Below are positions 1-64,000 of a stretch of DNA of 64,000 nt, one piece after another. Under the pieces are notes generated by a model. The model had not been told where the DNA came from and made no database searches. It saw only the letters and a list, made by a program, of their open reading frames with translations. Location of the stretch: NCBI GenBank assembly GCA_002269645.1, contig NIVC01000151.1:372001-436000 (forward strand). Reading direction: 5' to 3'. The first letter of the stretch is position 1. Each line of letters starts with the position of its first letter. The DNA is from Macrostomum lignano (lineage: Eukaryota). The position numbers and the translations under genes are program-made.

Positions 1-180
1 ACGTCCGTGCTTAATAGTTTTAGAGCACTATCGAGGGTGTCAGATCCAGGGTGTCAGATCCAGGGTGTCAGATCCAGGGTGTCAGATCTAGGGTGTGAAA
101 TCTAGGGCGTGAAATCCACGGTGTCAGATCCAGGGTGTCAGATCCAGGATGTCGGGTCCAGGGCCCGTCAGGTTACTCAC

Positions 181-3100
181 AGCCAGCATGGTGGCGGTGG
201 AGCCGCCGGCCAGCACTCCGTAAGGCACTTTCGACTGCGCCATCAGCTCCTGCAGGCTGCCGAACTTGGCGGAAGCCGTCGGGCGGCCAGCCATCAGGCG
301 GGTCGCCAGGCCAGCCGTGTAGCAGCAGGCGGTGGCCAGGGCAAACAGCCACCAGGCGAAGGCCAAGGCGCGGGCCGAGGGGGCCTTCGGGGTGCGCGCG
401 AAGCCTGAGGGTTTCAGGAATTCGCAGAACACGGATTAAACATCACAGATTAAACATCACAGATTAAACATCACAGATTAAACATCACAGATTAAACATC
501 ACAGATTAAACATCACAGATTAAACATCACAGATTAAACATCACAGATTAAACATCACAGATTAAACATCACAGATTAAACATCACAGATTAAACATCAC
601 AGATTAAACATCACAGATTAAACATCACAGATTAAACATCACAGATTAAACATCACAGATTAAACATTACAGATTAAACATCACAAATTTAGCATCACAG
701 GTTAAAAATCCACGACTGCATCCTCACCCTGGATGAAGAGGCCGCCAGTGATGAACGCGAAGGCTCCGCAGCCGGCTTTCCTCGCTTTGGCGACGGTCGA
801 GGAGGCGCTGCCGGCGCTGCCGCCCAGTTCGTAGGGGGACAGCAGGAAGAGGACGAAGGCCAGGCCGAGGTAGATGATGTAAACCAGCAGTAGCAGCACC
901 CAGGTCTATTGGGAGAGTAAAACAATATGATTTTGCACAATTTTGAATGTTGAAACTTAGAGAGCAAGCAAACCAGGCCTTAATGGACCCAATCACCTGG
1001 AAGGAATTCGAAAGAGAACTTGTGGTGCCGGAGCGCTGAGCTCTAGGCACTGACTAACTAACTATCTTATGCTATGTACGTACGTGCACACCATTCTTTC
1101 CTCTCCCTTCACTCTGACTGGCCATACCCCTAAGCTTCCATGTACTTGTACGTAGTTGATTGTCATCACGTGACTCTATTTTGGTGTTCTATCAGCCACT
1201 GCTCGAGTCATTATTATATAGGCTACTTGCTAGTTCAAATAAACCTTGAGTTTCTTTATGCCAACTACACGGCACGACAGAACTGAACAAAATGAAAAAC
1301 GGCGCACCAGGAGAAGACGAATTAAGACTGATCTACATCAAGACAGCGTGTGAAACAGTAAGAAAAGAATGTTCATTGAAATAACCAGACTGTGGACGGA
1401 ATCGGCGACGAAATGGGGAGAAGGACAAAAGCTAGGACTCATCATCCCGTTACACAAAAAAGGAGACAAAAAATACCTAAACAATTATCGGGGTGCCTGC
1501 CTACTACCGATGACAAGTAGGATCTTGGCAAGAATTATCGCAACCCGAATCAACAGGTGGGCGGAAGAGACCAACTGCCTGGACGAGAATCAAGCGGGTT
1601 TCAGGCGGGACAGGTCGACGATGGACGCCACTCAGACATCCTCAGACTACAGGAAGACGCGAAACTGATCAAAAGATCAGCGGAAATGCAGAGAATGGGA
1701 ACGAAGATGAAGTTAGCGGAGACAGCGATACCGTGGTTAAATTTCTGGATCTAAAAAAAGCATATCCGAGAGTAAACAAGCCAGCACTCTGGCGACTACT
1801 CGCACACCACGAGATGCCAGACAAAATGATCGAGAAACTAAAGGGCCTACATGAGCACACCGCATACAAAGTACACACGGAGAATGGGGATAGTCACATA
1901 TTTTTCCCACACCGGATTACATGAAGGATGCGCGAACTCACCCGTACTTTTTAACATCTACCATCAGGCGGTCATGAGAGCGGCAGAAACAGAAAGAAAG
2001 ACCACAGCAGCAAACAGAGGCGAAGAAGTTGGGATTGAATGGACCTATCTGCCAGGAAAAGACTGACCACCACAGAGAAACTATAAGTTCACGGAAGAAT
2101 CAACCAACCACGCGGATCACCTGCTCCCTGTTCGCGGATGATACCGCGGTGATTGGCGGAAAGAAAGAAATCGAAGAAGGAACGACGACGGTGAAGACAG
2201 TCTTGGGATGGCTAGAAGAAAGAACGAACGACGCGAAAGAAGAGACAGCAACAGTTAGGAACAGCAGAGAGCAATAGAATCCGAATGCTGAGGGTGTGGC
2301 TCGGAGACAAAGAAGACATCCACCAGAGACTTCAGAGAGCAGCAAGCGCCTGGGCAAAAGTTAAGAAGCGACTCAGAAGAACCAGACTAACGAACGCACT
2401 CAAGCGAGAGTGATCGAAGCATGCATCGAAAGCACGCTCACGTTCAACGCAGGAGCTAAACCCTTCAAAAAAGCGATATCAATCAACTCCAAAGAATTAT
2501 GGATAGTATTACATATTTGGAGCAGCAAAACTAAAGAACCTCTGCGGGAGATGGAAGAAAGACAGGTTAATATGTGGGACGTGAGACGAGAAATCGGGAT
2601 AAAAAGCATTCAAAGAAAAATCGAAACGGCACACTGGAGGAGACTAGGTCACGTACTGAGATTTCCAGACTCCAGCTTAACGAAAATCTGTGTCATGGGA
2701 TGGAACAAGAGATTAGAATCAATGAAAAGACCAAAGAAAAGGATGACTACGCTAATTACGTACTGGAGAAAACTCATTAGAAAGGCCAAACTCGAACCAC
2801 TCAGAGACGGACAGCTCGCGAACAAAAGAGAAGTGGAGGGAAATCACCAAAGATCGGGACGCCGAGTGGGATACGATTGAACGAGAGAGAAGTAAAACCA
2901 AGGGAAGAGCCGAAGAAGAACCAGAAAACCAAAGAGAACTACCAATGGAGGAAAACGAACTCATTGGCTTCAGGTGCTGGGAGGACGGATGCGAGAAAAC
3001 ATGCAGATCAAGAGGAGGACTAGCCATCCACAGGAACGTATGCACAGACAAGAGACCGGAATAAGAATGGACTGCAAGAGGTGTGATAGATTTTTTAAGA

Positions 3101-5717
3101 CGTAAGCGACGAGAAAAAACCATGAGAAATGGTGCACAGGAGGCAGAGTAGAGGGAACCAGGAGAGAATGCAACAGCTGCAAGAGATGGATAAGCAAATC
3201 AAATTATGCAAGACTCAGAAAGGGATGCGAGGCGAACGACCAGATAAGCGAGAGACCAACGACGAATGAGGAAGCGACGAGGATGGTAGCGAGAATGTAC
3301 AAAAGCAAGAGGAAAGAGGGAAGATATTGCAAGAGGTGGCTGGCAACGACGAATATGGCGAGACATGGGAGAATTTGCGGCGAGTAAGTCTATGGGGAGA
3401 GTTAAAAAAGATGATTTTGCACAATGTTGAATGCCTGTGAGGAGACCTTCGGGACCTTTGGAAACTTCCAGACAGCAGGACCTTTGGGTGGCACCTGTCT
3501 GCTGATTGAGGCCCCAGTCACAGCTAGCTAGGGCCGAGTGATTCGGTCAGTGTCCAGGGAACCGCAGAACTCACCGAGGCGTCGAACGGCTGCAGCAGCA
3601 GGGCGGCCTGCGAGGTCTGCGAGGCCGCCTCCTTGTACAGCAGCGACAGGCCCGAGGAGGAGATCGGCAGCGTGAAGTCCACGGCTTCCAGCCGTTTGGG
3701 CATGATGCGCAGAGTGGCCAGGGTCAGGTCTGCCGTCTGCGGGACAGGTGGCTGGCTTCTGTGACCCATTGACTCATACAGACTGGCACCCAGTGACTCA
3801 CTGACTGTCACCGAGTGGCTCACACAGACTGTCACCCAGTGACTCACACAGACTGTAACCCAGTGACTCATACAGAATGTCACCCAGTGACTCATACGGA
3901 CTGTCACCGAGTGGCTCACACAGGCTGTAACCCAGTGATTCATACAGACTGCAACCCAGTGACTCATACAGACTGTCACCCAGTGACTCATACAGAATGT
4001 CACCGAGTGACTCACACAGACTGTCACCGAGTGACTCATACGGACTGTCACCGAGTGGCTCACACAGACTGTAACCCAGTGACTCATACAGACTGTAACC
4101 CAGTGACTCATAGAGACTGTAACCCAGTGACTCATACAGAATGTCACCGAATGACTCACACAGACTGTCACCGAGTGACTCACACAGACTGGCACCCAGT
4201 GACTCACACTGACTGTCACCCATTGACTCACACAGACTGTTACCCAGTGACTCACACAGACTGTCACCCAGTGACTCGCACGCCAGACTTGAGCAGAATT
4301 TTCCTCTAAACTCAAAGTCGATCAACTTGATAAATTACTCCAACCGAACGACGCCGCAGTCCCAGACTCGCATCGTTCGCATCTTCTCTCCCTTCCATCA
4401 CCCACCTTGTTCACGATGTCACCCATCAGGCCGTTCCAGACCCCCTTCGGCGAGCGGGATCCGAACTTGCTGTCGGCTACCTCGTAGATTCGGTAGCGAA
4501 ATTTCAGCTCCCGCTGCAGGAGGTTCAGCAGGTCGATGTAGAAGCCCTCGTATCTGACCGGGTCCGAGTCTTCCACCCGCATCACGAAGGGCTTTTGCTG
4601 CACGTAGGGTTTATCGGATGGGGCGTGGCTAGCGCTTAGGTTTAGTATACAGGGTTTGAATTAAGATTTTAGGGTTCACAGTTGAGGACTGGACCAGGGT
4701 TCAATACAAAGGGCTCAAGGCTCAGGTCAGGGTTCAGGGTTTAGAGTTCAGGATACAGGGTTCGGGGTTCAGGGTTCCCGGGCTCAGGGTCTAGGGTCCA
4801 GGGTTCAGGGCTCAGACTTCAGGATTCAGGGTTCAGGGTTCAGAGTTCAGGGTTCAGGGTTGGGTCCAGGGTCCAGGGTTCAGGGTACAGAGTACAGGGT
4901 TCAGGGTTCAGCTTTGGTTTGAAACCTTGAAACCTTTAAAAACCTTTACTCTTCAAACCAAGGGTCCAGGGTTCAGGGTTCAGGGTTCAGGGTCTAGGGT
5001 ACAGGGTTCGGGTTCAGGTTACAGGGTTTAGGGTTCAGGGTTCAAGGTACAGGGTTCAGGGTTCAGCTTTGGTTTGAAACCTTCAAACCTTTGAAAACCT
5101 TTACTCTTCAAACCAAGGGTCCAGGGTTCAGGTTCAGGGTCTAGGGTACAGGGTTCGGGGTTCAAGGTACAGGGTTCAGGGTTCAGAGTTCAGGGTTCAG
5201 GGTCCAGGGTCCAGGGTCTAGGGTCCAGGGTTCAGGGTTCAGAGTTTGGAGTTCAAGGTCCAGGGTTCAGTGTTCAGACTTCAGGGTTCAGGGTCCAGGC
5301 TTCATATTTCAGGATCCAGGGTCCAGGGTCCAGGGTCTAGGGTCTAGGGTCTAGGTTCTAGGGTCTAGGGTTCAGACTTCAGGATTCAAGGTTTCAGAGT
5401 TCAGGGTATAGGGTTCAGAGTTCAGGGTTAAGGATTTAGGGTACATACAGGGTACAGGGTTCAGGGTTCAGTATTTATAGTTTATGGACCTATGGGAATA
5501 AACGCCCTGACACTATAATTCTGAGATGTTCTGGACTCTGGGATTTGGCAACCGTTAACCCAGACTCAATACGCAATCCAGCATTGAGGGTCTCCCAGCT
5601 CACCGTGATGGTGACAACGCGGAGCTCTCGGTTCTCAAGGTCGGCCGCTCCGGCCTGGGATGCGGCCAGGTGGCAGCAGCAGGCGAGCAGCAGCAGCGTC
5701 AGCAGTCGGCAGCTCAT
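181..5717 (-). CDS. Divergent ionotropic glutamate receptor-like subunit lacking the amino-terminal domain; 5 exons in window, 3' part beyond the left edge
   Basis: Exons (minus): 5717-5604 (MSCRLLTLLLLACCCHLAASQAGAADLENRELRVVTIT, signal peptide), 4597-4406 (QKPFVM..EGFYIDLL..WNGLMGDIVNK, S1), 3736-3575 (TADLTLATLRIMPKRLEAVDFTLP), 905-728 (M1 TWVLLLLVYIIYLGLAFVLFLLSPYE, M2 FITGGLFIQG), 404-181 (M3 WWLFALATACCYTAGLATRL, start of S2 YGVLAGGST). All junctions are GT-AG and phase-compatible. Confidence 0.9.
432..690. repeat. 14-bp tandem repeat (GATTAAACATCACA)n in iGluR intron; another 14-bp array (CAGGGTGTCAGATC) lies at ~35-150
   Basis: Direct reading; near-perfect units. Confidence 0.95.
950..3387 (+). 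mobile_element. 5'-truncated, frameshifted non-LTR retrotransposon (RTE-like clade), antisense within an iGluR intron
   Basis: RT motifs spread over several frames: KMKNGAPGED, NYRGACLL, ENQAGFRRDRST, FLDLKKAYPRV, GCANSPVLFNIY, LFADDT, plus RTE-type RLGHVLR and a C-terminal Cys/His segment. Flanked by a 46-bp direct repeat (904-949 vs 3388-3433, 41/46 identical). Confidence 0.88.
1021..1279. mobile_element. Solo LTR (259 bp) inserted into the LINE
   Basis: Ends TGTGGTGCCG...CGGCACGACA (9/10 inverted match, TG..CA) with a 5-bp TSD GAACT at 1016-1020 and 1280-1284. Internal TATA-like and AATAAA motifs. The LINE reading frame (EFERELNKMKNG) rejoins when it is removed. Confidence 0.88.
3765..4275. 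repeat. 24-bp minisatellite (GACTCACACAGACTGTCACCCAGT-like), intronic
   Basis: Direct reading; explains repeat ORFs 3524-4325. Confidence 0.95.
4690..5470. repeat. Degenerate 7-bp (TTCAGGG/TCCAGGG/TCTAGGG) telomere-like satellite, intronic
   Basis: Direct reading. Confidence 0.9.
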
Positions 5718-5817
5718 GACGTCTCGGTGCAGGGCGGTGGCGAGTCAGTGAGCTCAGAGTCGGTGAGCACAGAGTCAGTGAGCTCAGAGTCAGTGAGCCC
5801 CAGCTCAGCGCAGCCAG

Positions 5818-5824
5818 TTTTATA
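5818..5824 (-). promoter_or_regulatory. Candidate TATA box of the ATD-less iGluR
   Basis: TATAAAA on the minus strand ~100 bp upstream of the ATG at 5717, in GC-rich context. Confidence 0.5.
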
Positions 5825-6062
5825 GGCCTGGCCGGTGGCGCCGGACTGGAGATCGGGGGGGGGAGATCTGGGAATTTTTCCTATTGACTGGGGCTGAGAC
5901 GCGGATTATTATCCCATTGGGATAAATTATGGATGCACCTGTCACCAGGCAGAGATACTGGCTGATAGGGGAGCGCGCTGGGTCAAGGAGATCTGGGAGC
6001 AGAGTCTGGAGTAGGGCTCTCCTTAAAAGCTCATCCTCAGACTCGAGAGGGCCGGGTTTCAT

Positions 6063-6870
6063 GTCACGGAGTCTCTGCGTCACGGAGTCTCTGCGTCACG
6101 GAGTCTCTGCGTCACGGAGTCTCTGCGTCACGGAGTCTCTGCGTCACGGAGTCTCTGCGTCACGGAGTCTCTGCGTCACGGAGTCTCTGCGTCACGGAGT
6201 CTCTGCGTCACGGAGTCTCTGCGTCACGGAGTCTCTGCGTCACGGAGTCTCTGCGTCACGGAGTCTCTGCGTCACGGAGTCTCTGCGTCACGGAGTCTCT
6301 GCGTCACGGAGTCTCTGCGTCACGGAGTCTCTGCGTCACGGAGTCTCTGCGTCACGGAGTCTCTGCGTCACGGAGTCTCTGCGTCACGGAGTCTCTGCGT
6401 CACGGAGTCTCTGCGTCACGGAGTCTCTGCGTCACGGAGTCTCTGCGTCACGGAGTCTCTGCGTCACGGAGTCTCTGCGTCACGGAGTCTCTGCGTCACG
6501 GAGTCTCTGCGTCACGGAGTCTCTGCGTCACGGAGTCTCTGCGTCACGGAGTCTCTGCGTCACGGAGTCTCTGCGTCACGGAGTCTCTGCGTCACGGAGT
6601 CTCTGCGTCACGGAGTCTCTGCGTCACGGAGTCTCTGCGTCACGGAGTCTCTGCGTCACGGAGTCTCTGCGTCACGGAGTCTCTGCGTCACGGAGTCTCT
6701 GCGTCACGGAGTCTCTGCGTCACGGAGTCTCTGCGTCACGGAGTCTCTGCGTCACGGAGTCTCTGCGTCACGGAGTCTCTGCGTCACGGAGTCTCTGCGT
6801 CACGGAGTCTCTGCGTCACGGAGTCTCTGCGTCACGGAGTCTCTGCGTCACGGAGTCTCTGCGTCACGGA
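6063..6870. repeat. Perfect 16-bp array (GTCACGGAGTCTCTGC) x50
   Basis: Direct reading; no variant units seen. Confidence 0.97.
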
Positions 6871-7179
6871 ATGGAATAGAATGTACGACAGGATGCAATA
6901 TTTATTACATTTGGCATGAATTGTTAAATGTCGTTTTCAATTGTAAGAAAAAGTCAATAATCTTAATGTTTTTAATTTTGATAGTAAAAATTTGGACCAA
7001 CGAATTTCAGGGTGAGCACACGCTCCGCCCCGCAGCGGATTTCTCATTTTAGAGGGCGCCTGAAAATGCGGGTACTGGGGAGGAGCTTCCAGTCCAGATG
7101 CTAGGTCAGGTCTCCCTGGCTCAGGGGAAGCCCTGGGATCGCAGGTAGCCAGTTCCTCTTAGATACCCAAGCAGCCTCT

Positions 7180-7375
7180 TGACTCACCCTGAGCTCACGG
7201 GGAGGATGGATGGGATATTGACTCACCCTGAGCTCACGGGGAGGATGGATGGGATATTGACTCACCCTGAGCTCACGGGGAGGATGGATGGGATATTGAC
7301 TCACCCTGAGCTCACGGGGAGGATGGATGGGATATTGACTCACCCTGAGCTCACGGGGAGGATGGATGGGATATG
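7180..7375. repeat. 39-bp tandem repeat x~5
   Basis: TGACTCACCCTGAGCTCACGGGGAGGATGGATGGGATAT units. Confidence 0.9.
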
Positions 7376-8059
7376 GGATATCAAGCGGCTGGGAAGGAAT
7401 GTTTTCTCAACTGCGGGCTGGCACAAGGAGAACTAATCCGCCTCGACTCCTCTGAGCAGTTTAAAAACTCCGATTCAGCCGCCGATGAGCGGAGCCTGTG
7501 CTGCGGCCGCCGAAGGGTTTTTCAGGAGGGGGGTTGCAGCGCCACATGACCCCCTTATTTTCACCTAGGAACAGCTGACCAGCTGACCCATTTTGACCTT
7601 CCCTGGATGGCTCGTCCACTGCAGTTTAAGCGACGATCGCAACGGCAGGAGGCAGCTGCCCCCTCTGCCACTGCCCTAATTAGTGACAATGAGATTCCGC
7701 AGGAGTTTCCCAACCCCAGACTGCAGGCTCAGAGCTCCTTGGACAGAAGTCATTAGCCGCTCCCCAATGTTTATAGCCCACCGGGCGCCTGAGCAAATGC
7801 AATTTGCGTTAATTGCTAGCGGGCGCCCCGACCCCCGCATGAGCTGCGGAGTGCCTCTCCGGCTGACAGCAACCGGTGACGGAATTTTCCACGGCTCTGA
7901 TGGGGGGAGACAAATGAGTCTCAGAGAACCGCGAGCTGCCCTTTGTTTGAATACTCTGATGGCAGTCGGCAGGGACTGGGAATGCGGGCCGCTTCTGGGC
8001 CACGGATGGATTGACCAGGACCCGTTCCCATCACTTATTGCGATCACCGATTCCACATC

Positions 8060-8493
8060 ACGGATTCCCCATCACCGATTCCCCATCATCCATTCCCATC
8101 ACCCATTCCCCATCACCCATTCCCCATCACCCATTCCCCATCACCCATTCCCCATCACCCATTCCCCATCACCCATCACCCATTCCCATCACCCATTCCC
8201 CATCACCCATCACCCATTCCCCATCACCCATCACCCATTCCCCATCACCCATTCCCCATCACCCATCACCCATTCCCATCACCCATTCCCCATCACCCAT
8301 CACCCATTCCCCATCACCCATTCCCCATCACCCATCACCCATTCCCCATCACCCATTCCCCATCACCCATTCCCCATCACCCATTCCCCATCACCCATCA
8401 CCCATTCCCATCACCCATTCCCCATCACCGATTCCCCATCATCCATTCCCCATCACCGATTCCCCATCACCCATTCCCCATCACCCATCACCC
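8060..8493. repeat. C-rich (CATCACCCATTCCC)-like low-complexity array, with a second patch at ~8855-8932
   Basis: Direct reading; explains the PITH/HHP ORFs. Confidence 0.9.
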
Positions 8494-9269
8494 ATTTTTT
8501 TTAGATGCAGGGGGGTTGTGTGCACCCTGGCGCACTTTAAGCGACATAGACACACAACCGGCGAGAGGCATTACTGCCAATTCCGCCGACTCCCCTGAGC
8601 AGGCACACAAGCGCGCGGATACGTACGCAGGCACACACTCACACAGGAGTGTACAGCGGCACTTTATTTTATCGTTAGGCATGTACACTTCACTGCGCCT
8701 TGGGGGGTTGGCTCTCAAGGCCGTTAACTGCACGAGCAGAGCCAAGCCGAGATTCCAATTCAGCCCCAAATTAATGTGACTGCACTTGGAATCGAGCCTG
8801 GGTCGCTGGCACACCAGAGCAGCTGCGCTACCGCTGGGCTACGGCCCCCCCTACCCATCACCCATTCCCATCACCCATTCCCCATCACCCATCACCCATT
8901 CCCATCACCCATTCCCCATCACCCATTCCCATCAAATCCTTGATTGGTTATTAAAGAGTAGACAACATCTGACGCGCTTCTCAGCCAGAAATCTGAACAG
9001 ACGCAGCAGTGGCGGGTCCGGATTTCTCATAGCTACAGATTTATCTGCGCAGTCAAAGCAGTGGTTAATTATTCAATAGCTGGGGAGACAATGTGCGAGA
9101 TTGTTTTAAACAAATCTTTGCGACGCATTTCAAGCAGAGTCCCAGTGAATTCCATGGTCACGCGCTGAGAGCCGAAGAGTTCCGAAAGTTCATGAGTCCT
9201 AGCGAGCCAAAAGTCAGTTGCTAGGAGTCAAAGACTGTCCAAATCAGGCGGGACTGGCCGTTGAGTCGC

Positions 9270-17582
<8,313 letters not shown>

Positions 17583-18413
17583 CCTGCCTGCAGCGGTTGT
17601 CAGTTGGGATTTGCGTCAGGCCCGGATATCTGAGGATTCGGCATCGGAGGATTTGCTTTCGCGTGCGGCGGCAAGTCCCGGCGGGAATTAATGCAGCAGC
17701 GGAGTATCGGGCCGGCCTGGGCGAGCAGCCCGCAGCGACTTCGCCTGATTGTGCGGGGGGGCGGACGGGGGGGCAGGAGAGCCCCCGGGACCAGTCAGGA
17801 TGGGGATTCGGAAGGCTCCCAACAACTGGGCAAAGTGCATGCAGATAACAGAAGAGGACCGGGCGCCCGCGGTTCCCGTGGCTGCATGGGGATTTCTGCA
17901 GCCGGAGGATAATGATGCCGGATTGGGGAGTCTGCAGCGACCGCCAGATCCCCAGGCCAGCGCAGATCAGCAACAAGCCTAAGCGGGCGGAAAGTTACTC
18001 TCGAGCCTCCAGCTGACTGTTCCAAGCCGGTAGGGATTTGTGGCCCAGATTCGCTGGGGCCTGGCTGCAATTTCTAGGAAACGAGTAGGCGGCTTACCTG
18101 GCAGTGCAGCGGTGAGGAGCGGGGAAGGTCCTGCCTGGGCCAGACCCGAGCCACTTGTTTATACGGGCGCCTGTTGCGGGCGGGCCGGGCAAGTGCGCAG
18201 GCCGGGCCAAGGAGGAGAAAAGTGGGCGAGCGAATTCGCGACCGGCCAGGAGTGGCACAAGAAGTGGCGGCTTCCCTTCCGCCCGGCGCTGGGGGGATTT
18301 TTTGCTGATCTGCGAAATTCCCCCGCCCCAACAAACCTACGGAACTGAGCGAATAATGCGGGAAAATTTCCCTGAAAACTATTCGGCTGAGGGCAGCGAA
18401 GTGGGCCCGAAGG

Positions 18414-18414
18414 T

Positions 18415-18448
<34 letters not shown>
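18414..18448. repeat. (GA)n tract in the GC-rich divergent region between the iGluR and DEG/ENaC genes
   Basis: Direct reading; GAGA-type element is possible. Confidence 0.8.
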
Positions 18449-18449
<1 letters not shown>

Positions 18450-18862
18450 GTTGGGGGACTGGGAGCTCCCGGAATTTCGCTCCACAGGACTGGAGCGACT
18501 GGGGGCAGCCATGCAGGCCGGAATCAGGGGGATCCAGTGGGGCGCCCAGTGGGAATCGAGGTGGGGATTTCCAGACTTGCTGCCTACTGGCTGTAGACTG
18601 CTGTCTGGAGCTCGGGGCGAACACTTAAATATGCCAGTTTGATTTCTTGGCTTGGCTTCCTGAGTCCATGGCCCTATGGATGCGGAGTCTCAAACCTCTG
18701 CTCGACTGTGCCTCTGGGCATGTGATCTACCTTTAGAGTCAACCTCATTACTTAATTAGCCCTATACCAATGTAGAGAGGGATTCGGTAGCTGCGGGTGG
18801 GAATGATAACTCTGGTGGGAAAAGAGGATGTTTTGAGGCTTTACTGGGACGCCAGAGCCTCA

Positions 18863-19140
18863 GTGGGTCACCGGAGTCTCACTGGGTCACCGGAGTCTCA
18901 CTGGGTCACCGGAGCCTCAGTGGGTCACCGGAGCCTCACTGGGTCACCGGAGTCTCACTGGGTCACCGGAGTCTCACTGGGTCACCGGAGTCTCACTGGG
19001 TCACCGGAGTCTCACTGGGTCACCGGAGCCTCACTGGGTCACCGGAGTCTCACTGGGTCACCGGAGGCTCACTGGGTCACCGGAGTCTCACTGGGTCACC
19101 GGAGCCTCACTGGGTCACCGGAGCCTCACTGGGTCACTGG
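18863..19140. repeat. 19-bp array (GGGTCACCGGAGTCTCACT)n
   Basis: Direct reading. Confidence 0.93.
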
Positions 19141-20327
19141 AGTGTCACGGGTTCACTGTGAGTATCACGAGTTGACTGGAGTGTCACGGGTTCACCGAAG
19201 GATCAATGATAACGAGTTACATAAAAGGGCTGAGCTATGCACTGAGAACTTCATGGCCATCTCGAGCACCCATTAGCCATGAATACGTAACGAGTTGCAG
19301 CAGCAAATAAGCTCATCATCCTATACAGGACACGGGCTGCAGGAGCTCTTCTGTCAGCAAACACCACTATATCGTGTTGACACAGGAACTGCTGCAGGTG
19401 GCTGCTCGTTCAGAACTCACTGCCGTGCGGGCTAGAGAAGTGAACTTTAATGCCTGGCGCTGACTGCCCGGGAGTCCTGTCCCTAACGCTCGTATTGAAA
19501 CAACTTTCGGCCTTGAATATAATACATGTACATGCGATTCAATCAAGAAATGATTATGTTCAAGGTAGCTCATATTCAAGAATTCATGTGTCAGCAACTG
19601 CCTTTCAGAGTTCCCTTTTCTTCCCTTTTCTTCTATTTACACAGACAATTATATATAATTGCCCAGCAGGATATCAAAGCTGCAATCAAGCCTTACTGTG
19701 TAGCCAAAGATAACCATTGGTCTAGCTAACTCAGTGACTACGAGTATGGCCTATCCTTGTGAAACTTTCTGGTCTTTCTGGTAACAACCCACCCCGACCT
19801 TTCACCCAATTATTAAAGCCATTCGCGTATCTCGGTATGTTCATGACCAATCTTTTGTGGTATTTCTCCCTTAATTATTACGTGATAAACGATAAATCTC
19901 TGGGTCCGATGGGGTATAAAGGCGACGAAACGAGGTTTTCATGCCGGGGTTGCTGTTGCACAGTGCATACATATGTATGCAAGCGGCCGCCTCGCCCCGA
20001 ATGAAACTGGGACACTGAAATTCTGGCTAATTCAAACACATTCAGTGGCTCCGCGATTGCTCCAAAAAGTTTGCGAAGACAAATTCAATGCGCCTCGGAG
20101 GACCGGCCCGCAGTGCGCTTCTGCCAGCAAACATCGGCCTGGCGCTGACTGCCCAGGAGTCCTGTCCCTAATGCATCGGTCAACATTGCGACCAGCATAT
20201 ACCAGAAGCATTGAGCCTAGAATGTGTTGCCATGGCAACGCAAATACAACTTTCCTGCTACATTTAGGCCACATCTAGCTACATCAGGCAGCTGCTTTTT
20301 GCGAGAAACTCAGCCTGAGCTCAAGCA

Positions 20328-22178
20328 ATGTCAACTGCTGCAATGGACGAGACCCCCAGCACCGGAGCGCTGCTGACGCAGGTCCTGGCCGCGGCTGCCA
20401 GCGAGACCACAGCCCACGGGCTCAGCAGGCTGGCGGGCCAGAGGCCGCTCTACATCAAGCTCTGCTGGCTGCTGGCCTTCCTGGCCCTGCTCGCTGTGTT
20501 CACCTTCAGCATGCACGGCTTCACAAGCAAGCTCGTCAGAGGCGAGGTCAGCACTTCCTACGAGGCCGAGGCTGTGGACTTCCAGTTTCCCGACGTGTAC
20601 TTCTGCAACAATGTCCAGGTTTCGGGCACCTACTCCGTCACGCTCGCCAGCGAGGTCGTCACCGACATCAACGCCAGGATGACCGCCTCGCTCGCCACCT
20701 TCGACTCGGCGCTGCAGCGGCTGCTCAACTCGTCGCTAGCGAACGCCACCGAGTCTCAGATCGGGCAGATGAAGCTGTACAGACTGAAGTCCGCCATCCA
20801 GTCAATGCCGTACAGCTTGCTGGTGGACCATCTCGCTCACAAGGAGCAGCAGACGGTACTGAAGAACGACAGCAAGTCGGGCGTCTCCCTCAGACCCTTC
20901 TACCACCCGAATCACCTCAAGTGTCTCAAGGTTGAGCTGACCGAGCAGAGACTCGCTGAGCTGAGCAAGGTCAACTCGGAGATCAGCTTCCAGTTCATTC
21001 TGGATCCACACTTTACCGACTTTGATGACACATTGAATGTCAGCGCGTATTCGCAGATAATGCGCGTAACCGTCCCGCTGTACAACAAAATACAAATACT
21101 CGTGTACGACTGGGACCTGGACTCGCCCTACGAGATCGACAGGCCGATGGGAATGAGGCTGTACCTGGCTCCTCGAGGCGAGTACCCGAGCAGGTTCGTG
21201 ACCAACTTCCTGCTCGCTCCCGGCAGGTCCTACAGCATCGGGCTCAGCATGCAGAGCATCAAGAAGGAGCCCGAGGCGTACGGCGGACGCTGCCTGACGG
21301 AGACTCCCGACGTGCAGTTCGTCAATCCGTACGACGGCTCGGCGTACGCGTTCGGCTACAGCAACAGCTTCTGCTACTTCTCAGAGTTTGCTCGGCAGCT
21401 GTCTGTGAACGGTGGCTGCAGTCCGTACGTGAACCCGCTGCCGTGGCAGTTCAGGCACCTGCGCTTCTGCCTGAATGCGAGCGGCCTGAACGAGTCTCAG
21501 ATCGAGTCGAACCTCCTGCAGGCGTTCACAGCTGACACGGCCGCGCTGAGCGACTTCCAGCAGCTGTGCCAGAGCAGGCAGCTGTGCGTGTCACGGAAGT
21601 ACGAGACCAGCACCTCCAGCGCGAACTGGCCCAACGAGAACGGGCAGATCCGGCTTGTTTTGAACATCATGAAGACTATTCTGGACAAATCTCCAAGCAT
21701 ATATCGGCCTGCCTGGAGAGCGTTAATTCACTCCGTGAGGCAGCACTTTTCTGCGGAAGATGGGGAGGAGGACATTTCTGATGCATAATTTATGACCAAC
21801 AAGTTCTTCTCCCGCTCGGGCCTGAAGGTGACGCTGCGCAGCCAGCAGTCGCGCAGCTCGCAGATCCGGCTGTCGCCCGGCTACTCTCTGCAGACGTTCA
21901 TCGCCGACATTGGCGGTACTGCGGGCATCTACCTTGGCTGCAGCCTGCTGAGCCTGTGCGAGCTCGTCGAGCTGCTGTACAACCTGATCGCCAAGACCCG
22001 GGGGCAGCGAAGCTCCACCAACATCGTCCGCGTGAGGCCCGCGCCACCGACGGCCAGCAGCTCGGGCACGCCGGACTGCAGCGAGGTGGAGCTGGGCGAC
22101 AAGAAGCTCAGCTCAGGAATCTCAGGAGTAGAAAATTGTTGTTCAATTAAAGCTTGTGATGGTGTGATGCTTGCTTAA
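20328..22178 (+). CDS. DEG/ENaC (amiloride-sensitive sodium channel family) subunit, interrupted by an in-frame TAA at 21786-21788
   Basis: Pre-TM1 TTAHG motif, TM1 LCWLLAFLALLAVFTFSM, FPDVYFCN, GMRLYL, Cys-rich thumb and NWP. After the stop, in the same frame: YSLQTFIADIGGTAGIYLGCSLLSLCELVELLY (TM2 with GxS filter). Confidence 0.88.
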
Positions 22179-22564
22179 GCAGCCTCAGCTCGTCTCGATA
22201 TTTTTGTTGGCTTGCAGAGGATGAGTCAAAGTTCAGCCTGAGTGCATAGTTTTCAATTTACCTGATAAACGGTTGAAGAGTGCAAGTTCAATTAAAGTGA
22301 CACAAATGAGCCTAACTACGAGTATTCCTGTCTCGGCTTTGTACCTGTGCTTTTGCCCTCTAAGCTGGAAGATTAATTTGTTATATATATTTTCTTCATA
22401 ACTTTTTTATCCCCGATTTGCCCGTTAGTTACTATTTGAATCTATTACATCGCAAACAGTCGTATATTTTCATCAGTATAAAATGTAACTCTCCGCACTG
22501 CTCAGTGTGCCAGAGTCAGCCCCCATTCATTTGTTCATTCTTCCTACCGAGCCGACGGGCTGTC

Positions 22565-23385
22565 CGGGAGGAGTTTAGAGAGGATTTTAGGGTGGAGTTT
22601 AGGGAGGATTTTAGGGAGGATTTTAGAGTGGAGTTTAGGGAGGAGTTTAGGGAGGAGTTTAGGGAGAAGTTTAGGGAGGAGTTTAGGGAGGAGTTTAGGG
22701 TGGAGTTTAGGGTGGAGTTTAGGGAGGATTTTAGGGTGAAGTTTAGGGAGGAGTTTAGAGAGGATTTTAGGGTGGAGTTTAGGGTGGAGTTTAGGGAGGA
22801 GTTTAGGGAGGAGTTTAGGGTGGAGTTTAGGGAGGATTTTAGGGTGGAGTTTAGGGAGGAGTTTAGAGAGGATTTTAGGGTGGAGTTTAGGGTGGAGTTT
22901 AGGGAGGAATTTAGGGAGTTTAGGGTGGAGTTTAGGGAGGAGTTTAGGGAGGATTTTAGGGTGGAGTTTAGGGAGGAGTTTAGGGAGGATTTTAGGGTGG
23001 AGTTTAGGGAGGATTTTAGGGTGGAGTTTAGGGAGGAGTTTAGAGAGGATTTTAGGGTGGAGTTTAGGGTGGAGTTTAGGGAGGAGTTTAGGGAGGAGTT
23101 TAGGGAGGAGTTTAGGGAGGATTTTAGGGTGGAGTTTAGGGAGGAGTTTAGAGAGGATTTTAGGGTGGAGTTTAGGGTGGAGTTTAGGGAGGAATTTAGG
23201 GAGGAGTTTAGGGTGGAGTTTAGGGAGGAGTTTAGGGAGGATTTTAGGGTGGAGTTTAGAGTGGAGTTTAGGGAGGAGTTTAGGGAGGAGTTTAGGGTGG
23301 AGTTTAGGGAGGAGTTTAGGGAGGATTTTAGGGTGGAGTTTAGGGAGGAGTTTAGGGAGGAGTTTAGGGAGGAGTTTAGAGAGAA
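22565..23385. repeat. 12-bp telomere-like satellite (GAGTTTAGGGAG/GTG) containing TTAGGG in nearly every unit
   Basis: Direct reading; explains the EFRE/PKLL ORFs. Confidence 0.95.
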
Positions 23386-23644
23386 TTCTTGTCATGGGCA
23401 GCACCGAATACCGGCACTTCTCAGTGGCCTCCCATCCCGACGTTACCGACGGTTAGCCTCTAAATTTGCAAAGGAATTTCATTGCTTAATTGCAGAAAAT
23501 TTTAACTATTTTCAATATTACGGGGCGTCTCTACATTCAGTTTACTTTTTTAATCTACTACTCATGTGATAGACTATTTTTCTGCCGCTGTATCAAACTG
23601 TTCCCACCGGCCACCGAAGCGTCCTGCCGCCCTAGCCGGAGGCT

Positions 23645-24612
23645 CATCTGTGCTAGCTACCCTATAGCTGGAGACTCATCTGTGCTAGCTACCCTATAGC
23701 TGGAGATTCATCTGTGCTAGCTACCCTATAGCTGGAGACTCATCTGTGCTAGCTACCCTATAGCTGGAGATTCATCTGTGCTAGCTACCCTATAGCTGGA
23801 GACTCATCTGTGCTAGCTACCCTATAGCTGGAGATTCATCCGTGCTAGCTACCCTATAGCTGGAGACTCATCTGTGCTAGCTACCCTATAGCTGGAGACT
23901 CATCTGTGCTAGCTACCCTATAGCTGGAGATTCATCTGTGCTAGCTACCCTATAGCTGGAGACTCATCTGTGCTAGCTACCCTATAGCTGGAGATTCATC
24001 TGTGCTAGCTACCCTATAGCTGGAGACTCATCTGTGCTAGCTACCCTATAGCTGGAGACTCATCTGTGCCAGCTACCCTATAGCTGGAGACTCATCTGTG
24101 CTAGCTACCCTACAGCTGGAGACTCATCTGTGCTAGCTACCCTATAGCTGGAGACTCATCTGTGCTAGCTACCCTATAGCTGGAGACTCATCTGTGCTAG
24201 CTACCCTATAGCTGGAGACTCATCTGTGCTAGCTACCCTATAGCTGGAGACTCATCTGTGCTAGCTACCCTATAGCTGGAGACTCATCTGTGCTAGCTAC
24301 CCTATAGCTGGAGACTCATCTGTGCTAGCTACCCTATAGCTGGAGACTCATCTGTGCTAGCTACCCTATAGCTGGAGACTCATCTGTGCTAGCTACCCTA
24401 GCTGGGAGGGTCATGTTTGCCAGCTACCCTAGCTGGGAGGGTCATGTTTGCCAGCTACCCTAGCTGGGAGGGTCATGTTTGCCAGCTACCCTAGCTGGGA
24501 AGGTCATGTTTGCCAGCTACCCTAGCTGGGAGGGTCATGTTTGCCAGCTACCCTAGCTGGGAGGGTCATGTTTGCCAGCTACCCTAGCTGGGAGGGTCAT
24601 GTTTGCCAGCTA
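23645..24612. repeat. Compound array: 32-bp unit (TAGCTACCCTATAGCTGGAGACTCATCTGTGC) switching at ~24400 to a related 31-bp unit (CAGCTACCCTAGCTGGGAGGGTCATGTTTGC)
   Basis: Direct reading. Confidence 0.93.
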
Positions 24613-24854
24613 CTGTAGCAGTTGACAGTTCAAAGAAATCAAACTTGAGTTTGAATATTCCCTGAAGTTGAAAATGATTCCATGCAGAAACTTTGTTACA
24701 TGTCTTCTCAGCTTTGCTTAACTCATTCAGAAGTGCCATGATACGGCTGCAGTTAACAATCTCACCACTGTACTTCCATTGCACTTGGAGATCTTGCAAC
24801 AGTTTAACTGGCCAACGGATGCGCACAAAATGCGCAGAAAAAAAGTTCAGCATG

Positions 24855-25570
24855 GACAGGACAGCAGGTGATATGACAGCAACTGGTGGACAGGACAGCA
24901 GGTGATATGACAGCAACTGGTGGACAGGACAACAGGTGATGTGACAGCAACTGGTGGACAGGACAGCAGGTGATATGACAGCAACTGGTGGACAGGACAA
25001 CAGGTGATATGACAGCAACTGGTGGACAGGACAGCAGGTGATATGACAGCAACTGGTGGACAGGACAGCAGGTGATGTGACAGCAACTGGTGGACAGGAC
25101 AGCAGGTGATGTGACAGTAACTGGTGGACAGGACAGCAGGTGATGTGACAGCAACTGGTGGACAGGACAGCAGGTGATGTGACAGCAACTGGTGGACAGG
25201 ACAGCAGGTGATGTGACAGTAACTGGTGGACAGGACAGCAGGTGATGTGACAGTAACTGGTGGACAGGACAGCAGGTGATGTGACAGCAACTGGTGGACA
25301 GGACAGCAGGTGATGTGACAGCAACTGGTGGACAGGACAGCAGGTGATGTGACAGCAACTGGTGGACAGGACAGCAGGTGATGTGACAGCAACTGGTGGA
25401 CAGGACAGCAGGTGATGTGACAGCAACTGGTGGACAGGACAGCAGGTGATGTGACAGTAACTGGTGGACAGGACAGCAGGTGATGTGACAGCAACTGGTG
25501 GACAGGACAGCAGGTGATGTGACAGTAACTGGTGGACAGGACAGCAGGTGATGTGACAGTAACTGGACAG
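24855..25570. repeat. 34-bp minisatellite (GGACAGGACAGCAGGTGATGTGACAGCAACTGGT)n
   Basis: Direct reading. Confidence 0.95.
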
Positions 25571-25884
25571 CTGATAAGTTGGGCAGGAAAGCATACGGTG
25601 TCCTCACGGGATTGTGACGGCGCTCATTAGGGATTCACCAGGTGTGACAGGCTGACAGTTTCGAGTTTTACGCGCATGCATAAATTGGTACAGAGTTAAA
25701 ACTCCAGTTCATGATATTATCGTCCAAATGGAGTTCTCGATCGCTGCATTCATATTTCAGCATCAATATACGAGTATAACCAATATTGGAGTTACTGACG
25801 CCGCGTGTGGCTGATCAGAAAACACTCTACTTGCTACTGGCATGAGCGCTTAGGCAGTAGTGAGGTGCGGATCTGACTGCTGCT

Positions 25885-28800
25885 TTATTGAGACAGCGAC
25901 GCCAGCACCGCCGCCAGCTCGTCGGCCACGGCTGAGAACACGAACTCCAGCTGCTCCTGAGGGTGGAGGTGCAGTTATAAGCGTTTTATCTGATAGCGAC
26001 CGTCGGGTCTGGCGCAGTCCAAGTGGCTGTGCGAGAGACGGTAAGCAGTGACAATGTGCGCCTGCGAGCCTGAATCATGAGCTCATGCAGACACGCCAGC
26101 ATAGGAAGTACAGCAGCCCTCTCTCTGATGTATCTTAAGATGTGTCTCTGCTGTGCCTTTGATGCCTCAGTTGTATCCCTGATGTGTCTCTGGTGTATCT
26201 CTGCTGTGTCTCTGATGTTTCTTTGATGTATCTCTGATGTGTCTCTGATGTGTCTCTGGTGTGTGTCTGATGTATCTATGATGTATCTCTGGTGTATCTC
26301 TGATGTATCTCTGATGTATCTCTGATGTATCTCTGGTGTATCTCTGATGTATCTCTGATGTATCTCTGATGTATCTCTGATGTATCTCTGATGTATCTCT
26401 GATGTATCTCTGATGTATCTCTGATGTATCTCTGATGTATCTCTGGTGTATCTCTGATGTATCTCTGATGTATCTCTGGTGTATCTCTGATGTATCTCTG
26501 GTGTATCTCTGATGTATCTCTGATGTATCTCTGGTGTATCTCTGATGTATCTCTGGTGTATCTCTGGTGCGTATCTAATGTGTTTTCGATGTGTCTCGGA
26601 TATGGCGTGACTCTACATCTATCAAACAAATGCAAGTCCTCGAATTTCAGCTGTCCGCCTGCCCCTCCCACCTTTTCTCGCCCAGTTATCCTGCACTCCA
26701 CCTCTGGCCCAGAAGCCCGCCGCAGATCCCGTCGGCCGGAAACTCGGCAATCCGAGCACGCAGACTCGGCTTCATCAAGCAGCTCAGTCGGCGCTCGGTC
26801 CCGACGGAACTTTCTGGGGCTTCAAAAAATGGCGACCATTCTGGATCTGGGGCCGCCCCCTGTCGCAGACGCGTACATGAGTGTGGAATTGCAGAGGGCT
26901 CGGGTCCCTCCCGGCTGTTGGAGACTTCAAAGCGGAAGATCTTTCTCGAGTAAAAATAGCTTGAAAGCTGCGATAGACAAGAATTTCTCTGTGAACTGTC
27001 AGGGGGTTTCATATTTAATATCCCCGACACCTTATATCCTCAACAGGGTTAGGGTTAGGGTTCGAAGTTATGAAGTGTCGGAAATATGAAAGAGGTGCTG
27101 TGGTAGGTGTGAAATTTTGGAAGCGCCCCCTGAAATTACTAGATTCAACCACCAATATAAATTACAATTCTGCCCGTTCCGCTGACTCCTGAAGCCACTC
27201 GGTGAGCCTTGGGGGCTGCCCCTCATGTATATGACTTGCACGACAACCTCCCGGCCAAAAGTCTGGCAAACTGTCACCCACCGCGGTGTCCACCAGTCCT
27301 GGCCGTTGGTCTCGCAGGTGCTCCAGCGAGGCCGCCAGCGAGACCTCCTTGAGGCAGCCGATGCCGCTGCACAGGCGGGCGAGCACCGAGTCCAGCAGGC
27401 AAAATGCTCCGGACCGCCCGGCACCGTCGCTGCAGCGGAGGCGAGGCTGAGCTTTCAGCAACAGAATTTCAATTCAAATGCAGCAGCCATTCTGGCTGAG
27501 CAATGCTCACCTGCAGTGTACAATCAGCGGCGAGCTCCGGCTTCTGTACGATTTGTTCACCTTCCTATGGGTGAAAGGGTTAAGTGAACTGAATGAACTG
27601 AGAAGCAGAACAAGCATTGGTATCAGATCCAAGCCCCCCAAGCTGAGCAGAGTGTGGCACCCCGGCTGAGCAGAGTGTGACACCCCAGCTGAGCAGAGTG
27701 TGACACCCCGGCTGAGCAGAGTGTGGCACCCCAGCTGAGCAGAGTGTGACACCCCGGCTGAGCAGAGTGTGGCACCCCGGCTAAGCAGAGTGTGACACCC
27801 CAGCTGAGCAGAGTGTGGCACCCCGGCTAAGCAGAGTGTGGCACCCCGGCTAAGCAGAGTGTGGCACCCCAGCTGAGCAGAGTGTGACACCCCGGCTGAG
27901 CAGAGTGTGACACCCCAGCTGAGCAGAGTGTGGCACCCCAGCTGAGCAGAGTGTGGCACCCCAGATGAGCAGAGTGTGACACCCCGGCTAAGCAGAGTGT
28001 GGCACCCCGGCTAAGCAGAGTGTGACACCCCAGCTGAGCAGAGTGTGACACCCCGGCTGAGCAGAGTGTGACACCCCGGCTGAGCAGAGTGTGACACCCC
28101 GGCTGAGCAGAGCAGAGTGCCGGTCTCACCTCCTGAACTCCAGCAAGCTGCTGGTGCTGGGCGGCACGCCGGCCTCCTCCCAGCTCAGGTAGTGGAACTG
28201 CGTCACCGTCCTGGCCGGGCCCAGCCTTCGCCGCTCGGCCCCGGCAGCTGCCAGCGGTCGGACGCGCAGACTGCGTATCACAAAATGGTCGCTGCAGACA
28301 TGCTCGGAGACCAGGTGTACCTGAGGTAATCGGATGAGCTGTTACGACCTGCCTGACTGTCGGTCCCAATTTATCTCAATCATTCAAACATAATTAATGA
28401 CTCCTAACGTCAATCAAGGACACCCGACATCAATCAAGGACACCCGACATCAATCAAGGACACCCGAAATCAATCAAGGACACCCGACATCAATCAAGGA
28501 CACCCGACATCAATCAAGGACACCCGACATCAATCAAGGACACCCAACATCAATCAAGGACACCCAATATCAATCAAGGACACCCAACATCAATCAAGGA
28601 CACCCAACATCAATCAAGGACACCCAACATCAATCAAGGACACCCAACATCAATCAAGGACACCCAACATCAATCAAGGACACCCAACATCAATCAAGGA
28701 CACCCAATATCAATCAAGGACACCCAACATCAATCAAGGACACCCAACATCAATCAAAGACACCCAACATCAATCAAGGACACCCAACATCAATCAAGGA

Positions 28801-31800
28801 CACCCAACATCAACCAAGGACACCCAACATCAACCAAGGACACCGAATACTCGTACCAGCCAAAGGCCGTCGGAATCAGCAGCCCCAGCCAAGGGTTTCC
28901 AACCCAGGTGTCGGCGGTCTCACCTGGAAGCCGCCGAACTGGGCGCAGCCGCGGTCCGGCCAGTAGTCGGGCAGGCCGGGCTCGCCGGGCCGGGCCAGGT
29001 TGACCAGCCCGGTGGCGCCCGTCTGCCACACCAGACGCCAGAACTCGCCGATGGTGGCGGTCAGCGGGCTCTGCGTGAGGATGTGGCCGCCGCCGCCGCC
29101 GCCGCCGTCCCCGCGGAGATGCCGCGGCAGGCGGCTGTCCTGGACGAGGCTAGCGTTGATGTAGTCGGAGGCGCCGGGCGTGTCTGGGAGCAGTCGGACT
29201 CGGGTTCTGTCGTCTGCGAGTTTTTTTGGAGATTTCTCGATGACTGAGTCGCAGTTTAAATATGGGCCCAACTGCGGTGCTTTGAGCTCAGAAATGATTG
29301 AGTTTGGGAAGGGTTGAGATTGGGAAGGGTTGAGATTGGGAAGGGTTGAGATTGGGAAGGTTGAGATTGGAAGGTTGAGATTGGAAGGTTGAGATTGGAA
29401 GGTTGAGATTGGGAAGGGTTCAGATTGGGAAGGGTTCAATTGGGAAGGGTTGAGATTAGGAAGGGTTGAGATTGGGAAGGGTTCAGATTGGGAAGGGTTG
29501 AGATTGGGAAGGGTTCAGATTGGGAAGGGTTCAATTGGGAAGGGTTGAGATTGGGAAGGGTTGAGATTGGGAAGGGTTGAGATTGGGAAGGGTTGAGATT
29601 GGGAAGGGTTGAGATTGGGAAGGGTTGAGATTGGGAAGGTTGGGAAGCGGCTAGATGAGTTTGTTCAATCCGCAGAAACCGAGGGATTCCTTTAATTCGG
29701 TTTGGACACAGCCGTTCCCTGGGGAAAAGCTTAAAACAGCTGTCAGGCAGGAGACGGAGGGCAGACAGAGAGATGGGGAATGAAGCTGGACTCACACGGC
29801 AGGCGGTCCGGCCGCCGGTTTTTGTCGGCGTTTTCTGGCCGGGTGGCTGCGCTGAACAACCGGCCGTCCTGCTGGTGCGGCTGCCGCGCCGCTTCCTGCA
29901 GCTCCTCCCATTCCTCGCGGAGCTTCTGCTTGTCCGACAGGTGCATCTCCATGTAGTCCTGGGAGCCACGGTTGCGGGTGGGATTTCTTTCTTAGCTTCT
30001 GGTTGGCTGGCTGGGTTCCCAGAGTCATCCAGACTTAGAATACTCCCTTCTTATTATGACGGTTGCTCCAATCTAGAAATAATAACTGATCAGATCCGGG
30101 GATTCCCTGAAGTCTAACAATAGTCAAGTAGATTGGATTTGGGGATTCCCTGTGATCTAAAAATAGGCAAGTTGATTAGTTTGGGATTCCCTGTGATCCA
30201 AAAATAGGCAAGTTGATTAGTTTGGGATTCCCTGTGATCCAAAATAGGCAAGTTGATTAGTTTGGGATTCCCTGTGATAAAAAATAGACATAACTAATTT
30301 TGGGGATTCCCGTGATCTAAAATGCATGAATCTCCGGGTTTCAAAGTAAATATGTTGCAAATAGCAGTTAGTTGTCCTGAATTCTGGGGATTTCTTGATG
30401 ATCTGTAAAAATCGTTGGTTGCTGCCACGACGAAATGCACCATGAGATTTCCTTCTAAAACAGCAATCCAGACTCAGAGACAGCTTTTTTCATAATCAAA
30501 ACCGGCGAACAGACGAAACTGAAATGCTCACCAGGATGATGTGAGCAGTGCGGATGTCCAGCTCTGCTCGCAGAGGTTCCTGGCACCTGTGGATAATTAA
30601 CATCACCAGGATGGCTCATTAACAACTGACAGGACATCCGCAATAAACTCTAGTTTTGTGCAAACAGGCCAGCTCTGCACAGCAAAAAGTTCGTCTGTCA
30701 CGAGCAGCGAAGAGAAGCGGTGCCCTGCTACTCTATTTTTAGCATTCGGAAGGGACGAATTAGGCCGGTTTGATGGAGTTGCCAGGGGAAAGGAGGCCAG
30801 TATTTGACAGGGACAGGGAGCATGGAACAGGAAGGGAGGGCGATGGGGAGGGTGAACAAGGGTGGCTGGCTGGGAAGGTCTCAGCGTCTCAGCGAGAGCT
30901 TCTCATCAATGCAGCCCGATGGCAGGGGGATAAGCAAAGTAGGGGATCTCTTTACAGTGCGAGTTTGAGAGCAGCTGCAGCAGATTACGCTTACAATACC
31001 GGCTCACTGCAGCTCGAAATTCTTGCTCACAGCTCTTCTCTTGCACCCTGAAACCTCTCCTCTTGCACCCTGAAACCTCTCCTCTTGCACCCTGAAACCT
31101 CTCCTCTTGCACCCTGAAACCTCTCCTCTTGCACCCTGAAACCTCTCCTCTTGCACCCTGAAACCTCTCCTCTTGCACCCTGAAACCTCTCCTCTTGCAC
31201 CCTGAAACCTCTCCTCTTGCACCCTGAAACCTCTCCTCTTGCACCCTGAAACCTCTCCTCTTGCACCCTGAAACCTCTCCTCTTGCACCCTGAAACCTCT
31301 CCTCTTGCACCCTGAAACCTCTCCTCTTGCACCCTGAAACCTCTCCTCTTGCACCCTGAAACCTCTCCTCTTGCACCCTGAAACCTCTCCTCTTGCACCC
31401 TGAAACCTCTCCTCTTGCACCCTGAAACCTCTCCTCTTGCACCCTGAAACCTCTCCTCTTGCACCTACCTGGCGTTGAGGATGACCAGGTCGGAGCTGCG
31501 GCCCCAGTCGCAGACAGTCGCAGGGTTGTCGCGCACGATGACTCTGAGTTCGAGTTGCTGCTGCTGCTGCTGCTGCTGGAGACTCCGCAGACTCTGCAGG
31601 CTCATGAGCTGTTGCTGCGGCTGCCGCAGCTGCTGCGAAGGCGGCGGCGACGGCTGGCGCTGTGGCGTCGCGTCGGCGGCTGAGCTGTCGGCCAGCAGCA
31701 GCGAAGATTCGTCCGTCTCGTCCTGCGGCAGGCCGGAGTCGCTGGACTTGCAGTCTCCGGTGGCGGCCGCTGCCGACACGCCACCGGCTGCTGTGACGGC

Positions 31801-31911
31801 GCCCTCACCGCCGGCGTTGGTGGCCGACGAAGCGGTGGCAGCGGCCGCGGGGGAGCCGAAGCTCAGCAGCCGGTCCAGGTCGAAGTCCGTGGAGAAAATC
31901 GACTGCAGCAT
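25885..31911 (-). CDS. IA-2: IA-2/PTPRN(N2)-type receptor tyrosine phosphatase-like protein (pseudophosphatase), cytoplasmic part; 5' end unresolved
   Basis: Exons (minus): ~31911-31469, 30586-30532 ([19 protein letters not shown]), 29958-29796 ([26 protein letters not shown]), 29213-28924 ([23 protein letters not shown]), 28320-28130 ([22 protein letters not shown]), 27564-27511 ([17 protein letters not shown]), 27429-27282 ([20 protein letters not shown]), 25956-25885 ([23 protein letters not shown]). The HCSDG signature and [12 protein letters not shown] are IA-2 hallmarks. Confidence 0.92.
26180..26570. repeat. 11-bp intronic array (TGATGTATCTC)n
   Basis: Direct reading. Confidence 0.93.
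27645..28115. repeat. 23-bp intronic array (GGCTGAGCAGAGTGTGACACCCC)n
   Basis: Direct reading. Confidence 0.95.
28408..28842. repeat. 20-bp intronic array (CATCAATCAAGGACACCCAA)n
   Basis: Direct reading. Confidence 0.95.
29300..29645. repeat. 16-bp intronic array (GGGAAGGGTTGAGATT)n; a 41-bp array lies at ~30135-30320
   Basis: Direct reading. Confidence 0.93.
31030..31465. repeat. Perfect 22-bp array (CTTGCACCCTGAAACCTCTCCT)n starting immediately inside a 5' splice site
   Basis: Direct reading. Confidence 0.95.
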
Positions 31912-31974
31912 TGCTGGGGCCTGGCGAGTTAGAGAGGGGCTCAGCTGCTCGTCAGCCTCGTAGCTGTGTACAAC

Positions 31975-32410
31975 CGAATGGTTGCTGAGTGCACCCAATA
32001 GTTTCTGAGCACACCCTCTGGTTGCTGTGTGTATCCAACAGTCGCTGAGCACACCCTCTGGTTGCTGTGTGCACCCAACAGTCGCTGAGCACACCCTCTG
32101 GTTGCTGAGCACACCCTCTGGTCGCTGAGCACACCCTCTGGTTGCTGAGCACACCCGCTGGTTGCTGTGTGCACCCAATAGTCGCTGAGCACACCCTCTG
32201 GTCGCTGAGCACACCCTCTGGTCGCTGAGCACACCCTCTGGTTGCTGTGTGCACCCAATAGTCGCTGAGCACACCCTCTGGTTGCTGAGTACACCCACTG
32301 GTTGCTGAGCACACCCACTGGTTGCTGAGCACACCCACTGGTTGCTGTGTGCACCCAGTAGTCGCTGAGCACACCCTCTGGTTGCTGAGTACACCCGATG
32401 GTTGCTGAGT
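31975..32410. repeat. Composite ~20-bp array (GCTGAGCACACCCTCTGGTT / GCTGTGTGCACCCAATAGTC)
   Basis: Direct reading. Confidence 0.9.
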
Positions 32411-33099
32411 AAACCTAATGGTTGCTGCTGAGTACACCCTAATCCATTGAGTAACACCTGAAGATAGGGTGTACTCCAACCCCCAACCCCCAATGTGAAT
32501 CTGAGCTATCAATCTCAAGATTGAATAAGCCCCTGAGGGCAAAAGTGCAAAGCTGAGAACTGATGAGGCATGAAAGCAGCTGACGCCGTCCCGCCATTCG
32601 CCACGGAGCCAAGCGTGGAGTCGCTGATTTAATCTCAGCTGCCGCGCAGGCGGATCGATCTGCCTCCCTCCCAGCTCGGGGCTGCTGCTCTCAGCTTCTC
32701 CATTTTCTCAGCGGGGTGGCTATTTTTAAACCTCTGTCCCTCTCCGGTCTGCTCTCAACCTGCTGCACCGCGGCGCCCAACTCATTCATCTCTGGCCTCG
32801 CAGCTCTTGTATAGCTGCTATAGTGCTAAAGTGCAATGCAGATTAGCATGCTCTCGGCGTTCATCAGCGAGAGCAGCTGACTTTTATATTCATGACTTCT
32901 GATTGCAGGCAGCCTTTCAGCATAGCCCAGTCACCGAGTTGAAGGCACTTGAAATTCCTTTGAATGGCACATAATTTGCTTGGATTGATTGTTTACTTTG
33001 AGAAATCAGTGACAAAATACCCTCCCATGCCATGAGAGCTAGATGAATGCTTGAGTACTATTTACATTAGCGGAGTGCCTAAGCGCCAAAGTGTGGGTT

Positions 33100-33560
33100 A
33101 AGTTAAGCGCCAAAATGAGTGTCTAAGCACCAGAGTGAGTGTCTAAGCACCAGAGTGAGAGTCTAAGCACCAGAGTGAGTGTCTAAGCACCAGAGTGAGA
33201 GTCTAAGCACCAGAGTGAGAGTCTAAGCACCAGAGTGAGAGTCTAAGCACCAGAGTGAGAGTCAAAGCACCAGAGTGAGAGTCTAAGCCCTAAAGTGAGG
33301 GTATAAGCCCTTAAGTGAGGGTATAAGCCCCTAAGTGAGGGTATAAGCCCTACAGTGAGGGTATAAGCCCCTAAGTGGGGGTATAAGCCTAAAGTGAGGG
33401 TATAAGCCCTAAAATGAGGGTCTAAGCCCTAAAGTGAGGGTATAAGCCCTAAAGTGAGGGTATAAGTCCTAAAGTGAGGGTCTAAGCCCTGAAGTGAGGG
33501 TCAAAGCGCCCAAGTGAGGGTTTAAGCCCTAAACTGAGGGTATAAGCGCCAAACTTGAGC
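33100..33560. repeat. 20-bp array drifting from GTCTAAGCACCAGAGTGAGA to GTATAAGCCCTAAAGTGAGG
   Basis: Direct reading. Confidence 0.88.
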
Positions 33561-35397
33561 CGCCACTTACAGCAAAAGCGCGCCGCCGGATCGCCGAGTT
33601 TATTAGCTGAGCAGAAGCTGCGCCGAGGCCAAGGCTGAGCAGTGAGTAGGCAAGCAACTCCAACTTTTGCTATTCTGTCCGCGGACAGCCGCTGCAGGAT
33701 TTGTAAGCAGGGGAGGCGGAGGTGGGGAGGCGGGGGATGAGGGGCAGGGGGCGACCACCTCCCTAGCCCGCCAGTTCTTTCTCACCCGTCGACTTTTCTC
33801 ACCCCGGCAGGGGGGGGGGCGTCTGAATGAACCCTCTCTGGGGAGGGAGGGACCTGGGCTAAAAATAGCCCGCGGGTTGGGGTGGTGGGGCGGGGATCAG
33901 CAGCGGCAGGGAGTACAGCGGGGCGGCCAGAAACTTCATGCCCGCGCTTTCAATTCTCCGGAAAGTCAGGCGAAGGCTGGGGGGAACACTGCAGGGATGC
34001 GGACAGCTACAAGCTTATGCACTGGCACAGGAGACAGGCTGAGCAGCCCTGCCGAATGGAGGGTCAGCTTAAAGCCAAAGCAAACAGATTGACGGCGGAA
34101 CCCCCGCCGCCCTCGCTTCGCCCGGGCTTTTGCACTCTTGTCTGCCCCCTCGAGCGCCTTAATCCCCCAGCCCCACCCACTAATCCTTCTCGAACCACTT
34201 GGAGTCGCCCATGGGAGACACTTAGCAGAAGACTCGCTCGCAGGCACTCAGCGCTGTGTTTTACTGGAGCGAGCCGCACTCCCGGCCTGCCCGACTCGTT
34301 TTGGCCTGCAGTCAGCCGCGAACCCCCGCGGGGATCGCGCGGTTTCTTCCGGCCGAATTGAAGCGGCAGGCATGGGAGAGCACGCGTGCGGCCCCGCCCT
34401 GATGCTCCGCTGTCTGCTTTAATGCTGCGAGTCCGGATTGCTGAACTGCAAAGCAATGGCCAGGAGAGTCTGATCCAGCTAAATGAGTCATTCACTTGGT
34501 GTGGCACCGCTGCGGAAGGCAACTTCCTGCGTGAGGTGCTTTGCAGCTCCCATGATGGGCGAAGGTTGGGCCCGCCACTCTCTGTGTGCTTGAGGGCACC
34601 ATAATGCGCTGGGGCGCCACTCTTTGTGCGTTGGCGGTGCCAAAATGTGTGTTGGGGGCGCTACTCTGTGTTGGGGGCGCTACTGTGTTGGGGGCGCTAC
34701 TCTGTGTTGGGGGCGCTACTCTGTGTGTTGAGGCTGCAAATCTTTGTGTTGGGGCGCCTCCTTCTGTGAGTTGGCGGCGCCAAAATGTGCGAGTATGTTA
34801 GGAGCGCCATGTGTTGGGATGGCCATGTGTGTGGGGGGGCCATGATGTCAGGGGGCGACACAAGCCGCCAGTGTTACATGTACATGTGGGGCATCACAAA
34901 ACGCAGCTCAAGCAACCGTTAATTTTTCTTGACAGTCGCTCTTGCTTTGCCGCAGGTCCAGTGCAGCCCTGCGGGGGCACAGCAGGGGGCCACAGCTGAG
35001 CATTTAAACGAGCTGAGCAGCCAAAGCTGATCCTGCATGATGAAGCGCAGGGCTGCTGGCACTGCCTAAGAGTCACGCAAAAGAAGCTTGACTTTCCCCT
35101 GCCACATCTCCGATCCCAAAATCCTTTGTCTCGCCCCGTCGCTACATGAGCTCGTAATTGGGATTTTTATCCGCTCGGCACGGGATCGGGTTGCACGCGA
35201 GTCGCGCTGAAAACATGGGGACTGCAGCTCCCGCGGCTCTCAGGTTTCCATGCATTGATTTCCATGCAGTCTCATTTCTGTTGCCTCACTGAGCCCCGGG
35301 GCCAGAGATGGGGCGGGAAGGCGGAGCAGAAAGATCATCATGAGATTCTGCAAACATTATAGAGTACCTTATAGTTGGCAGCAGTTTCCTCAAAAGA

Positions 35398-37998
35398 TTC
35401 AGAACTCCATGAACAGTCGTTTGAGCATGGATATAAGATACCTTTACAGATTCAGAACTCCATGAACAGTCGTTTGAGCATGGATATAAGATACCTTTAC
35501 AGATTCAGAACTCCATGAACAGTCATTTGAGCATGGATATAAGATACCTTTACAGATTCAGAACTCCATGAAGTCATTTGAGCATGGATATAAGATACCT
35601 TTACAGATTCAGAACTCCATGAACAGTCATTTGAGCATGGATATAAGATACCTTTACAGATTCAGAACTCCATGAAGTCATTTGAGCATGGATATAAGAT
35701 ACCTTTACAGATTCAGAACTCCATGAACAGTCATTTGAGCATAGATATAAGATACCTTTACATTCAGAACTCCATGAACAGTCGTTTGAGCATAGATAAA
35801 AGATATCGCTCCAGATCTTAGATCTAGAAATCCATGAACAGATGAGCATTCATTCCACTAGCAGCTGATCGCTCCAGATCTTAGATCTAGAACTCCATGA
35901 ACAGATGAGCATTCATTCCACTAGCAGCTGATCGCTCCAGATCTTAGATCTAGAACTCCATGAACAGATGAGCATTCATTCCACTAGCAGCTGATCGCTC
36001 CAATCTTAGATCTAGAACTCCATGAACAGATGAGCATTCATTCCACTAGCAGCTGATCGCTCCAGATCTTAGATCTAGAACTCCATGAACAGATGAGCAT
36101 TCATTCCACTAGCAGCTGATCGCTCCAATCTTAGATCTAGAACTCCATGAACAGATGAGCATTCATTCCACTAGCAGCTGATCGCTCCAATCTTAGATCT
36201 AGAACTCCATGAACAGATGAGCATTCATTCCACTAGCAGCTGATCGCTCCAATCTTAGATCTAGAACTCCATGAACAGATGAGCATTCATTCCACTAGCA
36301 GCTGATCGCTCCAATCTTAGATCTAGAAATCCATGAACAGATGAGCATTCATTCCACTAGCAGCTGATCGCTCCAATCTTAGATCTAGAACTCCATGAAC
36401 AGATGAGCATTCATTCCACTAGCAGTTGATCGCTCCAGATCTTAGATCTAGAACTCCATGAACAGATGAGCATTCATTCCACTAGCAGCTGATCGCTCCA
36501 ATCTTAGATCTAGAACTCCATGAACAGATGAGCATTCATTCCACTAGCAGCTGATCGCTCCAGATCTTAGATCTAGAACTCCATGAACAGATGAGCATTC
36601 ATTCCACTAGCAGCTGATCGCTCCAATCTTAGATCTAGAACTCCATGAACAGATGAGCATTCATTCCACTAGCAGCTGATCGCTCCAATCTTAGATCTAG
36701 AACTCCATGAACAGATGAGCATTCATTCCACTAGCAGCTGATCGCTCCAATCTTAGATCTAGAACTCCATGAACAGATGAGCATTCATTCCACTAGCAGC
36801 TGATCGCTCCAATCTTAGATCTAGAACTCCATGAACAGATGAGCATTCATTCCACTAGCAGCTGATCGCTCCAGATCTTAGATCTAGAACTCCATGAACA
36901 GATGAGCATTCATTCCACTAGCAGCTGATCGCTCCAGATCTTAGATCTAGAACTCCATGAACAGATGAGCATTCATTCCACTAGCAGCTGATCGCTCCAA
37001 TCTTAGATCTAGAACTCCATGAACAGATGAGCATTCATTCCACTAGCAGCTGATCGCTCCAGATCTTAGATCTAGAACTCCATGAACAGATGAGCATTCA
37101 TTCCACTAGCAGCTGATCGCTCCAATCTTAGATCTAGAACTCCATGAACAGATGAGCATTCATTCCACTAGCAGCTGATCGCTCCAGATCTTAGATCTAG
37201 AACTCCATGAACAGATGAGCATTCATTCCACTAGCAGCTGATCGCTCCAATCTTAGATCTAGAACTCCATGAACAGATAAGCATTCATTCCACTAGCAGC
37301 TGATCGCTCCAGATCTTAGATCTAGAACTCCATGAACAGATGAGCATTCATTCCACTAGCAGCTGATCGCTCCAATCTTAGATCTAGAACTCCATGAACA
37401 GATGAGCATTCATTCCACTAGCAGCTGATCGCTCCAATCTTAGATCTAGAACTCCATGAACAGATGAGCATTCATTCCACTAGCAGCTGATCGCTCCAAT
37501 CTTAGATCTAGAACTCCATGAACAGATGAGCATTCATTCCACTAGCAGCTGATCGCTCCAATCTTAGATCTAGAACTCCATGAACAGATGAGCATTCATT
37601 CCACTAGCAGCTGATCGCTCCAATCTTAGATCTAGAACTCCATGAACAGATGAGCATTCATTCCACTAGCAGTTGATCGCTCCAGATCTTAGATCTAGAA
37701 CTCCATGAACAGATGAGCATTCATTCCACTAGCAGCTGATCGCTCCAATCTTAGATCTAGAACTCCATGAACAGATGAGCATTCATTCCACTAGCAGCTG
37801 ATCGCTCCAATCTTAGATCTAGAACTCCATGAACAGATGAGCATTCATTCCACTAGCAGTTGATCGCTCCAGATCTTAGATCTAGAACTCCATGAACAGA
37901 TGAGCATTCATTCCACTAGCAGCTGATCGCTCCAATCTTAGATCTAGAACTCCATGAACAGATGAGCATTCATTCCAGTAGCAGTTGATCGCTCCAGA
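35398..37998. repeat. Compound satellite: 50/53-bp units (~35398-35800) followed by ~35 copies of a 62/63-bp unit sharing the core AGAACTCCATGAACAG
   Basis: Direct reading; no unique spacers, so not a CRISPR array. Confidence 0.96.
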
Positions 37999-39699
37999 TC
38001 TACGGCCCCTGCTTCGATCCCATGCGCTGTCATGCGCTGGGATATCATCCCAGGCACTCATTTTTGCGCCGCAGGCTCGCATTTTAGCGCCCCAGGCACT
38101 GTATTTAGTCACCCTGAAGCAAAATTATTGATTTCCATAACGGGTCACAAGGTTGGGCGAAGGGAACAAAGCATTGGCATGCCCCCAACAGCTTTTGAGG
38201 GGACATGTCCCCCCTGTTCCCCCCCCCCTTGGGTTGCGTGTTGTGTGCTCAGGAGCCAGAAGATTGGGCAGAAACGCCTCAGTTCTGGCTCCGAGACGAT
38301 GCCGCAACAATGCCCGCAGCGCTCCTGAAAATATAACTTTGATCTTGGAGCAGCCGTTCAGATTGCATAGGCCAGCTCCTCAGGTGTGAAGCAGGAAGAC
38401 GGAATGCGAAGCTGTGTCGAATTTCAGCTACAAGCAAAAAGAGCCAATTTCGGTCTAGAAACTTGATTGGGTTACATTTATGCTAATCATATTTATTGAA
38501 TCGGCCACAACAATCAGGGCAACAGAAAAGCATCAAACAAGCCGCCAGTACAACCGAGCCCCGAGCTGGGGAGCCGGGCAGAAAAAGCTGCAGAAGCGAA
38601 TCAAACGAATCAAGTCCTGCCCACGATTAACCGCAAAGCCACACCCGAGATTAGCCGGCAGCCAAAAATACAGTGGCTATGAGAACAAAAATTGAAGCGC
38701 AGGAATAGACAAACAGAATACAAGAGAGAGTAAATATTTGCTGAATAACATCAACAATTAAATAAGATGCTTAGGCGATAAAAATGGCAAAATTGCAGAC
38801 ACTGGGCATTGCACTACTCGCTACAAACAATTGCAAGCAAATTGCTTTATAATGTCTATTTTAATTAGAAAATAATAAGCTAGATGCGCTACTATATTTG
38901 CCAGCTAAGTAGTAGCGAGCGAACCTATATTCAACAGCAAAGTCTAAAATTGGATTGCATTGGTAAAATTCTAAAAAAATCGAATACAAAAAGCACTGAT
39001 GAGCTGCAGACTGAGCCCAAGCGTAACTGCGGCCCGGGGGTGAGACTCAGAGAGCGAAACAGCAGACCCGCAGAGACAGCAGCTGCCAGCGGCGATTCGC
39101 GGCAGAGAGCCCTGGCAGACCTGCTGGCTGGCACTGAGGACAGTTTTGTAATGGGCAGGTGAGGGACGGCTTGCATCCAGTCTGGGGATCTGGGAAACTC
39201 ACCAAGCAACTGATGATCTGGCAGACACCCATCAACTGGGGTCTGGGAGGCTGGCCCAGCAACTGGGGATCTGGGAGGCTGGCCCAGCAACTGGGGATCT
39301 GGGAGGCTGGCCCAGCAACTGGGGATCTGGGAGGCTTACGGTCTCAGTGAGCAGCACAGAGCAAGACAGAGTTCAGCTATGCTCAGCAGACTGCCGGGCG
39401 GGCATCTCAGGCCGCAAAGGCGACCCAAACGCAAGTTCAGCAACAGCAAGCAACAAAAATAAATTGCATACAATGGAAAACGCGGAAGCAGTGGAGCGCG
39501 GGTTCTCGAACACAGAACAGCTAAAAGGCTTGTCTGAGGCAATGCGCGCAGAGCAGTATTATGCTAAGGTTGCAGTTAACCCATGTGGCAAGGCGGGGTC
39601 GGGCCTGGAGTCTGTGAAGAATTTCGCTACGCAAAAACATTTTTGGATCGCCCTCGTGCCGGGCCTGCGCACTGAGAGATGGAGGGCGTGAGGAACGGA

Positions 39700-40205
39700 G
39701 AGAGATCGTGAGAAATGGAGAGAGATCATGAGAAATGGAGAGATCATGGGAAATGGAGAGATCATGAGAAACGGAGAGATCATGAGATATGGAGAGATCA
39801 TGGGAAATGGAGAGATCATGAGAAACGGAAAGATCATGAGATATGGAGAGATCATGAGAAACGGAGAGATCATGAGAAACGGAGAGATCATGAGAAACGG
39901 AGAGATCATGAGATATGGAGAGATCATGAGAAACGGAGAGATCATGAGAAACGGAGAGATCATGAGAAACGGAGAGATCATGAGAAACGGAGAGATCATG
40001 AGAAACGGAGAGATCATGAGATATGGAGAGATCATGAGATATGGAGAGAGATCGTGAGAACGGAGAGAGATCATGAGAAATAGAGTGAGATCATGAGAAA
40101 CGGAGAGAGATCATGAGAAATGGAGTGAGATCATGAGAAACGGAGAGAGATCATGAGAAATGGAGTGAGATCATGAGAAACGGAGAGAGATCATGAGAAA
40201 TGGAC
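39700..40205. repeat. 18/20-bp array (GGAGAGATCATGAGAAAC)n
   Basis: Direct reading. Confidence 0.93.
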
Positions 40206-40575
40206 AGACAGAGCATGGGGCAGAGGTAGTAGGCAGTGTGCAGTAGTAAACGTGCTGAAACAAACGCAGCAGCACCCCACTGCGCAGCAAAAGCAGCGGC
40301 GCGGCAAGACGACAGAGCCCGGGGGACAGGAGTAAAATATAGGCTCGTATTTATAATAATCCACTAAAGCCTTGCAGGCTAATTAATCATCAAGAAGTTG
40401 GTGCGCCAGTGAATAATAATAAGTGTGCCGGCTTATAAAGACAGCGAGCCGCACTTGTAGGCTCGTACAGCAGCAGGCAGGCAGACAAGCAGGAATCGAA
40501 TGCGGCGACAAACAGTCTGAGGATTCGCGAGATCGTTAAAAAATAGTCTGTAAGCCGAGTCCCAATCAGCCCGTC

Positions 40576-43500
40576 TCAGACCCGGTGAGCGTTGAAGGCC
40601 TCCCGCTTCTTGGGGTCCGTCGTGTAGCCGCCGATGAAGGAGCCGTCCTCGGCGAAGCGACCTGCAGAAGTGGGCGGGGAGGGGCGGAGCTGGCAGTGGG
40701 GAACCGGGGATCTGCGGAGCTGGCAGTGGGGAACCGGGGATCTGCGGAGCTGGCAGTGGGGAACCGCGGATCTGCGGAGCTGGCAATGGGGAACCGGGGA
40801 TCTGTGGAGCTGGCAGTGGGGAACCGGGGATCTGCGGAGCTGGCAGTGGGGAACCGGGGATCTGCGGAGCTGGCAGTGGGGAACCGCGGATCTGCGGAGC
40901 TGGCAATGGGGAACCGGGGATCGGTCTCTGCGGAGCTGGCAATGGGGAACCGGGGACCTGCGGAGCTGGCAATGGGGAACCGGGGATCGGTCTCTGCGGA
41001 GCTGGCAATGGGGAACCGGGGACCTGCGGAGCTGGCAATGGGGAACCGGGGATCGGTCTCTGCGGAGCTGGCAATGGGGAACCGGGGACCTGCGGAGCTG
41101 GCAATGGGGAACCGGGGACCTGCGGAGCTGGCAATGGGGAACCGGGGACCGGTCTCTTGCGGAGCTGCACTCAGCCAGATTGGCAGGCCTTGCCCAGCAC
41201 TCCCCGGGGACTGCGAGCCTCCCTTCTACGAGTATACAAGTAGCCGGCCTTTGCCTGCTTAGAAGATTTCCAAAACAGAACCGAGCACATTGCATGGATT
41301 ACTTAGACTGCTCAACTTCAAAAACGGCTCTTCAATCAAAGTAACAACCGAGATTATCCAAATCGCAGAGCTCACACAGAGCTGCGTTAGAAATATTTCA
41401 AGTGCGGGATCAGAATTCCTCAATTCTCGTTTCGGGATCTGAACTTGAGCGGTGCGGAATCTGAACTACTCATTAGTGTGGAATGCGACACGCAGATTCG
41501 GGCAAAGGTTTGACACTCCTAACTCCATGGAGATCACTCCATAACGTGAAACGAGTAAAACGAGTAATGAGCACGCTTGTATCTTGATAGAAAAGCCACG
41601 TAAACAGTACAATGTCAGGGGCACTAGCCAGACAAAGAGCCTCTGGCTCAAGAAGAGAGCTAAGATGCTAAATAGAGCAGCCAGTCATGGATTAATAAAT
41701 TATGCTAGCTAGCAGGCAGCACGAACGGGCTGGGAGGCAACCAGTTCACACACGGAGACCGCAGAGCCAGCCAACTATTAACAGCCAGTCGAATTATTAC
41801 AATAATAGTCAGACAGGCCATGCAAGCGCGCAATTTAGAGCGATTCTTCAGCCATATTTAGCGATAAAGTCGGAAATGTTGCAGAGCGGCATCAGAGTTT
41901 CTCAGCAGTGCACTTGGCGCAGCAAAGCAAACCCGAATTCTTTCCGTTTTCCTCTGCAATGTTGCAGCAGCGCAAGATGTGTCGCGGGAAATTAATGCAG
42001 GTGCATGATTTTTAGGCAGACGAAGTTGCTGAGCCTTTTTTAGAAATCAAACCTTTGCCCGTATCTGCATATCGCATTGCATTTCGAACGCTTTATATAA
42101 TACAAGGCCGAAATTCCACATATTTGTGAGCAGGATTCTTTCACAAGACCGAAATACTTGTGAGCAGGATTCTTTCACAAGACCGAAATACTTGTGAGCA
42201 GGATTCTTTCACAAGACCGAAATACTTGTGAGCAGGATTCTTTCACAAGACCGAAATACTTGTGAGCAGGATTCTTTCGCAAGACCGAAATACTTGTGAG
42301 CAGGATTCTTTCACAAGACCGAAATACTTGTGAGCAGGAACCTTTCACAAGACCGAAATACTTGTGAGCAGGAACCTTTCACAAGACCGAAATACTTGTG
42401 AGCAGGAACCTTTCACAAGACCGAAATACTTGTGAGCAGGATTCTTTCGCAAGACCGAAATACTTGTGAGCAGGATTCTTTCACAAGACCGAAATACTTG
42501 TGAGCAGGATTCTTTCGCAAGACCGAAATACTTGTGAGCAGGATTCTTTCGCAAGACCGAAATACTTGTGAGCAGGATTCTTTCACAAGACCGAAATACT
42601 TGTGAGCAGGATTCTTTCACAAGACCGAAATACTTGTGAGCAGGATTCTTTCGCAAGACCGAAATACTTGTAAGCAGGATTCTTTCACAAGACCGAAATA
42701 CTTGGGAGCAGGATTCTTTCGCAAGACCGAAATACTTGTGAGCAGGATTCTTTTGCAAGACCGAGATTTCACATAGTTGTGAGCAGGATTCTTTCACCAG
42801 ACCGAAATTTTACATATCTGTGAACAAGAATATTTTCCAACACTGTACAAGATTCAAGCAATGTGCAATCATCAGACTTGGGAAACTACAAAACTTTATT
42901 TGGAAGCACACTATTCGGAAATAATTTAGGCATATGATGAGACTCGGGACATCTAAAACTGCAGCCCCATCCGGGTGGGCAATAAAGAACTTCGGCGGGC
43001 CAGTTTCTCCTTCCAATGCTGCATCTGCAGCTCCACCCGCAGCCAAATAAAATGCGCTGCCATCTCCGCCCCCAGAGCCAAGCGAAACACGTCAGCCTGG
43101 AAGAGTCGCAGAGCCCGCCACCCCAGTGGGAACATATTTTTAATTTATGACCGACAGACGCGCAGCGGCTGACTGACCGGGATGAAGGACAAAAGCAGCC
43201 ACTGCAGTTTAGCAGCCGCGAAGCCCGGGGACACCCGAGCCACTCACTCCCTCTTGCAGGCCGAGGCCCGCCGGCCGCATGCGTCACCACCGAGCGGCCG
43301 CCACCCCCGGCCCGCAGCCAGCGCTAACAGGATCAGTCAGGCGAGCGCAGACAGGCGTGACGGATGGATAAATCATATTTACTACTCGCGAGCGCAGCGC
43401 CATGACTGGGTGCGGCCCAACTATAGCTCGTATATGCATGCAATACAGCAGATTCTTTTCTTTGAATTTCGCATTGAAAGACGGCGACCTTAACAAAACA

Positions 43501-44667
43501 GTTTGACCTTGGAGCAGTGGTGCCGCTATGAGTGAGGCCCTATTGTATTCACTGGCCCGTTGAACTAGCAAGGGAACCTCTAGCCATAGGAGCTGGCTTT
43601 CATATTTCATATCTTTCAGTGCAAAACAATTATTGATTTCCTGCAACAATTCAACAGGCCAATAGCTCAGCAATAGACAAGGCCCGGCCCCCAATCACTC
43701 ACCGACATCAGTGCCGACAACCCAATCACTCACCGACATCAGTGCCGGCAACCCAATCACTCACCGACATCAGTGCCGGCAACCCAATCACTCACCGACA
43801 TCAGTGCCGGCAACCCAATCACTCACCGACATCAGCGCCGGCAACCCAATCACTTACCGACATCAGCGCCGGCAACCCAATCACTCACCGACATCAGCGC
43901 CGGCAACCCAATCACTCACCGACATCAGCGCCGGCAACCCAATCACTCACCGACATCAGCGCCGGCAACCCAATCACTTACCGACATCAGCGCCGGCAAC
44001 CCAATCACTCACCGACATCAGCGCCGGCAACCCAATCACTCACCGACATCAGCGCCGGCAACCCAATCACTCACCGACATCAGCGCCGGCAACCGAATCA
44101 CTCACCGACATCAGCGCCGGCAACCCAATCACTCACCGACATCAATGTCGTCATCGTTGCCGTACTCGTCCAGCTCCTGGTCGTCTTTGCTGGCAGCCGA
44201 GATGCTGGAGCTCAGGGACAGCCGAGAGGCTTTCAGGCCGCCTTCCTCGGGCCGCTGGTACTCCTTGAACTGCTCCTCCTTGGCCTCCAAGTCCGGGTGG
44301 TTGCCTTGCTGTCGCTCCTTCTCGTCCAGCATGTACGTCTGGCCGGAGTCGCGGCGCAGCAGGAAGACCAGAAGGGCGGCGATCAGCAGCAGCAGCAGGA
44401 AGGCGATCAGGATGGCCACCAGGATGCCCGGCCCGGCCGAGGCCACCTCCAGCACCGGCTTGCCCTGCGGGACCGAGCGGGTGGTGTCGGCTTGGGGAGG
44501 CAGTTTCAGACACACACAGAGACAGACAGAGAGACAGACAGACAGAGAGACAGACAGACAGACAAAGATACAGACAGACAGACACAGACAGACAGAGAGC
44601 CAAACAGACAGACAGACAGACAAAGATACAGACAGACAGACAGACAGACAGAGAGCCAAACAGACAA

Positions 44668-44714
<47 letters not shown>

Positions 44715-47636
44715 GAACCAAACAGACGGAGACAGACAGAGAGACAGACAGACGGACAGACAGACAAGCCTCACCTGAAAGTCTATACCCATTACGATGG
44801 GCCGGAGGCTGGAAGCCACATCAAAGTCCGTAGAGTAGAAGCACATGCGGTCGGCGCGGCAGTCTTTGTCGCCGGCGGCCACATCGCGCGAGCCGTGTCG
44901 GTCTTTATGCAGCTGAAGGTTAACCAGGCTGACCCGGCTGGGGTAGCGGAAGTTGAACACCGGCGTGAGGGTCTTGCGCTTCTGAAGCTCGACCAGCACC
45001 TTGTCGTCGGTGATGGGGTGCACCTACAGGCAGCGGGATGGGAGTTCGAACTCGACTGAGGGCAGAGTTTTGGCGACATCAACCTACAGGCCGAGGTGAG
45101 GCTAGCAGGCGGAGTGCACAGCAGCCAGCGTTCTTTGGGCTCTCGAACATGGTGGGTGTCAGCACTGGGGGAGCCACTGCAGGAACCAATCCAGGGCCCA
45201 CACCAGGAATCACTTCATGGGTCTTTGCGTGGAACACAATACATGTAGAAACTACTCTAGTGACCACAACAGGGTCACTCCAGTAGTCATAACAAGGGTT
45301 ACTCCAGTGGCCACAAGGGTCACTCCAGTGTCCACAAGGGTCACTCCAGTACGTGGTCACAGCACAGCAGGGTCACTCCAGTAGTTACAACAAGGGTTAC
45401 TCCAGTGGCCACAAGGGTCGCTCCAGTGGCCAAAACAGGGTCACTCCAGTGGCCACAGCAGGGATCACTCCAGTCACCACAGCAGGGATCACTCCAGTCA
45501 CCACAGCAGGGATCTAGGGCCCACTCCAGAAGAGGACGGTGCGATACCGGTCTAGCTGGTTGAAACCGGCTACCTTGAACCTGACAAGACCAGTTGGAAC
45601 CAGCAGCTCACCTTGAACGTCAGCCTGTTAGTATCGCGTTCGAAGGTAATTTCGGACACGCCCTTCTGGTTGATGATGTTCAGGTCCTTCAGATAGACAT
45701 CGTCAATCTTAAACATGGCCATCACCTCCACGCCGATGGCTTTGAGCTTAGCGGTGACCTCGGGCTTGAGAGCCACGGAGAACTCGGCCCCGGACGCGGT
45801 GGAGCAGCGCTGCTCCGAGCAGTTCCTGGCCCTGCTCAGGTCAAAGCTGGCAGGAGTTGGCCGATGTAGGAAGAACACGCTGCTGCCGGACTCCACGACG
45901 TATTTCGGCATGCCGATCTTCTCAGCGTCCGCTTTGCCGACGGTGGCCCGGCAGATAACGCGGTGGGTGAAGTCCCTGCCGGTCGAGGAGTCACCGGGCG
46001 GCACCCTGCTCACCGTGATGTTGATGGTCCGCCTGTCCGTCAGGGAGGTCAGCGTGTCCACCGACACCGTCCGCGAGCCAAACAGCGAGTTGAACTCGCT
46101 CATCCGCAGCTCCTTCCAGTCCGCGCTTTCGCGAACGGCCGGCGAATAGAACACGGGCTCGGCGGTCACTTGAGCGACGTTGTTGAAATAAGTGGAGCAG
46201 TTGTAGGACATGGACTCGCCCTCCATGGCGTAGATGACGGCTGGCAGGCTGCCGGACACTTCGCTGGGGCCATCGGACGGCTTGTAGCTGAATTGCGGCA
46301 TGCTGACTACGTCCGCGTTAAATGTGAACTTCTTGTTGCCCGCCTCGCACATGTACTGGCCGGCGTGACGGTTCTGCGCCGTCGGCGGGAACTCGATGAT
46401 GTTGCCTGTCTTGGAAACCCGGATGCCGTCAACCTCGGTCCAGTCCTTGGTGCTCATGGGGGTCAGAGCCTTCCTCCTGTGGTCCTTGCTGGTGTGCGTG
46501 AACTTGTAGACAGTGAGCGGGTCCGAGCAGATGATGGGGCACACCAGCGGCGTGTGGTCCATGCCGGAGAATATGGAGATCGGCTCCTCATTCACGTTGT
46601 CGGGCAGAGAGCAGTCAGGCGCGTTGACTCCCTGCTTGGTGTACATCACCTTGTCTCTGGGGATCTTCTGCTCAACGGAGAAGGTCCGGTCGTATGGTTG
46701 GCCCTGGCCGGAAAAAGACAGCGTGGCGCAGATGCCGACCTGCGTCGGCGAGCGCCCCTCGAAGGAATTGAAAATGCTGGCGCTGAGGCCGTAGGCGGCG
46801 TAGTGCAGCCTGCCGGTGGCCAGGTTCAGGTGGATGTGCTTGAGCAGGTTCTGCGCCTTGTCGTCAAGCTTTGAATGATAATTCACGAACAGGGCCGCCC
46901 GGGACACCTGGTAGTTCTCGCAGGACCCGGCATCGAAGTTGAGCACGGCTCCCATGTTGATCTTGGCCCTGAGAAACGGCGGGGCATTTCTTAGCGCGTT
47001 GACCACGGAGGGGTCGAGAAATTCCTTAAAGCCGAAGTTGGACTCCATCTTCAGGTTCTTGAGAAACGACACGGCATCCGGCGTCAGAAAGCGAGTAGAG
47101 ATGGACGAGCCGCTGGACGTCTTGCTTCTGTATTTGCCCAGGGGTTCCAGACTCCACACGAACAGGCTGTTGGACACCAGCTTCACCTCCGGCTGTCCGG
47201 CCACAAGCACTTCCACCAACAGCTCCAGCTTGCTGTTGAACACGTCGTAGGAGCCCAGCGGCGTATCCAGCAGCTTGAACTCGTAGGAGCCCTCCTTGGC
47301 ATCGATGATGCGCACCGAGAACGGGATCTGCGTGCTCTCGCACCGCTCCTGGTGGCGGGTCACCGATGACAGGTCGATGGTGTTGAAGGTGGCGCTATTG
47401 GCGCACTTGTACTTGAGAACGGCCGAGTGGCCGATGTCCGCCCTGCCCTCCAGGGCGATCTTGATCTTCAGGCTCTTGTCGGGCATTAGGAAGGCCATCA
47501 TGTTCGGGCTGCCGACCTCCCAGACTTCGTCCCAAGAAAGGAGAATCTTGCCAGTCTGGGAGAAGTTAAAGCGCACCTTGTCCTCTGCAGCCGCGGCTGC
47601 CAGGCACAGCACCAGGACACAGCCGAGAGACAACAT
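40576..47636 (-). CDS. Type I membrane Ig-superfamily protein (~895 aa) with an L1CAM/neuroglian-type cytoplasmic tail (FIGGY)
   Basis: Exons (minus): 47636-45612 (signal peptide [17 protein letters not shown]; Ig-like segments with [10 protein letters not shown] and SYNC..VICRAT), 45023-44775, 44464-44137 ([25 protein letters not shown]; [20 protein letters not shown]), 40661-40576 ([15 protein letters not shown]). Phases are compatible. Confidence 0.88.
40685..41155. repeat. 30-bp intronic array (TCTGCGGAGCTGGCAGTGGGGAACCGGGGA)n
   Basis: Direct reading. Confidence 0.93.
42125..42795. repeat. 34-bp intronic array (GACCGAAATACTTGTGAGCAGGATTCTTTCACAA)n
   Basis: Direct reading. Confidence 0.95.
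43692..44142. repeat. 31-bp array built from the exon/intron 5' splice junction (TGATGTCG|GTGAGTGATTG), ~14 copies
   Basis: Direct reading; the last unit overlaps the real donor at 44136-44135. Confidence 0.93.
44505..44766. repeat. (GACA)n/(GA)n microsatellite, intronic; a 21-bp array lies at ~45260-45515 in the next intron
   Basis: Direct reading. Confidence 0.93.
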
Positions 47637-49066
47637 CCTGCTGAGGAAATAGTTTCAATGAGGCCTATTTTAGACACAAATGAATGCAAAAAGCAAGGCA
47701 AAAATAAAACTTGTGTTTATTTTATATTGGGGCCTAGGTCTAGGGTAAGATTTTATTAAATGTTTTTTGAATTTAAAATATTTAATAAATCTTAATGGCT
47801 TAAGTATAAAGACCCCTTACTTTTCAAAGTTTTTCAAGTAATAAAAAGGTTTAAATTTTTTTGTATTTGGAATCTGTAACATTTTTCATAATGCATTTTG
47901 CCTAATTAAGTATGATGATCATTTTGGCTAGAAATTCCTTTTACATTATAAATATGTTCTTTTTGTACTTAACAAATCTCTATGCACATGTATTTTATGC
48001 TTTATTCTATATTATCTATACATAATGAATAAATATTTTATAACCAAAATAGCGGCCTAAACATTTGCAACAACATCTTTAGAGAGTTAGCCTAGGCTAA
48101 AAATGTATAAAGTAGGGAATTTAGAGAGATTTTAAAAGTTAACATTGTAGACATATGCTGGAATGAAAATACTAGTTTTTTCAAGTCTATATTCATTAAT
48201 AAAATTGATATAAATTAAATTTTGTTATATCAAGCAATCAAGCATAAAGTTGTTTACAATACATGGCATATTCAAACTTTTTAGAGAATATATATTTTTA
48301 GAAATAAGAGTTTTACTAAAATTTTTGTGTCTTTTTTGATAGAATTTTTTTTTGTTTTACCTTTGTTTCTTTGAAAATTCTATATGCTAAGTATATGCCA
48401 AGTTTTTTCAACAAGGGCAAAAATATGTCAGAATTTTCTAGTAAAAAGGCCACCCTCTAGATTATGGTCATGACCCTTTAATCCCAGTATCTACTAGGAC
48501 TAAAAAATCCTCAATAGGAGCAAATGTATAGATTGAATTTAGTATTGGATTAGAGAATATATAAAAACAGTAGTATAGTGCAAGAAGACCACTTAGGCCC
48601 AGAATACATAATACACTATTGACTATATAATCTAATATACTATAAATGGTCTGTTGGTATCTAGGTAGGTAGGTAGGTATATGATCAATTTTAGCAAATA
48701 TGGTTCAACTGATTTTCTTTGAACTTGTACTGTTCAATCAAAAATATGCTACTAATTTTGCATGACTTGCTACTAATACATAGTATAGTATATTGAGATA
48801 TATTAGCTGGTTTTTTGTGCGAATGGGTGCGAATAGCATCCTGGTCTTAAAAATTGCACCCTGAAATTTGACTCAGGGTACAAAAAGCGCACCCAAATTT
48901 TTGCAAGGATGTGATGTGGGTTTTACAATTTAGTGTTTTACTGTTATGGGCATCTTAAGTCCATAACTTCATATTCTTAGAATTAGCCGGTAATTTTTTA
49001 ATCTTTAAGTTTAATTAATGTAAAGCAATTGTCAACTATCAATTAGATTTTGGTATTGGTAAGCAC

Positions 49067-49181
49067 CTGGGGTTTTTTTGTGCAAATGGGTGCGAATAGC
49101 ATCCTGGTCTTAAAAATTGCACCCTGAAATCTAGCACAGGGTACAAAATCGCACCCAAGTTATGGACGAAAAAAACCCCAG
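49067..49181. mobile_element. Small foldback/MITE-like element with 13-bp TIRs (CTGGGGTTTTTTT); a second, partial copy lies at ~48807-48900
   Basis: Inverted ends, internal inverted GGGTGCG/CGCACCC, and an ~85-bp direct repeat of the internal part; no TSD found. Confidence 0.55.
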
Positions 49182-50566
49182 TATATTAGTAAGATTATCT
49201 TAAGCAAGCTAAAAGAGCTAGCAACAACATTGGTGACATTAATAAGATTGTAAAGGGAGAATAAAAAGCAGTAAGCATTATAACAACTTTATAACCTCAT
49301 AGTGAGATATTAAGAGATTAAAAATATAGAGGTGACCCTTGGAACAACTTTGGTGCTAGCATTAAGCTAGAATCTAGATGTTATATATATATATACATTA
49401 GTCATTAGAAAATTCTAATATACAGAAAGACCTAAAGTATATCATTGGCATTGATATATAAATTGGCCTTCTTGGTATAACAGGTAAGACCAAGTTATGA
49501 GTCCCAACCAATGTATATAGTTAGCATATAAAAAATGACCCAGTTTAAGTTTAATAATAGGCCTAGTCTATATGTATCTAGTTAGAATAGTTATTATAAG
49601 CTTAAAATATAGATTGTCTTATTTGCTTTTGTTTTTATACATATATACAAATATTTTATTTATAGGACCTATCTAACCCTAATTAAAAGGCAAACTAGAA
49701 ACTTTGAACCAGGCCTAAATAAACAATAAAGTAGACAAATGAATACCTAAAATGTTAAAAAGTTATGTTAAAATATTACAAATGAAATAATTATTATTAA
49801 AACTAAGTTTTTGGGCAAAATTAGAAAGGATTACAATGCCAAATAGACATTACAAAAACATGGAAAATTTAAGATATAAAAAGTTTGGAGGCTGAGTCAA
49901 GGCCTAACTTTTTTACTTGACCAATTTTCAAAAGCAAGGTGTCTTTTATTTTAGGCTTAGGCAAATGAGAGTTTTCAAATGGAATATAAAAAAATACTAA
50001 ATTAACTTTTGAAATCTCACTTGAGTCCCTACCAACAAAAATGTGTTATTCAATCTTATGTTATGTCACAAGCTTAGGCCTAGGCGCCTAGACCATCGGA
50101 TCGGATCATTGAATTTAACAAATGGTTTATTTGGCCGTTATTTTGACCCTATTCCATGTCCTATGCCAAAACTTTTAAAATCTTGTGTGCCATAGCATAG
50201 CCGAGCAACATAAGTATTGTTGATAACCTATACCTATTGATAACATGACACAAGGCCGCATGACCATATTAAGTAGGTCGAGTCGAGTCGAGCCCTTGTT
50301 AAGATAGCGCAAATGATATTATAACAAACGGAACGATAAACACCAATTCAAAGTGGTCGAATTAATATATTAAACACTTTTAGTAGGAGATAAGAAAGCG
50401 ATATTTATTTTATTTACAATGTAAAGGCACAATGCATTTACTAAAGCATTTCAACTTAAAATTGAGTGTTAAAATCTAGTCCACTTAAAGAACTAAGTTG
50501 CACTCGGAGTGGACACTAAAAGTTCAAATTGTTCCGATCATTAAATGGGTGCCAATCCTATTTTAG

Positions 50567-50697
50567 CAGTGGCGCAACCAGAAATTTTTTGGCGGGGTGG
50601 CCCTGTTGGCAGTAAGGTCAAAATGCGCTTGGTTAATCCCCTTTGTTTTTTTGGTGCTCCGCTCCGTGGGTGGCGACCGCCCCCTGTTGCGCCAGTG
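50567..50697. mobile_element. 131-bp hAT-type MITE
   Basis: TIR CAGTGGCGCAAC / GTTGCGCCAGTG (11/12) and a perfect 8-bp TSD TATTTTAG (50559-50566, 50698-50705). Confidence 0.85.
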
Positions 50698-50807
50698 TAT
50701 TTTAGGTCTGTAAATATTTAGATGTAAAATACAATATTTATCAAGCCAAAACGTCGTTTATTGCCTCTACAAAAGAAATAGCAAGTACTTTTATGACTCA
50801 TAGTTTA

Positions 50808-51238
50808 CTATACCTTTCTGCAATCAATCTCGTCGTTTTTGCGTTCAATTTCGGCGCGAGCGCTAGTGTGCAGTCCAAACAACTGAGCCATAGACACTGG
50901 GCAACTTTTGCGTTCAAATTCGGCCTTTTTGCGTCCTATTTCGGCAGCGCAATCACATGGGCCGCACTGTGGGCACAGTTCGAATGTTTTTGCCATAGAC
51001 ACTTTCTCACTCGATCGCATTCAGTGAGGGTGGGACGAAAAATTTGTCTCCTAAAGCAGGCCTATAGTCGTCTCCGCAAGTATGTTTGATGCCGTAAGCT
51101 GCCGAAATAGGACGCAAAAAGGCCGAATTTGAACGCAAAAGTTGCCCAGTGTCTATGGCTCAGTTGTTTAGACTGCACACTAGCGCTCGCGCCTAAACCG
51201 AACGCAAAAACGACGAAATTGATTGCAAAAAGGTATAG
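50808..51238. mobile_element. ~430-bp MITE with ~140-bp TIRs, flanked by TA (Tc1/mariner-type target)
   Basis: CTATACC...CGGCAGC (50808-50948) is inverted at 51097-51238 with few mismatches; TA on both sides. Confidence 0.85.
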
Positions 51239-52094
51239 TATTTGCAACTTGAGTACCGTACTGCTTACGAGTTATTTATGGACCGCCCAGTTTATTAGTT
51301 CATCATATACATACACAAGTAGTCGTACTAATGCTGTTAAGCTACATGTGCAAATAATGGCAAAGCAACAAGCAGTATCAAGGCTTCTGCAGATGGAAAT
51401 GTAAAATTTTGTTTAAGACAGTAGATTGCATAACTTACATGATTAAAAAACTATTTTTGTAATTATAGTTTTACAAAACTTCGAAACGTAATATTTATTT
51501 TATAAGGTCAAAACCTTAATATATCAAAGCACCTTTAATCAAAGAAGAAAATTAATGATTTTAGGGCAGTCAAAACCGGCAGTCAAATTGACTGGCGCAC
51601 AAGCACTTTGGTCAATGGAAAACAAACCAACACAGCAGGCAAATCATCTAGAACTTTGAAGATACAGAGGCGCTGCAATTGAAAAACTAGCAAAAAATAT
51701 AATCAACGGTACATTGCTACTCAAAACAATAAGCGCTAAGGAAAAGGCAGTTTTGAGTAAAATAAATGATTGGAAATTGCAAGATCGACACAAAAAATCG
51801 AAGGGACCGCACTCTGAGAAAAACTGGACACCGATTGATATTGCAAAAGTGAAAAAAGCCACCAGTGCATGTCATGTTTGGAGAAAAGTTTACTTGAAAC
51901 TTCTCACAAATTAGATTTAAAAAATCTTCATCGGCCAGTGCCAGGGCTGATGAACTCTGGAAATTGGTGCGGCATCTGTGCGAGATTGCAGGGTGAGGCG
52001 TCGGGGGCATGCGGTTGTATTTAAAAATAAAATATGGAAAGAAAAAGTTCACCATAGAACAGAATTTATTGGCAAAATTTGTTTTATGAAAACT

Positions 52095-52218
52095 TCACTC
52101 ACAGAAACTCCCGGATTCACTCACAGAAACTCCCGGATTCACTCACAGAAACTCCCGGATTCACTCACAGAAACTCCCGGATTCACTCACAGAAACTCCC
52201 GGATTCACTCACAGAAAG
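52095..52218. repeat. 22-bp array (CACTCACAGAAACTCCCGGATT)n just 3' of EndoU
   Basis: Direct reading. Confidence 0.9.
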
Positions 52219-52320
52219 TCGATTTCACCCCGGAATCTCACAGACGCAGATTCACCCACACTTGCAGATTCACCCAAGCTCAGTACTCAAAGGAGTCCCC
52301 ACACGCCAAAGCGAGGCCGC

Positions 52321-55020
52321 TCAATCGATGAGCTCCGGGTAGCAGGTGGCGAGGCAGCCGGGCCCGATGGTGTGGCAGAAGACCCGCACCCGGTGCGGCC
52401 CGATCCGAGCCTGCGGCCGTTGGCCCCCGCAACACAGAAAGGCAACGGTGTACAAGGCGAGTTCGAACTCCGGACTGACGCCGACAAAGCCGCCGCCGCG
52501 CGGTTTGACGGGCCCGTCATCCAGGCTGAACTTCAGCGCGGCCAGGCCTGGCTGCCCGTCCACGCCCGGCGCGGCGGTGCCTCGCCTGTAGTAGCCGAAG
52601 TAGTTGAGGCGGCCCGCCCGCTCCAGCAGGTACAGCTGCAGCCAGTTGTGCGCGCCCGTCACCGAGGCCGCCTCCGAGTCCGAGCCGTCCTCGGAGCGGG
52701 TCTCGCCGACAAACACGTGCTCGAATGCGCTGGAGTCCTGGCGGCGGGGCGACAGATAATGCAATGCTGCCTTCTGATTGGCTGCTCTGCTCTCAGGCTT
52801 CATTAAGTCCCCGAAGCTGGTCACTGATTGGCTGCTCTGCTCTCAGGCTTCATTCAGTCCCCCAAGCTGGTCACTGATTGGCTGCTCTGCTCTCAGGCTT
52901 CGATCAGTCCCCCAAGCTGGTCACTGATTGGCTGCTCTGCTCTCAGGCTTCATTCAGTCGCCCCAGCTGGTCACTGATTGGCTGCTCTGCTCTCAGGCTT
53001 CATTCAGTCGCCCCAGCTGGTCACTGATTGGCTGCTCTGCTCTCAGGCTTCATTCAGTCGCCCCAGCTGGTCACTGATTGGCTGCTCTGCTCTCAGGCTT
53101 CATTCAGTCGCCCCAGCTGGTCACTGATTGGCTGCTCTGCTCTCAGGCTTCATTCAGTCGCCCCAGCTGGTCACTGATTGGCTGCTCTGCTCTCAGGCTT
53201 CATTCAGTCGCCCCAGCTGGTCACTGATTGGCTGCTCTGCTCTCAGGCTTCATTAAGTCGCCCTGCAGCTGGTCACTGCTTGGCTGCTTTGCTCTCAGGC
53301 TTCATTATTACGTCTGAGATCATTTTCACTTGTCTGAGATCACCTGCGCTTGTCTGAGTCTCTGAGATCACCTGCGCTTGTCTGAGATCACCTGCCCTTG
53401 TCTGAGATCATCTTCACTTGTCTGAGATCATCTTTACTTGTCTGAGATCATCTTCACTTGTCTGAGATCATCTTCACTTGTCTGAGATCATCTTTACTTG
53501 CCTGAGATACCTGCGCTTGCCTGAGATCACCTGCACTTGTCTGAGATCATCTTCACTTGTCTGAGATCATATTCACTTGCCTGAGATCACCTGCGCTAGC
53601 CTGAGATCACCTGCACTTGTCTGAGATCATCTTCACTTGTCTTGAGATCATATTCACTTGCCTGAGATCACCTGCACTTGTCTGAGATCATCTTCACTTG
53701 TCTGAGATCATATTCACTTGCCTGAGATCACCTGCGCTAGCCTGAGATCACCTGCACTTGTCTGAGATCCAGAGTGGGACTAAACACCAACTGAACCCAG
53801 CCTGCTCCTACCGGGCCATCAGCCGCTTACTCGTACCTGGAGGTTCCTGGGGCCGCCGCGCACCCGCTTGTACATGCGGAACCAGATCTGGTCCAGCTCC
53901 GCGGCGAAACCTCGAACGCTCTGGCTGGCGAGGCCACGCCCGGCCAGGAACCGGTGAGCCGCCCGCATCGGCCGCGTGTCCAGACAGGCCTGGATGAAGG
54001 CGGCGTTCTCGCTCAGCTCCTCCGCTGTCACCGACTCCGGGACGCCCACCGCCAGCTCGTAGTTGTCCAGCAGGGCGGCGAATGCTGCGGCGGGATGGGG
54101 GTGGCACACCGGTTGAGAGACACCGGCTGGTAATGTAAGACACCTATTTGGTAGGAAACCTGGGACACCAGTTGGTAATGTAAGACACCGGTTATTACTC
54201 TAATTACTGGCTAATGTAAAGACACTGGCTAGGGATATGAGACACTGGGTGATGATATGAGACACTGGGTGATGATATGAGACACTGGGTGATGATATGA
54301 GACACTGGGTGATGATATGAGACACTGGGTGACGATATGAGACACTGGCTAAGTAAGTACTGAGCTACTGAGTAAGCACAGATCCGCACAGTTACAAGAT
54401 TAACAGGACAGCAAGAGTTCGAGCTCGGCGCAGGCACAGAGCTGGCCCAGACTCACCCCGGTAGGTGGGCCGTGCAAGCACGCGGTCCTCGTCAAGCCAG
54501 AGGAAGAGTGGCTCAGATGAGCGATTGGCATCTCCATCTGAGCGCCGCAAAGAGGCTGTAGGATGGAGTGCAGGGCAGGTACAGTGGAATCTCAGAGACA
54601 TTATAAATCAGAGCAAAAAAGTACAATGTAAGCGAGCTGAAGGTTATGACAATATCAGTCATGCCTTCTTTGATATGCTACAGTACCTTAGTATCATGCT
54701 TGGACGCAACCTAGGGATTCACCCGGCCATCTCTATTGGCAACACACACATGTAAGTCGCTATTGGACAGAATAGTAGTCACGTGACTCCTCTCAGCCAA
54801 TAGCGACTTACATGCGTGTGTTGCCAATAGAAACGGCCGAGTGATTCCCAAGGTTGCGCATGTATGCTTAGTATGAAAATAGATTAAAATGTAGCTAAGA
54901 TTAGGCTTTACACTGCAAGTTGAGCTTATAGTCTTCCCCAGAGAGGCAGCGGTTATCATCCACATCCCACAGCTCTGTAAAAATATGAGACAGCTCATCT
55001 TCAGATATTGAGCTAGCCAT
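52321..55020 (-). CDS. ENDOU: Poly(U)-specific endoribonuclease EndoU/XendoU family, complete, 284 aa, no signal peptide
   Basis: Exons (minus): 55020-54912 (MASSISEDELSHIFTELWDVDDNRCLSGEDYKLNLQ), 54537-54457 (PLFLWLDEDRVLARPTY), 54084-53837 (AFAALLDNYE..IWFRMYKR), 52737-52321 (DSSAFEHVFVGE, GAHNW, VKP, GVSPEFE, TCYP). Total 855 nt, phases compatible, catalytic His-His-Lys present. Confidence 0.93.
52778..53768. repeat. Two adjacent intronic arrays: 50-bp unit (~52778-53300) and 20-bp unit CTGAGATCACCTGCACTTGT (~53310-53768); another 20-bp array at ~54235-54345
   Basis: Direct reading. Confidence 0.93.
54724..54839. other. Long hairpin in EndoU intron 1: 43-bp arms, 30-nt loop with central GTCACGTGAC
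   Basis: 54724-54766 vs the reverse complement of 54797-54839: 3 mismatches. Confidence 0.9.
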
Positions 55021-55599
55021 TTTAAATCAAGCTGAAATTCAAGTAAATTTATGTTAGAGTAGAGAAATAATAGAATAGCAAGATAAGAATGATTTTTTAA
55101 TAAGAAACAAAATTAGTTAAAAATGTCTAAATATAAGCCTAATAAACATTCAGTCCACAATTAATTATTTAAATTGTTCCATTTGTAAGATAAAATTATT
55201 GTTTTAGATTTGGCAAACTCACACTTCTATTTAGTAAACTAAACCACTATCTAAATATAGTCTATGACTAACCATTTACTTCAAATACTACTAGAACTTG
55301 ATTTACCATTGGTGTAGGCCTATTATATATAGTACACTCATTTACGTTTGTTTCACTTAGGGAATTTTCAGATTTAGAATTGTTTGCTATGTCAAAATGA
55401 TTTACAAAATATAAATGCAAGATAACCATAAATTTTTTATTCCAAGATTATGGCATGCAAATAAAATTTATATAATAGCTTAAGAATAATAAACTTATAC
55501 TAATGATCATGTCTCATAATTTCTAATCAAGGAATTGACAAACAATTTTACCTCCTAGGCAAGATAAAGAATCTGGCTCTTGGCTATGGGCTAGAATGC

Positions 55600-55995
55600 T
55601 AGATGAGAGTAAAAAGAAAAGGGAATAGAAAACAAGTACAAGAGCTGAGAAAAGATTAAAGTGGCAAGAGATGAGATAAGAGGAAAAGAAGAGGAAAGAG
55701 AAAAGGAGAAAGAAAAGAGAGGTTAGAAGGTAGAGAGTGAAAAGAGGGAGATGAGAGAAAAGAGAGAGATAGAAGAGAAAAAAGGAAGATAGGAGAGAGC
55801 AGATGATAGGGTAGCAAAGAGAGAGAAGAGAGACAAGTTAGAGAAAAAAAGGAAAGAGAAAAAAGGAAAGTGAAGAGAGGAAAAGGCCAGAGAGGAGGAG
55901 AGGGGAAAGTGGAAAGAGAAATGAGAAGAGGGGAGCAAAAAGAGGGAGAGAGAAAAAGGGAAAATGAGAGAAAAGAAAAGAGCTAAAAAGAGATG
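55600..55995. repeat. Polypurine (A/G) low-complexity tract
   Basis: Direct reading; almost no pyrimidines on the + strand. Confidence 0.85.
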
Positions 55996-56240
55996 CCAAT
56001 ATTAACTAGGTCAGATAAAAAGGCTTTATAGGCTGCATGTAACCCGTCTGCCATCTAATATCTTAACATATTAATGATTAGAGAAATGCATCATTGGACA
56101 TTGTAGCTAATATTAATAAATATTTTGCTGATCAGCAAATAAAGTATTAGGAATCTTATCTTATAATAGTATTTGTCTATTTTATCAAATATGCTAGCAA
56201 TTATAAAAAATCATAATATATAACTTTCTAAAGTTGTACT

Positions 56241-56720
56241 CCAGCATGGAATTCTTGCATCTGGCATATAAAACGGAAAATTGCGACTTTTTTCGGCGCG
56301 CAATTCCATATTGAACCAAATGCAATTTTTACAATCTTAAACAAAATTTAGTGGCGCAATTTTTGGCATTACTAATTGTCAAAATAACGTTTTGCGATAG
56401 TCTCATACTCCCATTTTCATATGACTCATTACAATAAATAGAATACTGATTATCTTTGTTTTTTGAGTTAAAATTTTTAAATTTGAACAGTTCGTAAATA
56501 ACGAACAATAAAATGTTACGTTTTTGTAGTAATTCTACATTTATTACTGTAAAGTCGGTAATTTAAACTGTGCAAACAGTCGCAAAATAATTCGCAATTT
56601 TTGTCGCATTTTTTGCAGCCTGTATAGGTGCGCAATTTCTTTTTGCGTTGCGCAATTTTTCGCATTTTTTTCCTGAACGCAAAAACGCGTTGCAATTTTC
56701 GTGCAAGAATTCCATCCTGG
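56241..56720. mobile_element. 480-bp non-autonomous DNA transposon with 8-bp TSD (hAT/P/Merlin type)
   Basis: TIR CCAGCATGGAATTCTTGCA vs CCAGGATGGAATTCTTGCA (18/19); TSD GTTGTACT at 56233-56240 and 56721-56728. Confidence 0.87.
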
Positions 56721-58980
56721 GTTGTACTGGCATTTAAGTTAATTTTGTCTATTTAGGCAAGGAAACAAATCAATACATGTAGTAAAAAAGCAGACTTTAG
56801 TAATTTTTGTTTGATAAAATGATAAGTTAGAGTCAGTGTATAATGTCACGTCCCTGTCAGTGAAGCTGACAGTGACAGTAAGAATATTATACAATACAAT
56901 ATTCAAGCAAAAATAAAAATAAAAGGCAAGAACTGCAAGCGGCAAGCTGCATGTATGATGTATGTATCTCAGTATCTGTCATCTGAGATTGAATAATATG
57001 CTAATGCAATATATCCGTACTTTGTTTTTGATGCACTAGGCTACTGAATCTTTAATTAGTCTATAAAAAATTCAAGTCCTGTAGTTATTATGCTATCCAT
57101 TACCAAGGTGTATATACAAGGACTCAAGTAGATCTACTCGAGTTGAGTTTGAGTATTCCTTCAGGCTTTGCCAGCGTGTTTTACGATTTCGTGGAAAGTA
57201 TTGAGGCGGGGCGGAGGAAGAAAATTAGAAAATTGGGGTTTTTGAAGCTGGGTCTTCTTAGAACCCGAACGGCGTTGAGTTCGCACGAATAAAGCCGGAA
57301 ATCGCGCAGACGAATCACAACAAATTATTTCCTCCTGTTTTACTCCGACAGCCGGGTTCTCAAGTCCGGGGGGGAGGGTAGTCGTAATCGTAGTCGAGCG
57401 GTCTTATGCAGGGACGGTCGTTCAGACTTTAGACTCAATGGTCTAGACACTGTAAATCTGTTTTCTGAGTTGCTGAACTGATTACTTTCAGTAGAGTAGC
57501 GCTTCCACCACCGTAATTTCGTATTACGGAAGGTTGGGATCTCAGAGCTCGTCCGGAGTTGAGATTAATTCGGTTGTTTAACGCCCCACGGGCAAATAAC
57601 TCAAGATAACCTATTAAGGGCTTCGATCAATTAATGACTTATTAATTATTAATAAATAAGCAGGCGTCATTAAATGAATATTTTATCATTATTAACGAGA
57701 ATAATCGCGGCCGGTGCCGGGTGCCAAACTATTAACTAAAAGGCAAAGACACTAAACTAATTTAATGAAAGGCGAACTATTAAACACACTAAGATGATAA
57801 ACAAGCAGGATAAACAAACAAACTAACAAACAAACTAAACAACTAAAACACTAAAGCCGGAAAGGAAGGAAGAAGGAAGAAGAAGACGAATGACAAAATG
57901 GCGGCCCGAATTGGCCTTATAAATAGTGGAAATGTGCCGTCCGGCGAGGGATGGGCCAGCAGATGGGGGCAGAAAGGCAAGGGATGGGGCAAAGGATGGG
58001 GCAACGGACGACACTAACAACGCAAACGGGAAATAACAAAAAAATTGAACTACCGCAAACGATGGGGCGAGGGATGGGGCAAAGGGTGGCGCACTGGGTG
58101 ACGCAAAAGTCATGATCAGAGTTGCACAACGGGTCGCAATTTCACCAATACCAGGTGGTAGCTCGCCCTACCACAGTATCTCGCTTAAAACAATTCGTCC
58201 GATATTTATTATTTTAACAAAACTTTTGTGCATATGTAAAGTAATTAACCTGTTAATTCTTATGCCTTACTTTACTTAGAGTGTTTTATTTAGGCTATAG
58301 AAGAGTAAATTGCCAGAATGTAAAAGAGTTTTGCATTTAAATTTCGCAATGAGTGCTTGGAGTTAAAACTCCTCATGCAGGACTCGCAGAAACGTAGCAC
58401 TTGTTCTAAGAAATTACAGCACCTATGTACAATACAAACTATATTGTACATAAGTGAAGTTGATGTTTGATATAAAATTGTTAAGGATATCTACGGTAAA
58501 CCCATTTAATCTTCTACCCGTACCGTCCAAGAAACACGTTAAATAATAGTGCCTGTCAAGGACCACTAGGAACACTTCGTTATATCAAGTCTAGTAGTCC
58601 TTGGTGCATGTACGAGCATGAATGGGCATTTTCATATTGCTTATTCTGGTTCCAGAGCCAGATCCAATTTGTGAAGCATAACTTTTTGTCTTCTAAACCA
58701 GAGGGATATATTCATCAAGCTTAAAATACTAATTTTCAAACAAAAAGCTCTTACATGTATGAATATCAGAGCTATAGGAATTGGCAAGACAAATCAAAAG
58801 ATGAACATTGGGCCTAGCTCCTATCGAAATCAATAACAAGTTTAGTGTTGAAAAAACTTTGAATCTCCGTAGTATTTTTTTCGGAAAACCCGCCTACTAA
58901 AATTTTTCCAAGAAACGTAGTTTCCCATCCTTCGACTTAAGTAGTCCTTGGAATAGTACATGTAGTTTACATTTTAAGTA

Positions 58981-60437
58981 TTGGTTTTGACAATCAATAT
59001 GAAAAATGGACAATCAAAATGGAGGAATCTAGCACGCTGACGAGTGCGTCAATGGCTGAAACACGAGTGCGCGTAGCGCACGAGGGTTTTGCCATAGACG
59101 CACAAGTCAAAGTGCTTGATTCCCATTCTTATTTGATCCAACATGTGTGGCTAAAGTAGACAAGGGTGGAGCGGGGGGTGTGGAGTTAGACTTGAACCAT
59201 AGACAAAATATGCGCGAGCTAGTCTGAACATTCTTGCACGATGGAAAGAAGATTATGCTTGTATAGTCTATGGCTGTTATGCTAAATATAGAAACATTGC
59301 GCATTACATTCTTGCACGATTGACATTCCTGCACGGAGTGCACATGTAAATTCAAGGTGCTTTTACCATAGACACTTGCATTTCTGCACGCATATGGCGA
59401 CTTCCAAAGCATTCTTGCACGCTGGATCAAATAAGAATGATATATTCCTGCACGGTCACGAGTGCACGATGTCCTTCACGCACGAGTGAACGTGAAGGAA
59501 TTCCATTGTCGGATGATTCATCGTGCAGGAATGCACAAAACCGTGCAGGAATACATTTCTGCGCCTAATGCTTTTTCAGTGAGATTTTACCATAGACATC
59601 CATTCCTGCACGCAAAAGAGTGCAAGAATGCCATTCTTGCATGGAAAATCAGCCGACAATGAAAACAGCCGTAGATCTGCATGCAGCAGCTCAGCTCAGC
59701 TTCGCAGCAGCTGCGGCTTAGGCCATAGACTTTTTGACGATCGAAATGAGAATTGGACAATCAAAATGGCAACGGGAGCAGTGTGCGCGTTTATTTGAAT
59801 GAAATTTTAACAATAGAAACGAGAAATTGACAGCAGAAATGGCAACACAGTCAGAAAAATGATGGAAACACAGCAGTCCAGCAGCATAGGTTCAGAACTC
59901 CTGCCCAGTTTGTCCGGGAAATTGTTGTTGACCCGCTGTGCCATCTCGCTCAGGGTGAGGAACGGGTTGCGGTTCACCTCTGCTTCCAGAAATTTACGAA
60001 TCTCCTCATCCACCTTGCACCTTGCTTCTTTTCGGCCTCCACGAGGCATACCGTTCATCCTTCCCTCATTCCTGTACAGCCTCACGATGCGATGAGCAGT
60101 TGAACTTGACAGCTGAAGGATTATTGCTGCGTCCTTGACCGGTGTGCCTCGATCTATTGCCTCGATGAGCCGACGTCTGTCATCTGGACTCACAGGTGGT
60201 GCCATCACCAGCAAACTGGAGAGATGGCTGAGAAAGATGGCTGGCTAATGCTTTAATGTGCTGCCTCGCTAAACTAACTGCGCGTTGCCATTTTGATTGT
60301 CCAATTCTCATTTCGATCGTCAAAAAGTCTATGGCCTAAGCCGCAGCTGCTGCGAAGCTGAGCTGAGCTGCTGCATGCAGATCTACGGCTGTTTTCATTT
60401 TGATTGTCCATTTTCTCATATTGATTGTCAAAACCAA
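58981..60437 (-). mobile_element. Tc1/IS630-like internally deleted transposon retaining only the N-terminal HTH ORF (ATG 60205); left TIR split by a ~640-bp insertion
   Basis: TA-flanked ends TTGGTTTTGACAATC; perfect 116-bp inverted repeat at 59659-59774 / 60283-60398; ORF RRRLIEAIDRG..AAIILQLSSSTAHRIVRLY..RGGRK..NPFLTLSEM is paired-like HTH plus linker; no DDE domain. Confidence 0.82.
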
Positions 60438-60442
60438 TATTA

Positions 60443-60666
60443 CACCTTTTCACGTTCAATTTTGAACAAATTCCAGTTCTAAAAAAACTAGCAGAAATTC
60501 AATTCAGACAATTCAGACTGGGGACAATTTTGTCTATGGCTAAAATTTGCTTCGGTTGCATAATGTTTTGAACTGGGGTTTGTTGCCTCAGTCGGAATTG
60601 TCTGAATTGAATTTCCGCTAGTTTTTTTAGAACTGGACTTTGTTCAAAATTGAACGTGAAAAGGTG
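60443..60666. mobile_element. 224-bp MITE with ~80-bp TIRs, flanked by TA
   Basis: CACCTTTTCACGTTCAATTTTGAACAAA... is inverted at the right end (…TGAACGTGAAAAGGTG); TA at 60441-60442 and 60667-60668. Confidence 0.85.
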
Positions 60667-61021
60667 TAGTAACAAACAAACGAACAATCGAAAGGGTTTT
60701 AATTCGCAAATAATATTGCAGCTCTTGTGCTCCGTGACAGAACTCGAGATGCGGAAGCATTATATTTTGTAGATAAGTGCATGGCGCAGCGCCTCCTGCA
60801 TACCGGAGAGCTCCTGCCATAAATGTCACAATGCAATAATAGAACTTACCGGCAAATAATAAAAATAACCAGGTAATTGACAGCGAATGTAACGAGTACT
60901 AAACAATAATAAATGTCTAATGATATATGATAATGATATTAGGAAAAATAGCACACCCACAGCAATAATTGATGCGTTAATGCTTTGTAGAAGACAGAAT
61001 TAAATCAAGGCGCGGATAATT

Positions 61022-62632
61022 TTACGACCGCGCTGACAGTGGCCGAACCTCGACGTAGTTGAAGCACCACTCTGACAGGTTCCATGCAAAGGTGCTCGGT
61101 AGGCCCTTTGTAAGGCTTTGCTGTCTCTGCAGGTCAGTTGGGTTATTCAGCAAGGGCGGCACCTCTTCAAATCTGAAGTACATGAGCGCTGGCTTGCGCA
61201 GGTCGTTGTAAATCTGCAGCTGACTGCCGCCTCTGCATAGCTGCGCACAAAACTCGGCAACGTTTTTGCTGTTGGCGAAGCAGTTCAGCAGCCGTTTCAC
61301 CTTGGTATACAGATCCAGCAGGATGTCCGCAATTATGGGAAACAGGTCCGATTCGCGGTCTGTGAGGCGGTGCATCATATTGGCAATGAAGCGCTCCATG
61401 TGGATGTTGGACTCCCAGAAGGCGCTCTTGGCGTCGCGGACCGCCGCGTACAGATGGCGGGAGTTCTCGTGAGCGGCCTTTTTGCTGGCCTTGGTGGATG
61501 GCGCAGTCGTGACTGTGGTGGCGCTGTCACTGTCTGACGCACCGGACGCGTCGATGGGGCGGGAGTTAAGCAGCGCGTCCCATGGCAGGCCCGGCCCGAT
61601 GCAGGCCAGCAGAGTGTAGAAAGCCGACTCGAAATCGTCCACTGGGTGCATTTCCGAGGACCGCATCATATTAAGTGAGGCGAATCGAGGGTCCTTGGCG
61701 ACTCGCATGTTGAGGCAGGGCTTGCCGCCCCCAGCCGCAGCTCCAGATGAGCTGCCGGCCAGGCTGGCCGCGCGGAAGTTGTTGAGGTAAACAACATTGT
61801 AGCACATTCCGCGGCCGAAGTAGATGTTCTGTGGACAGACACCGTTGTGCAGCACTCCGAATCGGTGAATCTGCAGTAGGCGGCAAATCAGCTGGTCGAA
61901 CACTTTGAATGCAGTGCGGACGCTCAGCCCAACTGGGAGCCGCTTGGCCACACAGGTGAGGTCGAGCAGATAGCTGAGACTGGGCCCGAGCTTCTCCACG
62001 GTCATGTAGGACAGGGTGGTCTCTGGCAAGCCGATCTTCCTCTGAATGAGTTTGCCCTGCAGACTAATCTCTTCCACCACCTCACCCGGCGGCATGAAGA
62101 ACTTCTGATTGGGTATCTCCTGGTAGTCAAACACCATGGGGATCCCGATCATGTCATCAAACTCCATCTTCTCGTTCAAGTACGACTGCCAAATGTGCTG
62201 CAAGATGGCGTGCTCGCGTCTCAGCAGCCTGCGGGAGTAACTGCAAAACTTGGGCAGCAGCGCCTCGACCTTCATCACCATAGTAGTGGCCACATCCCAA
62301 GGCCGCGCCTTCTCGTGCACGGGATTCGGTTTCTTCACGACTCGAGTATACTTTGAGAGCACCGTCTCAAAGGTCGGATGGGACGCAAAGCGATGCGAAT
62401 CGATGAAATCCTGTTGCTTGGGGTCGAACCTGGCGGTGACCTCGAGAAAGAGCGTCCTGTCGCTCAGGTAGGTGAATACGTAGCTGTCAAGGCCGCCCGA
62501 GGCGGTTCCGGCGTACCGGGTGCACAGCTCCCGGCTATTCATCTCCATCATCACGTCCGTGCAACGCTCCGTGAGCTGTACGAAGAACCGCAGCCGCTCC
62601 CGCTTCAGCTTCTGACTTTCTTCAGAGTCCAT
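61022..62632 (-). CDS. Intronless casein kinase 1-superfamily pseudokinase (~536 aa)
   Basis: ATG in a perfect Kozak context (GCCACCATGG) at 62632. CK1-like motifs: KLGPSLSYLL, LLQIHRFGVLHNGVCPQNIYFG, VYLNNFR, PRFASLN, DDFESAFYTL, GLPW. HRD is replaced by HNG and DFG by NFR. Confidence 0.82.
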   Translation of the reverse strand: MDSEESQKLKRERLRFFVQLTERCTDVMMEMNSRELCTRYAGTASGGLDSYVFTYLSDRTLFLEVTARFDPKQQDFIDSHRFASHPTFETVLSKYTRVVKKPNPVHEKARPWDVATTMVMKVEALLPKFCSYSRRLLRREHAILQHIWQSYLNEKMEFDDMIGIPMVFDYQEIPNQKFFMPPGEVVEEISLQGKLIQRKIGLPETTLSYMTVEKLGPSLSYLLDLTCVAKRLPVGLSVRTAFKVFDQLICRLLQIHRFGVLHNGVCPQNIYFGRGMCYNVVYLNNFRAASLAGSSSGAAAGGGKPCLNMRVAKDPRFASLNMMRSSEMHPVDDFESAFYTLLACIGPGLPWDALLNSRPIDASGASDSDSATTVTTAPSTKASKKAAHENSRHLYAAVRDAKSAFWESNIHMERFIANMMHRLTDRESDLFPIIADILLDLYTKVKRLLNCFANSKNVAEFCAQLCRGGSQLQIYNDLRKPALMYFRFEEVPPLLNNPTDLQRQQSLTKGLPSTFAWNLSEWCFNYVEVRPLSARS

Positions 62633-63065
62633 GGTGGCCAATTCGCTCGCTCGGTGGGTGCAAAGCGAAGGAAAGAGCGAAGATTGCTGCTTCTCTGAGC
62701 AAAATGGAGGGCGCGCTGATAAGCTTCTGCTCAGCAGGGACAATTCGATGAAAGCAAATAGACCCTGAGGCTTGGGCCATAGACTGACTGTTGTCTCCCG
62801 TGCAGCACCGAGATGGGCCAGAGATTTCCAGCTTATTGTACTTATTGTTACTACATAATTAGAAGATACAGCATACTGGCTTATGCTTTTAAATCTTCAG
62901 AACCGATCTCGTACATGTAAACTGGTGAGATCGCCTGTAGAAATTGACTCTAGTTAGCGTTTCCCTGAAATTTCCGAAAATTGACAACTTGCTGATTACA
63001 TGTAAATATCATAGGGAATTGACGCATGAAATGCAGTACGAGCGTAGAAATCGGGCCAAACTGAG

Positions 63066-63335
63066 TCACACGGCATCGGGACAGTAGGGCAGAAAGCCAC
63101 AGCAGTTGGCGGCATCGCACAAGCATGGCAGGCGGCTCTCGCCAGCCGCTGGTGCCGATGCCTCCCCGTAGGAGATGGTCAGCTCCTCCCCGGGCCTGAT
63201 GCGCTTGCTGGCGAACAGAGCCAGGTAGGGGATGTCCGAGTCGATGCGAACCGGCACCACCGACAGGTTGGGCGAGCAGCTGTGGTTCAGCAGCCTGGCC
63301 GGATGGCCGGACTCGCTGGCGTCCACGATGGTCAC
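63066..63335 (-). CDS. Last exon of a SET-domain lysine methyltransferase (SETMAR/SUV39-like SET + post-SET); gene continues beyond the right edge
   Basis: RLLNHSCSPNL, PVRIDSDIPYLALFA, EELTISYG, post-SET CLCDAANCCGFLP*; acceptor CAG at 63337-63336. Confidence 0.9.
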   Translation of the reverse strand: MTIVDASESGHPARLLNHSCSPNLSVVPVRIDSDIPYLALFASKRIRPGEELTISYGEASAPAAGESRLPCLCDAANCCGFLPYCPDAV

Positions 63336-63361
63336 CTGCTTCTTGACTGTTCGGGCCCTTT

Positions 63362-64000
63362 AAGTCAGCTGATCCGACTGATGGCCTTGAGTCAGCTGAT
63401 CCGACTGATGGCCTTGAGTCAGCTGATCCGACTGATGGCCTTGAGTCAGCTGATCCGACTGATGGTCTTGAGTCAGCTGATCCGACTGATGGCCTTGAGT
63501 CAGCTGATCCGACTGATGGCCTTGAGTCAGCTGATCCGACTGATGGTCTTGAGTCAGCTGATCCGACTGATGGCCTTGAGTCAGCTGATCCGACTGATGG
63601 TCTTGAGTCAGCTGATCCGACTGATGGCCTTGAGTCAGCTGATCCGACTGATGGTCTTGAGTTAGCTGATCCGACTGATGGCCTTGAGTTAGCTGATCCG
63701 ACTGATGGCCTTGAGTCAGCTGATCCGACTGATGGCCTTGAGTTAGCTGATCCGACTGATGGCCTTGAGTCAGCTGATCCGACTGATGGTCTTGAGTCAG
63801 CTGATCCGACTGATGGCCTTGAGTCAGCTGATCCGACTGATGGCCTTGAGTCAGCTGATCCGACTGATGGCCTTGAGTCAGCTGATCCGACTGATGGCCT
63901 TGAGTCAGCTGATCCGACTGATGGCCTTGAGTTAGCTGATCCGACTGATGGCCTTGAGTCAGCTGATCCGACTGATGGTCTTGAGTCAGCTGATCCGACT
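63362..64000. repeat. 27-bp intronic array (GTCAGCTGATCCGACTGATGGCCTTGA)n
   Basis: Direct reading; runs to the window end. Confidence 0.95.

What the first reader, a model, noticed from the sequence alone, without database searches (positions are those of the whole stretch)
181..5717. An ATD-less iGluR with a rewritten pore and gate, lying directly downstream of a canonical iGluR
Seen: exon 1 joins the signal peptide straight to the S1 start (LENRELRVVTIT), so the whole amino-terminal domain is absent. All five visible intron positions and phases match the neighbouring full-length receptor (RVVTIT|QKPF vs RVTTVE|DAPF; VNK|TADL vs IDK|KADL; DAS|TW vs SPT|VW; IQG|F vs QQG|S; GSTATMLA| vs GSTYQFFK|). 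The SYTANLAAF gate reads CYTAGLATR, the Q/R position is Ile (FIQG), and the PLT ligand motif reads TLR, while the carboxylate-binding Arg and GST are kept. Known: iGluRs normally need the ATD for assembly, and protostome chemosensory tuning IRs lack it and rely on ATD-bearing co-receptors. Inference: this could be an independently derived IR-like chemosensory or modulatory subunit with a non-glutamate amino-acid ligand, possibly partnering the adjacent receptor.
Basis: partly seen in the sequence, partly recalled or inferred. Interest (0 to 1): 0.78.

Follow-up and report, generated by a model that had tools for sequence, protein, structure and literature searches.

The report
Short glutamate-receptor subunit lacking its amino-terminal domain
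This is a real, transcribed flatworm (Macrostomum lignano) gene for a glutamate-receptor-like channel subunit that has no amino-terminal domain and has an altered pore and gate; similar short subunits turn out to be scattered across many animal phyla, so it is a divergent new member of a known kind rather than a new kind of receptor.

Summary
Window 5717-181 (minus strand) holds the first five of eight coding exons of an intact Macrostomum lignano gene. Its 493-aa product is GenBank 'hypothetical protein BOX15_Mlig007793g1', a model built from RNA-seq transcripts. The protein runs signal peptide, S1, M1-M2-M3, S2, M4, with no amino-terminal domain (ATD).

No ATD-like coding lies between this gene and the upstream canonical kainate-type receptor (gene B, 988 aa). 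A TATA box and an in-frame stop precede the ATG. The closest homologue (43% identity) comes from an intronless transcript contig with the same architecture.

The gate reads CYTAGLATR, which includes the Lurcher A8T change. The Q/R site is Ile. The PLT motif reads TLR, and the Arg/Ser-Thr/Glu amino-acid-binding triad is kept.

- The host is itself a protostome.
- The seven shared intron positions are family-wide, not specific to the neighbour.
- ATD-less relatives with a hydrophobic Q/R site and a degenerate gate occur in molluscs, nemerteans, hemichordates and a frog ('U1-like').
- The position of the A+homologue pair (97-100% bootstrap) within the non-NMDA receptors is unresolved.

The most likely function is a specialised amino-acid-binding subunit, probably heteromeric. 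That is inference, not a shown result.

The parts
5604..5717 (-). Gene A coding exon 1: ATG, signal peptide (MSCRLLTLLLLACCCHLAASQA...), then the ATD-LBD linker and S1 start (LENRELRVVTIT). Phase-0 GT donor.
   Evidence: identical to the P0001 N-terminus
5818..5824 (-). TATAAAA, 107 nt upstream of the ATG. Candidate promoter element of gene A's own.
   Evidence: sequence; consensus match only, function not shown
5745..5747 (-). In-frame TGA nine codons upstream of the ATG. It closes the reading frame towards the 5' end.
4406..4597 (-). Exon 2: S1 (QKPFVMRVEDSD...GDIVNK). Includes F83 at the GluA2 Y450 lid position.
3575..3736 (-). Exon 3: S1 ligand motif A-T110-L-R112-I-M-P-K-R117 (canonical A-P-L-T-I-T-x-x-R) up to pre-M1. 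The R112 codon is 3709-3707 and the R117 codon is 3694-3692.
   Evidence: Arg at the T480 position occurs only in A and P0004 among 138 relatives
728..905 (-). Exon 4: M1 and the M2 pore loop (…AFAFITGGLFIQ/G). The Q/R-site Ile214 codon is 734-732. Phase-1 donor.
181..404 (-). Exon 5: pore-loop exit FARTPK, M3 with gate C243-YTAGLA-T250-R251 (codons 324-298), the M3-S2 linker and the start of S2 (GGS284-T285-ATMLA). Exons 6-8 lie 19-928 nt beyond window position 1.
906..3574 (-). Intron 3 of gene A. It holds a decayed non-LTR retrotransposon, antisense to the gene, with a reverse-transcriptase fragment at about 1436-1640 on the + strand.
   Evidence: RVT_1, E 9e-7, 29.2 bits, just under Pfam's 29.6-bit cut-off; many stop codons
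5718..9269 (-). Interval between gene B's stop codon and gene A's ATG. It has no ATD-like coding, about 1.46 kb of minisatellites (6063-6870, 7179-7374, 8043-8495), and AATAAA at 8668-8663 as a candidate poly(A) signal for gene B.
9270..17582 (-). Gene B: a canonical kainate-type iGluR of 16 exons and 988 aa, with ATD, MQQG and SYTANLAAF. Exons: 17582-17444, 16868-16710, 15587-15327, 14779-14607, 14526-14473, 14388-14194, 13777-13622, 13547-13431, 13215-13102, 12988-12773, 12656-12495, 11916-11736, 11553-11336 (GC donor), 10645-10420, 10163-9892, 9593-9270.
   Evidence: the model gives exactly the annotated 988 aa; mostly 50-56% identity to vertebrate GluK1/2/3/5 and flatworm kainate receptors; ATD similarity only in 13428-15594

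Best explanation
Shown:
- Window 5717-181 is the 5' part of an intact, transcribed M. lignano gene (BOX15_Mlig007793g1, 8 coding exons, 493 aa).
- It encodes a short subunit of the non-NMDA (AMPA/kainate/delta/phi, 'AKDF') branch of ionotropic glutamate receptors: a signal peptide joined directly to S1, then M1, pore loop, M3, S2, M4 and a short tail. There is no amino-terminal domain.
- Together with one 43%-identical homologue it forms a fast-evolving lineage.
- That lineage resembles other short AKDF-like subunits found in spiralians, hemichordates and amphibians ('U1-like'). Most of these share a non-Gln, usually hydrophobic, Q/R site and a degenerate SYTANLAAF gate.

Inferred:
- The clamshell still binds an alpha-amino acid. 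The carboxylate-binding Arg117, Ser284-Thr285, the amino-group-binding Glu332 and the LBD disulfide are all kept.
- Side-chain selectivity is changed by Arg112 in place of the near-universal Thr, Phe83 in place of the lid Tyr, and Ile358 in place of Tyr732.
- The transmembrane part is still under selection, but it no longer behaves like a standard glutamate-gated cation pore. The relevant changes are Ile at the Q/R site, loss of the +4 acidic residue, the pore-helix Trp changed to Ala, Thr at the Lurcher position and Arg at the gate mouth.
- The most likely role is a specialised or modulatory subunit that co-assembles with canonical pore-forming kainate-type subunits. This would be analogous to tuning IRs with their co-receptors, or to GluK4/5 with GluK1-3.
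- It probably arose by loss of all ATD exons at the ancient phase-0 intron that sits exactly at the ATD/LBD boundary.
For: Gene reality and architecture:
- Exon model with GT-AG introns.
- 100% match to the annotated 493-aa protein.
- Full gene intact to the stop codon in L001.
- The GenBank annotation of this assembly is built from RNA-seq transcripts plus TransDecoder (PMC5730564).
- No ANF_receptor domain.
- No ATD-like coding in 5718-9269.
- TATA box and in-frame stop upstream of the ATG.
- The homologue P0004 sits on an intronless 1625-nt contig whose ORF starts with a signal peptide preceded by an in-frame stop.

Family placement:
- Best solved-structure sequence hits are GluK5 (4.7e-62), GluK3 and GluK2, then GluA1/2.
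- The AF2 model has pLDDT 83, and Foldseek matches GluA, GluK2 and GluD2 LBD-TMD at about 5e-30.
- Over 198 conserved columns A is 32-36.5% identical to kainate types, 28.9% to IR25a, 24.9% to IR8a and 19-24% to tuning IRs.

Constraint:
- A keeps 37 of 42 columns that are at least 90% conserved.
- Between A and P0004 the membrane regions are the best conserved: pre-M1/M1 60%, M2 46%, M3 47%, against S1 42% and S2 36%.
- A and P0004 share derived states: L-R-I, (I/V)QGFARTPK, Cys at gate position 1, and a -KPLV C-terminus.

Wider group:
- 26 of the 138 aligned relatives have fewer than 80 residues before S1. Twenty of them lack Gln at the Q/R site, and 17 match 5 or fewer of the 9 gate residues.
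- By contrast 73 of 94 ATD-bearing relatives have Gln there, and 83 of 94 match 8-9 of 9 gate residues.
- Source organisms of the short relatives are given.
- The boundary intron is conserved in Tubulanus, Ptychodera and Gigantopelta short genes.
Against: - No functional, localisation or co-expression data were available, so ligand, conductance and partners are all inference.
- The pore changes could equally mean a non-conducting protein.
- Transcript support for gene A is indirect. It rests on how the annotation pipeline works; I did not see reads.
- The grouping with other short subunits has weak NJ support (14-34%) and may be long-branch attraction, so common ancestry and convergence cannot be told apart.
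- Raw similarity is highest to slow-evolving canonical kainate receptors, as expected for any long branch.
Confidence: 0.6

Rival explanations
1. It is a bona fide member of the protostome IR family: a chemosensory 'tuning' receptor descended from the IR25a-like ancestor that needs an ATD-bearing IR25a/IR8a-type co-receptor.
For: The host is a protostome. There is no Pfam ATD. The gate is degenerate, as in tuning IRs (IR21a CYTGSIIAF, IR31a YYTSSVVGG), while co-receptors keep it. IR25a/IR8a also lack Gln at the Q/R-equivalent position (TPQGGG). NJ attaches A+P0004 weakly to IR21a/IR31a (14-20% bootstrap).
Against: [quoted passage not shown] Typical IRs have an N-terminal region of about 200 aa before S1, whereas A has about 6 mature residues. 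A is more similar to kainate-type receptors than to IR25a/IR8a. The NJ attachment is a classic long-branch pattern. Equivalent short receptors occur in deuterostomes such as hemichordates and a frog. There is no expanded repertoire.
Confidence: 0.15
2. It is a kainate-binding-protein-like molecule: a membrane-anchored ligand-binding protein that does not conduct ions, acting as a sink, scaffold or trans-synaptic organiser.
For: It has the same short architecture as the frog 'glutamate receptor U1-like' protein (P0032). Vertebrate KBPs are known, from my own knowledge, not to give currents alone. The pore-helix Trp is changed to Ala, the Q/R site is hydrophobic, the +4 acidic residue is lost, Arg sits at gate position 9, and T625M/M629P-equivalent changes are present. 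AF2 confidence is lowest in the pore loop (60-69).
Against: The transmembrane segments are the best-conserved part between A and P0004. The pore-lining T3 and A7 of the gate, the QG of the filter, WW in M3, SPYE after M1 and EF in M4 are all retained.
Confidence: 0.2
3. It is an annotation or reading artefact. The true product would carry an ATD supplied by upstream exons (for example gene B's exons 1-9 spliced to gene A's exon 2), with exon 1 being a minor or spurious start.
For: Both junctions are phase 0 at homologous positions, so a B-ATD/A-LBD chimera would be in frame. M. lignano makes polycistronic precursors (PMC5730564, PMC8629364).
Against: Exon 1 encodes a well-formed signal peptide with a TATA box and an in-frame stop upstream. 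The transcript-derived annotation starts there. The homologue's transcript has its own signal peptide and upstream stop. Many other species encode the same short architecture. The repeat-adjusted distance between the two coding sequences is about 2.1 kb, above the 1-kb operon criterion.
Confidence: 0.03
4. It is a decaying partial duplicate (pseudogene in the making) of a kainate receptor.
For: It is very divergent (about 31% identity to everything except P0004), and canonical pore and gate motifs are lost.
Against: The ORF is intact across 8 exons with consensus splice sites. It keeps 88% of the most conserved columns and the LBD disulfide. Derived states are shared with a homologue only 43% identical, which implies long-term purifying selection. 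The gene model is transcript-based.
Confidence: 0.03

Closest known systems
Vertebrate kainate-binding proteins / Xenopus 'unitary' short subunit XenU1 (represented here by Ascaphus truei 'glutamate receptor U1-like', P0032)
   Same: Both are about 480-490 aa with a signal peptide joined directly to S1 and no ATD. Both are of non-NMDA type with M1-M4 present. P0032 also has a hydrophobic Q/R site (Leu) and a degenerate gate (AYIASFAAF).
   Different: Identity is only about 30% and common descent is not supported. P0032 keeps the canonical Thr of A-T-L-T-I-T, where gene A has Arg112. Binding and conductance properties of gene A are unknown.
Protostome ionotropic receptors (IRs; Benton 2009, Croset 2010)
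   Same: Both are iGluR-derived, lack a Pfam ATD and have divergent M3 gates. The concept of a derived ligand-specific subunit working with a canonical ATD-bearing co-receptor applies to both, and the host here is a protostome.
   Different: Gene A keeps all three glutamate-contact residues, which IRs typically lose. It has no ~200-aa N-terminal region. It is closer to kainate receptors than to IR25a/IR8a. It is a single gene rather than an expanded family. Clade membership is unresolved.
Kainate receptors GluK1-5, including the neighbouring gene B
   Same: These are the best sequence hits, and structural hits cover AMPA, kainate and delta LBD-TMD. All seven introns of A coincide in position and phase with the last seven of gene B.
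   Different: Gene A has no ATD. Its Q/R site is Ile, the +4 Asp/Glu is lost, and the gate is CYTAGLATR. Arg replaces Thr in the S1 motif. Identity is only about 31-36%.
Lurcher mutants (GluD2 A654T, equivalent to A8T in SYTANLAAF; also GluA1 A636T)
   Same: Gene A natively carries Thr at position 8 of the gate motif (T250). That is the Lurcher substitution as defined in PMC3434102.
   Different: In gene A it is a wild-type state embedded in other gate changes (S1C, N5G, F9R). Whether it destabilises the closed state here is untested.
Short AKDF-like receptors annotated as 'kainate 2-like' or 'glutamate receptor 1/2/4-like' in Lineus, Tubulanus, Haliotis, Gigantopelta, Sepia, Ptychodera and Glandiceps
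   Same: They share the signal-peptide-to-S1 architecture, the boundary intron, a hydrophobic Q/R site followed by QG[YF], degenerate gates, and often a tandem arrangement. The signature QGF.R.P[KR] is shared with the Sepia-type group.
   Different: Identity is 25-30%. The grouping has only 14-34% bootstrap support. Tubulanus and Ptychodera have a separate signal-peptide exon plus a mini-exon, whereas gene A has both in one exon.

Membership tests
Ionotropic glutamate receptor superfamily | Pfam Lig_chan-Glu_bd (S1) plus Lig_chan (M1-M3, S2, M4) | tested here: met
   PF10613 at 5e-30 and PF00060 at 9e-16. The AF2 model matches LBD-TMD of GluA/GluK/GluD.
Non-NMDA (AKDF) subfamily | Greatest similarity to AMPA/kainate/delta rather than NMDA receptors; shared non-NMDA intron positions | tested here: met
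   The top 60 PDB hits are all GluK/GluA. Gene A shares 7 of 7 introns with a kainate-type gene. NMDAR1 identity is 26% against 32-36.5% for kainate types.
Canonical kainate receptor (GluK) | ATD (PF01094) present | tested here: not met
   No ANF_receptor hit. No ATD exons upstream.
Canonical kainate receptor (GluK) | Conserved MQQG filter and SYTANLAAF gate | tested here: not met
   Gene A reads FIQG and CYTAGLATR, matching 5 of 9 gate residues.
Protostome IR family | Found in a protostome | tested here: met
   The protein is from Macrostomum lignano.
Protostome IR family | No recognisable ATD | tested here: met
   However, gene A also lacks the ~200-aa N-terminal region typical of IRs.
Protostome IR family | LBD lacks one or more of the glutamate-contacting Arg / Thr / Asp-Glu residues | tested here: not met
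   R117, T285 and E332 are all present.
Protostome IR family | Phylogenetic nesting in the clade rooted by IR25a/IR8a | tested here: inconclusive
   NJ on 198 columns with six Drosophila references: the A+P0004 pair has 97% support, but any deeper grouping has 20% or less. No lophotrochozoan IR sequences could be obtained.
Protostome IR family | Expression in chemosensory neurons | not testable with these tools
   No expression atlas was accessible. A literature search for the gene identifier returned nothing.
Kainate-binding-protein / short-subunit type | A protein of about 45-55 kDa that begins at S1 after a signal peptide and has M1-M4 | tested here: met
Kainate-binding-protein / short-subunit type | Common descent with vertebrate KBP/U1 | tested here: inconclusive
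   A split grouping A with P0032 and the other short receptors has 20-34% bootstrap support.
Kainate-binding-protein / short-subunit type | High-affinity kainate/glutamate binding without channel activity when expressed alone | not testable with these tools
   This needs a binding assay and electrophysiology.

The most novel reading that the evidence does not exclude
Gene A and its homologue would be the macrostomid branch of an ancient, bilaterian-wide family of short AKDF subunits in which loss of the ATD went together with a re-engineered permeation pathway. That pathway has a hydrophobic Q/R site, no +4 acidic residue, a native Lurcher-type Thr and an Arg ring at the gate mouth. On this reading the protein is not a glutamate-gated cation channel. 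It would be a tonically open, ligand-closed or differently selective channel, or a dominant modifier of the neighbouring kainate receptor. The lineage-specific second pocket Arg (R112) would tune it to a non-glutamate acidic ligand.
Probability: 0.12. Interest if true: 0.7.

Novelty: new member of a known kind. Interest (0 to 1): 0.35.

Why it matters
- It gives a clean, transcript-supported example of how an iGluR can lose its whole ATD at a conserved phase-0 domain-boundary intron and stay under selection.
- The comparison suggests that short, pore-divergent AKDF subunits are much more widespread than the two textbook cases (insect-type IRs and vertebrate kainate-binding proteins). Here they appear in flatworm, nemerteans, molluscs, hemichordates and a frog.
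- An earlier survey (PMC6307864) attributed short non-vertebrate iGluR sequences, with large deletions especially in the ATD, mostly to poor genome sequence data.
- A natural Lurcher-position Thr and a Thr-to-Arg change in the ligand pocket are convenient handles for structure-function work.
- The tandem pair of short subunit and canonical kainate receptor offers a simple co-expression test in a transgenic flatworm model.
- None of this overturns current understanding.

Tried and rejected
- The word-indexed protein search with the 290-aa fragment found only the gene itself and two partial paralogue predictions. The exhaustive search was needed to find relatives.
- The search with gene B did not return its own 988-aa record or locus tag. 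I therefore could not tell whether A ('g1') and B belong to one annotated transcriptional unit.
- Literature searches gave nothing usable for the gene identifier, for flatworm ATD-less iGluRs or for kainate-binding proteins. Statements about KBPs rest on my own knowledge plus the frog 'U1-like' hit.
- The stored part of Croset's Dataset S1 held none of the five IR25a/IR8a names I searched for, and I did not look further for lophotrochozoan IRs. Only six cleaned Drosophila reference sequences could be used.
- NJ trees with bootstrap, on 198 and 434 columns, did not resolve the position of A+P0004. No ML software was available.
- dN/dS was not attempted. A and P0004 are saturated at 43% amino-acid identity, and no DNA for the near-identical paralogues (P0002, P0003) is held.
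- An operon with gene B was considered. The repeat-adjusted distance is about 2.1 kb and gene A has its own TATA box, so an operon is unlikely but not excluded.
- I considered whether exon 1 is a converted copy of gene B's exon 9. Both are 114 nt, but only the last 12 codons are alignable, so I treat the equal length as probable coincidence.
Full report
**What is in the sequence.** On the minus strand of window 5717-181 there are five exons with consensus GT-AG introns: 5717-5604, 4597-4406, 3736-3575, 905-728 and 404-181. Joined together they give a 290-aa open frame.

- The frame begins with a hydrophobic signal peptide (MSCRLLTLLLLACCCHLAASQA…).
- Six residues later it enters the S1 start (LENRELRVVTIT|QKPFVMR).
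- Pfam finds the iGluR ligand-binding and channel domains and nothing else.

**Identity of the gene.** The fragment is 100% identical to the first 290 residues of a 493-aa GenBank protein, 'hypothetical protein BOX15_Mlig007793g1 [Macrostomum lignano]'.

- The genomic record (NIVC01000151.1, assembly Mlig_3_7) was fetched as L001.
- The gene has eight coding exons and seven introns with phases 0,0,0,1,0,1,0. It is intact to its stop codon.
- Exons 6-8 (rest of S2, M4, tail) lie 19-928 nt beyond window position 1.
- The full protein still has no ANF_receptor/ATD domain.
- The GenBank annotation of this assembly was derived from RNA-seq transcript assemblies (StringTie/TACO/TBONE, ORFs by TransDecoder; PMC5730564). 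The model, including its start, is therefore transcript-based, although I did not see reads myself.

**Is the ATD really absent?** Several lines of evidence agree.

- ATD segments of six full-length relatives hit the window significantly only inside the neighbouring gene (13428-15594, E down to 5e-16). Nothing in 5718-9269 scores better than E = 3.5.
- An in-frame TGA lies nine codons upstream of the ATG (5747-5745), and a TATAAAA lies 107 nt upstream (5824-5818).
- The closest homologue, P0004 (43% identity, E 2e-108), sits on an intronless 1625-nt contig from an RNA-seq run. Its ORF in fact begins further upstream than deposited, with a good signal peptide (MARSILTSPAMGLLLLLILLDSTALLVQA) preceded by an in-frame stop. 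The signal-peptide-to-S1 architecture is thus seen on what appears to be a spliced transcript, since no introns interrupt the ORF.

**The neighbour.** I modelled gene B completely: 16 exons, 17582-9270, minus strand. The model gives exactly the annotated 988 aa.

- It has an ATD, MQQG and SYTANLAAF.
- Its LBD-TMD is mostly 50-56% identical to vertebrate GluK1/2/3/5 and to schistosome and tapeworm kainate receptors.
- Its last seven introns coincide in position and phase with all seven introns of gene A. The last of these, in the unalignable tail, is only approximately equivalent (15 versus 12 residues after the M4 'EF').
- One of them has a GC donor.

This intron pattern is not specific to the pair. 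The phase-0 intron at the ATD/LBD boundary (…TT(V/I)x|xxPF) and most of the others are also present in short receptors of Tubulanus, Ptychodera and Gigantopelta. Gene A is also no closer to B (33.5% over 198 conserved columns) than to other kainate-type receptors (32-36.5%). Tandem partial duplication of a kainate-type gene is a reasonable origin, but it is not demonstrated.

**Family placement.**

- Sequence search of solved structures gives GluK5 (4.7e-62), GluK3 and GluK2, then GluA1/2.
- An AlphaFold model (pLDDT 83; LBD, M1, M3 and M4 above 90; pore loop 60-69) matches AMPA, kainate and delta LBD-TMD structures at about 5e-30.
- Against cleaned Drosophila sequences from Croset et al., A is 28.9% identical to IR25a, 24.9% to IR8a, 24% to IR21a and 19% to IR31a.
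- In neighbour-joining trees A+P0004 is a firm pair (97-100% bootstrap). Its deeper attachment is unresolved: 14-20% with the long-branched tuning IRs, and 14-34% with other short receptors.

**Short relatives are widespread.** Of the 138 relatives aligned from the 150 best hits of an exhaustive search, 26 have fewer than 80 residues before S1. Many of these have clear signal peptides.

- The named ones come from a cuttlefish, two gastropods, two nemerteans, two hemichordates and a frog. The Lineus model is two short receptors fused, and the frog protein is 'glutamate receptor U1-like', the kainate-binding-protein type.
- Within these 26, the Q/R site is Leu, Val, Ile or Trp in 14 and Gln in only 5. 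Seventeen match 5 or fewer of the 9 gate residues.
- Among 94 ATD-bearing relatives, 73 have Gln at the Q/R site and 83 match 8-9 of the 9 gate residues.
- The 'rewritten pore and gate' is therefore typical of short AKDF-like subunits. It is not peculiar to this gene.
- The motif (I/V)QGFARTPK of A and P0004 resembles WQGFERTPR of the cuttlefish-type group.

**What is special to this lineage.**

- Arg112 replaces the Thr of the A-P-L-T-I-T-x-x-R motif only in A and P0004 (2 of 138).
- The carboxylate-binding Arg117 is invariant (138 of 138). Ser284-Thr285, Glu332 and the LBD disulfide (C344, C400) are kept.
- The lid Tyr is Phe83, and Tyr732 is Ile358.
- In the gate C-Y-T-A-G-L-A-T-R, position 8 is Thr, which is the Lurcher A8T change (PMC3434102). 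Position 9 is Arg, unique among the 138.
- The +4 acidic residue after the Q/R site is Ala, and the pore-helix Trp is Ala.

The protein nevertheless keeps 37 of 42 columns that are at least 90% conserved. Between A and P0004 the membrane segments are more conserved (46-60%) than S1 or S2 (36-42%). This argues that the derived channel domain is functional rather than decaying.

**How it probably works (inference).**

- An alpha-amino-acid-binding clamshell with altered side-chain selectivity is coupled to a non-standard pore.
- By analogy with tuning IRs plus co-receptors and with GluK4/5, the likeliest role is a specialised subunit in heteromers with canonical kainate-type subunits. The adjacent gene B is an obvious but untested candidate.
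- A KBP-like non-conducting role is the main rival.
- Membership of the IR family fails one defining criterion, loss of ligand-contact residues, and is phylogenetically unresolved.
- The claim that iGluRs need the ATD is too strong. ATD-deleted GluA1 and GluD2 have solved structures, and ATD-less NMDA receptors still gate.

**Verdict.** It is a divergent new member of a known kind: a short, ATD-less non-NMDA iGluR subunit. Its independent origin, chemosensory role, ligand and partnership with the neighbour remain open.

Noticed in passing
window 20319-22175 (+): Two adjacent open frames (489 and 129 aa) match the Pfam ASC family (amiloride-sensitive sodium channel, DEG/ENaC) at 1.4e-24 and 3.1e-9. 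A second ligand-gated or mechanosensitive channel gene therefore lies about 3 kb upstream of gene B on the opposite strand.
   Followed up: partly
window 11334-11335 (minus strand), gene B intron 13: The donor after exon 13 (…GSTYQFFK) is GC, not GT (AAG|GCGAGG). No GT occurs before the next in-frame stop. With this donor the model gives exactly the annotated 988 aa.
   Followed up: yes
L002 1-200 (contig of SRR28338165): The deposited start of P0004 (MDYQGK…) is mis-called. The ORF extends 33 codons upstream to MARSILTSPAMGLLLLLILLDSTALLVQA…, a signal peptide preceded by an in-frame stop.
   Followed up: yes
P0005 (Lineus longissimus, 989 aa); L004 6001-11434 and 14338-17434 (Ptychodera flava): The Lineus 'protein' is two complete short receptors, each with its own signal peptide, fused in one model. 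The Ptychodera locus carries two adjacent short receptor genes. Short AKDF-like receptors therefore tend to sit in tandem arrays.
   Followed up: partly
138-sequence alignment of relatives: Absence of the ATD correlates strongly with a non-Gln, usually hydrophobic (L/V/I/W), Q/R site followed by QG[YF], and with a degenerate SYTANLAAF gate. The pattern holds across molluscs, nemerteans, hemichordates, a frog and this flatworm.
   Followed up: partly
C-termini of P0001 and P0004: Both end in -(S/K)KPLV despite only 43% overall identity and otherwise unalignable Ala/Gly-rich tails. This may be a conserved trafficking or anchoring motif.
   Followed up: no
window 5604-5717 versus 13102-13215: The coding part of gene A exon 1 and gene B exon 9 (the last ATD/linker exon) are both exactly 114 nt and end at the same phase-0 boundary. 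Only the last 12 codons are alignable (6 identical). This is probably coincidence, but it is compatible with exon 1 being a remodelled copy of that exon.
   Followed up: partly
window 1-180, 430-710, 3759-4281, 4727-5471, 6063-6870, 8043-8495, 10673-11262, 14881-15206, 15612-16665, 16894-17402: Nearly every intron of both receptor genes, and the spacer between them, is filled with long, highly regular minisatellites (periods 7-48 nt, some 100% identical copies). These make up a large share of gene length.
   Followed up: partly
window about 1300-3450 (+), inside gene A intron 3: A decayed non-LTR retrotransposon lies antisense to the gene. A reverse-transcriptase fragment matches RVT_1 (E 9e-7, 29.2 bits, just under Pfam's 29.6-bit cut-off), and the frame is broken by many stops.
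   Followed up: partly
window 45573-47654 (-), 61025-62896 (-), 59810-60244 (-): Two long uninterrupted ORFs (694 and 624 aa) have no Pfam match. A 145-aa ORF carries homeodomain-like HTH domains of the transposase type.
   Followed up: no

What the first reader, a model, noticed from the sequence alone, without database searches (positions are those of the whole stretch)
40576..47636. L1/neuroglian ankyrin-binding tail attached to a non-L1 ectodomain
Seen: the cytoplasmic tail follows the L1 pattern (juxtamembrane G-x-x-Y, FKEY, LDEYG, then [11 protein letters not shown]). The ectodomain is only ~770 aa, mostly on one 2-kb exon, with about two recognisable Ig-like units and a ~350-aa N-terminal region I cannot assign. 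Known: L1-family CAMs have 6 Ig + 4-5 FnIII domains across many exons and a FIGQY (CHL1: FIGAY) motif whose Tyr phosphorylation controls ankyrin binding. Inference: a lineage-specific receptor made by exon shuffling or extreme divergence, coupling a new extracellular specificity to the ankyrin-spectrin cytoskeleton. This is a strong candidate for an undescribed family.
Basis: partly seen in the sequence, partly recalled or inferred. Interest (0 to 1): 0.74.

Follow-up and report, generated by a model that had tools for sequence, protein, structure and literature searches.

The report
Flatworm receptor with L1-type ankyrin tail
This is an intact gene of the flatworm Macrostomum lignano for a cell-surface protein that joins the ankyrin-binding tail of L1/neuroglian adhesion molecules to a shorter, differently built outer part; it belongs to an uncharacterised gene family found so far only in this worm.

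Summary
The window is Macrostomum lignano DNA. A 4-exon minus-strand gene (47636 to 40576) encodes an 895-aa type I membrane protein. It is identical to the transcript-based GenBank model BOX15_Mlig021638g1, a "hypothetical protein".

The cytoplasmic tail is a full-length Pfam Bravo_FIGEY domain (60.9 bits, E 2.7e-16). It has both conserved tyrosines (LDEYG, FIGGY).

The roughly 750-aa ectodomain has no Pfam hit. An AlphaFold2 model built on a paralogue alignment (pLDDT 74.5) reads as four beta-rich, Ig-like modules, only two of which show the Ig pattern in sequence. These are followed by an alpha/beta module and a Cys-loop stalk. There is no FnIII and no 6 Ig + 5 FnIII array.

An exhaustive HMMER search of 1.84 billion proteins found full-length relatives only in M. 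lignano, in seven paralogue groups plus one uncalled copy. Five members keep FIGxY on an 84-nt terminal micro-exon and three have lost it. The tail is the most conserved part.

The protein is most likely a recognition or adhesion receptor that recruits ankyrin-spectrin when clustered; this is inferred, not tested. It remains open whether the ectodomain is a remodelled L1 ectodomain or the tail was captured by another gene. I rate it a new variant of a known kind, of moderate interest.

The parts
45612..47636 (-). Exon 1 (2025 nt, aa 1-675): signal peptide (aa 1-17, 47586-47636) and most of the ectodomain (modules D1-D4 and most of D5)
   Evidence: ORF and GT donor at 45611. 100% identical to P0001. 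Only 2 synonymous differences from the GenBank contig.
46284..46604 (-). Module D3 (aa ~345-451): canonical Ig domain with C370...W...GQYMC430
   Evidence: phmmer hits of this stretch to obscurin Ig repeats (E 2.5e-15) and other I-set-rich proteins. Sub-threshold Pfam Ig_2/Ig_3 in paralogues. AF2 all-beta with pLDDT 72-93 by 10-residue block.
45855..46283 (-). Module D4 (aa ~452-594): Ig-like domain with an insert (SYNC480 ... FTHRVIC562)
   Evidence: Cysteine pattern is conserved in the paralogues. AF2 gives a beta-rich module with one short helix insert.
45024..45611 (-). Intron 1 (588 nt), almost wholly 24-nt tandem repeats; absent from paralogues B, C, D, E and F
44775..45023 (-). Exon 2 (249 nt, aa 676-758): end of module D5 and the stalk with the conserved [15 protein letters not shown] loop
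   Evidence: AG/GT borders. The motif is shared by the seven full-length paralogues and missing or only partial in the two distant relatives P0008 and P0010.
44465..44774 (-). Intron 2 (310 nt), mostly (CAGA)n; absent from paralogues B, C, D, E and F
44137..44464 (-). Exon 3 (328 nt, aa 759-867 plus 1 nt): stalk end, transmembrane helix (aa 771-794, 44357-44428) and the proximal two thirds of the Bravo_FIGEY tail (GQTY, FKEY, LDEYG)
   Evidence: Sequence. Pfam match starts at aa 795. AF2 helix at 772-796 in P0001 numbering.
40662..44136 (-). Intron 3 (3475 nt, phase 1), the only intron shared with paralogues B, C, D, F and H. It holds a 31-nt x 14.7 array that repeats the donor site (43690-44144), a 34-nt x 20 array (42120-42808) and a 30-nt x 14.9 array next to the acceptor (40684-41148)
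40576..40661 (-). Exon 4 (86 nt including the stop): terminal micro-exon encoding (G)[32 protein letters not shown] lies at 40624-40638
   Evidence: AG acceptor at 40662-40663. It falls within the Pfam Bravo_FIGEY match. Homologous micro-exons occur in paralogues B, C, D and H.

Best explanation
The locus is an intact, transcribed gene of Macrostomum lignano (Mlig021638). It encodes a single-pass type I surface receptor of a multigene family so far seen only in this worm.

Shown:
- The protein has a signal peptide, a ~750-aa ectodomain, one transmembrane helix and a 100-aa tail.
- The ectodomain is read from the predicted secondary structure as four beta-rich, Ig-like modules, one alpha/beta module and a disulphide-loop stalk.
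- The tail is homologous along its full length to the cytoplasmic domain of L1-family adhesion molecules.
- The tail keeps the juxtamembrane G-x-x-Y, the F-x-E-Y site, and the distal segment that forms the ankyrin site in neuroglian and neurofascin (LDEYG ... [11 protein letters not shown]), including both conserved tyrosines.

Inferred:
- The ectodomain binds a partner on another cell or in the matrix.
- The resulting clustering lets the distal tail segment recruit ankyrin, and through it spectrin, to the contact site.
- Phosphorylation of the FIGGY tyrosine releases ankyrin.
- Within the family this coupling sits on an 84-nt terminal micro-exon that some paralogues have lost, so the family holds both ankyrin-coupled and uncoupled receptors.
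For: - Gene model and transcript support.
- Tail homology: Pfam Bravo_FIGEY 60.9 bits, E 2.7e-16, profile positions 1-84 of 86. The same domain is found in paralogues B, C and D at 37-57 bits.
- Constraint on the tail: among the seven paralogues the proximal tail is 59% identical. Among the four FIGxY paralogues in the alignment the proximal tail is 69% and the distal tail 63% identical. Ectodomain modules are 35-52%. F, I, G and Y of FIGxY are invariant while x is G, E, D or N.
- Ectodomain: no Pfam Ig or fn3 hit. The AF2 model has pLDDT 74.5 and pTM 0.65. Foldseek gives 301 PDB hits at E<=1e-3, led by multi-Ig ectodomains such as MAG, Dscam1 Ig1-4, RAGE, titin and IL-18R. The viral library also returns Ig-like proteins. 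There are 14 ectodomain cysteines and 4 N-x-S/T sequons.
- Family: full-length relatives occur only in M. lignano.
- Mechanism, from the literature: a 36-aa distal segment of neuroglian is necessary and sufficient for ankyrin binding. A chimera with a foreign ectodomain on the neuroglian TM and tail still recruits ankyrin only at cell contacts (PMC2133023). [quoted passage not shown]
Against: - No binding, localisation or expression data exist for this protein.
- The Q of FIGQY is G here, and tolerance of G is not tested.
- The module boundaries come from the secondary structure of a model built on only nine sequences. No residue-level structural alignment was available.
- The ligand, and whether binding is homophilic, are unknown.
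- Three paralogues do without FIGxY, so the ectodomain clearly has uses that do not need ankyrin.
Confidence: 0.6

Rival explanations
1. These genes are simply the worm's L1CAM/neuroglian orthologues after extreme divergence. On this view Ig1-4 are retained (two of them now cryptic) and Ig5-6 and the FnIII domains were lost or replaced. It would be a derived member of the L1 family rather than a new combination.
For: - The whole tail is homologous, not just a motif.
- The ectodomain, TM and two thirds of the tail sit on one exon in paralogues B, C, D and F, so no shuffling boundary separates the ectodomain from the tail.
- The model looks like four Ig-like modules. The best global superposition is on the Dscam1 Ig1-4 horseshoe (4xb8_B, TM 0.49 on the target, rmsd 9.3), the arrangement that, as far as I recall, L1-family proteins also use.
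Against: - No sequence or profile method links the ectodomain to L1-family proteins.
- The only Ig hits are generic I-set repeats such as obscurin.
- Only one horseshoe structure appears among the top 50 fold hits.
- D1 has a local C78-C99 loop instead of a B-F disulphide, D2 carries five helices and D5 is alpha/beta.
- Two defining features of L1 (six Ig domains and FnIII domains) were tested and not met.
Confidence: 0.3
2. The tail is an inherited relic that no longer binds ankyrin. On this view the receptors signal through the highly conserved membrane-proximal segment ([29 protein letters not shown]) or not at all.
For: The proximal segment is the best conserved part and is retained even in paralogues E, F and G, which lack FIGxY. 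The x position of FIGxY is not Q in any member.
Against: In the five FIGxY members, EDGSFIG-Y (EQG in D, EEG in H) and the upstream L-D/E-x-Y are retained after divergence to 39-53% overall identity. The distal tail is 63% identical, against about 40-52% for the ectodomain. That pattern is hard to explain without selection on this segment.
Confidence: 0.15
3. The gene model is a chimera: the FIGGY exon 3.5 kb downstream belongs to another gene or is not used.
For: Intron 3 is long and full of minisatellites. Read-through past the donor gives a stop after two codons (..DIDVGE*), so a FIGGY-less product is possible.
Against: - The transcript-based GenBank model uses exactly this junction.
- Paralogues B, C, D and H have the same micro-exon after introns of only about 60-900 nt at the same position.
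- The reading frame and the Pfam match run straight across the junction.
Confidence: 0.02
4. The copy in this window is a decaying duplicate without function.
For: The M. lignano genome is highly redundant, and the introns are swollen with repeats.
Against: The 2688-nt ORF is uninterrupted with good splice sites. Family-conserved cysteines and motifs are kept, the gene is transcribed, and only two synonymous differences separate it from the other assembly.
Confidence: 0.03

Closest known systems
L1-family cell adhesion molecules (L1CAM, CHL1, NrCAM, neurofascin; Drosophila neuroglian; C. elegans LAD-1/SAX-7; leech tractin)
   Same: Type I single-pass topology. The cytoplasmic domain is homologous over its whole length (Pfam Bravo_FIGEY), with the juxtamembrane G-x-x-Y, F-x-E-Y, the upstream conserved Tyr (LDEYG) and the FIGxY Tyr. 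Ig domains are present in the ectodomain.
   Different: The ectodomain is ~750 aa rather than ~1100. It has no FnIII domain and at most four Ig-like modules, only two of them recognisable by sequence. It has an alpha/beta juxtamembrane module and a Cys-loop stalk. No sequence similarity to L1 ectodomains is detectable. The ancestral gene structure has 1 intron (3 in this copy), whereas L1-family genes are split into many exons (from memory). The motif is FIGGY instead of FIGQY/FIGAY.
Laboratory chimeras of a foreign adhesion ectodomain fused to the neuroglian transmembrane and cytoplasmic domains (Hortsch et al. 1998, PMC2133023)
   Same: The same logic applies: an unrelated ectodomain drives clustering and the L1-type tail recruits ankyrin at contacts. 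This shows that the tail works as a portable module.
   Different: Those chimeras are artificial constructs. Here the combination is natural, conserved and expanded into a gene family.
Generic IgSF receptors with short Ig arrays (MAG, RAGE, Dscam Ig1-4, IL-1R/IL-18R, Neph/Rst, nectin)
   Same: They are the best structural matches of the predicted ectodomain (Foldseek E 1e-9 to 1e-6).
   Different: Sequence identity is 8-13% and none carries a Bravo_FIGEY tail. The global TM scores are low, so the matches are at the level of fold class only.

Membership tests
L1 family of CAMs | Six N-terminal Ig domains | tested here: not met
   Pfam finds no Ig domain above threshold in any of the 9 family members. 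The AF2 secondary structure allows at most four Ig-like modules in 575 aa.
L1 family of CAMs | Three to five fibronectin type III domains between the Ig array and the membrane | tested here: not met
   There is no fn3 hit at E<=5 in any member. The juxtamembrane module D5 is predicted as beta-alpha-beta-beta-beta-alpha-beta at pLDDT 80-93 by 10-residue block, not all-beta.
L1 family of CAMs | Single transmembrane helix, type I topology | tested here: met
   Signal peptide at aa 1-17. One hydrophobic helix at aa 771-794 followed by RRD.
L1 family of CAMs | Conserved cytoplasmic domain (Pfam PF13882 Bravo_FIGEY) | tested here: met
   60.9 bits against a cut-off of 23.8, E 2.7e-16, profile positions 1-84 of 86.
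L1 family of CAMs | FIGQY-type motif with its tyrosine, plus the upstream conserved tyrosine of the ankyrin-binding segment | tested here: met
   LDEY859G and FIGGY880 are read directly from the sequence. Paralogues carry FIGEY, FIGDY, FIGGY and FIGNY. The Q position differs.
L1 family of CAMs | Binds ankyrin, regulated by Tyr phosphorylation | not testable with these tools
   This needs pull-down, two-hybrid or cell-recruitment assays.
L1 family of CAMs | Horseshoe fold of Ig1-4 | tested here: inconclusive
   Foldseek hit to Dscam1 Ig1-4 (4xb8_B, E 2.6e-9, TM 0.49 on the target, rmsd 9.3). No other horseshoe structure appears in the top 50, and no residue-level alignment was available.
Immunoglobulin superfamily (broad sense) | At least one Ig domain with the B-F cysteine pair and the G-x-Y-x-C F-strand motif | tested here: met
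   aa 370-430 (C...AGQYMC). phmmer matches to obscurin Ig repeats at E 2.5e-15. Fold hits are to Ig arrays.
Syndecan (PF01034) | Syndecan TM and cytoplasmic domain above the Pfam cut-off | tested here: not met
   14.3 bits against a cut-off of 25.2 in this protein. The match covers only the TM helix.

The most novel reading that the evidence does not exclude
On this reading, a flatworm lineage built a new receptor family by placing the portable ankyrin-recruiting tail of L1 behind an ectodomain of independent origin. It then diversified the family and switches cytoskeletal coupling on or off through one 84-nt terminal micro-exon. That exon has been lost twice in evolution. It may also be skippable in this gene, where the donor site is repeated about 15 times and read-through stops after two codons.
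Probability: 0.3. Interest if true: 0.6.

Novelty: new variant of a known kind. Interest (0 to 1): 0.45.

Why it matters
The L1 tail is normally found only behind the invariant 6 Ig + FnIII ectodomain. A natural, conserved and expanded family with the same tail on a different ectodomain would show in an animal what cell-culture chimeras suggested. In that view the ankyrin-recruiting tail is a self-contained module that can report any clustering event to the membrane skeleton.

The family also contains built-in controls, because closely related paralogues exist with and without FIGxY. M. lignano has RNAi and transgenesis, so these ideas can be tested. Practically, these genes should not be taken as L1CAM orthologues on the strength of their automatic 'Neurofascin/L1/NrCAM C-terminal domain' names.

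Tried and rejected
- **Tail-only database search:** 4 candidates and no hits. Even the protein itself was missed, so this reflects a limit of the word index, not evidence of absence.
- **Profile search with a masked family alignment:** it returned only three family members, so no canonical L1 of M. lignano or of other flatworms could be retrieved.
- **Sequence and profile searches of the PDB:** nothing below E 0.1.
- **First AF2 run with 3 sequences:** pLDDT 40, discarded.
- **hhalign of the six ectodomain modules against each other:** no internal repeat, with all probabilities below 1%.
- **Syndecan match:** driven by the transmembrane helix and rejected.
- **P0002 (1558 aa, 'Bravo_FIGEY domain-containing protein'):** I first took it for a larger relative. 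It is a read-through fusion of the two tandem paralogues C and B.
- **Selection test between the window and the GenBank contig:** only 2 synonymous differences, too few to use.
- **Literature searches:** nothing on this family.
- **Lead:** a Schistocephalus solidus protein (A0A183SHS7) is called 'Bravo_FIGEY domain-containing', with a signal peptide at 1-22 and a TM at 769-792, the same layout as here. Its sequence could not be fetched, so it is unknown whether the family extends to tapeworms.
- **Schistosoma 'BF' marker gene:** the paper gives 7 exons and 4164 nt, long enough for a conventional L1-type CAM, though it does not say whether that is the gene or the CDS length.
Full report
**What is there.** The region holds one gene on the minus strand.
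- The ATG is at 47636 and opens a 2025-nt exon (675 codons) that ends at a GTGAGC donor at 45611.
- Three further exons follow at 45023-44775, 44464-44137 and 40661-40576. All are bounded by AG/GT, and together they give a 2688-nt ORF of 895 codons.
- A database search identifies the product as Macrostomum lignano 'hypothetical protein BOX15_Mlig021638g1, partial', 100% identical over the whole length. The contig is NIVC01003986.1 of assembly GCA_002269645.1.
- The window is a second copy or assembly of that locus. The coding sequence differs at two synonymous sites, and the rest differs mainly in repeat copy number.
- GenBank models of that assembly come from genome-guided RNA-seq transcript assemblies (PMC5730564).

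**The tail.**
- Residues 771-794 form the only transmembrane helix and are followed by [34 protein letters not shown]...[18 protein letters not shown]|[28 protein letters not shown].
- Pfam's Bravo_FIGEY model (PF13882, the L1/neurofascin/NrCAM cytoplasmic domain) matches residues 795-882 over profile positions 1-84 of 86. The score is 60.9 bits against a cut-off of 23.8, E 2.7e-16.
- The ankyrin-binding segment mapped in neuroglian is a 36-residue distal stretch that holds two conserved tyrosines (PMC2133023). Both are present here, as Y859 in LDEYG and Y880 in FIGGY.

**The ectodomain.**
- Pfam finds nothing in residues 18-770 of this protein. Across nine family members it finds only sub-threshold Ig_2/Ig_3 matches in two.
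- Sequence and profile searches of the PDB find nothing.
- An exhaustive phmmer search with the ectodomain against 1.84 billion representative proteins gave 15 hits.
  - Nine are the protein itself and its M. lignano relatives. The named hits of this set are all M. lignano.
  - The other six hit only residues ~390-470. The ones checked are Ig-repeat proteins: obscurin at E 2.5e-15, and I-set-rich proteins.
- That stretch (C370 ... AGQYMC430) is therefore a true Ig domain.
- The next unit (SYNC480 ... RVIC562) has the same cysteine logic.
- A first AlphaFold2 run on three sequences was useless, with pLDDT 40.
- With nine family members the model reached mean pLDDT 74.5 and pTM 0.65, and most ectodomain blocks were above 80.
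- The secondary structure divides into the following modules (P0001 numbering, which is this model plus 1):

| Module | Residues | Predicted character |
|---|---|---|
| D1 | 21-170 | all-beta, with a local C79-C100 pair |
| D2 | 171-345 | seven strands plus five helices; C240 and C304 spaced like an Ig B-F pair |
| D3 | 346-452 | Ig |
| D4 | 453-595 | Ig-like with an insert |
| D5 | 596-705 | beta-alpha-beta-beta-beta-alpha-beta |
| Stalk | 706-771 | family-conserved [15 protein letters not shown] loop |

- Foldseek against the PDB gives 301 hits at E<=1e-3. The list is led by multi-Ig ectodomains, among them MAG, Dscam1 Ig1-4, RAGE, titin I9-I11, IL-18R and DIP, with cadherin-like arrays (RET CLD1-4, protocadherins) among them.
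- The viral library likewise returns Ig-like glycoproteins.
- The modules are not detectable repeats of one another.
- The ectodomain is thus of the IgSF class. It is not the L1 array: it has no FnIII, too few residues, and an alpha/beta module next to the membrane.

**The family.** The M. lignano relatives fall into seven paralogue groups, plus one uncalled copy and two distant relatives.

| Group | Gene(s) | Notes |
|---|---|---|
| A | Mlig021638 | this gene |
| B | Mlig011430 / Mlig022107 | in tandem with C |
| C | Mlig020049 | in tandem with B |
| D | Mlig015009 | |
| E | Mlig003394 / Mlig026651 | in tandem with F on other contigs |
| F | Mlig009881 / Mlig020816 / Mlig015686 | in tandem with E on other contigs |
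| G | Mlig022515 | |
| H | uncalled copy at L002:16278-19110 | lies beside E on L002 |

- Two distant relatives (P0008 and Mlig008635, P0010) are only 21-23% identical to A.
- A, B, C, D and H end in FIGGY, FIGEY, FIGDY, FIGGY and FIGNY respectively.
- E stops just before that point and has no such exon in the 3.7 kb downstream. F and G have diverged C-termini.
- A neighbour-joining tree of the ectodomains gives ((A,C),B) and ((D,E),(F,G)) with 95-100% bootstrap for the inner pairs. FIGxY is therefore ancestral to the seven groups and was lost at least twice.
- The tail is the most conserved part. The proximal tail is 59% identical among the seven groups. Among the four FIGxY groups in the alignment it is 69%, and the distal tail 63%. 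Ectodomain modules are 35-52%. This argues for selection on the tail wherever it is kept.

**Gene structure.**
- In B, C, D and F the signal peptide, ectodomain, TM helix and tail up to ..DID are one uninterrupted exon. A single short intron (85 to about 900 nt) precedes the terminal micro-exon.
- E has no intron at all.
- The intron before FIGxY is therefore old. No exon boundary separates the ectodomain from the TM and proximal tail.

**How it most likely works.**
- Shown: topology, tail homology, retention of both tyrosines, and conservation of the tail.
- From the literature: clustering of L1-type tails at cell contacts recruits ankyrin and spectrin. A 36-aa distal segment suffices. The effect survives replacement of the ectodomain by a foreign one (PMC2133023). 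[quoted passage not shown]
- Inferred: this receptor reports engagement of its own, different ectodomain to the ankyrin-spectrin skeleton, with Y880 as the switch. Paralogues without FIGxY act uncoupled.
- I put about 0.6 on this. Almost all of the doubt lies in the untested ankyrin binding, not in the identity of the parts.

**Rivals.**
- The main rival is that these are the worm's own L1 orthologues after drastic remodelling.
  - The full-length tail homology fits this, as does the single-exon continuity.
  - So does the loose superposition of the model on the Dscam1 Ig1-4 horseshoe (TM 0.49).
  - Against it are the lack of any sequence link to L1 ectodomains, the non-Ig features of D1, D2 and D5, and the fact that only one horseshoe structure appears among the top 50 fold hits.
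- A chimeric gene model and a dead duplicate are both effectively excluded.

**Comparison and novelty.**
- The protein works like an L1-family CAM on the inside. It fails two defining L1 features on the outside (six Ig domains and FnIII domains), so I do not file it as a member.
- It is present in GenBank and UniProt only under automatic names: 'hypothetical protein', 'Bravo_FIGEY domain-containing protein' and 'Neurofascin/L1/NrCAM C-terminal domain-containing protein'.
- No paper in the searched library mentions it.
- I rate it a new variant of a known kind, of moderate interest. It would interest people who work on adhesion-cytoskeleton coupling and on flatworm biology, but it does not open a long-standing question.

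**Limits.**
- The word-indexed homology tool was too insensitive to retrieve L1-type proteins. I therefore could not test whether M. lignano has a canonical L1, nor whether parasitic flatworms have this family. The Schistocephalus lead remains unresolved.
- Module assignments rest on one AlphaFold2 model, without access to its coordinates.

Noticed in passing
window 45024-45611 and 44465-44774; L005:6001-12532: Introns 1 and 2 of this gene are missing from its closest paralogues (C, B) and from D, E and F. They consist almost wholly of tandem repeats: 24-nt units and (CAGA)n. Paralogue G has four private introns at other positions and, like the terminal one, each is filled by a different minisatellite. 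Together with the tree ((A,C),B) and ((D,E),(F,G)), this points to recent paralogue-specific intron gains linked to minisatellites.
   Followed up: partly
window 43690-44144 and 40684-41148: Intron 3 begins with 14.7 copies of a 31-nt unit that repeats the last 7 nt of exon 3 plus the GTGAGT donor, giving about 15 tandem splice-donor copies. It ends with 14.9 copies of a 30-nt unit, each ending in ..CTCCGCAG (acceptor-like). Read-through past the first donor stops after two codons (..DIDVGE*), which would give a FIGGY-less protein.
   Followed up: partly
window ~29224-33630, minus strand: The next gene downstream is annotated with a protein tyrosine phosphatase domain (Pfam Y_phosphatase, 502-aa product on the GenBank contig). 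It sits beside a receptor whose tail may be regulated by tyrosine phosphorylation. No link was tested.
   Followed up: no
window 20328-21788, plus strand: A single-exon ORF of 486 aa matches the amiloride-sensitive sodium channel family (Pfam ASC, E 1.4e-24).
   Followed up: no
window 35395-38001: A satellite block: 53-nt x 8 copies, then 62-nt x 35 copies at 98% identity, between this gene and the phosphatase gene. Copy number differs from the GenBank contig.
   Followed up: no
L002:16278-19110: A further family member ('H', ending in FIGNY) lies 3.7 kb downstream of paralogue E but is not among the called genes. The reading frame changes near 18260-18305, which means either a ~45-nt intron or a frameshift.
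   Followed up: partly
proteins P0002 and P0023 (UniProt A0A1I8GV.., A0A1I8HAG3); L003:3102-12800: Two UniProt entries of 1558 and 1748 aa are read-through fusions of the tandem paralogues C and B. In P0002 the C half also lacks ~235 aa (the Ig region).
   Followed up: yes
window 16618-17415, minus strand: A 265-aa ORF hits 'grass antifreeze beta roll' and the YadA head repeat in Pfam. I suspect a repeat-translation artefact rather than a gene, but that was not checked.
   Followed up: no
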